Shown here: piece after piece, positions 1 through 64,000 of the stretch
Layout of the letters: each line of letters opens with the position of its first letter
Numbering within the stretch: the stretch's first letter is position 1
Source of the DNA: Iphione sp. A-MEVVRFRX5
Lineage: Eukaryota
Length of the DNA: 64,000 nucleotides
Reading direction: 5' to 3'
Assembly (NCBI GenBank): GCA_976226885.1
Contig: OZ320316.1
Coordinates: 80,352,001 to 80,416,000 of the forward strand
Notes under the pieces: generated by a model
What the model saw: the letters and a program-made list of their open reading frames with translations, nothing else
Databases searched by the model: none
What the model was told of the DNA's origin: nothing
Made by a program: the position numbers and the translations under genes

Positions 1-72
1 CCCGTCGTAAACGTGGTCACCACAGTTTGAGCAGTGGACCACCTTGCCTTCGCGCACGTCCCTTCCAGGGTC

Positions 73-562
73 ATGTCTCCAAACAGTGAACCACAGGGCA
101 GGCAAGCCCAGGTACCAAGGGATGGGACCCCTATACCCAAGACCGACCGTTTTCTCCCTGTCCTCGTCGAGGAAGGCTCTGTACAATCGGAGATCCCGCA
201 GACCACTCAACACCGAGACCGGAGCAAAAAACTGAGCATGCTACAACTATCTCAATTCTATTCGGTTCTTGTTGACAGGGGCGTCCAGTCGGCGCCCACA
301 AGAACACTGTTAGTGGCGCCGTCTAGAAACGTTACCGTCACTGAATGTTTGTCAGCACCGTTGTCACCAGCACCACACATCGATAACGCGACATCAGGCA
401 GGGGCTGTGTCACATCAAGGTCTGCCGCAGTTCCTCAGGTGACCTGCACTACCATTACCAGCCACGTGAACGCTAGGGATAACACAGGAAATGAGCGCCG
501 GCGCACCGTCAAGATCAAGGCGTTGTATCATCGACCTGTACGCAAAGGCTTTGGCAAGAAAG
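73..562 (+). CDS. Candidate first coding exon (TTLL10 alternative, or an exon of a separate upstream gene)
   Basis: In-frame TGA at 28-30, ATG at 73, 163 open codons, donor AAG|gtaacg in phase 1. GC-richer than the flanking sequence. Confidence 0.45.
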
Positions 563-1032
563 GTAACGTTTTCCCTCATTTCCGTATCAGTATCAGTAGC
601 GCATGCGTCTATTACGGTTTCTTAGTTCAAATGCTTAGACTTCCTTTATCCTACATTCTGAACCTACTCTATAGCATGTACATTCACTGTACTCATGTTT
701 ATGTCTATAATAGGATTTCTACTCCATATGCAATTCACGTACTAATCTTAAGACTATCGTTCGAAAACATTTTATTGGGTCAAGACTCGAGTTGATATGG
801 GCATTCGTCGTGGGAGAGGAGGTTTCTGTTTTTCAAATCAATAGGAAGTTCTGACAGGAGGGATAGATCTCGTCTCTTTTGCTACTTCCCTCTTCCTCCG
901 ACTAATCTATACTGTACCCCGCTCTCTTATTCCTGAGCTCCTGTTCTCTGTCTCCCTTCAGTCTTTTTCGGCCTCTGTTAGTGACTTCTGAGATCGAATG
1001 CCCGTACATCGTTAGGGTGTAGATGGGCGCAG

Positions 1033-1087
1033 TGCCTCTCTCTCTGTCTCTCTGTTTCTGCCTTTCTTTGTCTCTCTGTCTCTCTTT
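1033..1087. repeat. Imperfect (CT)n / TCTCTG microsatellite
   Basis: cctctctctctgtctctctgtttctgcc...tctctgtctctctttt. Confidence 0.8.
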
Positions 1088-2184
1088 TCACTGCATAGGT
1101 TTCTTCAAATCTGGGAATTACTGTTTCCCTGATCAATGCTTTGCTATTATTAAACATCGCGAATACACTAATACACTGTATTTGGAAAGATTGCAAAGGT
1201 CAGAATGAAGAGAGGAAGACATGTGAACGCCTTTGTTATACTTGAAGAATATATAACTTCATTGGTTGAGTTTTGCTGCACAGGTTATTTCGCTAGGCAC
1301 TATGGTATAAGATTAATTGATACAGAAAGAATAGCCTTTAGATAGAAGTATACTATTAAAATTCAATCAATATTAAATCAGTTGACCTTCACTCTGAAAG
1401 CAAGTGCACTGGCATTGAATGACTGTTGACATTTTGGAAAGGTTACATATTATTAATGTGTAATTGTGTTAACATATATATAATATAAATACAGTAGACT
1501 CACAAGTTAGTGTCAGACCAGAAAAGCAGCTGGCCGGAAATTCTGTGGAATCAAATTTTTCCTTCTAACATCTAATATTGAGGGATATCAGGATTGCAGT
1601 CGGATCACAAAACCAGCCACCTCACACTGTAGTTGCTTAGTTTTGGGAATGAAAACAACATATCGAATCAACGATACGGCCAGTTATAGAGTTTAGATCC
1701 CTAAATCACTGAACCAAAACTAAGCAAAGCCTCAGACTGCAGTCTGTCAGGATGCGCACATATCCTGGACTGGCCCTCAGCAACTCCAGCCAGCCACACA
1801 GACCATGACACCTCACTGAAACCAACCCCAGTTTTTTTATTAGTTTTATTCGATCTTATGTAACTTTAATCAAGCTTGCTGCCTACTAAGAGATAATTCA
1901 AATATGCCAATGTTTTGACAAGGACTGCTGTTTGAAAACTGTGGAATTTGAATATTATCAGGTATAGGCGGTCAAAGGTTTATTGCAGTCGATTTTGCTT
2001 GGAACAAAGCATGACTATGGGACTCTACTGCATACACACTTATATATATATATTATGTATTTAGATATATAAGCTCCGATTAAGAGAATTGAAAGACCAA
2101 CCCAAGCTTTTGTCTTAGTGGAGTTTTTTTTTATCTTTTTGCCCATTTGTGAATAACTTCAGGATAAATAATGCTTCAGACGTC

Positions 2185-2495
2185 GGCCTAAAAATTCTGT
2201 GTTTCGGTAACATGCTGAAAATCTAGAGGGTTGGTAGGTGGGTGATTTTTTTATCTATTTGTTCTCAATGTTAATGGATCCTGAAAGTAATAAATGTGTA
2301 TTGTAACAGCACCTCTGCTTCTTAGAGTTTAATGAAACTTATAACAAATGGAAACTAGTAACCTAAAGAGCACAATGGTGTATTATATATGCTTCTAGCA
2401 TTATTCGATCTGACGATATTCACAAAACAATAAACAAATTAAAACCCAGAACTGGCCACCATGTAGGATTAGCCAGGTCATCGGAAACACAGATA
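2185..2495. mobile_element. Probable related MITE remnant
   Basis: Starts ggcctaaaaattctgtgtttcgg; inverted ggaaacacaga near 2485; resembles the ends of the Harbinger-like family. Confidence 0.4.
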
Positions 2496-2709
2496 TAGTT
2501 CTGATAGACCTTATAGAATACACGATTTTGTTCCTTACATCTTTCACATGATACCATACAGCTTCATTGCAGTAGAAATGCTTTTACCATATATATGTGC
2601 TGCTCTCAATACCAATTAACATTAGCAGAAACACAGCTATTTAATTTAAGCCCGACCCAACTGCATTTAATTCTATTTAGTTATAGTCTTTGTGTGGAAG
2701 TTGTACTTG

Positions 2710-3054
2710 GGCCAAAAAATAGACGTGTTTCTGGTTACAACAAGCAAAGAACCTAGGTAGGGAGGGGGGATAGCTTTTTAAAAATAATTTTCCCACTTTT
2801 TTCCTCTGGTTTTCAATTATGATAAAGACAGTATGAAGAATTAGACCAATCTGTGTGAATTTTACAGGTTTTTGGTGAATTTTCATGGATTTTTTGCTTT
2901 TCTACTGAATTTATCAAAAACATGTGCCTGAAAACATGCATCTAAGGATATTCAGCCTTGGAAATTCTTTGGGGCCAAAAACGTTTTAGGTAGGGTGAGG
3001 TTTTACTAAGCAGGGGTGGGTTACCAGAAACACAATCATGTATTTTTTTATGCC
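2710..3054 (+). mobile_element. About 345-bp MITE (PIF/Harbinger-like), copy 1
   Basis: Begins ggccaaaaaatag..gtgtttctggt and ends ccagaaacacaat..tttttttatgcc; colinear with 55873-56200. Confidence 0.75.
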
Positions 3055-3575
3055 TAGGCAGTATGGAGCGTGCCTTGCTACAAATATAATAATATCCTAC
3101 ACAACACGGTAGCATAACCTATAGAACAGAGCATAGCCACCTCATATCCGTACAAATATATCCTGTCCATTTAAGAATGCGTATATATATGTGGTAGATA
3201 ATCCTTACTGTAAGGGAATATGATACAGTCATGACCGGAGTAGCAGTGACAAACAGAACACATTGTTAGGGCACAAAACTCTCGTGTGGGAGAGAGGAGA
3301 GAGTAGTAGGAAATTCAGACATTTACTTTCCCTCGGGCCTGTTGCCAGACCTCTAATGACTGTTTTTAAACATGTAATGAAATAATAGAAATGCATTTTG
3401 TTCCAAGAAATAGAATTCACGGTTAACCAGGTGAACCAATGCAAGTTCACATAATGTACATGAGGTCCCCTGACATCTTTAGCTCAGACATGGACGAATA
3501 CATGTCCTCCAAGTCTGTTCGTCTTGCCTAATTGTTATTTGTTAAACACTTACCAACTGGAGGTCTACTTGTCAG

Positions 3576-3631
3576 ACACTTCAGCGCCGATCGCAAAGGG
3601 CGCCAAGTACAAGCCAGAAGAACGTCGCTAA
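3576..3631 (+). CDS. Candidate short terminal exon (DTSAPIAKGAKYKPEERR*)
   Basis: Acceptor tacttgtcag|AC is phase 1 and compatible with the donor at 562; ends TAA TGA. Confidence 0.2.
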
Positions 3632-5254
3632 TGAGAATTTACATCCATTACTGATCCGCAGAGAATGAACCCTGAGGTAGAAAGACGACTTTTTTAATCA
3701 TACAGAAAGCCTTTCTTTCATGTTGAGCCTAGGCAAGACAAGCCAGGCCTGTAGTGAGTTTCTGGTTTGTTAATGTCCTTTAAACTAGACTCAGATTACA
3801 GAAGTACCATGGGCCAGCTGATGTGAAAAGATTTTAGATGCACACGGACTGGAATACAGCAGAGACATTATATATACAACAGAATTTATAAAGGAGTACT
3901 ACTCACATTTTGATTGACGAATGTCATAATTATGACTTTGATTCCAAGAAATGAAGTTACCAGCAGCACAGCTGATGACCAAAGCTATGATTTTTGATAG
4001 TGTTATTTTAAAAACAATCTGTAAGATAGGGTATTTGGAGATAAGAAACACGCATTCCGAAAAGAAACGTTTATATGCTGAAGGATTTAAGCAGGAGAAA
4101 CATGGACGATCTAAAGATCTTCTAACTGAAGCTAGGGTCACCAAAGAATCGCTCTCATGCGAAGGGTGCCGTCAAGAGTGATGAAGATATACCACCGTTA
4201 TGATTTAAGAATAAATCGAACTCTTCATAATGACAGCTACGTGCTACATAAAACGGAAATGTGTTTTATCATTCATTCATATCTATGTGGTATACCCTGT
4301 GGTGCACTTAGAGATTACATGAGTATGCCTTGTTTGTAGCTTTTTTTAATAATGTCAGTGTAGCTTCGAAATACTTATTCATCGATGTTTTTCGATCAGA
4401 AGGTAATATTGAGTGTCAGTCTTAGGGACAATGACAGAACATACTTCGGAACCTATAAATCATACGAAGGTATGCAGTATTTCTCGCGATCATGATATTG
4501 GTACACATTCTCCCCAGCCCCACCCCCGAAACGTTCAATAAGAACTTGTCCTACCAATTATAAACCTAAGAAGGCAATACACCCACCTGGTTTACAACAC
4601 GTCCACTATGAGTTTCTGTCCTTCCTACACTCCGCAGTGCTTGTATTTTGCTTATTCTCAATTTGCGTATAAAGGTTCAGGCTTTCACATGGAGCTATCT
4701 TCAGAGAACGTCAGTAGATAATGAAGTGCTGCAGTTTAGCCTCATATGATAACCACCATCGATTACATGCATGAGGTGATCATGAAGTCACCAGTGTCAA
4801 CTTACACCTGTGTTTTTTGAATAATTGATAATTGGTTCCGTGAAAGGACCAGGTTCATAACAGATTGCGATGATATACTTATCAGGTGATATGGCCTAAG
4901 CATGATCTATTATCAGAACATCTGTCTTCGTAGTGAAGGTCTATTCGTCTAGGCGAATTTTCCCGTTGCAGCTTTACCAAGATAAAAGGAAAAACTATTC
5001 CTGAGATGTGTTTTGGACAGTGCTTTGTACTTTGGATTGTATGCTCTGTGGCCGACACTGTTTAGCTAGTGACATTTAATCGTTCTTCATTCATTCCATA
5101 CATTAGGACACTTGTACAGTATAATTGCAGTTGCGGTTTGGGGTATTGGAGACCCAGAGCTTTCGCCGTTGCGGCAGGCCGAAGGACACCTGTTTGTACA
5201 TCCTTTTAAATTATAGTATTTAGAAACATAATTATGACCATCATTGTTGATAAA

Positions 5255-5425
5255 CAGTGGTCCCCCATTATCCGACCACCTCCTAACTGACAATGCTACG
5301 TATCCAACATAGTTTCCAGGAACCAAATTTTAAAAAATCAGTGGAAATGTTTCCTAATCTGACATAGCTCATATATTGAACAGTATCTTAAGGAACAAGA
5401 AATGTCAGATAAGGGGGGACTACTG
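5255..5425. mobile_element. 171-bp Tc1/mariner (Tigger-like) MITE
   Basis: Imperfect TIRs cagtggtcccccattatccgac / gtcagataaggggggactactg, followed by TA. Confidence 0.7.
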
Positions 5426-6797
5426 TATACCCCTATAGAGAAGCAAATCCTATACATGCATGCATAGTCAAATGATGATATATTCCCGGCAGCATTCCAA
5501 AGTATTATGTCAAATCATTCCAGCCCATAACATCCGTCAGGAAAATCTTTACATGTGAATTTTAAAAGCACACCGTCCTAAATATTTCAGTGATAGAAAA
5601 AGTGAAGCCACATTGACTTGTCTACTGTAGCGATGTCTACGGGGTACATGTACACGTATGTCTGTGCAAATGGACACAGACGTATAATGCTGCCACCTTA
5701 CGGTTTTTCTGGTATTGATAAAAATCACCGAATGGAACGGTTGAATCCTTCGTACAGGTGTACACACCTTATTGAACAGTGAGTCGATCATTATGCTGGA
5801 TTCCCTAGTTTCGTCTCAATTGAGTGACTTTCTTAGCAGCATGTGATATTTTCTCTTTTACAAGTTCATTCACGGAGGAAGATAATGACCTTAACACTGG
5901 GGCATCAGTTGTTGCACCCATGCCATTCCCTCGTTTGATGCAACTGGTACAAGGAAAGAGTAAATTACACTATCCATATTGTAAATGTATAAATTAGTGA
6001 TGTTTGAAGTTGTGCTGATGTTATTAACTTACCAATAGCCTGATTGTCTTTACATCTATAAATATACATGTATATATTCACTACAATATACAAAATTATC
6101 TCGGGGGTCTAGGTTGATAACTGCTGGTGGGTGAAATCAACATATCACTTATCTCAGACACGCATCCATGTGTGTGAACACTACTCGGGTTGGGTGTTTG
6201 TACATTATATGTCCTGGCTTTTCTCACATGTCATGGCCATGCATCTGAATGTGTGAATACATGTATTAGCTGAAGTCCGAGGGCCAGTGATTACAAGATA
6301 TAATGGATGAGGTGGTGATAGCCACCGAGTGCATTATAGAGGGTGAGCTGGTCCACGGACTTTAACTGATTTAAACCAACCCTACCAACAACTGTATGGT
6401 TTGCCAATCGAGTCAAGAGGATTAGGTCCACCAAGTCGGTAGACAAGGTGGCTATCATGCTGTCCTAAATGAACAATTTGTAGAGAGGACCACCACTGGA
6501 TCAGTTTAGAATATTTTTGTGTGATTTGGGATCAGTTTAGAAGGTTTTTGTGCAATTTGGGATCATGTAAACTATTATCTAATTTGTACATAATTTGCAT
6601 TAAAAAAACTCAGTTTACACAGATTCGGACAGAATTCTTTGAGATATTGGGAAAAGAGGCGGGGGGGGGGGGGTATGGGGGGTCTCCCCCCACATTAACA
6701 AATTTATTAGTATTTTTCAATAAAAAGTGAAACATCTAACAATAGTTCATCTTTAACCTTGCAATATCTGAATGAATGATAGTCTAGTCATTGTCCA

Positions 6798-6880
6798 GCC
6801 TCTGTGGAGCAGTGGATACGAGCACTGGATGTTGCATAGGCCATGTGAGAGACCCAGGTTCGAATCCCCCACCAAGCTTT
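6798..6880 (+). mobile_element. tRNA-derived SINE head (Pol III internal promoter)
   Basis: A-box-like TGGAGCAGTGG (6805-6815) and B-box GGTTCGAATCC (6857-6867) at tRNA-like spacing; no complete cloverleaf. Confidence 0.55.
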
Positions 6881-9800
6881 GACAGATTTCATCAGGCCAA
6901 AAGCAGAAAACACCCATGAGAAAAACATGACAGACTGTACAAATATACAATATAATGAACTTGGGGGGATGATAGGGACATAGAGAGAAACATGTGGCAG
7001 AGGTGGTTTAAGTTCATAGAAAGACTGCCTAATAGTGATTCCTTATTTCTTGTAATAGATCAAAGTCAAATATGTAAATAGAAGCAGATGATTTGTGATT
7101 CATTCGATAGCTCCAGGAGACGAAACAGATAGAGAGAGGAATAGGACAAATACAGAAGGATAGACACACATGTAGTTGCAGTTACTGAAATGTATGAAAA
7201 TATTTATACCTCCGCATATTCTGCGTTCATCCCATACAGCCGCAAGGTCGTTAATTTTTAGGTATAATACTCTGTAGTTCTAGTGTCTATTCAGATAAAT
7301 TAATATGCCAAAATGTGTATCACACTTTTATTTCATATGCATGTAACTAGAGAAATGTATACATGAGCTTGGGTAGAGAAATAGGTCAACTGATTTTCGC
7401 TACTTCAAAGTCTCAAGAAAAATATTTAACATTAAGATATACATATGTACATGAACTGTAGATTTAACGCCTTTAATCCCAGCAGGCGCACCAAGTGCTT
7501 ACAGGAATTAATAAATGAAGAAGTAGACTGGGGAGACTAGGTTCCCCGCCAAACCACAATCCTAAAACACTACCAATATGATAATACATCAGCAAAAAAG
7601 AAATGCACAAAAATAAGATCCTTTGTGCGTGTGAAATTGGAACACTTTGCAAATCTCTCCCGTAACATATGAATACCACATTCTGCAAATTTGGACTGTT
7701 GCAAGTGCATTCCTATAAATTCCTGCACAGTAACTGATATCAGATAGACCCCATTGAATTATTGACCTAAGAGTTATTAGAACTAGAGTACTTGGACAGA
7801 AACTCCAAGGATCATAGCAGTAGGAGAGCTGTGCTATTCCTAGGTCCCCCCGTGGCTGGGGTACAATTTCAAAACTCTTATTTATGTAATATTACTGATC
7901 TTAGAATTCCTTGAGGTTTTGCCTCCAAGACTACAAGCATGCAGTTCATTCAATAATACTGTGTTGGTCGAATGCATTCTCCTCGCCGAGATTGAATCTA
8001 GTAATAGAACACCTACCCGACATCTTCCGTCAAGAGAGGTCTGACACATGAATGTACGGCCAGATTAGTTACCGATATCAATGTATGGTCTACCTGCCGG
8101 GCACACTGACCCGCAATTCAACTGCTATGCCTGTGGTGAAAATTGAACCAGCAAAAATCTTGGAGCATTATCTGCGCTTCGCAACAGGGCGCTTTGGCAA
8201 AGAATCCATTTGCAAGACTTCATGGCCGAAAGGTCCGAACACTCCATGGAACCGGACGTAAAAGGGATTAGTATTGGAAACAATTATGAATGTCCTTTCC
8301 AATCGAAAGGACACGGTTAACATGCAATATGCGGCCTGCAGTAGTGGCGAAGCCGGCACTTGTTTGCTCTCCAGAGAACCCATAGATGAAGCTAGTTACC
8401 TGAGTGTGTTCGGTTTGTACGGGACAGGGGTTGAACGGGGTGGTGCTGGTGGCGGTGAGCCCACTTCCTAGGTAAGTGAGTGGAAAGAGAGTCCCGTTTT
8501 TGCATGAGGATTGAGCAGAGGGGCGGTGTCACATCGAGGGTGTTAGATCCCTTGAAGCCCAAACTCAAGAAATGGCTGAAGCGACAGGCAAAGCCTCCGA
8601 TTGTAATGCACCAGAAGGTGCTGTGCAACACTGCCGATTTTTGACATCCACATTAACATTTCAACAAACGGTAAGTGACATAGCCTGTCAATATTGAGAG
8701 GAGGAAAATGTGTACACCTCAATCGTGAGCGTTTAGCGTTTAGCATTTTTAAGTGCATAACTTAATGGATCTGTCCTCAACTTTACTTGATCGGAAATAA
8801 CTATTGATGAAGCAATTTATTGACTTCAGGGTATTTTATATGAATGTCTATTGTAGTCTTTTGTATCGATAGCGATATGCTTCAAGTGGCAGTTTCAGTC
8901 AACCTGCACATACTGTTCCATGGCCCGATTTTAGACTTAATAAATAACGTCACTCTGCCTTGATATTAAATTTGTATACATGCCATGCTAATTGAAGTAA
9001 TTTTGATTTCACTATATCAAAGCCAGTGCGCACAGTTCCACCAATATATATTTGCAACTTGTGATTGAACAAGGATGGTAACAAGTGGCAATTCTATTTC
9101 TACGGCAAGAAAAGGCTATGCGATTGTGTTTCAACAGCCAGGCGTGAAATGTGACTGTTGGCTACGTTAAACTGTTGGTCCCCATGTATAGGGTGATTAA
9201 CAAGGGCAAGAAAGTACGGTTATTTTTGTATGATGTAGAATACCTCCTAGCCATCAACAAATTACAATTTCTCTTAGCATAATCTTCATGCGATATATAT
9301 ATGTATATATATCCAGCTGACAACAAGTTCTGTAGTGCTGACACCCGACAAGTGTACCGTCACTATACTGGAGATATTGTTTTACAAACAATGTGGAATT
9401 GCTATCAAATACCACGACAGGTGTATTTGGTTTCTCTAGGTGAGAACTGCTTAAGTAAACCTCGCTGATTCTTCCTGCTAGGTTAAGCACGCACGTGTAC
9501 AGGTTGATGGGTTCTACCACATACATTGCATACATATCTACGTCCAGCTATACACTCACACTAGTCTAGCTTGAATAGTTTTATTGACAAGCTTGGTCCT
9601 GTCTTATGTAATCAACGAGAGAGTTGGTAGCTTGGTCCATGAAACTTTATATTAAATACAGAGGTAAATATTCCCAGTGTTTGCACTACTTGTATGTCTT
9701 TATCGCGCATATAGTAGGTGCACTTAGATAATCACTGCACGGATTAGTCTGCCGGCTCATGCTCTGAACTCTCCACAGTGGTTAGAGCCCATTGGAAAAC

Positions 9801-10485
9801 AAGTGTTGTCAAGCGTGAAAAGGTTCCGATTAGTTTTTGAAACACTGGTTTTATAGTAGGTAGGCCGACTCGCACTACTAGCTTCAAACAACATATCCAT
9901 AAAGTCACACAGACAAGAGAGAGACTACTTAACTGAGATGAAAGATTTGAGAAAGCCAGAGACATTGTTGTAATTGTATGCATGTATATATATAGTCAAA
10001 GGGACTGTGTCACAACTGCATTGATATTATGGAGCATTATATTTCAAACGATGATAAACACGCTTTACATCAATAGCTACGCATTTGAAACAATTTTGTC
10101 AGGTAAATACCTTTAGATGGATGAGGGCCACTCCAATTTCCTACATATTCTCTTCTCTTAGTGATTTACAGCTCATCGATATGATTTACTGAGTGAAGTT
10201 GCTGATAAGATTTGGAGGGTTAATATTATATGTTTCGGGTTTTATTCAATTTATAACTGACTACAAGTTTAACCGCCTCCTGCCTCTTGCCTCACTAATG
10301 TTTAGCTCCAGTACTTCACAAACCTACGTGCTGATATAGACGTAGTAAAGTAAGCCCGCCTGCGGTAAGCACTTCCTTCTTTCACCAGGAAATCAGCCTG
10401 GACCAATAATCTCGCAACTTTCCCATTATTTATTGATACACTGCTCGCGAGTTGCTCCGAACCAAAACACACGGGTAAGCCACCG

Positions 10486-10499
10486 GTCACCATAGCAGC
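10486..10499. promoter_or_regulatory. Candidate RFX X-box
   Basis: GTCACCATAGCAGC is one mismatch from GTHNYYATRRNAAC, about 280 bp upstream of the candidate ATG at 10778. Ciliary genes are commonly RFX targets. Confidence 0.3.
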
Positions 10500-10777
10500 G
10501 CCGGAGCTAGTTCAGACGGCTCATGCCTGTTAGAGGAGGTTGGTATACACACTAGCTACCGCATCCCTACTTCATCTTCCTGCTTCATCGGCTACGAGCA
10601 CCTCGCGACCTGTGAACCTAATCAACAGGTAGCTTCCCTGCACCGGCTCACAGAAGCACTTGTTACTTATTATCAGTGCATGAGCAGACCGTAGCGGACA
10701 GTTTTTAGCCTGGACTGGCCTCCCTTCACACCCGTCAGGTGAACGCTTGTGGTTTGGGTTCGTCCTGCCTGGCATGA

Positions 10778-10907
10778 ATGTCTCACAAAACAGTGGATAT
10801 CGCCGGGGGGCTCAAGAACTATGTGTTCTTGAACCCATTTGCCTCCGATATGCTGCCGCTCCGCAGTGCCATCAACTTCGACTATGTGGACAGCAGCGAC
10901 GATGACA
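10778..10907 (+). CDS. Candidate alternative first exon (MSHKTVDIAGGLKNYVFLNPFASDMLPLRSAINFDYVDSSDDD)
   Basis: TGA immediately before ATG, 43 open codons with protein-like composition, consensus donor ACA|gtgagt in phase 1. Confidence 0.45.
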
Positions 10908-12859
10908 GTGAGTAGGACAGGAATATTTTCAATCGTTTACCCTTTTCCATTTTTAACGGAGAAGTGCATTCAGCGAACAGACCGCATTTTCTTTCCCTTG
11001 AAAAGACACCTTGCTGGACTAATGTCGTTGTTCTGGAAAAGGTGCACGAAAACTAGAGACGGCCAACCACACGTAAATTCCTCTCGATTAACGTATACAT
11101 GCATCACGTTTTCCGATTGTACACAGGATACTTGCGCTTTTTTGCCAAGACTTTCCATTCTAAAGTTGCATTGCTTGCATCTTGCCTCTTTTGCCTGCAC
11201 TGTTGCATGTTTTCCTCTCCATCGGCACTGCCGGTAGTTTACCGGAGACATTTACGATGGCATCGTCGGCCCCTCACCTGCAGAGCAGCATCAGTCTGGA
11301 ACCGACCAAACTCTTGTGTAATATGGCCGGGTCAGTAACAATCAACAAAGTCTATATGTATAGATACTGCAGATAAATGCTTCCAAGTGCATGAAATAGA
11401 TGGGTACTTTGTTCGTACCGCATGCAAAACACACATTCAATCACCACTGATAGATACACTGCCACTAGCTGAATTACCACAGCCGCATTTATACATGATT
11501 CATGCACAAGGGTTCTGATTGGGGATTGTTTTGGCACAAGTACCAATCGGGCGGGAGACATGATTCCAATTTGCAAACTCTTAATTAATGAATAATTGAA
11601 GTTGAAATTGAAGCTCAGTAATTCTTAAGAATGTTCTATATCACGTAGCATTATGGACCTTTGAATGTAAATAACGTAAATATACATGCCTTGAATATTT
11701 TACTTGTCTATGGTATGTCAGTATTGAAGATGATATTTATTAGAACCTTCGCTTCAGCTCCCCTAAAGACGCGCTGACAGTATGAAGAAGCCACCCCTAA
11801 GCCAGAACTTTTTGCAAAATATTTTGTCCACATTTGAAGTTATTGTTGGGAACTTGAATTGATTTGAGTATCGATGTTGTGCTCTGCACGTGTATTGATC
11901 ACCCTGTAGCCAATAATTCTCCACAACAAAAACAGAGTAGCTTGTCTGCAGTCGATGTCAAATGGGGCACATGAAGCTCCACTATACTCACATAAATGTT
12001 TCTAAGACAACTAGTCATATACATGCTAATGGAACATTTCGTTTTCTCTGGAAGTATTTTATGAAATGCACATTGTTTGTCCATGTACATTGCTGTTTTC
12101 AATAGACTTTACGCTGTCATGTCCTCCTTTTGGGGACCGAATTTACTGTTGATATCAGATAACTTTGAAAGATTACACATAAACATCAACCACACAATCA
12201 CATTATCTGTACTGGAGATATGCCTGCTACCAGCACAAAGAGCAGATGTCTATCCTTCCGTTTTACGAAAGCGAGAGCATACCTTTGACGAATCAACAGT
12301 AGTGCACCCATAGTTCGACAAGGACAATAACGGAGAATAAGGGATGGTACAACCATGACTACAAAGTTGTCCACCGATAGAAATAGTGAGAACATATAAC
12401 ACTCTGCAAATTGTGTAGCTGTCGCAGCTAGGGGACGACCTACAGGAAGATAGAACCAAGATTCAGTGGCTTTATGTGGCTCATATGACACGCTAGATTG
12501 GTGATATCCCTTATGCAATCCAACTCAAATTTCAATACAACAATTACTGTCCAAAGGTTCCTATTTCATTTAGACATACAAAGGAAGATTAGTCACCAGC
12601 AGTTGCTATCGATATATCCTGGCGGACAGCCTGTAACTTAATACCACTCTCATAGGTGCTAGTATAGGCAAGTATAGGAGCTGCCATGTACAGATTTGAA
12701 TGTTTGTGGTGTCATATCAGGGTGGTTGGAACCATTGTCAGGTGACAGTATGGAAACTGGTTACTTTGTGAGGCAATGTTGACAGTTCCATTGTGATGTC
12801 ATGTTCTGCATTTAGGTAGGTGAACCATGTATATTTTCCAGTTTCTTTTTCACTGGGGA

Positions 12860-14830
12860 AGAGATTTCGTTCATGGTTTCGACCAAGGGTATCCTCAGGT
12901 GCCATCAAATATCTCCTTTTACTGAGGAATTTTTCATGGTGTCAGGCAGGGTAGCCAATCTTTTGGCTAGGTTCATATGTGGGGAGCTGGTGTCCCTCTG
13001 TGCCCGCTGCCTGGCCTATCAGGGTGATTGGGTCCACGATTACTCCAGTACTGCCTTGGTTTGGTACTGGGTTTAGTTCTTGTCATAATCATCTACTCAG
13101 TGGTTAGCACTGTCGGTGCACTACCTGACTTTACCGGACCGTGACTATACGGGTTGGGTATGTGGATGTATAGGTAAATCTTTGTGGACGGGCTATATCC
13201 CACATCCCCACCAGTGCTTTGTTATGGCCTTGTTAAAACTGTTGTGCATCCATCACATTTAGCCCCAGTGGTGCCATAGTATGTAGGTGCTGGATCCAGT
13301 TCATTTCAAATGAGCTTTTTTTGTACTTCACACCCTCTGGGTGAATGTTGACGAAATCCACAATGTGGATCTCTACGTCTGATATCCCTTGGTGGGATTT
13401 TGTGTTGAAGTGTTCACTGATGGTTCAGCCTCACTGGTTTCTACTGATGATCCTAAAGTGGCCCAGGAACTGGTCCTTTAGGTGATTCGTTGTCTGGCTT
13501 ACATATTTTATGCCGTATCTGGTGCACATCATACAATAGATAAGGTTGCTGCTTTACAGCTTAACTTTACTTTTGCACTCTACTTGCGATGCTCATATGA
13601 GCATTCTATTTGTCCTGAAAGGTTTAGTTTGGGGCAACATCTGCACTCCTTAGTTTTGCAGATATTCAGTGGATCATCCCAATTGTCACTGGCATTGCTT
13701 TCCAGTAGTTGTGCTAGTCTTGCACAGACTAGTAGGTCTCTGAGGTTTTTGGGCCTTTGAAACACTGACAAGTACCCACACTGATGGATCTCTTTCGTAG
13801 TGCAGGATCTTCCCAGAAGATGCCAGTTTGTCTACCAGGGACTGCTGTAAGCCATTGAAAGAGGGATTGAAGGCTGTGACTGCAATTGGTTTGCCCTCCC
13901 TACCCCCTGAATTTTTGTTTCCAATAGGCCATCCCTAGTTTGGCTTGATACTCATTTGTAGAGTCTGACCACTGATGCTGGGGGGGTAGCCTTTTCCTAC
14001 TAGCTTTTGGCCTGTTTCCACATTGGCTTCTCAGAAGTCCAAATTGTGTGTGCATATCCTTCAGACTCATACGAATTGTCTATACAGTATGCCTTGTTTG
14101 CAATGCGCCAAGTGCCTTGAGCTATAATGTAGATAGCTCGGAGTGTCAATGGGTTTGCGGTACACCCTCCAACTTAGTTTACCCCGTTGTCAATGTTGAC
14201 CAGGGTGTCTAAGAAAGAAATTTCTGTAGGTGACTTCTTGGGTGAATTTGATTGACTCATTGCATGCATTTGCATGTTGGAGGAACTGTGTCAGTTCCTC
14301 AGTGCCATGTTGCCACAGCATAAAATCACCATTGATAAAGCATAGCCACAGTAGTGGTTGTTTTGCATTTTTGAGGATTTGGGTTTCTGCTGGGTCAGTC
14401 ATGAAGAGATTGGCATAGGATGGTGTCACTCTCGTTCCAGCCCCGTAGCCAAGAAGTTTTGTGAGGGTATCGGACAGTACCCCCAATACCCCAGGGGTGG
14501 AACTCTTGATGACCATCTCTATGCAAGTCTGTATGTAGAAACCTTTGTTGGGGGGGGGAGATCGGACGATACCCCCGATACCCCATTGGCTACGGGTCTG
14601 CGTTGCCATTTCTAGGACCATTTTCAGAAGTTGACACAAGGTCAGGTTTATCAGGTCTTCAGTGGGATGGGGTCTGTATTTCAACAGGGTTCTGGGTTCG
14701 TGGTTTATAGGGAACTAACATCCAAACTGCATAGTAGGCAGCCCTTTGGTACCTTGTTGAAGAAATCTGTCGTTTTTAACATAGGATTTCGAGACCAATG
14801 GGTTAAGGAAAATATCAACCAAGGCTGATA
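12860..14830 (-). mobile_element. Decayed, 5'-truncated Penelope-like retroelement (RT plus GIY-YIG endonuclease)
   Basis: Minus-strand remnants with stops and frameshifts: PKGCLLCSLDVSSL* (RT motif A), GTRVTPSYANLFM, LLWLCFINGDFMLWQHGTEELTQFL..IKFT, ISFLDTLV, YRKPIDTPSYLHYSS, FQRPKNLRDLLV, YVGQT..LKDQFLGH..ISEHFN (GIY-YIG region). Confidence 0.85.
14438..14600 (+). mobile_element. 163-bp MITE (hAT-like CAG-starting TIRs) nested in the Penelope RT
   Basis: Ends cagccccgtagccaa ... ttggctacgggtctg; internally similar to the 26811-26973 copy in opposite orientation. Confidence 0.8.
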
Positions 14831-15791
14831 TCTTTTCTGCTGGGCCTCCATTGGACGAAACTATCGGTCTGCCTGGAAAAAAAGTCAGCGTTTATTCAAA
14901 GATTAGTGTATTTGTCAGCGGATAAATCTCATTCTACAGACCTGTGTGAAAAGAAATACATGTATGTAACTTTTAAATCTCAGTATCAAATCCCATCCTT
15001 GTTGCTTTCATGGCAGCAAACCAATTGTGTAGCGTTTCCGAGGAACAGAGATTTTTGCAAGTTGCTCATTACAATCCAATTTTCGGATCCACAGGCTTTC
15101 CGTATTATTAAATACATATAGTCGTCCCTCTGATAGCTCAATCCAGGTTATTCTAATGCAACCTAGATTATATATCTATGCCGATGAATACATACATATA
15201 TCCATAAAGACATCAAAGCTGCTCAAGGTTCTCTTGGTTATAACACTGAATGTCAACATTTCAATAACCTTTCGTCAGTGCACCTTTGACATGGATTAAC
15301 CAAAGCTAGAGCACATTAGGGCCCATTAGCGACGCTCCTACACAATACAACAACCTTCAACGTGGCTGCAACGTGTGCTCTAAACAAAAAGTATCTACAA
15401 CCCTTTGATATTATCTCTATTTCTTTGATAGTTTTCCAAGGGGACACTCCACCACAAATACCTATTTCAGTTTGATGAATGTTTTTCATCCCGATGGAGT
15501 TTATATATGGGATATTGCCCATAGTCACATAAAGCCCAAAATAAACTTAGGTTGGCTCATGTCCTCTCAGGCCAAATGGACTGACTTATGATTTATAAGC
15601 TGGGATCTTATCCCGGCCACAATACCTTAGGCTTGTTCCAACTCAGAGCGGTTTTATACGTGAGAGGGCCAAGGTATAGAGCTCACCAGTGGTGCTCGCC
15701 TGTGCTGCCTGGGGCACCCTTTGTTTGCCTGTCGCCAGCGTTGATTTACACGACATGTGACGATCTCCCATGTGGAGTCAATGCTGGTTGA

Positions 15792-16314
15792 ATGTTCTCG
15801 CTGGTGTACGCTTTGGTCGGCCAAACGGCTATTGAAAGAAGACTCAATAGACACAACTGCCTGCCCGCCCTTCCTGCTACTTCACATGGGAGATACTTGG
15901 CAAGAGACAAACCTGGGTTCGAGGCGGGATGGGAGGTCGAATCTCCGGTCCGACGCCAACCATTCTGGACCGACTGGGTCGCCTTCCCAGTCGACGCGAC
16001 CCGCCTCGTCCGCGCCTCCACGGCGGCGGGGGACGGTAGTGGCGGCGATGACTGTAGGGCCGGACGCTCCCCCTCCAGGAGGAATCTCCTCCCAGGGAAG
16101 GGTATGTCCACCAAGCATGTCTCTGTCTCAAATCAAACACTTCCTACACGGATGGCCATGGAATGTCTACGCTATCAAGACCTCTATGGGCCGGTCGCGG
16201 CGGATCCGAAATCAAACCTGCACAAACGAAGCCGCCCACGCCTCATCACCGACAACACCCTTCCGGTTATCAGTGTTACCGGAACCTCACTCCCCCTGCA
16301 CCTCACCATGTCAA
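15792..16314 (+). CDS. Candidate alternative first exon (174 codons)
   Basis: TGA then ATG at 15792, GC-rich open frame, phase-1 donor CAA|gtaggt (alternative phase-1 donor after 16365). Confidence 0.45.
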
Positions 16315-17640
16315 GTAGGTACGCCTTTTCCTGGGCAACGTTGGGAAGGCGCAGAGGCAGGCAAGGTCTTAAAATAGGAAGTTCCCATGGGAGTCTGTTA
16401 GTGCTGAAGGCTCTCGTTGTTGGAGCTGTCTCGTTATGTACAGCATCCAAGACAGGCAATGGGATATCACATATCATACACAATTTTACATACTTCCATA
16501 TCTACTTTGATGTTTAGATGTATAGGAAAATTGACACAAGTGTTTCTGTTTTGAGCACAAAACCCGAAATGCCTACAATTATTGTCTCCGAAAAAGTCTG
16601 AAACGTTCCTTTTCTTTTTTCTCTATCAAATGAAGAGAAGGCGCAATGTAGAACTTCTTTTGCTGAGGACCTTTCGAACAATGCGTAGGTATTTGTGTAG
16701 TTAGACTCACAATGTACAGAACATTTGGAATTCCAAAACATCTGTCTAAATTTACTGAATATACATTTATAATTAAACCTATATTTGCAGCATATGATAT
16801 ATATAGTGCATATACAAAAATAAGCTCCTTGTACAGTGTTTCGTTTTGTGTACTAGTTTAGTCGAACTGTCCAGTGTTACTTAGATTATAGTGCAAGTAT
16901 GCTTTTGGCAGTAGAAAAGGTTATAGTAGTGAGATAAGTCTGACAGTATATGAATTGAGTGACCTCTTATAGAGTTTGTCTTGTTAGGTACTTCAGAATA
17001 CTACCAGTATACTCGTAGTTTGCCAAGTTGTTTATCACCGGGTCATCGGTCTAGGCTCTTATTATGCTTGTTGATAACCATTTACTTCCCAGTCTTCTAG
17101 TTAACTGCTCCTTCCTCTGTTTACAAAAGACAACTACATGCGAAATAAAAAAATCTATCCAAACATTAGTACGATAGCAGTTTCTCTAGTAGTATTATAG
17201 GCAGTTCACTTCACCCTCGGTAAGGCGTGCCATTTTTTCATCCTGTGTATCTAAGTAGAAGCATACCCAAAACAAACTACTTCCATCTGCATAACTGCCG
17301 GTAAGTTCCTTTTCTGGTCCATTCACATTTAGTTTTTGTCACTGAGCTTTCAAATGCCAGACAGTGAGAGACCTGAAGTATGGCTACAACTGCAAGTATT
17401 CGGTTCAATCGAATGGAATTCCACCAAGTGATTTCACTAGCCTCACAAAAATCGCCTTTGCCGCAAATATATGGTCGCAAATATTAGGGTGTGAACCAGC
17501 AGCAATATCGATCATTTTCTGGTTCTACCCATCGGGTAAGGTGTCGACGGGCGCCATGGTAAGGAAGAGAAAAAAGTTTCAGCGAATACCTACTACGTTA
17601 TTAATTACAGGCTCGGGGGAAAAAGAGATTGCATGTTCGC

Positions 17641-17971
17641 ATGCAGTATGAAAACCCTTACGGTTCGGTGAGGATGAAGGCGCGGCCTTCCTTACAAAGA
17701 ATCAGTCCCGTCCGCCAGCAGACTGAAGAGGCTTTGGATAGCCCGGCCAACGAAACTGAGGTAGAGCCAGCCCGCGAGGTCACGCCCCTGAACAAGCGGC
17801 TAGCCGCATCGCCAAGGGAGGCTGGGATGGTGGTGACCGAATCAAAAGCCACGGCCCTACCTCCAATAGCCACCAAAAGTAGTCGGCCCAGCACCACGAC
17901 CGCCAACAAGACCTCTTCTGCCCCAACGGGCAAAGTTGCCATAGGGACTGTGAAGGCCACAATAAAGTCAG
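17641..17971 (+). CDS. TTLL10: Candidate first exon of TTLL10 ([16 protein letters not shown]...; may extend to acceptor 17611)
   Basis: In-frame TAA at 17602-17604; acceptor ttaattacag|17611; Ser/Thr/Pro/Ala-rich open frame; phase-1 donor CAG|gtacct. Confidence 0.6.
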
Positions 17972-20900
17972 GTACCTCGCAAGGCCTACACCTCGGATAA
18001 CTTGGACACTAACACAGGCTTCGAAATGCCTAACAACACTAACAGTGAGTGCCTTCAAATCGGCAAAGACAAATTCCATTTTGCAGCATAATTATTACTG
18101 AGGCTCCAAACTAAATTTCAGTTGCATACATAAGATGTTTTTTTACAAAATGTTTTGATAGCCTTTAAAATGTTTTACTAAGCGTCGTTTTGGAAGCCTA
18201 TTTTTCATGTTTTCTGTTATTTTTTACACCCAAGCACCTCTAATTTTCCTAATATTTAATATGTATTATTTTTAACATAAAGTGCACCGGAACTGGGATC
18301 TACGTTTTTAACATGAGGCGCAGCAGATCTTATTCTCTTTTTATTCTTTTTTTATATTAAATTAATTTGGCCTACTCCTATACCCAGTGCGATTGCTTGT
18401 TGAATAAGATTAACAAAGATCCTTCGGGCGAATCAGCTTGTAGGCAGATCTCCAGAACCAAACCGCTATGTCCGTTGCCTAAACATTCTGACGACATCTA
18501 GGAAGAAGTATGATTAAGATTGGAATTTGGCAAGAAACGCTACCGACGCAGGTGCACTGGCTGTAGCGAGGAGAGGCAAACACCTGCTGCCAACAGGTAC
18601 TCTTAAAATCAATCCTCTGCGGACGTAACACGATCTAAAGAGTTTAAGTGTGAACAGGAAGGAGAGTCCTTAGCCGACCGTGCTACTCCCGGACATCTTT
18701 ACCATGCACCACAGGTGTATGTAAGAGCAATAGGTCAACGCCATTGAGATTCGAGGGAGAGAATATCGTGCGTTTATGGAATGCAGTAGAATGGCCGCCG
18801 AAAAGAAGTACCACCACCATCTTATTACCAAAGCAACGACATTCAGATAATTATACCTTCCAGCAGCCGATGTGTTACACATTCGACGGAGGAAATTCCC
18901 TTTGATTGAAAGTACCTACAGAGGAACTGTGCAGACTTTATCTCCAGGCACTGTTTATCTCCAGGCTACCCATGTCAGTGGGGAGGTGGCTGAGTGCTAC
19001 AATCAGTTCCTGGCCAGATGAATGGCCGTATGAATAAGTAGGAAGGACAGGACATGTTTGAAATCTTCTCTGGGATGGAGTCGTTTGGCTTACCCGCATC
19101 GACTGCCGAGTCGGTGAAAACGCCGCTGCATCGTTCGCTGAGAGCCCACCGACGACAGCTTGTGCGGGACCTCAACTGGCTAAGCTACTGTCAGAAGTAC
19201 AGTATGCATAATCAAGCAGGAGTCTCTCTACAACGTTTCTATCAGTGCATTGCGAAACAAATGATCCCAGGTAGATATTTACTTTACGGTGTAATCTGTA
19301 TTGAAATCATCTCCTCCGCGCACATTGCCTTCTACCTAGTTGCATTGCCTTTTCCGGTGAGCAGAAGTATATTTTGTGGGTACCTGATCAGAGATAGGTT
19401 CAGATCAATCGTACGTTAGTTGTGATGAGTACAAAGGCAAAAGAAGCGTTGAAGTGGTATCAAAGACAGGATCCATCCAAGACAGCCTTTATTCCTGTTT
19501 CCTGCTACTCCCGTCTACTAGCCGAACGCATGCTGGTCTTTGAACAAGCATAACAAATCATATACACGTACATTGTACATTTCCAAGTATTACATACAAT
19601 CATGTATAGCATTCCCGTCTCAGGACTTCGACACCGGCATTCACTTCAGATTTTACACAATGATTGTGTCATAAGATGAGATTAAGAGTGGTAGATTAGA
19701 TCTAACAGTTAACCAATCGACGTGTTTTAGAATTAAGTTTCTAACAACTGCGCCTGTATTGCTTTCAGATAATTGAATAGATACTCATAAAATCAATCAC
19801 ATGAAAAGACCGAACTAAATTTATTTTAGAAAATATACTTTCCTGTGTTTGCCAAATATTTAATGTCTAGTAAAACTTCTGTTTGAAGCTTTCAATTCAT
19901 GACTCTTAGTTCGTATTACATCAATGCAATCACCATTCCGAAGTTAAATACATGTATTCCGCTAATATCGCTATGGATAATGATCATATACCAATGTGCA
20001 GCTTTATATTCATATCGATTAAGAAATATACCTCGATGTAATCATATATGAGGCTGCTCAATACCCTGTGCATTTCCTAAGCTCTTATTACTCTTGCAGG
20101 TGAAAATGATGTCATTGGGGGAAGCCGATATCACAGAGTTAAGCGCGACAAGAACATACCGGAAGACCTGCAGTACCGGCCGAAAGTATCGCTTCCTTCT
20201 AATAAAGAACCCACCTTCTTTATTGGCGGTTGTAATGGAGTTCAGCTGTGAGTATACATAGAGCAACTGGCGAATTTTGAATTTCCTTATATTACCCGGT
20301 ATTGTTTTTCTCTTTATGTTTAGGACACACCGTACATGTATAACAATGCTTTGAAAACCTTGATGTTCATTTTGTCATCGCTCGTCTCGGGAGATCCCTT
20401 GCCCGTATCGTTAGGATAGAGTTAACTTTGTCAATATGGGTTACATTTTCATATGCACGTATATGGTTATAACTGTTTTATTTCACTTTCGTTGCGTTGT
20501 CCTGTTCAATTACAGAATGTATCATGCTACTGGTACTAGTGCTTTGTTTCACACTCATTCCATTGCCACGTTCAATTGCAGAATATGTGATGCGTTGGAG
20601 GCTCTGGGATGGAGACGGTCCAAAGATAAATTGGACGAAAACTTTAAGCTTAAGTGGACAGAATTAAAAAGTCATATAAATTATGCCTCTTTCCGCGAGG
20701 GCGAGCAACTTGTCAACCATATACCTAATTGTCAATTGCTCACCAACAAAGTTGGCCTACTTAGTAGTCTGCAAGAATATGAACGCCTTACCACACAAAT
20801 GAATCCTAAGGCGAAACGCCCCAAACTACGATTAAATGACTTCTTCCCAGAAACATATCGGCTGGACGACCCAAAGGAGCGTGAACAGTTTTACCAGCAA

Positions 20901-23900
20901 TTCAAAGGTAGCTCTCTTCGTCATAATCTCTCAATCGTCTTTCAGATCTGAATAGAATATTAACACTGCTATAAAGAATTTCATCGGATATTTTTTTCGA
21001 AATGAAGTCAAGGGACGTGTGTTTGAAATTCAAGTCTTTCTTTTCAAGCAAAGAGGCTCTTTGTGAATTCTTCCTCAGGCTAAGTGAGATACCTTATACC
21101 AAACAGTATATAACATGTAATACTGCAGGAAGGGCTCGGTACATGCATCTAAAGCGAACAGCCTTCGAACCCAACAACCACACTTCCTACAATACCCCCC
21201 CACCACCGCCACCCACCCACCCTGCCCAGGGGTGGAGATATCAATAAATGTTACTTTGGTTAAATTATCTAAGAACTAACAGTGTAATGAGGCCTCTCCT
21301 GTTTACCCTATTTATTAACAACAGTATTACTATCCACAAACATAGTACATACTAGTATCTACATTGATGACGCGGTGTTGCTTTGTCCAGGAAAATCTCC
21401 TGGAGAAATATACAGAAAGCTAAATGCGGATGTCCACAGCTTACACATGAGACGTAATGCTTATAGAATTAGCATTAACGTGTCAAAAACAATGTATGTT
21501 GCTCACAAAGAGCAGAAGCAAATACAACCTATTCAAATATCTGGGTTTCTACATGGACTCTCATCTAACGTACAGGAATTAATTATTAGAAAAGATCAAC
21601 CGTACATATCCCTTATTGAATCAATTAAGACATGTGGTTAAGACAATTGACAGAAATACAGGCATTCAAGACGTATTTTCTTCTGGTGCTTGATTATTAA
21701 CTGGGATTTCTACTGAACACCAAAGTAAAGTGTTCAAGAAACTTGATGGGCAGGTCAACAAAGCGACACGAATAGGTACAAGAAACTACTCAGCGTCAAC
21801 ATATGATTTAGTCTTGATGAATAGTATAATAACACTCGGTCCTAGAAGTGATTGCTCCTTAAAGATGCTATTTCACAAAAAAAATCAGTAAAACTCAGCC
21901 ACACTGAGAACTTCCTCAAACCTACTTTCTCTAGATTTAAATGTATCCCTAGATACAGATCAGCCATGTTGTGGAATAGTCTAGAAAAAGATCTAATGGT
22001 TGGGACTAAGAATGCATGTAAAACTAAGTATATGGGCAACCTGACAATTTATAAATGATTCTTAATTTGTAACAATAGCTTAATAAATTTATTTCCGGGT
22101 GTTCACACTCTTTGCCTGAATATATTTAAACTACCAACCTTACTAGCATCTAACTTGGTAACAAAGTTCAGCAATTACTATGTTTGTAAATAAACTCTGG
22201 CTTCTAAAAGCCAGAGTTAGAAGGAAATTGCTTTGTTTACTATGTTAATTATCTGTAAGATGTATGTTTTTTAAATATGCAGAATCTTTATTTTTCCCCA
22301 TTTTGTGTTTTGCCACGAATCGTTTTAGATAATGGTCAGCTATTGATAGGTTTTCAAATAAATAGATGACATGAGCTTACCAATGAAATATGGCCTTGAC
22401 TTTAGTATTCAGCAATACATGTGTACGTCTGATGCTGCTGAAAAACTAAAGTCATCATTAGATAATGGTCATATGTTGATTTGTTGTTTACTTGAAAACT
22501 TATATAAAGATTACAATGATGTCAGCAGGATGCAATGACATCAACCTATAATCACTAAGAGACAAACAGAGTGAGGTTCTTTGAAAAGAGGTTTTTATTT
22601 CTTTTGAGTTGACCTTGTTAATATGTGGTTAACCAGAATGTTGTCACTGTACTGCCAGGAAGGTGTACTGAATAGGACCAAAGAAGTGCCAATCAACTGC
22701 AATGGTGTCAATAGAGCACAATGATGTCAGTGGGGTGCAATGACATCAACTTATAATGGCTAGAGATAAACAGAGAGTGGGATTTTTAAAAAAGGTGTTT
22801 TAAAAAAAGGGCATTGTGAAAAAAGTGTTTGCTTCTAATCAAATGTGCTCGAAGATCTGGGGGGCGGGGGCTGACCATAATCTACATGTTTCTGTTGCAG
22901 TTGTTTGAAAGCAAAATATATTGTAAGAGGTCCTTGAATCTAATGAGAAGGACCTTATATACAATTTTTGCATGTAGGAAAAACCTTTACTTAGCTTTTA
23001 TTTCACTATGTTTAGCCTTAAGTTTGAAATGTTTAGCCCAGATTCCTGCTGGGCGGCCTGACCTTTAAAAAAATATCTTTGAAGAGAAAGACGTCTGGAT
23101 CTGTAAACCTACCGGCAAGAACCAAGGACGTGGCATATACCTCGTACGACATCTGGACGACATCAAGCGGGCTGTAGAAGAGCATGAGGGCGACAAGCAG
23201 ACGCCAAAGTCCAGTAAGCCGCAGAACCGCATCATTCAGAGGTCAGTCAACGGTCGCGGTCGGTCCATGATTCGGGAATGGTCAGTATCTCAAGCCATTA
23301 GACACGGCGGGGTCTTCCGAGCACAAGAACCTAAATCCGAGTCCACAAGCCCCGACTGTATTGCACAGCAAGGAAAATATCGATTTAAAAAAAAAAAAAT
23401 ATATACGCTGTACATTTTGGCGGCGCGTTTCCTTTCGTTGGAAATAAGAACATATTTTCGAGTCAAAGACCATTGGGAAGGGATACAGTATTTTGGGAGG
23501 CAGTTTTCTATTAAGCTTTGGGTCTTACTTGTTTTGGCTTTCTCTTGTAGTAATCTTGACATACCGATAATTGACACTTGTTTGGATAATAATGGCTAAG
23601 ACTGTTTCCTTTATTTTTTATGATTATTGCCAAACCATTTTTAATCATTATTACCAAGGCAATTTTCCTGTTTGAAACTTACAGGAGGAAATGGCAAAAC
23701 TATTACGAGAACATCGTGGATAGGGTTATTCAGAGGTAACATGCAGACCGTGTATATGGCATTATTTTCAGTATCCACGTCAGTAAGAGTATGCTCTGCT
23801 GGCCTGTAGTTTCTGCCCTTAGATGTCAGCCACAAATTATATCCTTGTACACACCATCTTCATCTTTACGTCTTCTCTAGCAGGCAGACATGTTTGACGA

Positions 23901-26900
23901 CACAGAATTGGCATTCAATGGCAATTACAATGTATAAAATTTAGGACCCACTGTACCTGAGAAGGAAAGGAAACTCTCCACAGCGCACATTTCATATTCT
24001 ATGAGGAACATGTTGCCAATTGATGAGCATGACAAATGGGCCATTTCGGTTAAATCAGTTTCACATGAGGGATTATGTACATGCACATGTATTCCCATTC
24101 TTTTGCCGTTGCGTAATTGGCGACAAGTTCCTTTTCACTGCCTAATGGGACACTCACGCCATGTATGGAGCATGTTTTCGCTTGCTAACTATTTACATAT
24201 GACCGTCTGGAACTGTTTAAGGTTACGTGTTAGTTCCATCATGAAAGCGGAGATGGAACGCTACATGTAGTCACTGTGACACAGCTGCATAGTGTTTAAA
24301 GAATTCCAGCAACTCCTCTTAAAAGAAAAATGACTTCAACAAATATTTCTGTCATCAAGGCAGTACGTGTATCTCAATACATTTTCTATTACAGCTATTT
24401 GATGTGAAAAAATTAGATTGAGTAAGCATGAAGGGGTAATAATATATTTTCTTAAAAGAGCACGTTGGGAACGTAAGAAATTACAAAAGCGTCACTAATC
24501 TTCACCTGAACATTGCTCCACCTTTGAAAGATTAATACCCATGTCTGGTATACAAAGAATGTGGGATACTACTGTTGTATAATCGCGCGCAGACCCAAAC
24601 ACAACATCTTCGAGTTACCGGTATGTTGACTCTAAAATACATTGCTATCAAATATCCTTTTCTAGATATATTATGAACCCACTGCTGTTGATGAAGCGTA
24701 AATTTGACATCCGCACGTACATGCTCCTCGCCAGCTCGCAACCGTTCGTTGTCCTCTATCACAAAGGCTATGTTCGGTTGTCAATGCACGAGTATGACAA
24801 CGATAGTGACAATCTCGTCGCTCATCTAACCAATCAGGTAAATATTTGGGCCTCAAAATCAAAGCGATAGCTTTTGGAAGATGAAAGTAGTTCGCAGTAC
24901 AGTTACCAGCCATTAAGGACTAGAGATTCGAGAAAAGAGCGTAAGTCGATGATAGTTCAATAATCTTTGTTCAGCTTATAGCAGTTGAAAAAGATATATG
25001 TGTGTGTGTGTGTTCAGGGAGGGCTTCAGTTCCACACCCATGGTGCTTTGAAACAACCAAGGCCTATATTTATTCGATGGGAATGTATAACAGTCAAAGA
25101 AATATTGAATGTGCTGTGACACTGTAGAACAGGAATGAAAATATACATGGAAACTGAGGATAAGTATCCTCGTATTTTGAATATGAACATTTATACAAAT
25201 CCCATTTGATTTGGTTGCGGGCAACCTTGTGATTCAGGAAATTCGAAGAAAGTCTAAATTAGAGTGCCATGATTATAGCAAGTCTGTAATGGAGTACATA
25301 ATTAACATACGTAGCTATTATACAGAATGACCATTTCTCCTTGTGGGGATCTTTGGGCGGTAAATTTACACTGGGTAGTTTGTTTCAGTTCCAGATACCT
25401 TGAGAATATGAAAGGTTCAACTGATCGAGAAAATTCCTTTCTGGACCACACATAGGCTTATTAATGATAATATTCAAGCCAGGGGTTAGATGATTGATAT
25501 TTCATGGATTGCTTTGATTTGAGGCACAAAACAAGATCATGATTGTGACTCACTGTGACTTGAACTTTTGTAAAATTCACTTGGCCATTATGAATAAACA
25601 GTCACATGATCTGTCAGGATATATATATATATATATCCATGTATATGAGACTTACAGAATAATCCAAAATGATAAATTAAAAGAATATGATTAAGGTTCA
25701 TAATTATGTGGTTGAGCATTTTTATTGAGATTATAATTTGAAGCATTTGATGACTGCTCACTGAAGAAAATGATGAGATCATTTTAGCAGGCATTTCAAA
25801 TACAGATATTATGTAATATTACATGATCATTATATTCGGTTAGCATATGATAAATACTGTCCTCTTTTAAATTTCGCCATCAAAACTGTCACGAAAATCA
25901 CAGCTTCTTTCACAAGAAGTTATTTATAGCTGATGTTTTCAAATTGACAATAATTTCTCTATTTTGGTAATATCCCATACCTCAAATGTACATCAATAAT
26001 GCCAGTGCTAATGCTGATGTACTACTTTGGGATGACACATGCCGAATTCCAGGCTCTGTAAAATGCATTTTCTTTATAATAGAACCAAGTAGGTGCCAAA
26101 CTGTAAGGGAAAAATTGCTAAACCATTTTCAAATAAGAAATTTTACCATAAAAGCAGTATTTAACCCTGTTTTTATAGATAATTTGCAAAATACTCTAAA
26201 TTGGTTGGAAATTTCTTGTGTAATATAGTCACTCTAATATAACCTGATTGCCATAAAAACCCAAAAGGAAACAAATGAATAACATTAAAATGAAGAAGAA
26301 TTCGTTACCTTCAAGAAAATGTATTATATGCCCATACTCAAAGCAAACTAAAATCCCCTGCGAGGAATATTTCTCTGAGTACAGTACATGTATTAGGTGT
26401 GAAGCCCTTACATTTTCTCGGTCCACAAGGAGTTAAGTCAGATTCTGTCAAATTCCCACCTTACACACAAAATATAGCAGTAAATGGTGCGCAATACGAC
26501 TTTGGTTAAAATTTATCATTTCGATTACTTTAATGACTACTTCATAATAAGCATGGTATTGTTTAATATCATAAACGACGCACGTATATCCACTAGAAAG
26601 TGATATGATAATGTTCATTATTGTTACTGTTTTTAGTTCATCCAAAAGAAAGATCCTCTTTATAAAGTCAACAAGGAAGAGACAGCCTGGAGTATGGACC
26701 GGTTTAATGACTACATTAACATCCATGTAGCACCAGAAAAGAACCTTGAGACAGACTGGGTCTACAACACACTTACAGTATGTCATTCTCCTCCATTTAT
26801 GGGTATATATCAGGCTCGTAGCCAAGGGGGTATCGAAGGTATCATCTGATACCTCCTCCCCACAAGAATTAATGCCTATAGGTATGCATAGAGATGTGTG

Positions 26901-28818
26901 CCAGAGTCCCACCTTTGGGGTACTGGGGGTATTATCTGATACGCCCCTTCAAACCATCCTGGCTACGGGCCTGTATATGAGTGAACATGTACATTGTGCA
27001 CATGCATTCAGTAGAACCTATGCCCCAGCAACCTTATTGTATGACGTATCTTATCAGCAATCTCATAGGCTCCTCTCTATATACATATTACTTATCATGC
27101 TCCCTGTTGTATAAGAAATATCCGTTTTATATATATTTAGGTGTTGTTTTGACTATAATAGAAATGTAATTGGATTCGTTTCTTTCCAGAATAAGATGAA
27201 GCAAATCTCTCTATACGCATTCCATAGCGCTAAGGCTAGGCTACAAACTAAAATAGGCTACTTCGAGCTCTACGGTTTGGACTTCATGGTTGACGATAAT
27301 ATGAAGGTGTGTACCAGATAAAGAGATAGCAGGTGATGCGAGATGATAAATAATATAGGGCGTCGAAAACCGCCCACTTTTGGAAGGATGTCCAAATCTA
27401 TATAATTTTATCAAGTATTTCAGAGAAATTATTTTATAAAGGTTTGATGGTCATGTGTATGTGTTTTAAAGTTTCCACATCATTCAAGTGACGAAACTGT
27501 CTTAAAACGTTCCCTTTCATTTATAACAAATACAATTCTTATGAATGATACAAATCATCATTCTTCAAAGTATAGTTCAGCTATTACGGCAAGTACACAT
27601 ATTTCTTTTTGTACAGGTGTATCTCATTGAAATCAATGTTAACCCTTGTTTGGCAATCAACTGCGAAGCCCTCAAAGAAGTAGTGCCGGGAGTAGTCAGA
27701 GAATCTCTATGTAGGTATCCTATTCCGTAATAAGATAATTCAGACTGGCTTTATACATATGTATTTTATATTAGCCACTTACTATCAAATCCAAATGGCG
27801 ATTCTGTTGGGCGCTTGGTCCCCCTGAATAACAACCTCGGTGAACTTTCCTTGAATTGTATACATGAAAAATGGTGTTTATGTCGTAGCTTTTCTCTGAA
27901 AAGGCTTCATGTTTATTATTTTGCTTCATATATGTATTTTTGTTTCGGTCAGACTTATCCATAGAATGTTTCGAGAAGAACCGCAAGGGACGCCCCATTA
28001 TGCCCCTACAGTCACTCCGTAATTTCACCGTCCTCTATAACGGAAGTCCGAAGCTTAAACCCACGCCCCCCACCTCGGCCAGTCCGACACGATCCCTTTC
28101 GACGGGTCCTAGTCGACAGTCGAGCCCGGCGGAGACCCGGGCACCCAGCAGTGCAGCAGGAGTTAGCCTCGGAGGTACATCTTCCGCTGAGGCCGGTGGA
28201 AGGGCGGGCGTCACATCGACGACACACGTCCGGCGATCCAAGAGCTTGTCGCCGGCCAAGGAGCACACGTCGGCGCCGGCGTCGGGAACAAATACGGGAA
28301 CGGGATCGGCGTCGGGATCGGCCGGTCTCATCTGCATACAGAGCCTGGACTCTTTCGACCCATCGGGCGCCGACGCTTTGGTGAGGCGCGGTGGGCGTGG
28401 CGCGCGCCACCGATCGTCGGTACCGTTCCAACCCGCCCAGCGTGGCGTGGCGCCTAAAGCGACCAGCACTATCGCGGGCTCTGGCTTCCGGAAGAGTACG
28501 TTCCCTGCGCTCGTCGACGCGCCAACATCGGCGTCGGCATCAGGCGGCATGTTCGGTCCGAAGGTGGCCTCGCCCGTCTCGGCCGACCCCGTACGCCTGA
28601 AGATGACGCACGCGGCGCAGGACCAGACAAAGCGACCTCGCAGTCGGACACGTGGCGCTCTCATAAGCGTCAACGGGGTGGGTGGCTTTACCAGATCGAA
28701 CATGGACAGTGGCGCCACTGCAACCAGTGGCACCAAAAGTGCCGCAGGTGCCGGTGCGGAGGAGTCGCCAGCAGAACTGACCGTCGTCTCCTCAACGAAA
28801 ATGAGTCGAGGCAGCTGA
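17641..28818 (+). CDS. TTLL10: Tubulin glycylase TTLL10 orthologue (spliced gene; model uses the 17641-17971 first exon, 783 aa)
   Basis: Exons 17641-17971, 20100-20247, 20582-20907, 23085-23241, 24666-24837, 26637-26777, 27190-27306, 27617-27710, 27953-28818 all have GT-AG ends and join in frame (2352 nt). Recognisable TTLL10 motifs: [129 protein letters not shown]. The choice of first exon is uncertain. Confidence 0.93.
19054..19270 (+). CDS. Candidate alternative first exon ([14 protein letters not shown]...[10 protein letters not shown])
   Basis: In-frame TAG at 19039-19041, ATG at 19054, 72 codons, phase-1 donor CAG|gtagat; nearest candidate to the common acceptor at 20100. Confidence 0.55.
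20100..20247 (+). CDS. TTLL10: TTLL10 first common exon (phase 1 to phase 2)
   Basis: Acceptor ctcttgcag|G; translation ..[14 protein letters not shown]; donor CT|gtgagt. Confidence 0.9.
20582..20907 (+). CDS. TTLL10: TTLL10 exon, start of TTL domain
   Basis: ttgcag|[26 protein letters not shown]...[23 protein letters not shown]|gtagct. Confidence 0.93.
21280..22060 (+). mobile_element. Decayed CR1/L2-type LINE RT 3' fragment in a TTLL10 intron
   Basis: [47 protein letters not shown] (YADD motif region) and [11 protein letters not shown] near the 3' end; broken by stops and frameshifts. Confidence 0.75.
22513..22800. repeat. Two diverged direct repeats (about 80 bp, about 205 bp apart), each containing a TGATGTCA...TGACATCA inverted repeat
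   Basis: acaatgatgtcag..tgcaatgacatcaac.tataat...aga.aaacagag at 22513 and 22718. Confidence 0.75.
23085..23241 (+). CDS. TTLL10: TTLL10 exon, ATP-grasp loop
   Basis: tttgaag|[22 protein letters not shown]...NRIIQ AG|gtcagt. Confidence 0.93.
24666..24837 (+). CDS. TTLL10: TTLL10 exon
   Basis: tctag|[22 protein letters not shown]...HLTNQ|gtaaat. Confidence 0.93.
26637..26777 (+). CDS. TTLL10: TTLL10 exon
   Basis: ttttag|[47 protein letters not shown]|gtatgt. Confidence 0.93.
26811..26973 (-). mobile_element. 163-bp MITE, second copy, in a TTLL10 intron
   Basis: Ends caggctcgtagcca ... tggctacgggcctg; same length and internal motifs (gggtatc, taccccc.ataccccc) as 14438-14600. Confidence 0.8.
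27190..27306 (+). CDS. TTLL10: TTLL10 exon
   Basis: tttccag|[39 protein letters not shown]|gtgtgt. Confidence 0.93.
27617..27710 (+). CDS. TTLL10: TTLL10 exon
   Basis: tgtacag|[32 protein letters not shown]|gtaggt. Confidence 0.93.
27953..28818 (+). CDS. TTLL10: TTLL10 terminal exon: end of TTL domain plus Ser/Ala/Gly/Thr-rich tail
   Basis: cggtcag|[33 protein letters not shown], then about 255 low-complexity residues to TGA at 28816-28818. Confidence 0.9.
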
Positions 28819-29577
28819 CTGTTGGAGCCCAAGCTTGATCCAACCTCAGTCTGACGCTTTCATATGACTGCAAACAGGATACGCTCACTAGCTAACAAAG
28901 AGCCGCCAATCTCCGTGTGAATGAAGAGACCCACACTTAAAAAGATATCAATTCCGCGTCGGTCTAGTCTCTAAACACCTATATATAGGACATTGGACTA
29001 AACTGAAATTGACCAATATTTCACCTGTGCCACCTAGCTACATTATGGCTAACTACTAACATCTTATGCTCTGCTCTTGTAACACTGAAGTAGCCTATCC
29101 TAATCTATACATGTTTAAATACAATTCAGTTATTTTCGCACTTTGAACCTCTTCCTTACATAACTTTCATATTAAATCCAAATCAAGAAAGACTGTCGGG
29201 TCATTGTAAAAAGTAAATGCAAGGATGAAGTACTGAAAACTTTACATCATGATATATGCAGAAGGACGAATCTTGGCGGAGATAGAGATTTCAATGCAAT
29301 TGCTAGAAAAACGAGAAATTCCTTTTCATTTCCTCCTTCATGTATATCAGTCACCATGTCCGAGTAGGTGCACTCTGTACATATTTTGATGTCACTCACA
29401 CGTACAATTAAAATGGTCGCTGTGATATATCTAGTCTTTCATCAGTCAATGAAGGAAATTCCTAAAAGTACTGTATACTCCATCCTTTCTATAGCATAAA
29501 GACAATTTAACAATCTCACTTCTCGTCTGAAATATAATTGCATCAAAAGGAATTATTTGCTGTTTTATAACTATATA

Positions 29578-29755
29578 CAGTAGCAACTCATCGTGCGGTC
29601 AACTCAAATTGCTGGGCAACTGAGAGTTAAAGGCAATTATTCTAGACCCAATATTATATAATATAGAACAAAAAACGATCCTCTGCTAAGGGCAACTCCG
29701 CAATTAAGGGCAGAATTAGCTCTTCCCTGGTGGTCGCATTAGAGGGTTGCCACTG
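29578..29755. mobile_element. 178-bp Tc1/mariner-type MITE with TA flanks
   Basis: TA-cagtagcaactc ... gggttgccactg-TA; internal gggcaact repeats; related copy at 41015-41170. Confidence 0.7.
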
Positions 29756-31508
29756 TACTCCTGATTCCTTACCACTTCTATAATCCTGTGGGTTTACAAT
29801 TTACTATTTGTCCTTAAAACATGTCCGAATACATCAGTATTATGCAGTACAATGTACAGTAGACAGCGTCACTTTTCCACCATGGGTGTGCAAGTGCCTA
29901 TCTTTACAGATCACCCTTTCCATAAAAATCATACGTACTTTTCCACAAAACCGTTACGTACTGATAGATAAAAAGATTTTCTGTGCACACTGCATTTTTG
30001 AATCAGAAGTAAGCGCTGAGATACACTGAAATTAATACTTGACCAGGACTACTCGTCACAAAGTCTTACAGGTTGAAGGTTGTAAAATCCTTATCATCAA
30101 TCTGGTATAAATCCTTGTCTGGTGGTATGTGTTGCATGGGTTGTTCTGATTCACTTCACCTGTTCATTTGCATTTGGTATATAGTAATCTTATTTGTTCT
30201 TTTCATCAAGTTCGTGAACTGAAACCGTACAATGTGATGTACTCTTTATTTGGAATCAATAAATCAAAAGCCAACATCAGTAGAGGGAGTTTTATTGTGA
30301 TAAAAGTGCAATACAAAAAGTGCCTGCTTGGAATTTCTATACTAAATTAACGCCTTTGATGGCACGATAGAAACCGTCTTCGGATATTTCATTAAAGATT
30401 TTTTTCCTTGATGCCTAAAAAATGAGTATTTTGAAAGACTGAAAATAAATCGTGATTCAAAATGTAAGACTTACTTTTGACCATATTCTATATTCACATT
30501 CTGAAGCCAACAGGAATATATGTTTTTGGAATAAATAGCTTTCTCACCAAAATCTTAATACTTGGCATACAGGTTCTTAAAGTATTTGACACATCTGATT
30601 TGGTAATGTAAGATTATATATTCCGATTATAAACAATTTTAAGATTTTGCTTTAAAAATGGCACGCAACAACGATGCCTTCTGTAATAATTTGGTTCTTA
30701 ATCTCAACCTTAACTGTGCACAAGAAAACTTATCCAGCCGGTGTAAAGCACCAAGGTTCAATCACGATGCAAACTATTGCACTTCCCAACAAACATGATT
30801 TGGGGACACTTGGATTAACATTATGACAGACAGTTTCACTCCTGTGACCCACACTTCGGTATTATGTGAATATCGTTCAAGTCTGGGTTGTAGTTGCCCG
30901 GTTAGAACCAGTAGCAAGAAACAAAGTTTTGATTTTTGTGGTGAAAAGGTAAGCACTTTGAACCATACATGACATACGGTTTGCCATCACAGAGTTTTAC
31001 GAACACGCATTTGAATATGTGACAGGAAGGCCAATACTCCTTCTCCCTCAGTTTCCAGAGAATGTGGTAGGGTATCTAATAATATATATTGTCAGTTTAT
31101 GTCTTATTTTCATGTTCATTGACAAGGTGAGCGTAATACATATATATATTTGTGAAAGTCTAGCGGGTATGTATATCAGGGTAAATTACTAGAAGGTAAT
31201 CAACTATGCAACCATCGATCGTTACATGTTATCACAGGTAACTCTTAGAACATCATACGTTTTTTTTCGTATCACAGCTCCTCAAGAAAATCCGTTTGCG
31301 CAGGCATGGCCAAAGCAAAATAATCTCGTTGTAAAATAAGAGGTATACAAATTATATACCTCGGAGGCAACAGACCCATACAACAGCTGACTCATGTTAT
31401 AGAAACAAAAACAATATATCTTTACGTAAATATATGTACACTTTCGCTATCAATACTAGATCTTGACTTGGTCAGTGATCTTATTTGACGAGCTTTGCCG
31501 GATACCAC

Positions 31509-34500
31509 CTATTTGTCTTGTCTCTCGAGCTGCCTCTCTGTGGATCCATTTTCCTCCTCCAGCCAACTGGAAGCAGCAAGGGAGGCATGACTCAGTGAGG
31601 ATAACATATGCTCCGTAATTTTGTATGGTTTCGAGCAAGAGATAATGACGAGTAGATGAACAGATCAATCTTACTTGGTTCTAACATGATTATATATCAT
31701 ATGTTATTAGCAGGAAGAGTAATGCCCTAATACAGCAAGATTGTTTTTTCAGAACTTTGATTTTTAAGAGCAATGGTGTTATTACACAAATACATGTATG
31801 ATAAGTAAATATTTGTCCATGGCGACTTTCAGATCATTCGTAGCTGTAAATAAAAAGTTCTAACACTTACTCAGAGCAAGGGAAAACTATTTCTTCCTGT
31901 GCATCCTTCGACTCCTTGACAATGACTTTGTCCAGGTGCCAGCCCGCACCGGCACCCTTCTGGTCGTGGCCTATGGTGACCCTCTCTATATCTCCGAGAT
32001 CAATGGCCTCTAGTGTGAAGGTGTCCGTCTATACAAGAAGAAAAGGGCATGTAAGTAATTGCATATGCTGTTCTATGAAATATTACTTTGTCGATGAGAG
32101 GGAGGAACCTATAATACATTAATCCTTGGCATTAGATATTAAGACCGTCTGTGTCTATGTTCCTAATTAATAAAAGTCATATACATGTCCCAGTTTATAC
32201 AACGACCTCTAATATATGTATGGGAAAAGGATAGCTCTTTCGTCTCTATAGGAAAAGAAAAAGTGTAAACAGGTTAGCGTCATTTATGCACATGTAATAG
32301 CATCCGATATATTGGACACGTACTTACTAGCAATGCCTTTTCCCTTCAAACCATTTATTGCTGAGATGGAAAAGCGATACATGTATTGTTTCCCCAACGT
32401 TTCAATCAAGGTCAAGTTATCAACCCTGTGGTTATTACCTTGCCTCCTTCGAACTTATCCCGTCCTTCCTCGTTTTTGCGCAGGTAACGTTTTCCTGAGT
32501 CACCTTTCTTGCCGTGAAGTGTGATATAGACACTGGCATCTGTTCCTGCACCCACCTTTTCACCAGTCACCGTTTGTACCTGGTACTTCGTCACTGAAAG
32601 ACGAAAACTCGCTTGTTACATCAACTTCTGCTCCGTCCCTTCCAGCTCTTTAACACCTCTAAAGGGGATAATTCTTATTTGGTAGAAGTGCATTATTCAG
32701 TCCTGAAAACGCATTAATGTTGATATTATTTAGTTATCTTTTCTATTTTGTTGCTGTCTGGGACAGTATGTGAAAGATGGACCACACACAACATACAATT
32801 TCATCATTGTGTAGAATTTTAGTGCCTTGCATGTAGGTGGATCTAAACGTCTTTGAGGGAGAGGATTTGGCCAAACTCCCCTTCTCCCGTTGTTTTTATG
32901 GGCATGTATGCAGTGATACGTACATAAAGTTACTGCAAGAACTATCGGCAAAGATGCATCTTATCTAGTTTAAATCAAAATGATACAAATCTAAATTAGG
33001 TGTAAATGAAAACTTGGCCTGAAGGTATCTGGAGCATGATAATTTCTTTGCGAACAGACATACTAAAAGGAGTGAGTTTAAGGAAAGGTCAATCACTTCT
33101 GGAAAATCCAAATATTGAATGAATACATGCTCGCTCTATGTTGAGTAATGAGCGTTTAGCACCTGGCAGCGGGTCCTCTCCAGGCCACGTGGCGGCCACT
33201 TCACGCACTACATCGCCATCTTCCTCGTCGTCACACAACCAGCGATCCAACTTGAACTCAAGGTCTTCCCTTTCTTTGTCGTACAGGTCAACAAGAACAA
33301 TCTTGTCTACTCTCCAGCCACTCGCTGAGCCACTGTTGTCGTGTTCAATGCGGATTTTGCGTATCTTGCCCACGCGGACAGGACTTATTCTCACCTACGA
33401 CCAGAGAACGATTCGATTTGCTAGGGATCAATAGCATTGTTTGTCATCTTCCACGCCAAAATAACGGAAGAAGTGGAAAGGGAAACATCGAAATGTCATC
33501 CGTTATACCGAACGTGGTGATTCTCCTGTTCATCGTGTAAATACGTGCGAATCATAGCAGCACTGCGTAGCAGAATAATCCCGATTTGATTTTTTTTGGT
33601 ATGAATTAACCGAGAATCTACTCAAGTAGCTTACACTCTATGTGAACAACACGGATGGAAAAGTATAGATGACATTACTGTTGGACATACCCTGAACTCA
33701 TCCGTGCTACCATCCTCGAAGAGCTTCTTTTCTGCCTTGTCACTGGTTTTATCCTTCTCTGCATCGTCAGGATTGCTGTTTTCCCTGGCCGCTTGCTCGG
33801 CCGCCTCGGCGTTCAAAGGGAGCGGCTTCGAGCTACCCTTGTCCCCGAAGACTGTCAGGGTCACCTTGGCATCTGTACCGCTGCTTGCGCCATCACTCGT
33901 TTTCACCAGCACCTTGAAGTCTCCATCTGTGAAAGAAACGTTTCCAGTTGCTATATTTGCAGAGATGTGTGAGGAGTGTTTTTATTTGCAGCTCAACATA
34001 GCAGGAGATTGTATTAAAGTTCTGGCTTATTTAAATCAGCCTTGGTGGTTGGACAGACTTGGAGATGTTAGAACGAATGCTTAAGCTTGCATTAGAGTTA
34101 TATTTCCATAGGAAGAAGCATGTATATAGCATATGGAGCGAAAAACTGTATTTACAATTTCCCGAGTACTGATAAACTAGAACTACGAAGCGACGGCCTT
34201 TCTGTTAAAATATGACAAGTCTAAACAATTCACCGTTCACTTTTGGCTGGATAACTACACCCACCCAGAGCCACCCCTAACACTACATTCGGCATAGACA
34301 ACCTGCAGGTTCCAAAGCCTCTTCAATGTTAAAAGAACCATCTTTGACTGCTTATAACTTAGAATCTATTGGATGGAAACATACCAAAATTGCTATGAGC
34401 CATTGTTAATATACCCGCTTTATACATACAAAAGAAAATAATTGTATCGGTAATATTAACAGACGTATTTAACCTTCCCATAGAATCCTATGCTAAGCAG

Positions 34501-37500
34501 TTTTGTTTGTCTATAGTGTAAATTCTCATGCTTCCTGAGAGATGCGCTTTGATTGGCCAGACTCAACTGCCCCTCAAAAAATGTGATCGGTGAATTCTAA
34601 GAAAGAAGCGGCACCGTGTATTCACTCAAATAATCTTTCCGTTATTATTGTCAGAAAGCGTCAAACAAACAAAACAATGTATTGATAATGTGATTAGGGT
34701 TGTTTAACACGTTTAGCAAGTTATGCGACATAAAGCGAACATTATTGCAATAAAAATATAACTCGTGTGTTATCCCAATCCACGCTGGTCAGGGCGTGAT
34801 GGTTAATACAAGAGTAAGGGGGGTCTTTCCACGCATGCAGGTTGTATGGCCCTGTACAGGGGGCCTGGTAGTCTATGCCACTATGCTCTATGAGACTATG
34901 CCCATATACGGGGGTTGTATGGACATGCATGTGGGTCCGGTCAGACCGCTACCGTACAGTCGCTCCACAGCCGCATGCGTGTCCTTACTGACCTGCACAC
35001 AGGGAAAAGGCCCCCTAACATCAACAACTTTACATTACTGAGGTAAACTCCCTGGTCTTAAGAACGCCTAAGGAGATGTGGACCAATGCACAAACCCTGG
35101 GTAGACGGCGGATCACTGTCAAGGTCTTGTGCTTCCATTTCGCCATAAAGACTCACCAACTGCGGCCGTGTCAAACTAAGGAGGGCTGCACCGAGAGGGA
35201 AACTGAGTAGTGGTGCAACGTTTCATCATATTAGGAATCACTACCTGTACAAAGTCTACTACTTACAAACCTAACTTAATCGACATACTGTTAACATCCC
35301 AAATGGGGAATAATTGTGAACATCGTTAACTATAAAAGAAAAATATATGGATGCAAAGAATGCTGATAAAGGATAATGCTACAACTGGGAAGGAAAGCAA
35401 TGTACTGAAATGTCGTTATTGTTGTAAGGTCTGACCTAAAGAAGAAATACAGCGTCTAAGATTAACATGAGCTAACGGTGCAAGAAGAGTACTGGTGCTT
35501 GGCAAAGGCTTGTTCTTGCTACATCTCGACGGTTCTTGTGTGAACACCTACCGTTCACATCTTCCGAGTCGTCCAATACATCCGTTAATTCGAGGGACCG
35601 CTCCAGGGCTCCGTCGTCTTCGCCTTCATCCATCCATCTATGGAAGGAGGAAAAGCCATCGTTTGCCAAGATTAGAGCTTCTATTTTCTCTGGTGTGTGT
35701 AAGAACATCTCATGGGAGGCCAGGCCAGCAACTTCTAAACCACTTAACATTGCCATTTGTTGTTATACAACTGAGGACATGGCTAGTGTATTTTTGAAAG
35801 GTACAAATTCAGGTAGCCGTTCGGGTTTTGAGTTTATTCTTAGACTGACATAAGACTTTGCAGTAGACCACATACTCTGCAAACATGGTCTTCCAAGGGT
35901 CCATTTAAGTTGAAAATGGGCCCTACTGCACTGATAGGTTCTAAGCTTCAGTCTGAAGGTAGACTGAACTAGTCACCTCCTGCACGTCTTGTGGACGCTA
36001 TAATTGGACTGAGCTGAATCAAGTGCGAATATCACGCATGGAGATGTGCATTTAAGTGTGGTATTTTGCCTCCGTGTGTGACAACACGAAGAAGCCCTTG
36101 CTATATCGGCATGGATATAAAACGTTCATAAGATGCAGTAATATGTGGGGTACCTGTCACAGTCGAAGACGTATTTTTTGCTGGCCGTTTCCGACTCCTT
36201 GATGATGACCTTCTCTAAGAACCAGCCTGAGCCGAAACCCTGGCCATCATGACCGATGACCACGCGCACGAGATCCGACAAATCTACAGCCTCCACGTTG
36301 AAAATATCCACCTTGAAATACACAAGAACAGATTTCATAGTATATTTCGGATAAGTGTGATATCACACTACCTCATGGGGAGAAGCATCATACATCTACC
36401 ACTAACATTTCCAGGATTCCAAGCCACCCACACCTCGTGGGTATCATGTGCATTGTGGGCACCTCACCCTCGAACTTGCCCACGTGGTTTAACTAATGTA
36501 TTATTCACTTTCATTTGATTACCCCAGCTAAGATTGTTTGAATATTTACTTTCAACTGTATTTGGATTTCCATACCAAGGTAGGCCTGCATTTTATGGTA
36601 GCTTTTACGTAAACTACTTTATCTATTTTACGATACATCTCCTTTCATACGTTACAGATATTTCCTTAGTTATGTACTTGTAACTAACCCTGTGAGGAAT
36701 ACACATCGAGGTGATAGTGAATTAAAAATATTAGAGAAAAGATCAACTATGGAGTATACCATGCCGTTCTCGAACATTCTGCCGTCTGTTAATGTGTGCA
36801 ATAACCGCCGACGTCCAGTGTCGCCCCGCTCGCCATACACCTCAAGGTAAACGTTCGCATCAGTGCCTGACCCGGGCGTGTAGCCCGTGTGGGTTTCCAC
36901 CACGTACGTACGAACTGAATAATGAACAGCAGAGGGGGGCTGAGGGATATCTACTGATAAATTAATACAACGTATATGTATATCGGGTAAACGTGGATCG
37001 CACTACACACATGCACAGCTCTTGGAAGCGGTTGAAGACCTCAGTGCGAATACTATCTCAAGTAAACGTTAACTTGCATCTCAGAAATACAAACCGTCTT
37101 CCATATACCACTTACAGAAAGATGCAAGTAGAGGAACATTTTTCTTAGGTAAAAAAAAATCTTGAGGTAAGTTACAACTTAACAGATTGCCTTACCAGGT
37201 AGCTGGTTTTCTTCCTTGGCTTCACGAACAGGAAGCTCTGTCCAGCCGTCCCTCTCGGCATTTCTCACCACGCTGACACCACCTGCGTCGAAGTAATACT
37301 TTTCCTTGGTCTCCATACAACGCATAGACACCTGTTGGTAATTAAAATAGGAGACGGACAATAAATCAAACTTAACATGGAGAATAACACGTATTCTCTA
37401 CCACACCGTAATTCAAGAGAAGGTAAAGCAAATTACAGAAAGCATTGATGTGCCAAAGAAGTGCTAAGAAAACGTATATGTGACACATGTTGTGCCTCAA

Positions 37501-40500
37501 AATACACAGTAACAACAATGACTTCGTTGTATTAAAGGACAATATGTGCGAAGCTGTGTTCAAAGATACAACTATATAAAGGCTATAATCAATTAAGTAA
37601 AGCTCGGTATGTGATAATTTACTGCTTCATTTGGTGTCATTCTTGAATTGCCAAACGTAAAATTACGATCATCTTGAAGTACACAGATCGAACACAATAG
37701 TTATGACTGAAACATGACTCTTCCCAATCACCAATACCATAATCGATTAGTCAATACTATACGTGGGAAAATACGCACTGATGGTTTTAAAATATATAGA
37801 TAAAGTAACAGCACAGCAAATCATCGAACGCTTCCACACGAAACTCACAAAACGAATGGACGAACGGATGAATGGAAGCCTACTTCACAGCAATGATAGG
37901 ACATAAGCTCATGTATGACATGATGAGAGAAAAAAGATGACCCAACCAGCCCAGAGAATTAGTACAGCGTTGGAATGCCATCATGAATGGAGGAGGTATT
38001 AGATATAACCTCCGCTGATTAGGACATGAGCATGAAATATTATGATGGAACCGGTAGGCAGCAACTTAGCACTCAAGCAAATATAGTGGTCTTAAGATTG
38101 AAATAAAGGAGAGGAAATGAGATGATGTCCAAGAAAAATATTTAAGTGAGCCAGTTCCACTGTGCTGTTTTTGCAGATTCACATGTGATTACGGATCAAG
38201 TGCATTTTTATGTTATCAAGCAAAGAAAGATCAGGAAAATGGCAGCACAGTCATTATACTATGGTACGCACGGTATCCGACTGCGGGGATAGGAACGTGA
38301 TAAATGTTTGTTAACTCAATGTAATAAAGCCATCATCAAAATTTAACAGCAACAAGCGTGTCTGTAGAAAAAAATCTAGAGTCTACACAGTCTCTCAATA
38401 ATTCCAGTCGGATACAAGTGTAATGCTATAACAAATGATACATAACAACTATTATTTATATAATATTACTATGGCGCCTGCATGGGTGCATAATGTAAAA
38501 TGCAAATCTGGTAAACCTTATACTTTTTATGATTTATTTTTGAGAGTATGTTTTTGTAAATAAGGCTGACCACAACACTGAAGATGCCCACGTCATTTAG
38601 AGCGCATTAAATTTGTGAATAAAGTGGCTTCAGGAGTCGGACAAAGTGGCTTCATCAGTGATGCTTAACTTCTCAAATCGATGCTAATATACATGTCCGC
38701 ACTTTTACGGATTCGGAAATTAATTAACAAATGCCTGATGTACTATTGTGTCAGCGAAAATTCTTTCAAATTCGTTAACCTGACGTGTATGCTGATAATG
38801 ACAGTAAATGTGTTTGTGCGTTAGGTGAGCAAGCTGACTCAATTTCTTTCCTACAAAGTGATCAAGTGCATTTCCTTCGGCTAGGGTGACTTGCAGTAAC
38901 ATAATAACATTTCATAAGCGCTGTGTGTGATATTGTCTCACCTTTTAGATATAAATGTAACCGCCCGTAACAATTTTCTATTGGAGTTAAGGCGTAGACA
39001 GGTTTCGTTTTAGAAAAGTAGATTACACCCATACATCTGACTCACTAGATGAATTTCATCGGCTGGATACTGACCGGGTATTCCCAGGTGCAAGTTTGTA
39101 TGATCACAACTTGGTAGGAAAGGCCAATGAATACATAAAACAGCTCATGCACGCTACGACGCAGTTAACCCCTGGAGAGATACCGTACCATTTCAAGATG
39201 CCAGGTGTGGTCACCCTCCGTGTCTTCAGCGTAGCCTAGCCGGATCTTATACAGTTCACCAAGTTCACCCTTGCTAGTCACCTATGTCAACACATCAAAA
39301 TGAAATACGTTAACGTTTTCCTCTGTAAAACAAATATATACAACACAGAAATATGTGGGTCCCTTGAACGCTTTGCATAATTTGAATGTATACTACTTTC
39401 TTGCATAACTTGATGAGCTTAATATATTTTCTGAATCTGTTCCTGAGATATATATGCTTCTGAAGATCCAGCTGATTAGCACTCCTACTCGTTTACATAA
39501 ATGTAACTAAACAAATATTGTCCTACCACAAAGTCATCGGTAAAGCCAGGGAAGTATACGTTGTTCTTTGTTGACACAAGAGGGAGCTCCTCGGACTTGC
39601 CATGTTTGCCATACAGAACAAGTACGCGCTGAGCCGACGATGGCGGTGCTGGCTCGTCAGTTCCGGCGGCTTCAGCTGTCTTGATCGACACTTTCCATGT
39701 GTACTCTACAGAAAATAACCAGAGGAGGAATGGCGAGTTGTGAAGGTTAGAATATATACCGATGTCTTGGTCTGTACCTTGTTTTAGGACGTGCATTCAA
39801 AGGAAGAAATCTGATTATCATTTAACTTGATGGTCTAATAGATATATGTATGGCAGTATTCCTCTTAGAAATAATGCATACCTTTGACTGGCTCTTCGGG
39901 AGGCAGAGGCTCCAGATAACGCTCAATTAGTCCGTCGTCTTCGCCTTCATCCAACCATCTTCATGAACAAATACAAACCTCATTGCCAATATTTGAAATG
40001 GTATACAGATGATATCTAACCCTCTAGCTATTAAGCAACGTTCAATAACATGCAGTAATTCTTAAGGTCTCGATATAAAACTGTCTAAAAGAAGAGTTAT
40101 TTTTGAAACAGCTGGAGTATTGATTGTATTAAACTATTCTAAAGCCCCAGATTTTACCTCGAACAAGGGAATATAAACGTTCGCCGCGGCAGTTGCGGCT
40201 CAGCTGCTGAGGCCTCGTCTGTATCTGTATGACCATCTTCTCCTTCGTCAGTGTCTTTATCATCGCCCTCTTTTAAAGCTGATTCTACGGTATCTCCCTC
40301 TTCGATTATTATCTTCTCCAAGAACCAGCCGGAACCTGTGACAGAAATGGTCAAATGTACGGACAGAGTATTGCTGTGGACACCCACGAAATAAATCTGT
40401 GAATCTTTCTGTGGAGAGGACAACTCTATAGCCTACCTATACCAAAGCCGTCGTGTCCCACGGTAGCAACTTGTAGGTCGCTCATATCAACCACTTCCAG

Positions 40501-42677
40501 TGTGAAAATGTCCACCTGGAATGACATGCGCATTTTCAGCAAGACTTTTGAAGAGTAAAAGGGCTTTAATCCATTTATGTCGGTAGTTTCCACTGTACAC
40601 ATAGTTTTTATGTAGTAGCTACATGTATCATAGTACCGTGCGGAGAGGAAAGCTACATGGACTGTTTGTTTGCAAGTTCTCCAATATACAGCATGAAAAT
40701 AGAAAATCAATAACTTTGGGGCAAAAGTGTCCCATTGTAAGGCAGTCTACTTCGACAGGTAGCCGCTGTTTGAGTCACCTCACCTCTCCCTTCTCAAACT
40801 TGGTCTCATTCTTTTTGGCTTTCCTCAGTTCCCTCCGGCCAGACGTGCCTCCTCTGCCTTGCACGATGAGGTAGACATTTGCATCTGTCCCAGCATTCGC
40901 TACATCCCCAGTGTGCACTGCAATCTCGTAGCGTCTCACTGAAAACAAAGTTACATTCCCGTAGTTGAAAGTCACTCCACTGCGTCAAGAAGACATATGC
41001 CGAAATTACATGCACGATAGCAACTTACCTTGTGGGCAGCTCAACTAGGAAACGTTGTGCTGGTCCCAAATGTTTATCTATAATATAACCAAGTCATGTA
41101 ATTGGGCAACTCATATTACAGGGGGAAATTGTCTATACGCACTGGTGGTCTTTACTCTGAGTTGCTACTGTTTTTGTACCTCGTCGAGGTATCATGGGCC
41201 AGACATGACTCAGGCATTGGACTAATTGGACCTGATATTTTCGTATGAAACTCATCAAGCCCGTCTCCCCATTTGCAAGTAGTTCAGTATTGCTTGGAAT
41301 ACTTACGCGGAGACATTGGTACTGAAGGCCAGAGTACAGGTGCTTCCAGCTTCCCATCGTAGGTGTCATTAAGGTGTAGCCAACCGTTGATGCCACATGT
41401 GAAGGTATCGTCTGTTGACTCGTCGACGAAGTGGATCTGTTTGAAAGATAAATACCCGATGAATAACAAATTTAAGTGTGCAGCTGAATGTTGGTGCCTA
41501 GTGTGTCTCATTGGCCATGCCTAGACCAACAGTTGAGGGTGGAGGTGTTGGGAAAGGGGTTGGGATGATGTGAATTTGCCGACTCAGTTTGAGAACAATT
41601 CAACACCCCACGCACACACATGCACCCTCCCACTATATCAAGGCCCTGATAGTCGCTATTTCGTATTTGTCCCAATTATTCATAAACAAAACTTGATCAT
41701 GGGGAAGTGGTGCTTGGGGGGCGCGTTCTCTTCCAGTTTTCTAAATATAACCTCTATACCCTCTCAGTGGTTACAACTGTGCTCTACCTAGGTTACCTGT
41801 TGTGGCCCACCATGTCCCTACAACACTCTCCCCCCGTCCCCGCCCTACAACCCTCCCTCCTTCTGAACAAATAGCAGTGTATAAATGGAAGGGTATACAT
41901 GTGCAAATTACCGCCTGTGCATACTATTGCAACTATGGTTACACTACACTTATAAAACGGCTGCCGGAAGTAGTCCCCATGCATTGTGACCAGTGCGCAT
42001 GCTTGAGGGGAAGCCAACCAATCAGCAAGGTTCTTGCATATATGCTTTGGCAAAGGAAAAATATAGTTTAAAATAAACATGCCGGTCAGATTGACTTCTA
42101 TTGTATACAATGCTACGGCTTTGAAGGGATTTACATAAATTCTTACGTGCCTTACCTTTTTCAGACACCACGACTGGGATACTTGCTGCAAGCTGAAGCC
42201 AACTCTTAGCTTGAAGATATCTCCTATGTCGCCAGGAATAGTTATCTGCAATTAAAAGAAACGTGAGGTTTTTAGGCATTGTGCACATATATGTTCTTGG
42301 AACCCCTTCTCTGAAATACACATACTTCATAATTTTCTATGACTGCATCGACACCTAAGCCTTACGTCGTCTTATTTAAACATAGATTCTGGTGCTTTTC
42401 AATCATATAGTTGATGGTAACGTAAAATGTTACCATTGACCAGGTGAGATGCAAATTGTTGCACATATCAGCCATTAACAGAGGCATATGGAGGGATTTT
42501 GTACCTTGAATGTGTCCTTTTGCCCAGGTTGAAATGGAACGTCGTTTTCTGTGATGGCGTCTGTAAGTAGAATAGGCTCCGTCTCTTTCAGACGTCCACA
42601 CACAACGATGGCCACGTCTCCGGAGGCTCCGGCCTCCGGATCATCTCCTGTCTCCACAGTGACTAGCCACCGGCCCT
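31509..42677 (-). CDS. PLAT domains 13-18 and C-terminus
   Basis: e.g. [89 protein letters not shown]; ends DWLEEENGSTERQLERQDK*. Confidence 0.9.
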
Positions 42678-45600
42678 CTACAAGTAAAGAACAAGAAAGT
42701 GTATTTATCTACGTCCTGCCAATTTCTCACTCATTTATCGCAAAAAAACCCTCTTGTAATGTACATGTACCTCTAAAACCAGAGAACCCGCAATAAATCC
42801 ATGGCACAGTACATATGTTTGCCCCAATTTACCAGCTATAAACAGCTAACTTGAATAAGCATTGCTGTCTGACCTCTGGTACAGAATGCTGAAGTTCAAA
42901 TCACACATAACATGATGTAGAAGGGTACGTGTCACAATCTATACATCCACTCAAGCTAGACGTAACGCCTTTCCTGTGCGTGAAGGATTAATATCCAATC
43001 CTTCCTTCAACAGCGTAGCAGTTCATCTCATACATACCACTCTCTGGTAACTCTGGAGTCTTCTCCAGTGGCACTGCCGCTGGACTTATGAAGTCATCAA
43101 AGTAGTAGTCAGTGAACTCCACCTCCTCATCGTCGGACAGCCTCTGTGACACCATGCTCGTGTCTGCACAGTTATCGTCGGCTTCTTTGCTCTTGGCACG
43201 TAATACCCTGAATAATACATACTAATGTTTCAATGGTTTATTTTCAAATTGCCTTACTTGCAAAGTTTTTCGAATAGGTAGCTCTAATTTTCATCAAGGT
43301 GAACTTTTTGTCCCATCACTAAGTGGTTCATAAACTCAAGACAGATATATATATTTGACAACATTCACAATTGTCAGTATGTCACTTATGAAAGAACAGC
43401 GTTGTTTCATACCTATGTGTTTATTTCATGTAGGCAAAGGAAAGGGCCATCCATGTTCTTACCTGAAGCAATTGAATATTTGGTTGCGCACTGAAAACTG
43501 TCCAGCCCCAATGATTACTTCCTTCACTGCTACATCCTTCTGAGATGTATTTATCACGGTTACTTTTGTGATTATTCCAAGGTCAACTGCAGACAATGTA
43601 ACCAAATCCTACGACAGAAGAAAAAAAAAGATATTTTATGTGAATGCTGGTTTCAAAAGGGACATTTTCAAACTGATAGTAGGAATATCATTTAAGAAGC
43701 ATTTTAAAATGAGAGAATTTGATTATGCAAGTCCGTGAATGCATCCCGACGCAAACCAGGCATATTACTATACATGTACTAAATATTCACATTGGTTTTA
43801 AGTGTCAATACAGGGGAGGTTGGGACATTTATTATATTGAATACCTCCTTTTCATCTAGGGCTTGCCTCATGGCCTTCACCCTTTTCCTGGCCTGGTATC
43901 CTCGGAAGCCGGCCTGTATCTTAATGGCGGCCTGCTCCTTTTTCTGTTTAAATAAGGGTGCGTCCATGGGGAAAAACGGAAAACAAGTGAAACGTGAGAG
44001 TGACACGTGCCTCAAACCCCGTTACTGTATGTATGATGCATCAGCAAACAGTGCACTGGTCCAAATATCAGTGATATTTTCAATGCAAGTGATGTTAGCT
44101 CCATAGTTTGTGACTGTTAAAATGGGTGTAACGGTACCTTGCAGATTCATTGCACACTTTGTGATTTAAAACGAATCTTGGTGTTCGGGTTTTGATTAAA
44201 AATCTAACATCATTAGATACATGAGCAACAAACCAAAATGTTAAGAAAACAGAAAGGGCTCTTACTGCTTCTGACTTGTCCTTCTTTTCTTGTTTTTTGT
44301 CCGGTTTCTTGCCCTTCTTGCGCTGGTCGTCTTTTTCTGTTGAATTCTTAGTTTTAGATGTACTTTTAGGGTCATCCTTCGATTTGGCTTTGGTGTTTTT
44401 ATTTGCCTTGTTATTGTCATCCTTTTCAGTTTTACTACTCTGGCTCGCCTCTGTCTGGTCACCATCCTTTGATGGTGTTGGTTCGAGTTTAACCTTGGTG
44501 ACAGGTACTAAATGCCAACCACTATCGCCATTTGTACCGTGAAGACAGATCCATATCTCCTCCTTCTCTTTCTCGGCATCATCTTTACCTGTATCCTTCT
44601 CTATATCTTCATCATCCTTCCTTTCCTTACTGTTCTTTACATTCTTATTATCTTTCTCTTTGTTTTTCTTGTCGTCTTTTCCGCCACGTTTATCTTTCGT
44701 AGTGCTACCTTTAGGTGGATCAGACTTTTCTCTTCCATTTGTTTGTTTATCTTCAGAGTCCTCTGATTTACCACTTTCATCGTCACCTCCTGTTGACGGT
44801 GCCTCATCAAAGCAGTGCACAATTACTTTATAGTCAATCACTGGAAGAGGAAACGTATGCACATATGTATACATATAGTAATATATTCATAAACATGAAC
44901 ATTCTACATGAGCTGCATACCGCCTACCATAAACGCAATGACTACTGTATGAACATCCTACTAGTATAATGAGTGAAACGTGCACAAGAAACGAACCATG
45001 CTGTTTTAAAATATTTTAATGCTTACATAAATATATGTATTCACAAATGATTCTGCTGTTTGGCTGGTTTTGTTGGTAAACTGCACGGCAACAATAACGC
45101 TAGTAAAGGCAATTTCCACAAACCTGGTTTCACTTGTTCACCGTCTCGAAGTGCCGGCAGTTCGCGGTGGGCAGAGGCTGTTCTCTGCCCGACGAGAGAC
45201 TTGAAGTCAAACACCAGCTCCTCCTTCGTGTCCACGTCGGTCATGGCTACCTGCGCGATCTGCCAGGCCAACGTCTCCCCTTCATGCAGCGTACCGTCGA
45301 TAAGACGCGCTTTGTGGATTTTCCCGATGTCTCCCACGGCTAACTATACGGGACAAGGCAACATTTCAACTTTTAAGGACGTTCTTTGTAACCTTTGCTG
45401 TGCAGATTTGGGGGGGGGGGGGGGTCAACACACGACTAAAAGCCCAGTACCAAACCGAATGAGAGCGGCATTTATTCTCTCTCTACCATCGACCTCTAGC
45501 TGGGAGGCTTCAATATTGTTCATTCCCAACTGTCTTTGGCTACTGGACCCACTCAAACCCAAATTTCACTTTTCAGCAAAGATTTATCGCTAGATAGTAA

Positions 45601-48600
45601 ATATTTTGTGATGCAAGCAGCCCAAAATAAGTCGAATTGACAAGGTCTCCCCCCCAACAAGAATAAGCTTATTTAATTGATATCTGGGGATTGCATATCA
45701 GAGCTTTATCATTTGCGTCAGACGATATTTTCAGCACCGTTTGTATATATCATTATTTGGGTAGTTTTGTAATACTCTTGATGGTTCCTGAGTATTCTTA
45801 CTTCTTTTTCAAAAACCGTGCCGAGAATGATGTCGTCGGTACCGGTGACCACTGCTAGGGGCCTGGAGACTCCATTCTCACCGTACAGAACCATCATCAC
45901 TCGCCCAGGTTCGTAGTAACTACCATACGGCTGAGGGTCTTTCTTGTCGTTCTCGTCCTGACTTGGTTTGTTTTCTGTATTATTTTTCTCGTTCTTCTGG
46001 TCTTTAGAACCGTCTTTTTCATCGTCGGTAGAAAGCTCGTCCTCAGTTGCCATAGTCAAGCGTAACTGCCATATTCCGTCTACAAAACGAAATAAAATAA
46101 ACAATAACTATATCTATATAGATTCTGATATATTCAGAAGCTACGGACACCTCCTGTAAATAGCAACATGCAGTAGAGCTATATTAAAGCATTAGTAAAT
46201 ATGTGAATATTTCAAAACATATGACATGTACAAGTATACATGCATATAATCTGGATTACTTGTAATTGGTCGGTTTTCTTCGTTGTCCTTGTCGAGTACA
46301 GCGACTTCAACGTCTGGCAAAAGATCTCTCACAACTGCTCGATCCTCACATCCAGTATCAAACCACCTGTGGTGATTGTAATGTTTAATATAACATAAAA
46401 TTATCGTTAGTTTATATCTGCCTGTCTGTCTGTCTATCTATATATCTATCTATATGGTTAGAGCTGCATATATGTTCTGTATTCTATATGTATGCACCTG
46501 CATGATATCGTAAATTGATTTTTACTTTTACATTTGATAGTTCCTTATTCTGGGTCTGTTGTTCTATCTTTTGGTAACTGTGTGCATAGAAATATGAAGT
46601 TAAAATGACTGTAAGTAGCTACTATGGTATGTTGCTCAATATTGTGGAGGTCGAGCATTTTTTTAACCGAGATCAAAGGAACTATAATATAAAAGTATCG
46701 TACCTATTGCAAGGGAAAACAGTCAGCCTGGGCTGGTCCTTCTTCCGTATTGTCACGTGATTACAATACCACCCTAGACCACGTCCTATGGTGTCATGGC
46801 CAAGGGTGACATGCTTCACGTCCCCAACTTCCAGGACATTCAGATGGAACACGTCAGTCTGAAAAGAACGTAAAATAAGATTGGAATGTAATACATGTAT
46901 GTGCTTTATCATTCGTTATATGTTTTCCAACAGTAAGCGATTGCTGATGTAACTGACAGGTCTCTTAGACAATGAAATAAGTAATCCATCAACTGACTTG
47001 TCACAGTACGCTAGTTACTTATACATGTATGTATAGATATTATCCATGTGGCTTCCTGTAACGTGGTAGCTCTATCTGGAGGTCTCTGGGCCTTCATAAG
47101 ATAACATCCATAACACGGAGATATTAAGGATACCTTCCGAAGGTTTTTGAAACATCGTGGACAGGAATCAGTCATCAGTGACAAAGTAGATAAGACACGA
47201 GGAAAATCTTTGTTTTCCCCAGACTGAAGTGCTTACTTGTCCTTGTCTGAACTTGGTCTGGTTTTTGAGGGAATTCTCCAGCAAATATCGACCTGTATCG
47301 CCCCAACTTCCCACAACGTTGCAGTAAAGCTGAGCGTCTGTTTCCGCCCCCGGTAGATCGCCAGTCATCACCTTCATCTCGTAGACACATTCTGAAATAA
47401 GTTCACACAGTATTCGGTACCTCCAACAATGACCATTCTCATCTCGTGGTTTAAACCTTATGCTCAACCACACTGTGATAGGTACCTGGATCTTTCACAT
47501 AACAATCAACTATCTTCATTTCTTGACCAAGAGCTCACGGAGTATCTCTCAGAGAAGTGAAAATCTATACATCCTGAAAGTATGTCTTGGTCTCTAAAGT
47601 ATAAGCTACATCTTAGTCACTGGAAACGATCTACTCCGCGCTCATTCGCACTTGGTAACGATCATTATATTGCACGTATAAATTTTAACACAATCTGTGC
47701 ATAATAAATAACCAGTCCACTCAGGGGAGGTACATGAATGTCCCAGAATGTACATAGGAGAGTAGATACCTAGGAGTGGTGTAGTGTCAGGCCTGATGGC
47801 TGCCAAATCTCTGGTGGAGGGGGCCGCGTCGGAGGCGGTGTTGAGCCAATCATCGTGTAACATGTGAAACTCTTGTTGGGTGTCACAGTCTTTCAGCTTA
47901 AGCTGTAAAACGTGGTAAGGAAATTGAGAAATTGTGACCTTTTCTATCATAACTGACATGATTATTCGCTTTATGCAGATTATACCGACTGCGATGTAAT
48001 AATCTTAGTTGCAATAATTGGCTGATCAGGACCTCTCAAACAAACCTGGCGGAGCTATTATTTACGTGGTATACGGTTTCAACGCATCAGCTGCATACTA
48101 TACTTTGACAAGACTTTTTAGCTTTCTGCCTAAAGATAAATTCTTACCCGGTAAAGGAACAAGTCTTCATCTCCAACGTAGATGAGCCGCACCTTAAAGA
48201 TCTCACCAATATCACCGACGTCCACCTGTGAACGGATTAAAGAGTTTGTGTGGGATTATGAAAGGAAATTGGACAAAATACCATCGGGTAATTAGTCAGT
48301 CAACCAGAATACACATATTAATACATCTATTTACATAGGAAATGAATTCCATGATGTCAGTTTATTGTTGGAAACTTTATTATCCGAGGTAAATTCATGT
48401 ATAAGAAGGAGAAACTGGAGCTAGTGTCTTTAATGAAGGACCTTCAATATAAGAGGACCTCTTAACAGAGTACAAATGTACCCATGTGATCTCCATCACT
48501 ACAGTAACTACATGTGGATATTGAAAATAAATACAAGATATGAAATAATGCTGTACCATTATGTTCTGAGTGGTCTGAAGATCTTTCATTGCCTTTTCTT

Positions 48601-51600
48601 TCCTCTCTTTGAGTTCCTTCTCCTTCTCATCTTCGTCTTTTTCATCCTCTTCTTTGGAATCCTCCTTTGTTTGACTGCTCTTCTTCTTATCATCACTGTC
48701 TCTCTTCTGTGATTTCTTGTCAGTTTGACCTCGCTTGGGCGAATCGTCCTTTCTGTTGCCTTCGTTCTTACCAGTGTCTTTACCATCTGAATTTCTCTTA
48801 CCATCTTGCTTTGTATCGGCCTTATTCCGTTGCTTTTTGTCATTGCTCTCACCATTATGTTCAGCATCTGCGTTGTCCTCCTCATCTCCCAAAAGAAGTA
48901 GTGGCTTACTTTCTCCCAACAGTCCAAACGCCACTAAACGTAGGCTGCCCTCAGGTGGCAGTTCGGTGCCATCGACCGTTACCTCCCAGGAGCCCTTGGA
49001 TTTGGGTTTCTCATCACCAGGTTCTTCCTCTCTAGTCGCCTCGTCAACCTCATCGCTTGAGGGAGGCAGTATTTTCGTCGCACCTGATCAAGATTAACAA
49101 GAACTGAATCAATAGGAACGGAACGGGAAATGTATGCGTTACCATGAGAAACTGGATCACCCAATACTCAGTGCTTAATTTAGATGACTGGAAAGACATG
49201 GTTACATACCCGCAGTGGTAAAGGTTCCACTGGCTGGTTTTTCGTCTTGTAGGATGATGACCTCGTTCGCTGGGAAAATCCATTCCTGTATTGCATGTGT
49301 GGTTTCCTTGATGACAACTTTTTCTACCAACCAGGCAGAGTCTGCTAGGCATAAACAAGAAACAGATACATTAAAAAGGGTAATGTTCTAATAACTTAAA
49401 ATGACGCTTCGGGTGTTCTAAGCGGTAGGACTAATCAGTTATGATGTTTTGAGGTATGCACTGTATATGAGCTGTCCCAATCTGTTCCGAAATCTCATAC
49501 CACGTATTGAAAATTAATGCACGAGTAATATTCATTCTCTTACATTGTTAGTCTTGAGGTATTAATATGTATAATTGAAGATTTTTCTATCAATTCTTCC
49601 ATAAATCAGTGTAGAAAAACAGATTTTGAAACTAACCCTCGTTTTCACCGTCATGTTCTAATATCACTTCACTCAGCGCTCCCAGGTAGACGGATTCAAT
49701 TTCAAACTGGTCGGTCTGCCCCCGTCTCCAAGGTACATCTCCGCTGGAGGGCGCCAGCAGCGGCCGGCGGTCGGCACGTCCTTCACTGCCGACGATGGAG
49801 AGGTAGACGACCGCCGACGTCTCGGCGTCGTCGGCGTCACAGGTCGTGATGCTCACCTGGTACTTCAACACTGTTCACGAGGGACATCACCGTCAGTTCT
49901 AACGTATAGCATGCTCCAGCATTTCGTGTTGGAAATTTTAAGTAAAACAACTACACACATACTTAAACGTCTATATGTGGGGACCTCTGGGCATTGTAAC
50001 CCTTTCAAATCCTATGTTTGATACAAGTTGAAGAAAGCTGAAACGTGCGAATAAACTAAATTGTGATCAATGGTATCAAACAATGTCAGGAAATTAAGTT
50101 CTGTATGGTTAATATTGAAAGGATAAATAGTCTTGCACAAATTATCTTGATCTCACTGTGAACCTTAAAGAATGAGAGGAGTCGGCATATCAGACCTGGT
50201 GTGGGAGCCTCATCCTGATAGATAGCGGGTAGTTCTCTATAAAGAGTACCATCTTCCTCCTCTGCAGACAACCAGCAGTTCGAATAGAACTTAATTGGTT
50301 CCCCTCCACTCGCCTTTTTCATAGTTAACTACAAAATAAAACGATGGACATTTAGTTGGCATGAATCCATACTGAGTTCGGTTAAAAATAGCAATATACA
50401 CTTCGAGGAAACAGCGCTGTTGAAATATGGCCTTGGTATTATCCAAGAGAGAAGCAGCGGAACGTCCAATGAGGTATAGTTACTTTTCAATAAATACTTC
50501 AGTCTTACCATTTGGAGGTGCCATGCTGGCGAGGAACCACGGTTATCATGTTCAACAAGCACCTTATAGATATCCCCGATATCTCCGAATTTAATCTGAA
50601 AGCATAAGACATATCAAGGAAATTAATCACCAAATGTAGAATCAATAATAATAAAATGCGCAATATTTTGAGTATAATTTGAAGTTCGTGGTATAGATGT
50701 TGGTCTCCAAGAAAATGTGATTGTTTTGAACTATACTCGGTTCAACCTTTGAATTGTACGTCACACTAATTGCACATAGATCAGTCTTTTCCTACTCATA
50801 GTCTGACTGAAAGGCTGCCGGTATTCAGATAAAAATAAAAAGTTGTAAAACTGTCAAGTGAGATATATAGCAACCTTTTGGGTTGTTTCTTTCCCTCGCA
50901 TGAAGTCCTTCGAGCCTGCTTTGCCTAGCTCCAATCTGTCGGAGGTATCCAGTCGACCATAGACGGTAATGTATACTTGAGCTCGAGTTCCAGCATTCTC
51001 CAGATCACTCGTTTTAATGGTGACCTCCCATGCATCATCAGGTACTTTTTCTTAAAATCAAAGACCAGTGTTCAGAACAATAATTGTATTAGTTGCCTAG
51101 TAATGATAGCAATGTACCTACTGTACAATAAACGGCAAATGAAGTAAACACACTCGAAGAGCATACATACAATGTCAGCCATTTCATGCTTCTGGTAGTG
51201 CAACAAATGGACCCTGCTGCTGATTGTATAATATTGTACTTGAAGAAAAGCGTCTTTTAAAAAGTTAAAATTAGTATTGTAAATTATATATAACTCAGGG
51301 ACGTGGGTCACAAAAATTAGGCTTGTTCCCAAATATAAATCTTGTTCTTTAAACCTATTCACTAGTTGCCATCCTTCATCAACTAAAGCAAGTACACTAA
51401 ATTCTTACGTATGCCAAACTGCTCCTAAGTATGTCTAAAAAGGATTATTGTAGTGCACTACAAAAGGTGTTTTTGTGGTGATCTTTCTCGTAACAAATTA
51501 ACAAAGCTACTGTATAAAAGGAATATTTCTCAATGAATTCGTGACAAAATGAAGAAGAAACTGTATATAAATACGAAAGTATCCATTGCGTGATGATTGT

Positions 51601-54600
51601 GAATATAAAGAAAGACAACACTAGTACCATTGGTCAGATTTGAAAGATGTATCGGTTAACTCAATAATGCCAATGGAATGGCAATGTATAACGAAAGTTT
51701 TTGATTTAGATTGAAACTTTCAAATCTGAGCAAATTTTTCTCAGGTACCTTTAGTCTCTTTCTCGGCTTTGGCGTTATTCTTTTTATGTCTACGTCTTAA
51801 TCGAGAAAAGAGCGACCCTAAACAGTTCTGTGTAGCTATGGAGAGACAGGGAAATGGGTAACATAAGTTTGCTTGCTTCCGGCAAAAGAAAGTCTGAATT
51901 CTATTCCTGAAAAGAACTTAATACATGTATACTGGCGCCTGTTTGCTTACAACTCTCTAAACACCTGACCTTCCACTCTTCCAGAATAAAATGAATTCTG
52001 CTTCACAAATAAAGTCCGTTTGGGGGACAAAATCTCATTTGTTTTTAGCCCTTTGCTATGATGTATTTAAGGCAACCCAGCTAAGGTTACCGAAATGTAT
52101 ATCAACTGCAAAAAGGCCTCATTCGTAGGATAAAATGCTAATCATAATTTTGAACGAGTAATTACCCTGCAAACCTGTTACTCATGTGGCTGAAAATTGT
52201 TCATGCCGATAAAATCAATCCGCAATTGGCCGACAGTGACTTACAGGTATACATCTGTTAAAGCAATACATGTGCTCCATTATATCATTTTACATTGGGA
52301 AACCTCCTTGTAGGAAGCATAGAATTCCAGCAGAAATTTTCATGATTTTAGGCTTAATATTAATGAATAACTTATTTGTCTTTGTGCAGGTACATTTCTG
52401 CGTGCTTGCCTTTTCTTTTTCAGCCATTTCTCGAAAAAAACTAGTTACTTAAAAAGTGGCCTACGGCCATAAAGTCTGAGATCCATCTGACTTCATTACA
52501 AAAAGGCTTTGTTCCCTGAGACTTCGTGAATAGAGTTACGACTGTACTCTATATTACATTGGATAGCAGCTAACGAATGCTTCGCTGTACTTACGGGTCT
52601 TGGGTTTTTCTCGATTGGTTGGAGGCTTGTTGGAAGGTTCTGATGGTGTGTTCTCCTGTACAATCTCTATTAAAACAGTAAGAACATCGATGGAAGAAGA
52701 GTTTTAAAACAAGTGAAATATTATCTAGGACTACCCTCTTTCTTCGCTGTGGCAAGCACAATTCACATAATGAATTCAAATCATCAACATTTATGTACAT
52801 CGAATCTGTTCAGAAACTTATAGCTTTATGTTCCATGTTAAGTGTCTTCAATAAGGAGTTCAATTTCGCATAATAACCGAACGGCAGATTGTGAATACAT
52901 ATCCTTTAAGAATATTAATACATTTAGACTGATTCAAGAAATAATATTACCCATGAGACTTAGTTCCCTTTCGGTTTGGCCATCGTCCTCCTCCGTATCA
53001 AGCCAGCGTCCACAGTAGAACACCAAGCGATTCGGACTGGAATCACTTTCTTCGACGTCCCTCTTATCATTCTTGTTGACCTTCCCTTTCTTTTGGTCCG
53101 TTTGCTTTGCGTTCGATTTCTTCTGTTCGTTCGCTTTCTGGGTGTCCTTCTGGCTCTTCTCTGATTTGTCCTGATCTCCCTTGGGAGTGATGATAATCTT
53201 ATCAAGGAACCAACCGGCGCCGTGACCAACGCCGTCATGCCCTACGACCACCCTCTCAATGTCCTCCAAGCTGACAGCTTCAACGGTGAATGTATCAACC
53301 TGAAGAAAATAGTATCTTATGCTAAACTCCTCTATTCGTTTATTATCAAGATATCACTTTAATACGGTTTCCTTGCAAAGAATGTGATCCTGACCCAAAA
53401 TAATCGTTTCATATGAACTACTGTTTGCCCGGATGTCTCTTGTTCTTAATGGACAGCCGTATATGTAGATATATATTTTTACAGTAAACCCTTTACGTAT
53501 GATTCCAAGTGGGCCCTTGCTTCAGAATACATTCTGACCGTACGTCTCATGGTCAGACTGTCTCGTGTCTAGTTGTCTTGTCCGATGAGACCATGGGGAA
53601 TGGCGGTCTAATCGTTCGGATTTTCTGTTTAAACAGCAATGTCCTGTGATCCGGCCGGTGCTTTAGGGAAGGGTCCGAGTTTGTTACATCTGCGTTCAAC
53701 AATCTTGGACTACTTTCACCGGAGCTCCCCACTGAAAAGGTACGTACCTGGTTCCGCTGGAACTTGAACATGTTCTGCGAGTGGTAGAGGAGGCGCCTAC
53801 CCGCGTCGCCCCGCGAGCCATATAGATGGAGGTAGACGTTAGCGTCCGTGGCCGCCGCCCAGTGATCTCCGGTGTACACCGACACCTCATAAGGCACCAC
53901 TAACCCAGAGAGTAGAAGTTACATAACTACCAACGAAATGAGAGTCGTGACAACTAACCAAGGGGGTAGAAGTCATATCATTAACCACAAAAAGATACTC
54001 GCAAGCAGGGATCGGAGCAATGCGTGGACTGGTGTTCGTTTTCTCTTGTAGGATCAATATGATTTCGAAGTTTGCAAATGTTGTCGGTAGCCACTATTTT
54101 TTACTGAGATCGATTTTTCGTTGTATGAAGTTAACTGTTTGGCTCCCTCGATCCAGATATTGCATAAGCGTTGGAAAAGTTTTAAACGCATATCTATCAA
54201 GTATAGTTTACCCAATAGTATATAGACAGAGATACTGAATTTAGAATTTTCTAAGAAAGAGGATCAGTGGCTGTTTAAGTCTGACCATTATGTGAAACTT
54301 CATTTCAGAGTTGACCGTCATGTACGCCTCGACTGTAGCATCACATGACTGACCTGGTAGAGGTTCTTGTCCTTCCTTGACTACTGGCAACTCTCGCACG
54401 ATGTCAAAGTCGTCCTCATCACGAGCCATCCAGCGGTCAAACTTAAACTTGTACTCTTCTTTGGTCTTTTTCTCTATCAGTGAAACCTATTGAAGAGAAA
54501 TGTACATGGCATTTGGAAATACCAGGAAACTAGAATAGGTGAAGGAATTTCCCATCAAGTGAGAATATTCCTCATTCAACATAAGGAAAAGTTTTACAAA

Positions 54601-57600
54601 TACATGTATTTCTGGTCCCGAATTATTCATAAAATTGCTTTGTCGTCCTGCAAAAATCGTTTCCCAACGGTTTTCATGAGAGCTTCTGTTCGTCATCCGC
54701 ATGAAATACTATGTAATCACTGTTGTGTGTGCGTGTGCGTGTATGTGTGCGCGCGCGCAGGCGGGGGAGTTAATCACGATATCTATAGTTTTAAGTGACG
54801 TTTAAAGGTACATGTCTATGTATATAAGTCAATCGGAAGTTATGTCTTGTATAAGGGGAGTCCGATGATATCTGAGTAACATCGCTGCTAAAAGAGCTGT
54901 TTAAAAACACACCTCCTCCAACAACCAGCCATCCCAGTCGTCGTCATCTTGGCGCCCGATGCGGATTTTGTACAATTCACCAATATCATCCATTTCAATC
55001 TGAAAATAACGAATGTGATGATACTGAGGAAAACTACTGAACAGAATCTTCTTATAAACTGATAATCTTTCTAATGAGCTAATTAAGCACCATTTCTTGA
55101 TGACCTGGTGGTGGGGGCTTAAGATTTGAGGTATGACCTCAGATAAGGAAAGAGAAAAATGTCTGAACTTAAAAGATCGTCCGTCCTGTTTATACATGTA
55201 TGTATATTATTACTTATGTATGCAGTATCCTTTTCAAGGTATGCAGTACCTATGCAGTAAAGCCGTGATTCTGGTAACCGAAAAAATGCCTATACTAATT
55301 GTGGTAAATCATATGAATCCCTCACGTTGAAACAGTGTTCACTGCCGGGGAAAAAGAGATCACCGTCGCCCACAACATTGTCTGGCGTGCTCTTCCTCTC
55401 TCTATTCCGCATTTTGTCGCCTGGTTGCTGGGAGCTCTTCTGCGACCCTTGACCATCCGATTTTTCGAGATTTTCAGACGTGAGAGGAATGTCGTCAGTT
55501 TTTCCCTCCGAGCCGTAGACAGTTAGTGTCACGACTGCACGCCGAGGAGCGCGCGAGTCGGGCGAGGTCTTAACGGTCAGGAGGTAACCTTCCTCTGAAA
55601 AAGATAAGAAGTTGATGAAAAACCGCAACTGAGAAAAATCAGCATCTAGCACAAATATTGAAGTATCATTGGTCCTACTAGTACTTCCTAACGTTAAAGT
55701 CGTCAAGATGTTTGCACAATGTAATCGCGATATGGTGCTGAAAGTCTTATGGTATATTAGAGTACCTTTATATATTCCATTCTCACGTTTATTAATAATA
55801 CTTCTAGATGCAGAGAGCTTAGGTAAACGAGAGGTATTATATCAAACATATTATCCAAGGTACCTTGCATGAGGCCAAAAAATAGGTGTGTTTCTGGTCA
55901 CGACCAGACAAAAACCTAGGTAGGGAGGGGGGTTATCTTTTTTTGTCCACTTTCTTCCTCTGGTTTTCAATAATAAAGATAATATGAAGAATTCTGACTA
56001 CTCTGTATGAGTTTTACAGTTTCTTTGCGAATTTCCATGGATTTGTTGTTTTTCTACTGAATTTACAAAAAAAACATAATCTGTATACACATATCTCTGG
56101 AAATTCAGCCTTGGAAACTCTTTGGGACCAAAAATGTTTTAGGTAGGGTGAGGTTTTACTAGGTAGGAATGGGTTACTATTTTTTTTTGGGGGGGGGGCC
56201 TGACCAATGAAGTACATGCACTGGATGGTCGACACTTTCAGGAAGAAATTCTTAAATGAATGGGGCGTCTATCAAGGAATTCTCTATTCCCTGAAAGTTC
56301 TGGGGAAATGTTAACACTTGGCGAGTACCACTATTCAATTCAGTTGTCGTTGTAAAGATGTACATACATACCTTTCTCCTCTGGCTCTGGCTCTTCCTCC
56401 GGCTGAACTTGCTCCTCTGGACGGTTGCCCGGCTTCAGTTCGCGTTCGATCTTCCGGTCGTCAACGCCCGAGTCGAACCATCGGTCACAAGGGAAATAGA
56501 ATTCTCTGGCTTCTTTCTCGTCGGCCGGTTCACTTTCCCTAACTACGACATTAGTCACAAACCAACCCGCACCTAAAACAGGGAAGAGAAGAATGAGAGT
56601 CGTGTTTGTACAGTGGCGGCGGAAAGAAAATAACGGAACTTTGCCTTTATGTACACCGATCTAGGGACGGACTTCAATGTACAAGTATGGTTTTTCATAT
56701 GAAATAAACACATGTATATATCTTCCTCTAAAACAGACGAATCTTGGTTTTCTTTGGGATAAGTATGGGAGAGATGGTAGAAATATGTCCTAAAAAGATT
56801 TTATTCCAGACTTTTTTACCAGTTAGACCGTGCCCATGTACGCTTCACAAAGGGCCACTCTGAAAGATCTCGGGATAGGTAAGTCTCTGTGGATTATTCT
56901 AAATGCGAACCTTTCTCCTTCCCATCATGCCCGAGGATCACCTTCTCCACTCTGTCCAGTGACACGGCATCAAGCCGGAACTCGTCCACCTGCCCGCGCC
57001 GGAAGGGCTTGCGCTGGTTCGAGGCGACCAGCGCCCGCCGACCCGCGTCACCGCGCGACCCAAACAAGTGAATGTAGCAGTTGGCGTCGGTGTCGGCGCC
57101 CCGCTCATTCCCAGTCTGAACCTCCACGATGTAGGTGATCGCTGCATCAATGTAAAGTCTCATTATGAAAGAAATCTAGTCGCTTGGAGGGTTCACTAGA
57201 AGTTCACATAATTTGTAATTTGGTTGGAGATTGACTGTACATGTACATATGTATATGATATTCTACCGTACTACCGTGTGTGATACTCTAAATTTGGGAC
57301 ACTGAGAAGTTCCAAAGCTAGATCCATAAAGTAAAACTATATTCTGATTTGACATCATATCGTAATTTAACATCACTAAAAGCCACTAAGTTTCCCCCGT
57401 GTGCAATATCATTTTACAAGTGAGTCATTAAAAGTAATGAATATTCAAAAGTGATGAGGTGCTCCAACCTGGCAGCACGGCTTCTCCCGGGTAGACTGCC
57501 GCCATTTCCCGCCACGTGTCACTGTCGTCCTGACCCCTGGCCAACCACCGATTGTTTTCGAATGTGAACACCTCGTCTTGGCGATGATCTTTCACTTTAA

Positions 57601-60600
57601 CCTGTCAATTGACAGCGTTTTTAGACAGACTCCCAAGGCCGTTTAGTTATAATAGAAGGGTTATGAAAGCTTTCTCATAAAATAATAAAACGCAAGGACG
57701 ATCCAGGATAGTCGGCGGGAGAAGTAAATGTATCTTCGAAAGATGTAAAGCGACGCATACATGTATATGACTAACATACATGTGCAAATTCTAGGAAAAC
57801 AATGGAGCCAATGTTCCACACTTGTCTATATTGAACGCTTACCCTCTCAAGGAACCAGCCTTGGTCCGGGTTTGCGCTGTCGTGGCCGACCCTAATCTTG
57901 TAGAGCCGGCCTATGTCCTCATTCAGGTTGACCTTAAACTCATCTATCTTGCCTGGCTGGAAGAGCCTCGCTTTCTTTTCCTTGGACGTCAGCGGCAGTG
58001 GCTTTGTGTGGCCTTTGTCTCCGTAGGCCACAAGGACAACAGGTTCAGACGTCCCCATGTCAGAGTCACCACCGGTCGTCGTCCACACCGTCCAATCAAA
58101 ACCTACACAAAACAGGAAATGCCCTACGTATATAGCGAAAGAATGTATATAGCTCTAGTTTAACGAGTTACGAGTTCGTATATTGATTTCGTTGTTGATT
58201 GTTCCGTTTTGAGTGTAATGTACATATAATAGGCATAAAGGTAACAAAATTTTGTATCAACTTCATTAATGCCCCATTAAATAGACTGCATTGACTTACT
58301 CTCTTCGGCAGGCGGGTCTCCTGGTAGTAGTACCCTTTCTATCTTCTTGTCGTCCTGACCGGAGTCTAACCAGCGACCACAGGGGAAGTGAAAGGTGGCA
58401 GCGTCAGACTCATCTCCCTCACGTACCACCACCCTCTCCACGTACCAGCCAGAGCCTAGCAGGCATGGAAAATGACACATGTACAGGCACTGTGACAACC
58501 AGCCATCAAACATTACAGAGTACAAGAGTAATCGTCTCGTGGTGTTTGAAAAAATACTAGTACAAAAATACTTCAACTGGACACTTCATGTCATCGAGAA
58601 ATGTTTGAAAATGTTTGAAAAAAAGAACGGATTCGACCATAATTCAGAAAAGTCCATACCTCTCTTCGTGGCATTATGCCCAATGATGACCTTTTCAATG
58701 GCTTCCAATGAGACTGCCTCGATCTCAAATATATCCTTTTGTCCGCGAAGGAACATGACGTTGTTTCTAGACTTGACAAGAGCCCTTCGTCCGGCGTCTC
58801 CGTGACTACCAAAGAGATGGATGTAAGCGTCGGCCCTGGTGTCAGCGTTCGGTACTGTGCCCGTATAGACCTCGACAACGTACGTCACCACTGTACAGTA
58901 CAGAACCAGTAATACACTAATATGCTGTTGTTTTATATGTAACATAATATATTATTGTACGCTTATATACCACAGTTTAAAAGGAAAAGGTGCATAAATT
59001 TGAACAGATAGGTAATCAGCTGTTATGAGAAGAGATTCGCATGCATTTTGGCGTGATATACGTTGGATATTCCTACCTAAAGCCAAAGGATTCCATTTGT
59101 CATTAAGATGTTTGGAAAAGTGAGTTCTTCGGGAGACCGACGTTTAGGGTAACAAGTCTCATAATTAGTTCTTTTATAATAAATTGATACTGTTCCTATC
59201 GATTGCATTGGGTTCCTTACTTGGGCAAGGGGCAACTTCCGGCCGTACTGCCGGCTGTTCCCTCCAGGTGTCTTCGTCATCTTCCCCACGTGACATCCAG
59301 CGGTTAAAGCGGAACTTGAGCACCTCGTTCGTGTTGAGGTCTTTCATCTTTAGCTGTGTACCGGAATAATGAAAATGATAGTTATAGATATATGTAACCT
59401 TATAACTTTTACTACGTAAAATTTGCCATTTAATGATCGGATATGTAACCTTATAACTTTTACTACGTAAAATTTGCGATTTAATGATCGGATGAAGGAA
59501 TGGCTTACATATGATAGTTGATTATAAAAGTCTGTTTTGCGCATAAAGCATATCTGGCTTTTCTATAAAAAAAAAGAAGAAAAACGTTCCTAATACAAGT
59601 GATGCCCTACCTTCTCTAAGTACCATCCTTGACTTTCATCCGGCTCTTCGTGTCCAATCCTAACCTTGAATACCTGACCAATGTCCCTGCCAAAGTTGAC
59701 CTTGAACTCATCTTTGGCGCCTGACTTGAACGGGTTATCGCCACCTTCAGGGGCGTTGAGTGGCAGTGGGTCGGTGTGGCCCTTCTCCCCGTAGACGACC
59801 AGGAACACTTCAGCATTGGTTCCCATGTGTTTCTCTTTACCAGTGGTAACCCAGATGAACCAGTCGTAGGCTGCAAGCGAAACCGATTATAAAGAAATAA
59901 CTAAAAAGGATACTTGTTCAGTTACTAGTATCCGATGAGAAAACACCCAAGGTTTCATTACCTGACTTGAGAATTTATTGAACTAGTGCAATGTATTTCC
60001 GAAAATTTACGCAGTGCCTGTTGTTGAAATACTACTCTTTCGAGTTCTTTTTTTAAAACGTTATAAAAATGCAGTACATTTATATCGTAATCTTAACTTC
60101 TTTCTGTATATTTTAAGTCATAAATGAACTAGTAGGTGGATATAGATTTGGCATAAGCTTCCTTACGTTCAGCCTCTTCAGGAATCTCTTCTGGGTCCGA
60201 TTCCGCCTCTTCAATCGGTCGGTAAACTTGAAATTGGATTAAATATTTGTCTTCAAAGTCTTTAAAGATGGTAAATTACAAGGAATATTCAAGGAATTTT
60301 AGTTAAGACACAATGACAATGCACACGTAATGTATTAAAACGACGACACATTGTACAACGACGTATACAATCTCACCAGGTTTTTTCAATCTGATTAGAA
60401 ATAGTAAACTCTGGAACAAATCTAAACCCATGCTCGGTTGCTCAGTCGGACGGGTTAAAACATTGAAAGGGATGCGTTTGTATTCCTAGAATCAGGCAGT
60501 CTGGTTAATACGCAATCTACTGCCGGGAGCAATGTCTTTATCTTAATATCGACGAGTCATTGAACATATTTTATGTACAATTACAACTGCGTTATTTATT

Positions 60601-63600
60601 GACAAAGACTTGAATAACTGTCGTCATTGCTTCTTAAAGTATATGTACACTTAATCTAATGGCATTTAGGTTGTTCGCTGTATCTCTATGCGCTCTCCTC
60701 AAATCATAATTGAGATAGGTACGCAGAAGTTCTGCACAGATCAACCTTGAATTAATCGGCAAAGACATTTAAAAGAATTCTTCAAATTTAGGATCTTAAA
60801 ATGGGGGCAGTCTTAACTGGACGATCACAGAATATGCTGAGCTTCATGGAGAAAGCAGACGAAGCAGTACATGGGCATGCTATTAGTTGAGGGTCGGGCA
60901 TTAAGCTTTATACGTGTAGCCTTACGGTGACTCACCCTCCTCTTGACTGTCCCCCTGACGGGGGGACTCAAGAGATACATCTTCAGGTGTTTCATCCACT
61001 GGCATCTCTGTAACAGTATAATGATCTATTTTCATAGGGCTACAGGCATCCTCTCTATTGTCATAAATGCTACAGTACTTGGACGATGTGCCACTATAGC
61101 CTAGTCGAGTAGTCAAACACAGTCACGTTCATGGATCAAGAGAAAATTTGCGGAATATTAATTATATAGCAATAAATACGTCAGCCAAAAATATGTTCCA
61201 TACAGTCGTTTCTCATCCTTTTCCGTTCTTCTCTTTCTTCTCCCGAGATTGTGTATATTTCGTTCCGTACTCCAAGGGCTTTGGTCACATAAACAAGAGT
61301 ATCAGTTATAACGTAGTAATATGCTATTGGGTTGAGGATTAATTTCACCCCATGATGGCCTACCTTTGGGCGGGTAGTTAAGAAATACCGATCCTTGTTG
61401 ATATTTCTGAGACAGCAGGACGCCACGGACCTTGCAATCTTTTTCAAACACCAATGTTTATCATAACATTAAGCCAATGGTCTTAAATCAGTACCGTTTG
61501 CTATTCAAATACATTGTATGCAGAACACTCTCCAGTAATTTATGACATACAATTACAACTCCTTAGGCATGTTTTATTCCATACATTTGCATTAATGTTT
61601 GCATAAACTTCATAACTCAGTTCTACAACAAAACACATGGTGTAAAATGCTTCCAGGAGAGTTTCATTTCGGGGAATGCGTCGACATATTACCTTTTACA
61701 CGTATATCGGCTCTTAACCATAATTCAAAAGGAAATTACACAAGACTAGACACAGGGAAGGAACAGACACTGAGTTCTTCACATGCGGTGCAAATGAAAT
61801 GTCAATTACATATCATCATGCATTGTGAGAAAACCTACATATTTATGACATCCTCCGGTATATTATAAAGACTCACCCACTATAATACGACGTGATCATT
61901 TGCTGTCTTCGCCATGTCAAGCATCAAGATTATTTATTTTCTATAAGGTGTGACGGCCACAGTCGTTGTCTCTCCTTTTGTGGGTCCTTTGTGAGTATCC
62001 TGTTCATTTGAGGACATGTCCTTATTTCGCTGTATCATGGACTGAATATTCTTCTGTTTGCCATAAGAATTTCCGAAGTGTCCCGGTAGGAACTTCTCAT
62101 TTTAGTAGATGAAATGTTCTTAAGGAGTAGGGAGTACAATGAAAGCAATTAAGATAAAGGTGCAATTCACAGGCTGGAAAAAGGTTTCCGATGATATAGT
62201 TATGATATACTGTGCTAAAGAAACTTACCCTCAGTATTTTATTTGTGCAAACAGTGCATAAATAAAGATATATGTGTCTATTCATATAAAATATTATGTG
62301 CAGACGTGTACATTTTGTTAATGTCACTATAATCTATTAGTGTTTTTGTCTTCTGTTAGCACCGAAGTACTAGCTGCCGTGTCTTTTCCGTTGTCTTCTT
62401 TCGAAAGTGAGTCAGAAGCATTTCCTTTGGCCTTAGTTTCATTGTCCTCTTGTTCTCGATTGTCTGATGCATGTTTTGGCGGATCAGTATCTTTTCTAAC
62501 TACTATAACGCTTCCATTCTCAGAAATTTCTTCTGGACTTGGTTCAGCAGTAGTCGTCTCTCCCTGTGGGACAATATTCTTATCACCCCCAGAGTTACTT
62601 TCTCGTGGACCATTCTTACCTTCCTCTGCGTTTTGTTGAGTTGCGTCATCTTGCTTTGACACAGAGGTAGTTTGTGTAGTCTCAGGACCCACAGACTTTC
62701 CCTCCTGATCAGCACCATTTGAATTTGACTCTGAGGAAACGGATTCTTTTTGGTCTTGCGCCTCTGAGCCCTTAGCATCCATAGCTGTGTTCAAGTCTGA
62801 GGCTTTCTCACTGGGTGCGTCCCCGGACGAATCAATTTGGATCGCACTTGATTCTGTTCCCTCGGATTGCGATGATTCAGTTTTCGCTGCTTGAGTCTCT
62901 TCGGCGACCTCTTCCTTCTGCTGTACGGTGTCTTTCTCAGTATCACCTACTTTCTCCTTGACACCTTCCTTTTTATCATCATGGACACTTTCGCTGATGT
63001 TTTCTTGCGCTTCAGCATTCTCTGTATCTACTGGTTCTTGTCTTATTGGTGCAGCATTTATGTTGACAATCTCATCTGTCGCTTTAGAGATGTCGCCATT
63101 TGTCTCATTAACTGATGGATTATCGGTGTTGGAGCTGTCCTCTTGCCGATTCTTGTCTATTCCAGTCTCATCTGATGGTTTAGATGCCTCGGGTTCTAGA
63201 GTATTCGGTGCAGCGCTCTGCCTTGTCTCATCGCCCGATTCCTTCGTGCTATTTCCATTTTCAGCCGAATTATCAGGTACCTCAGTATTTTGTTTCTCCG
63301 CATCGGCTGTCGTGTTTTGAATTCCACCTGCATCATCACCCTCTATTCCCTGCGGAACCTGAGCTTCCTCCTCCACGGAGACCTCAGTCCTCCCTTCCTG
63401 CTGCCCATCTTGCGACTGTACATTACTAGCCGACTGCGGCGAATCCGTTGGCTGAGATTCTTCTTCAATCGTATTCGAAGCATCAGAAATATTAGCAGAA
63501 GCAGACTCTGTTGTCTTTGACAACTCTTCTGGTGTGGGCTGATTGTCTTCACCTCCATTTACCTTAGAGGATTGTTCCAGATTAGATGCCTCTAACTTAG

Positions 63601-64000
63601 TTTCGTGGTCAGGCTGAGATTCATCATTCATATCGTGATTTGATGCCTCCGATTGCTGCTTCTGCTGAGCGTCTGAATCATTAGAAATCTCGGCACCCTT
63701 GTCATCGGTCTTCTCCTGACTTTTGACAGATTCAGGGGATTTATCAACACTTTCATCAATCTTTGGGGACTCTTCTGAATTGAATTCCTCTTTTTTCTGA
63801 TGATGAAGCCCAGATTCATCACTTGGTCCTGATGTTTCTATGTTCTCAGCAGCTTTTGAATCACTAGAAACACCTGCAACGGGTTCCACTCCCTCTTCTA
63901 CCTTGTCTTCTGATTGGTTTTGGTATTTTTCCTCGCTGTCTGAACTCTGTGCCACACTTGATAATACAGGCTTTTCTTCCTGCACCAATGGTGATCGCTC
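31509..64000 (-). CDS. LOXHD1-like: LOXHD1-like multi-PLAT (LH2) repeat protein, 5'-incomplete, about 3370 aa in window, about 18 PLAT domains
   Basis: 53 exons joined in frame (5' to 3'): >64000-62620, 61007-60936, 60226-60167, 59870-59611, 59353-59221, 58890-58660, 58455-58300, 58102-57843, 57601-57469, 57141-56911, 56572-56372, 55594-55326, 54999-54913, 54486-54354, 53899-53748, 53299-52951, 52666-52595, 51817-51749, 51050-50875, 50595-50509, 50328-50196, 49870-49637, 49344-49210, 49083-48557, 48225-48148, 47902-47770, 47391-47237, 46858-46704, 46366-46260, 46079-45802, 45343-45124, 44840-44266, 43943-43845, 43539-43463, 43207-43038, 42677-42505, 42245-42156, 41436-41307, 40938-40784, 40515-40437, 40335-40158, 39958-39882, 39705-39527, 39281-39189, 37331-37196, 36914-36760, 36311-36154, 35637-35552, 33926-33691, 33394-33163, 32593-32439, 32028-31871, 31566-31509 (TAG). 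Repeated PLAT signature Y-x-V-x-V-x-TG...AGTDANVY..LYG..GD.G.R.L...F..G..D.F...LG....V.IGHD..G.G.GW.L.KV...F.C.RWL...EDDG...REL. True orthology (LOXHD1 versus RP1-type) is unresolved. Confidence 0.9.
41015..41170. mobile_element. Diverged second copy of the 29578-29755 MITE
   Basis: Shares tagcaact, ggtcccaa..tataatata, gggcaactc, ctggtggtc and gagttgctactg in the same order. Confidence 0.55.
43038..49083 (-). CDS. PLAT domains 9-12 (9, 11 and 12 degenerate, with long K/D/E inserts) and IQ-motif exon
   Basis: Domain 10 is canonical (VYEMKVMTGDLPGAETDAQLYCNVVGSWGDTGRYLL). Domains 9, 11 and 12 keep only strand motifs around the inserts. Exon 43943-43845 encodes AAIKIQAGFRGYQARKRVK. Confidence 0.8.
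49210..55594 (-). CDS. PLAT domains 5-8, with charged inserts and two linker micro-exons
   Basis: Exons 55594-54354 (domain 5), 53899-52951 (6), linkers 52666-52595 and 51817-51749, 51050-50196 (7), 49870-49210 (8); all frame-consistent. Confidence 0.88.
54724..54760. repeat. Alternating purine-pyrimidine tract (GT/GC)n
   Basis: tgtgtgtgcgtgtgcgtgtatgtgtgcgcgcgcgca. Confidence 0.8.
55873..56200 (+). mobile_element. 328-bp MITE (PIF/Harbinger-like), copy 2
   Basis: GGCC...GGCC termini flanked by a 3-bp TGA duplication (55870-55872, 56201-56203); colinear with 2710-3054. Confidence 0.75.
56372..59870 (-). CDS. PLAT domains 1-4 (two A/B modules)
   Basis: Exon pattern 260/133/231/156 nt, then 260/133/231/201 nt. 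Sequences YDWFIWVTTG..GTNAEVFLVVYGEKG, TYVVEVYTG..DAYIHLFGSHGDAGRRAL, FDWTVWTTTG.., TYIVEVQTG..DANCYIHLFGSRGDAGRRAL. Confidence 0.9.
59390..59491. repeat. 51-bp direct tandem duplication in an intron
   Basis: atatgtaaccttataacttttactacgtaaaatttgc(c/g)atttaatgatcgg twice, with one mismatch. Confidence 0.95.
62238..62243 (-). terminator. Candidate polyadenylation signal for the short (read-through) isoform
   Basis: AATAAA on the minus strand about 85 nt after the stop at 62327. Confidence 0.4.
62327..64000 (-). CDS. Large acidic, disordered (Ser/Glu/Asp/Asn/Gln-rich) exon with internal donor at 62620 and read-through stop at 62327-62329
   Basis: 553-aa ORF, open to the window edge. Internal consensus donor GAA G|gtaaga is phase 1 and matches the downstream exon. 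AATAAA on the minus strand at 62243-62238, after the stop. Confidence 0.85.
   Translation of the reverse strand, partial: ERSPLVQEEKPVLSSVAQSSDSEEKYQNQSEDKVEEGVEPVAGVSSDSKAAENIETSGPSDESGLHHQKKEEFNSEESPKIDESVDKSPESVKSQEKTDDKGAEISNDSDAQQKQQSEASNHDMNDESQPDHETKLEASNLEQSSKVNGGEDNQPTPEELSKTTESASANISDASNTIEEESQPTDSPQSASNVQSQDGQQEGRTEVSVEEEAQVPQGIEGDDAGGIQNTTADAEKQNTEVPDNSAENGNSTKESGDETRQSAAPNTLEPEASKPSDETGIDKNRQEDSSNTDNPSVNETNGDISKATDEIVNINAAPIRQEPVDTENAEAQENISESVHDDKKEGVKEKVGDTEKDTVQQKEEVAEETQAAKTESSQSEGTESSAIQIDSSGDAPSEKASDLNTAMDAKGSEAQDQKESVSSESNSNGADQEGKSVGPETTQTTSVSKQDDATQQNAEEGKNGPRESNSGGDKNIVPQGETTTAEPSPEEISENGSVIVVRKDTDPPKHASDNREQEDNETKAKGNASDSLSKEDNGKDTAASTSVLTEDKNTNRL

What the first reader, a model, noticed from the sequence alone, without database searches (positions are those of the whole stretch)
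73..20247. Array of up to five unrelated candidate alternative first exons, all in phase 1, upstream of one constant TTLL10 glycylase body
Seen: five segments (73-562, 10778-10907, 15792-16314, 17641-17971, 19054-19270) each have an upstream in-frame stop, an ATG, a 43-174 codon open frame and a GT donor one base into a codon. That is the phase required by the first common exon at 20100. I found no convincing phase-1 acceptors that would chain 17641-17971 or 19054-19270 in series. Inference: mutually exclusive promoters give one tubulin-glycylation enzyme several different N-termini (a variable-first-exon design like protocadherin or UGT1 loci), possibly tuning localisation or substrate by ciliated tissue. 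Caveats: phase 1 occurs by chance about a third of the time, I selected these candidates by eye, and 73-562 may belong to another gene.
Basis: partly seen in the sequence, partly recalled or inferred. Interest (0 to 1): 0.75.

Follow-up and report, generated by a model that had tools for sequence, protein, structure and literature searches.

The report
Conserved alternative N-terminal exons of TTLL10
All five flagged segments upstream of this tubulin-glycylating enzyme gene are real coding exons conserved in related species, but they form at most four alternative protein starts, not five, and no RNA data could be found to show how they are joined.

Summary
The mechanical observation holds, but the criteria alone do not discriminate. 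In 1-20099, 20 of 32 plus-strand and 28 of 39 minus-strand ATG-ORFs also have a phase-1 GT.

The stronger evidence is comparative. I found the orthologous locus in a related species, where synonymous sites are saturated and introns cannot be aligned, and part of it in a third species. The only collinear conserved blocks upstream of exon 20100 are the five flagged segments plus one new 49-nt exon.

- **73-562, 10778-10907 and 19075-19270:** Each has a conserved ATG and a conserved phase-1 donor.
- **17641-17971:** an internal exon. Its conserved acceptor is at 17611, in phase 0.
- **15792-16314:** the donor is right, but the supported reading frame is the other one, so the donor is in phase 0. 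It feeds 17611, so candidates 3 and 4 act in series.
- **New exon 16636-16684:** it has the same entry and exit phases as 17611-17971.

My best reading is up to four alternative 5' modules joining the ATG-less exon 20100. The joins are inferred from phase alone, because no RNA run was listed. This is a new member of a known kind, alternative 5' exons, and of moderate interest.

The parts
69..562 (+). The ATG is at 73, a possible acceptor (cccttccag|) ends at 68, and the donor AAAG|GTAAC follows 562 in phase 1.
   Evidence: The relative has the same MSPN start, a polypyrimidine tract plus CAG 1 nt before its ATG, and the same donor. The exon is 490 nt here and 709 nt there, both 1 mod 3. In frame 1, pN is 0.27 and pS 0.63 with no stops; the other frames have stops. 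The probability of staying open by chance is 0.001 and 0.0001.
10778..10907 (+). Exon C2 (candidate 2). It gives 43 codons from an ATG that directly follows a TGA. The donor ACA|GTGAGTA is in phase 1, and the exon carries an NPF motif and an acidic tail.
   Evidence: It is conserved in three species, at 86% and 72% amino-acid identity. pN is 0.09 and pS 0.60 in its own frame only. The donor heptamer is invariant in all three. The 5' end of the exon is unknown; acceptor-like sites lie 39 and 42 nt upstream in two species and are absent in the third.
15886..16314 (+). Exon A (overlaps candidate 3 but is read in another frame). The ATG is at 15886, the conserved core starts at ATG 16117, and the donor CAA|GTAGGTAC follows 16314 in phase 0.
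   Evidence: Block 16117-16204 has pN 0.18-0.27 against pS 0.57-0.70 in frame 1 for all three species pairs, whereas in candidate 3's frame pN is about equal to pS. The donor 11-mer is invariant in three species. Lengths from ATG to donor are 429, 408 and 435 nt, all 0 mod 3. The probability of staying open by chance is 0.012, 0.023 and 0.0013.
16636..16684 (+). Exon B (new, not in the finding). It is 49 nt long, with an acceptor aag| in phase 0 and a donor TGC|GTAGGT in phase 1.
   Evidence: At 84% nucleotide identity it is the best-conserved block upstream of exon 20100. Its length is 49, 49 and 52 nt in three species, so the frame is kept across a 3-nt indel. pN is 0.16 and pS 0.35.
17611..17971 (+). 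Exon C4 (candidate 4, extended 30 nt upstream). The acceptor attacag| is in phase 0 and the donor TCAG|GTACC is in phase 1. The middle is disordered and rich in S, P, K and T.
   Evidence: The acceptor and the first 18 codons are conserved in three species, with synonymous changes upstream of the ATG at 17641. A 12-mer at the donor is conserved in the relative. The exon is 361 nt here and 451 nt there, both 1 mod 3 and open throughout. The probability of staying open by chance is 0.012 and 0.003.
18007..18044 (+). Intronic cluster of three CTAAC/ACTAAC motifs, 36-73 nt downstream of the C4 donor.
   Evidence: It is conserved in the relative although the rest of the intron cannot be aligned. 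Reading it as a splicing-regulator site is inference.
19075..19270 (+). Exon C5 (candidate 5). Coding starts at the conserved ATG 19075, and the donor after 19270 is in phase 1.
   Evidence: Amino-acid identity is 66-68% over 65 codons in its own frame, with pN 0.22 and pS 0.80; the other frames have stops or pN above pS. Conservation begins at the ATG, and in-frame stops lie 36 and 12 nt upstream. The only in-frame AG sites score -9 and -11, against 3-19 for the real acceptors.
20100..20247 (+). Exon Ea, the first exon of the TTLL10 core. It has a strong acceptor in phase 1, no ATG, and a donor in phase 2.
   Evidence: Amino-acid identity to the relative is 90%, with pS 0.89. Its end aligns with annotated TTLL10 proteins. 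The acceptor is in phase 1 in both species.
20582..28815 (+). The rest of the TTLL10 body. Exons lie at about 20582-20907, 23085-23241, 24666-24840, 26637-26777, 27175-27309, 27611-27709 and 27955-28815 (stop).
   Evidence: tblastn with annotated TTLL10 proteins gives about 60% identity over all exons. phmmer gives 352 homologues. All exons are conserved in the relative.

Best explanation
The 20 kb upstream of the first TTL-core exon of a TTLL10-type tubulin polyglycylase gene holds six conserved coding exons. They form up to four alternative 5' modules. Each module brings its own start codon and ends one base into a codon, which is the phase the ATG-less exon at 20100 needs.

The modules are:
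- **C1:** 73-562.
- **C2:** 10778-10907.
- **Exon A plus B or C4:** exon A (15886-16314) followed by either the 49-nt exon B (16636-16684) or the 361-nt exon C4 (17611-17971).
- **C5:** 19075-19270.

Alternative transcription starts and splicing would then give one catalytic body several unrelated N-termini, most of them disordered. These probably set where or when the enzyme acts on axonemal tubulin.

Shown: the exons, their frames, their splice-site motifs and their conservation. Inferred: that they join exon 20100, that they have separate promoters, and what they do.
For: - **Conserved blocks.** Against an orthologous 39-kb stretch of a relative with pS 0.8-1.0 in the core exons and unalignable introns, the only collinear conserved blocks upstream of 20100 are the five flagged segments plus exon B. 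A third species carries C2, A, B and the start of C4 in the same order.
- **Coding signature.** pN is well below pS only in the stated frames. Length differences of 219, 21 and 90 nt are all multiples of 3. Chance openness is 0.0001-0.02 for C1, A and C4.
- **Splice sites.** All six donors, and the acceptors of B, C4 and Ea, are conserved at the same positions and phases.
- **Reading paths.** C1-Ea, C2-Ea, A-C4-Ea, A-B-Ea and C5-Ea are open through the next exon in both species. A-Ea and A-B-C4-Ea hit stops.
- **Need for an upstream exon.** Ea has no ATG and has an in-frame stop just upstream, so some upstream phase-1 exon is required.
- **C2 and C5 as start exons.** Both have in-frame stops directly before conserved ATGs and no usable in-frame acceptor.
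- **Precedent.** Annotated Mytilus TTLL10 has a long and a short form that differ only at the N-terminus.
Against: - No transcript evidence of any kind. No RNA run was listed for this DNA, and no protein from this species or a close relative is on record.
- Phase matching has a one-in-three chance per exon.
- None of the modules resembles the N-terminus of any of about 250 TTLL10 homologues, so nothing ties them to TTLL10 except position, strand and phase.
- C1 has an acceptor just before its ATG and may belong to a unit that starts outside the window.
- If unspliced, C2 would be a 45-47-aa open frame that stops 2-3 codons past the donor in all three species.
- If unspliced, C4 would stop 9-14 codons past its donor.
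Confidence: 0.55

Rival explanations
1. Only C5 is the 5' coding exon of TTLL10. C1, C2 and A/B/C4 belong to one or more separate small genes lying upstream on the same strand. Examples would be a disordered protein made from A plus C4 that ends at the stop at 18000, a 45-aa peptide from C2, and C1 as part of a gene that starts left of the window.
For: C5 is the nearest module, is well conserved, and begins at a conserved ATG. Read-through of C4 and C2 reaches a stop within 2-14 codons in every species seen. The modules show no similarity to any TTLL10 N-terminus. C1 has its own acceptor.
Against: Conservation stops exactly at the GT of each donor, and the donor motifs are invariant even at synonymous positions. 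Read-through tails are not conserved. C1's tail is 77 codons here against 2 in the relative. The relative has no AATAAA or ATTAAA in the 1.5 kb after C4. No other conserved exon exists that these donors could join, and Ea is the only conserved phase-1 acceptor.
Confidence: 0.25
2. There is one long transcript with all upstream exons in series as a multi-exon 5' leader. The protein starts at 19075, and the upstream conserved frames are translated upstream ORFs that regulate it.
For: All the exons are collinear on one strand. A-B-C4 in series ends at a stop that overlaps or closely follows the ATG at 17641. Acceptor-like sites exist 91-110 nt upstream of the C5 ATG in both species.
Against: Upstream ORFs of 120-240 codons kept open across 90-219-nt indels are not typical of leaders. 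C2 and C5 have no conserved acceptor. All terminal donors sit in phase 1, which a non-coding leader has no reason to keep in both species.
Confidence: 0.1
3. The array is: five parallel, mutually exclusive first exons at the given coordinates and frames, each spliced directly to 20100.
For: All five satisfy the ATG, stop and phase-1 criteria. In block 16237-16314 candidate 3's frame cannot be excluded, and it is open in three species.
Against: Codons upstream of ATG 17641 are under coding constraint in three species and start at a conserved phase-0 acceptor. Block 16117-16204 is coding in the other frame.
Confidence: 0.05
4. The five segments are chance open frames picked by eye in GC-rich patches.
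Against: The segments coincide with the only conserved blocks in 20 kb, and those blocks carry frame-specific purifying selection.
Confidence: 0.01

Closest known systems
Genes whose isoforms carry unique N-terminal regions encoded by alternative 5' exons with separate promoters, such as the mammalian PDE4 genes (own knowledge)
   Same: Unrelated ATG-bearing 5' exons lie in front of one shared catalytic body. All end in the phase the first shared exon needs. The N-termini are plausible targeting or regulatory labels.
   Different: Here the joins and promoters are inferred only. One module has two exons with an either-or choice (B or C4). The enzyme is a tubulin glycylase.
Variable-first-exon clusters: protocadherin alpha/gamma and UGT1A (own knowledge)
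   Same: Several 5' exons, one constant acceptor, and a one-of-many choice.
   Different: In those clusters the variable exons are tandem paralogues that encode a folded domain. Here the modules share no similarity, have no Pfam family, and number at most four.
Annotated TTLL10 isoforms of other invertebrates: a short form in Mytilus californianus (P0161) and a long form in M. trossulus (P0165), and long forms with an N-terminal NlpC/P60 domain in gastropods, a nemertean, an annelid and echinoderms
   Same: The TTL core is the same, and variable N-terminal extensions end just before the conserved PTF[FY]IGG exon.
   Different: No module here resembles those N-termini. No NlpC/P60 exon was found in the window or within 10.8 kb upstream of C1 in the relative.
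Frame-enforced mutually exclusive exon pairs (own knowledge)
   Same: B and C4 share entry phase 0 and exit phase 1. Their lengths are not multiples of 3, and including both or neither breaks the frame.
   Different: Classical pairs are duplicated, similar exons of similar size. B (49 nt) and C4 (361 nt) are unrelated. B could instead be a frame-breaking regulatory exon.

Membership tests
TTLL10 (TTL-family tubulin polyglycylase) | TTL / ATP-grasp catalytic domain | tested here: met
   Eight exons between 20100 and 28815 align to annotated TTLL10 proteins at about 60% identity. All listed homologues carry PF03133, nearly all together with PF14398. ORFs of the relative hit PF03133. The single-exon Pfam hit in the window is weak (E 0.043).
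TTLL10 (TTL-family tubulin polyglycylase) | Closest to TTLL10 rather than to other TTLL paralogues | tested here: met
   Most of the best named hits are labelled polyglycylase TTLL10 in molluscs, a brachiopod, amphioxus and vertebrates; a few carry other TTLL labels. The nearest solved TTLL (5vlq) is only marginal. I built no tree.
TTLL10 (TTL-family tubulin polyglycylase) | Glycine-chain elongation on tubulin tails (PMC12340829) | not testable with these tools
   This needs an enzyme assay.
Variable-first-exon cluster (protocadherin / UGT1A type) | Several ATG-bearing 5' exons whose donors match the phase of one constant acceptor | tested here: met
   C1, C2, C4 (through A) and C5 all end in phase 1, and Ea accepts in phase 1, in both species.
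Variable-first-exon cluster (protocadherin / UGT1A type) | The variable exons are tandem paralogues | tested here: not met
   All-against-all BLASTP of the modules from two species gave a best E-value of 0.1, on low-complexity matches only.
Variable-first-exon cluster (protocadherin / UGT1A type) | Each variable exon has its own promoter and is spliced directly to the constant exon | not testable with these tools
   No RNA run was listed. For candidates 3 and 4 the conserved phase-0 donor and acceptor argue for serial use.
Alternative 5' exon / alternative promoter gene | Two or more conserved 5' coding exons that cannot be read in series | tested here: met
   C2 and C5 have in-frame stops directly before conserved ATGs and no usable in-frame acceptor. 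Serial joins made from the ATG positions hit stops.
Alternative 5' exon / alternative promoter gene | Observed transcripts with different first exons | not testable with these tools
   None was listed. Read laying could not be used without a run.
Mutually exclusive exon pair | Same entry and exit phase, with the frame broken by both or neither | tested here: met
   B is 49, 49 and 52 nt and C4 is 361 and 451 nt, both going from phase 0 to phase 1. A-Ea and A-B-C4-Ea hit stops in both species.
Mutually exclusive exon pair | The two exons are never included together in RNA | not testable with these tools
   No RNA data.

The most novel reading that the evidence does not exclude
A tubulin glycylase carries a conserved set of interchangeable N-terminal address labels. 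There would be four unrelated start modules, one of them with a frame-enforced either-or exon pair (B or C4) next to a conserved ACUAAC cluster. Module C2 would be a 43-residue, 86%-conserved peptide with an NPF motif and an acidic tail that could recruit the enzyme through EH-domain proteins of the ciliary membrane-trafficking machinery. Exon A might also be read in two frames, because its second frame is open in three species and holds an invariant GCCATGG.
Probability: 0.25. Interest if true: 0.65.

Novelty: new member of a known kind. Interest (0 to 1): 0.45.

Why it matters
How glycylases are directed to particular axonemes and cell types is poorly understood, and the catalytic core alone does not explain it. 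If one TTLL10 gene offers several conserved, unrelated N-termini, each becomes a testable targeting or regulatory handle, for example sperm flagellum versus epithelial cilia. The 43-residue C2 peptide is short enough to test directly.

For annotation, the locus shows that gene finders working from protein homology would miss all of these 5' exons, because none resembles a known TTLL10 N-terminus. Alternative 5' exons as such are common, so this is not a new principle.

Tried and rejected
- **RNA evidence.** The look-up of sequencing runs listed no run for 20100-20951, so read laying could not be used.
- **The species' own protein.** A profile of orthologues plus the window's exons found 745 TTLL10 proteins, none above 62% identity to the window apart from one ORF fragment of the relative. 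A search with the second core exon found only that relative.
- **N-termini of distant orthologues.** tblastn of 250 proteins gave nothing upstream of 20177. Two-sequence HMMs of each module against them gave nothing below E 0.05.
- **Metagenome scan.** The scan with the C2 alignment gave 53 pattern matches but no relative.
- **NlpC/P60 domain.** The domain seen in long TTLL10 forms was not found in the window or in 10.8 kb upstream of C1 in the relative.
- **Serial join of C1 or C2 into exon A.** A ttggcaag| site is in phase 1 in two species, but it has a weak polypyrimidine tract and is absent in the third species. I set this aside.
- **C5 as an in-frame internal exon.** The only in-frame AG sites score far below the median of all AG sites. 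I rejected this.
- **Dual-frame reading of exon A.** Periodicity and pN/pS cannot separate frames 1 and 3 in 16237-16314. This stays open.
- **Retrotransposon remnant.** My impression that ORF 14190-14684 (minus strand) is one got no Pfam support.
- **Literature.** I found no report of TTLL10 alternative first exons.


Full report
**1. The observation**

All five segments have an ATG, an in-frame stop upstream, an open frame of 43-174 codons and a GT one base into a codon. Exon 20100-20247 reads as TTLL10 only when entered in phase 1. In that frame it ends with the [10 protein letters not shown] motif. It has no ATG in that frame and has an in-frame stop at 20078.

In 1-20099, 20 of 32 plus-strand ATG-ORFs of at least 43 codons contain a phase-1 GT, and 28 of 39 on the minus strand do. 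The five donors score like the two known donors of the gene on a rough matrix, in the top 5% or so of all GT sites. The flagged places do coincide with patches rich in GC and CpG.

**2. The gene**

A phmmer search with exon 20583-20906 found 352 homologues. Annotated TTLL10 proteins of molluscs, a brachiopod and others align to eight exons between 20100 and 28815 at about 60% identity.

- The organism is not identified. Its nearest annotated TTLL10 proteins are from lophotrochozoans.
- No protein of this species or of a close relative is on record.
- TTLL10 elongates glycine chains on tubulin tails (PMC12340829).

**3. Related genomes**

One ORF fragment at 92% identity led to a 3-Mb ENA contig of a related species. 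I walked 39 kb of it upstream, later 48 kb (L001-L004). In the core exons synonymous sites are saturated (pS 0.8-1.0) and introns do not align. Anything that aligns is therefore under constraint.

A search with the C2 open frame found a third species as a 5.5-kb genomic Logan contig (L005).

**4. What is conserved upstream of 20100**

The only collinear blocks are listed below.

| Block (window coordinates) | Exon |
|---|---|
| 224-375 and 504-567 | C1 |
| 10770-10914 | C2 |
| 16117-16327 | A |
| 16633-16693 | B (new) |
| 17579-17684, plus 18002-18044 in the intron | C4 |
| 19073-19262 | C5 |

**5. Exon by exon**

*C1 (73-562)*
- The MSPN start and the AAAG|GTAAC donor are conserved.
- The exon is 490 nt here and 709 nt in the relative, both 1 mod 3.
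- In frame 1, pN is 0.27 and pS 0.63.
- Both species have a polypyrimidine tract and CAG 1-4 nt before the ATG, in the same phase. C1 may therefore follow an exon left of the window.

*C2 (10778-10907)*
- It gives 43 codons, with pN 0.09 and pS 0.60.
- A TGA lies directly before the ATG, and the donor ACA|GTGAGTA is invariant, in all three species.

*Exon A*
- In 16117-16204 only frame 1 behaves as coding.
- The donor after 16314 is invariant in three species and lies in phase 0.
- Each species has an ATG 66-77 codons upstream of the conserved MSL core. Lengths from ATG to donor are 429, 408 and 435 nt.

*Exon B (16636-16684)*
- It is 49, 49 and 52 nt long and goes from phase 0 to phase 1.
- It evolves as coding sequence.

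*C4*
- A conserved acceptor at 17610/17611 opens the exon in phase 0.
- The ten codons before ATG 17641 show synonymous change in three species, for example three different Arg codons at one position.
- The donor 12-mer is conserved.
- The exon is 361 nt here and 451 nt in the relative, both open throughout.

*C5 (19075-19270)*
- Amino-acid identity is 66-68% (65-codon exon vs 63-aa tblastx HSP), with pN 0.22 and pS 0.80.
- Conservation starts at the ATG, and stops lie 36 and 12 nt upstream.
- The donor is conserved in phase 1.
- The only in-frame AG sites score -9 and -11, against 3-19 for the real acceptors.

Chance openness for C1, A and C4 is 0.0001-0.02 in each species.

**6. Connectivity (inferred)**

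- In both species the paths C1-Ea, C2-Ea, A-C4-Ea, A-B-Ea and C5-Ea stay open through the next exon. A-Ea and A-B-C4-Ea run into stops.
- Ea is the only conserved phase-1 acceptor. B and C4 are the only conserved phase-0 acceptors after A.
- Candidates 3 and 4 therefore act in series, and B and C4 look like an either-or pair. B could instead be a frame-breaking regulatory exon.
- C2 and C5 cannot be read through from upstream.
- This leaves at most four alternative starts.

**7. Limits**

No RNA run was listed, so no junction or promoter has been seen. None of the modules resembles any known TTLL10 N-terminus or any Pfam family. Their link to TTLL10 rests on strand, order, phase and the lack of any other conserved partner exon.

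The main rival is that only C5 serves TTLL10 and the other exons belong to separate small upstream genes.
- For it: read-through of C2 and C4 reaches stops within a few codons.
- Against it: conservation ends exactly at each donor, the read-through tails are not conserved, and the relative has no polyadenylation signal after C4.

**8. Comparison and verdict**

The design works like genes with unique N-terminal regions made from alternative 5' exons. It is not a protocadherin/UGT1-type cluster, because the modules are unrelated to each other. Other invertebrate TTLL10 genes are annotated with long and short N-termini, so variable N-termini in this family are not new.

It is smaller than claimed, with four modules rather than five, one frame wrong and two candidates in series. 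Its central claim, splicing into 20100, remains untested.

Noticed in passing
window 23685-23735 (+): A 51-nt cassette-like exon lies inside the TTL core between the exons ending at 23241 and starting at 24666. Its acceptor is ttacag|, its donor is CAGAG|gtaac, and it goes from phase 2 to phase 2. It is 80% identical in nucleotides and matches 16 of 17 residues in the relative. It is absent from all 250 TTLL10 homologues, and it repeats the [IV]IQR ending of the preceding exon.
   Followed up: partly
window 18007-18044 (+): Three CTAAC/ACTAAC motifs lie 36-73 nt downstream of the C4 donor and are conserved in the relative inside an otherwise unalignable intron. They look like binding sites for STAR-family splicing regulators or like branch points (own knowledge).
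   Followed up: partly
It contains an invariant GCCATGG. In 16237-16314 the two frames cannot be told apart by pN/pS or by periodicity.
   Followed up: partly
proteins P0003, P0007, P0012, P0017, P0194, P0204: Long TTLL10 forms of gastropods, a nemertean, an annelid and echinoderms carry an N-terminal NlpC/P60 domain. This is either a widespread fusion or a recurrent merging of neighbouring genes in annotation. It was not found here.
   Followed up: partly
proteins P0154/P0172 and P0157/P0175: The clams Mercenaria and Ruditapes each have two TTLL10-like paralogues, 61-63% identical, on one contig: a short form and a form of more than 1300 residues.
   Followed up: no
window 8587-8688 (+): There is a weak translated match to the relative (38% over 34 residues, 37.7 bits) between C1 and C2. 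blastn does not recover it.
   Followed up: no
window 14190-14684 (-) and L002 2149-3537 (-): A 164-codon minus-strand ORF lies in the intron. It reminded me of a retroelement, but it has no Pfam hit. The relative has a non-orthologous RVT_1 ORF in its corresponding intron.
   Followed up: partly
window 27955-28815 (+): The last TTLL10 exon ends in a low-complexity tail of about 250 residues rich in S, A, G and T. GC content is 57-65% with CpG observed/expected above 1.1, and the tail is only loosely conserved in the relative.
   Followed up: no
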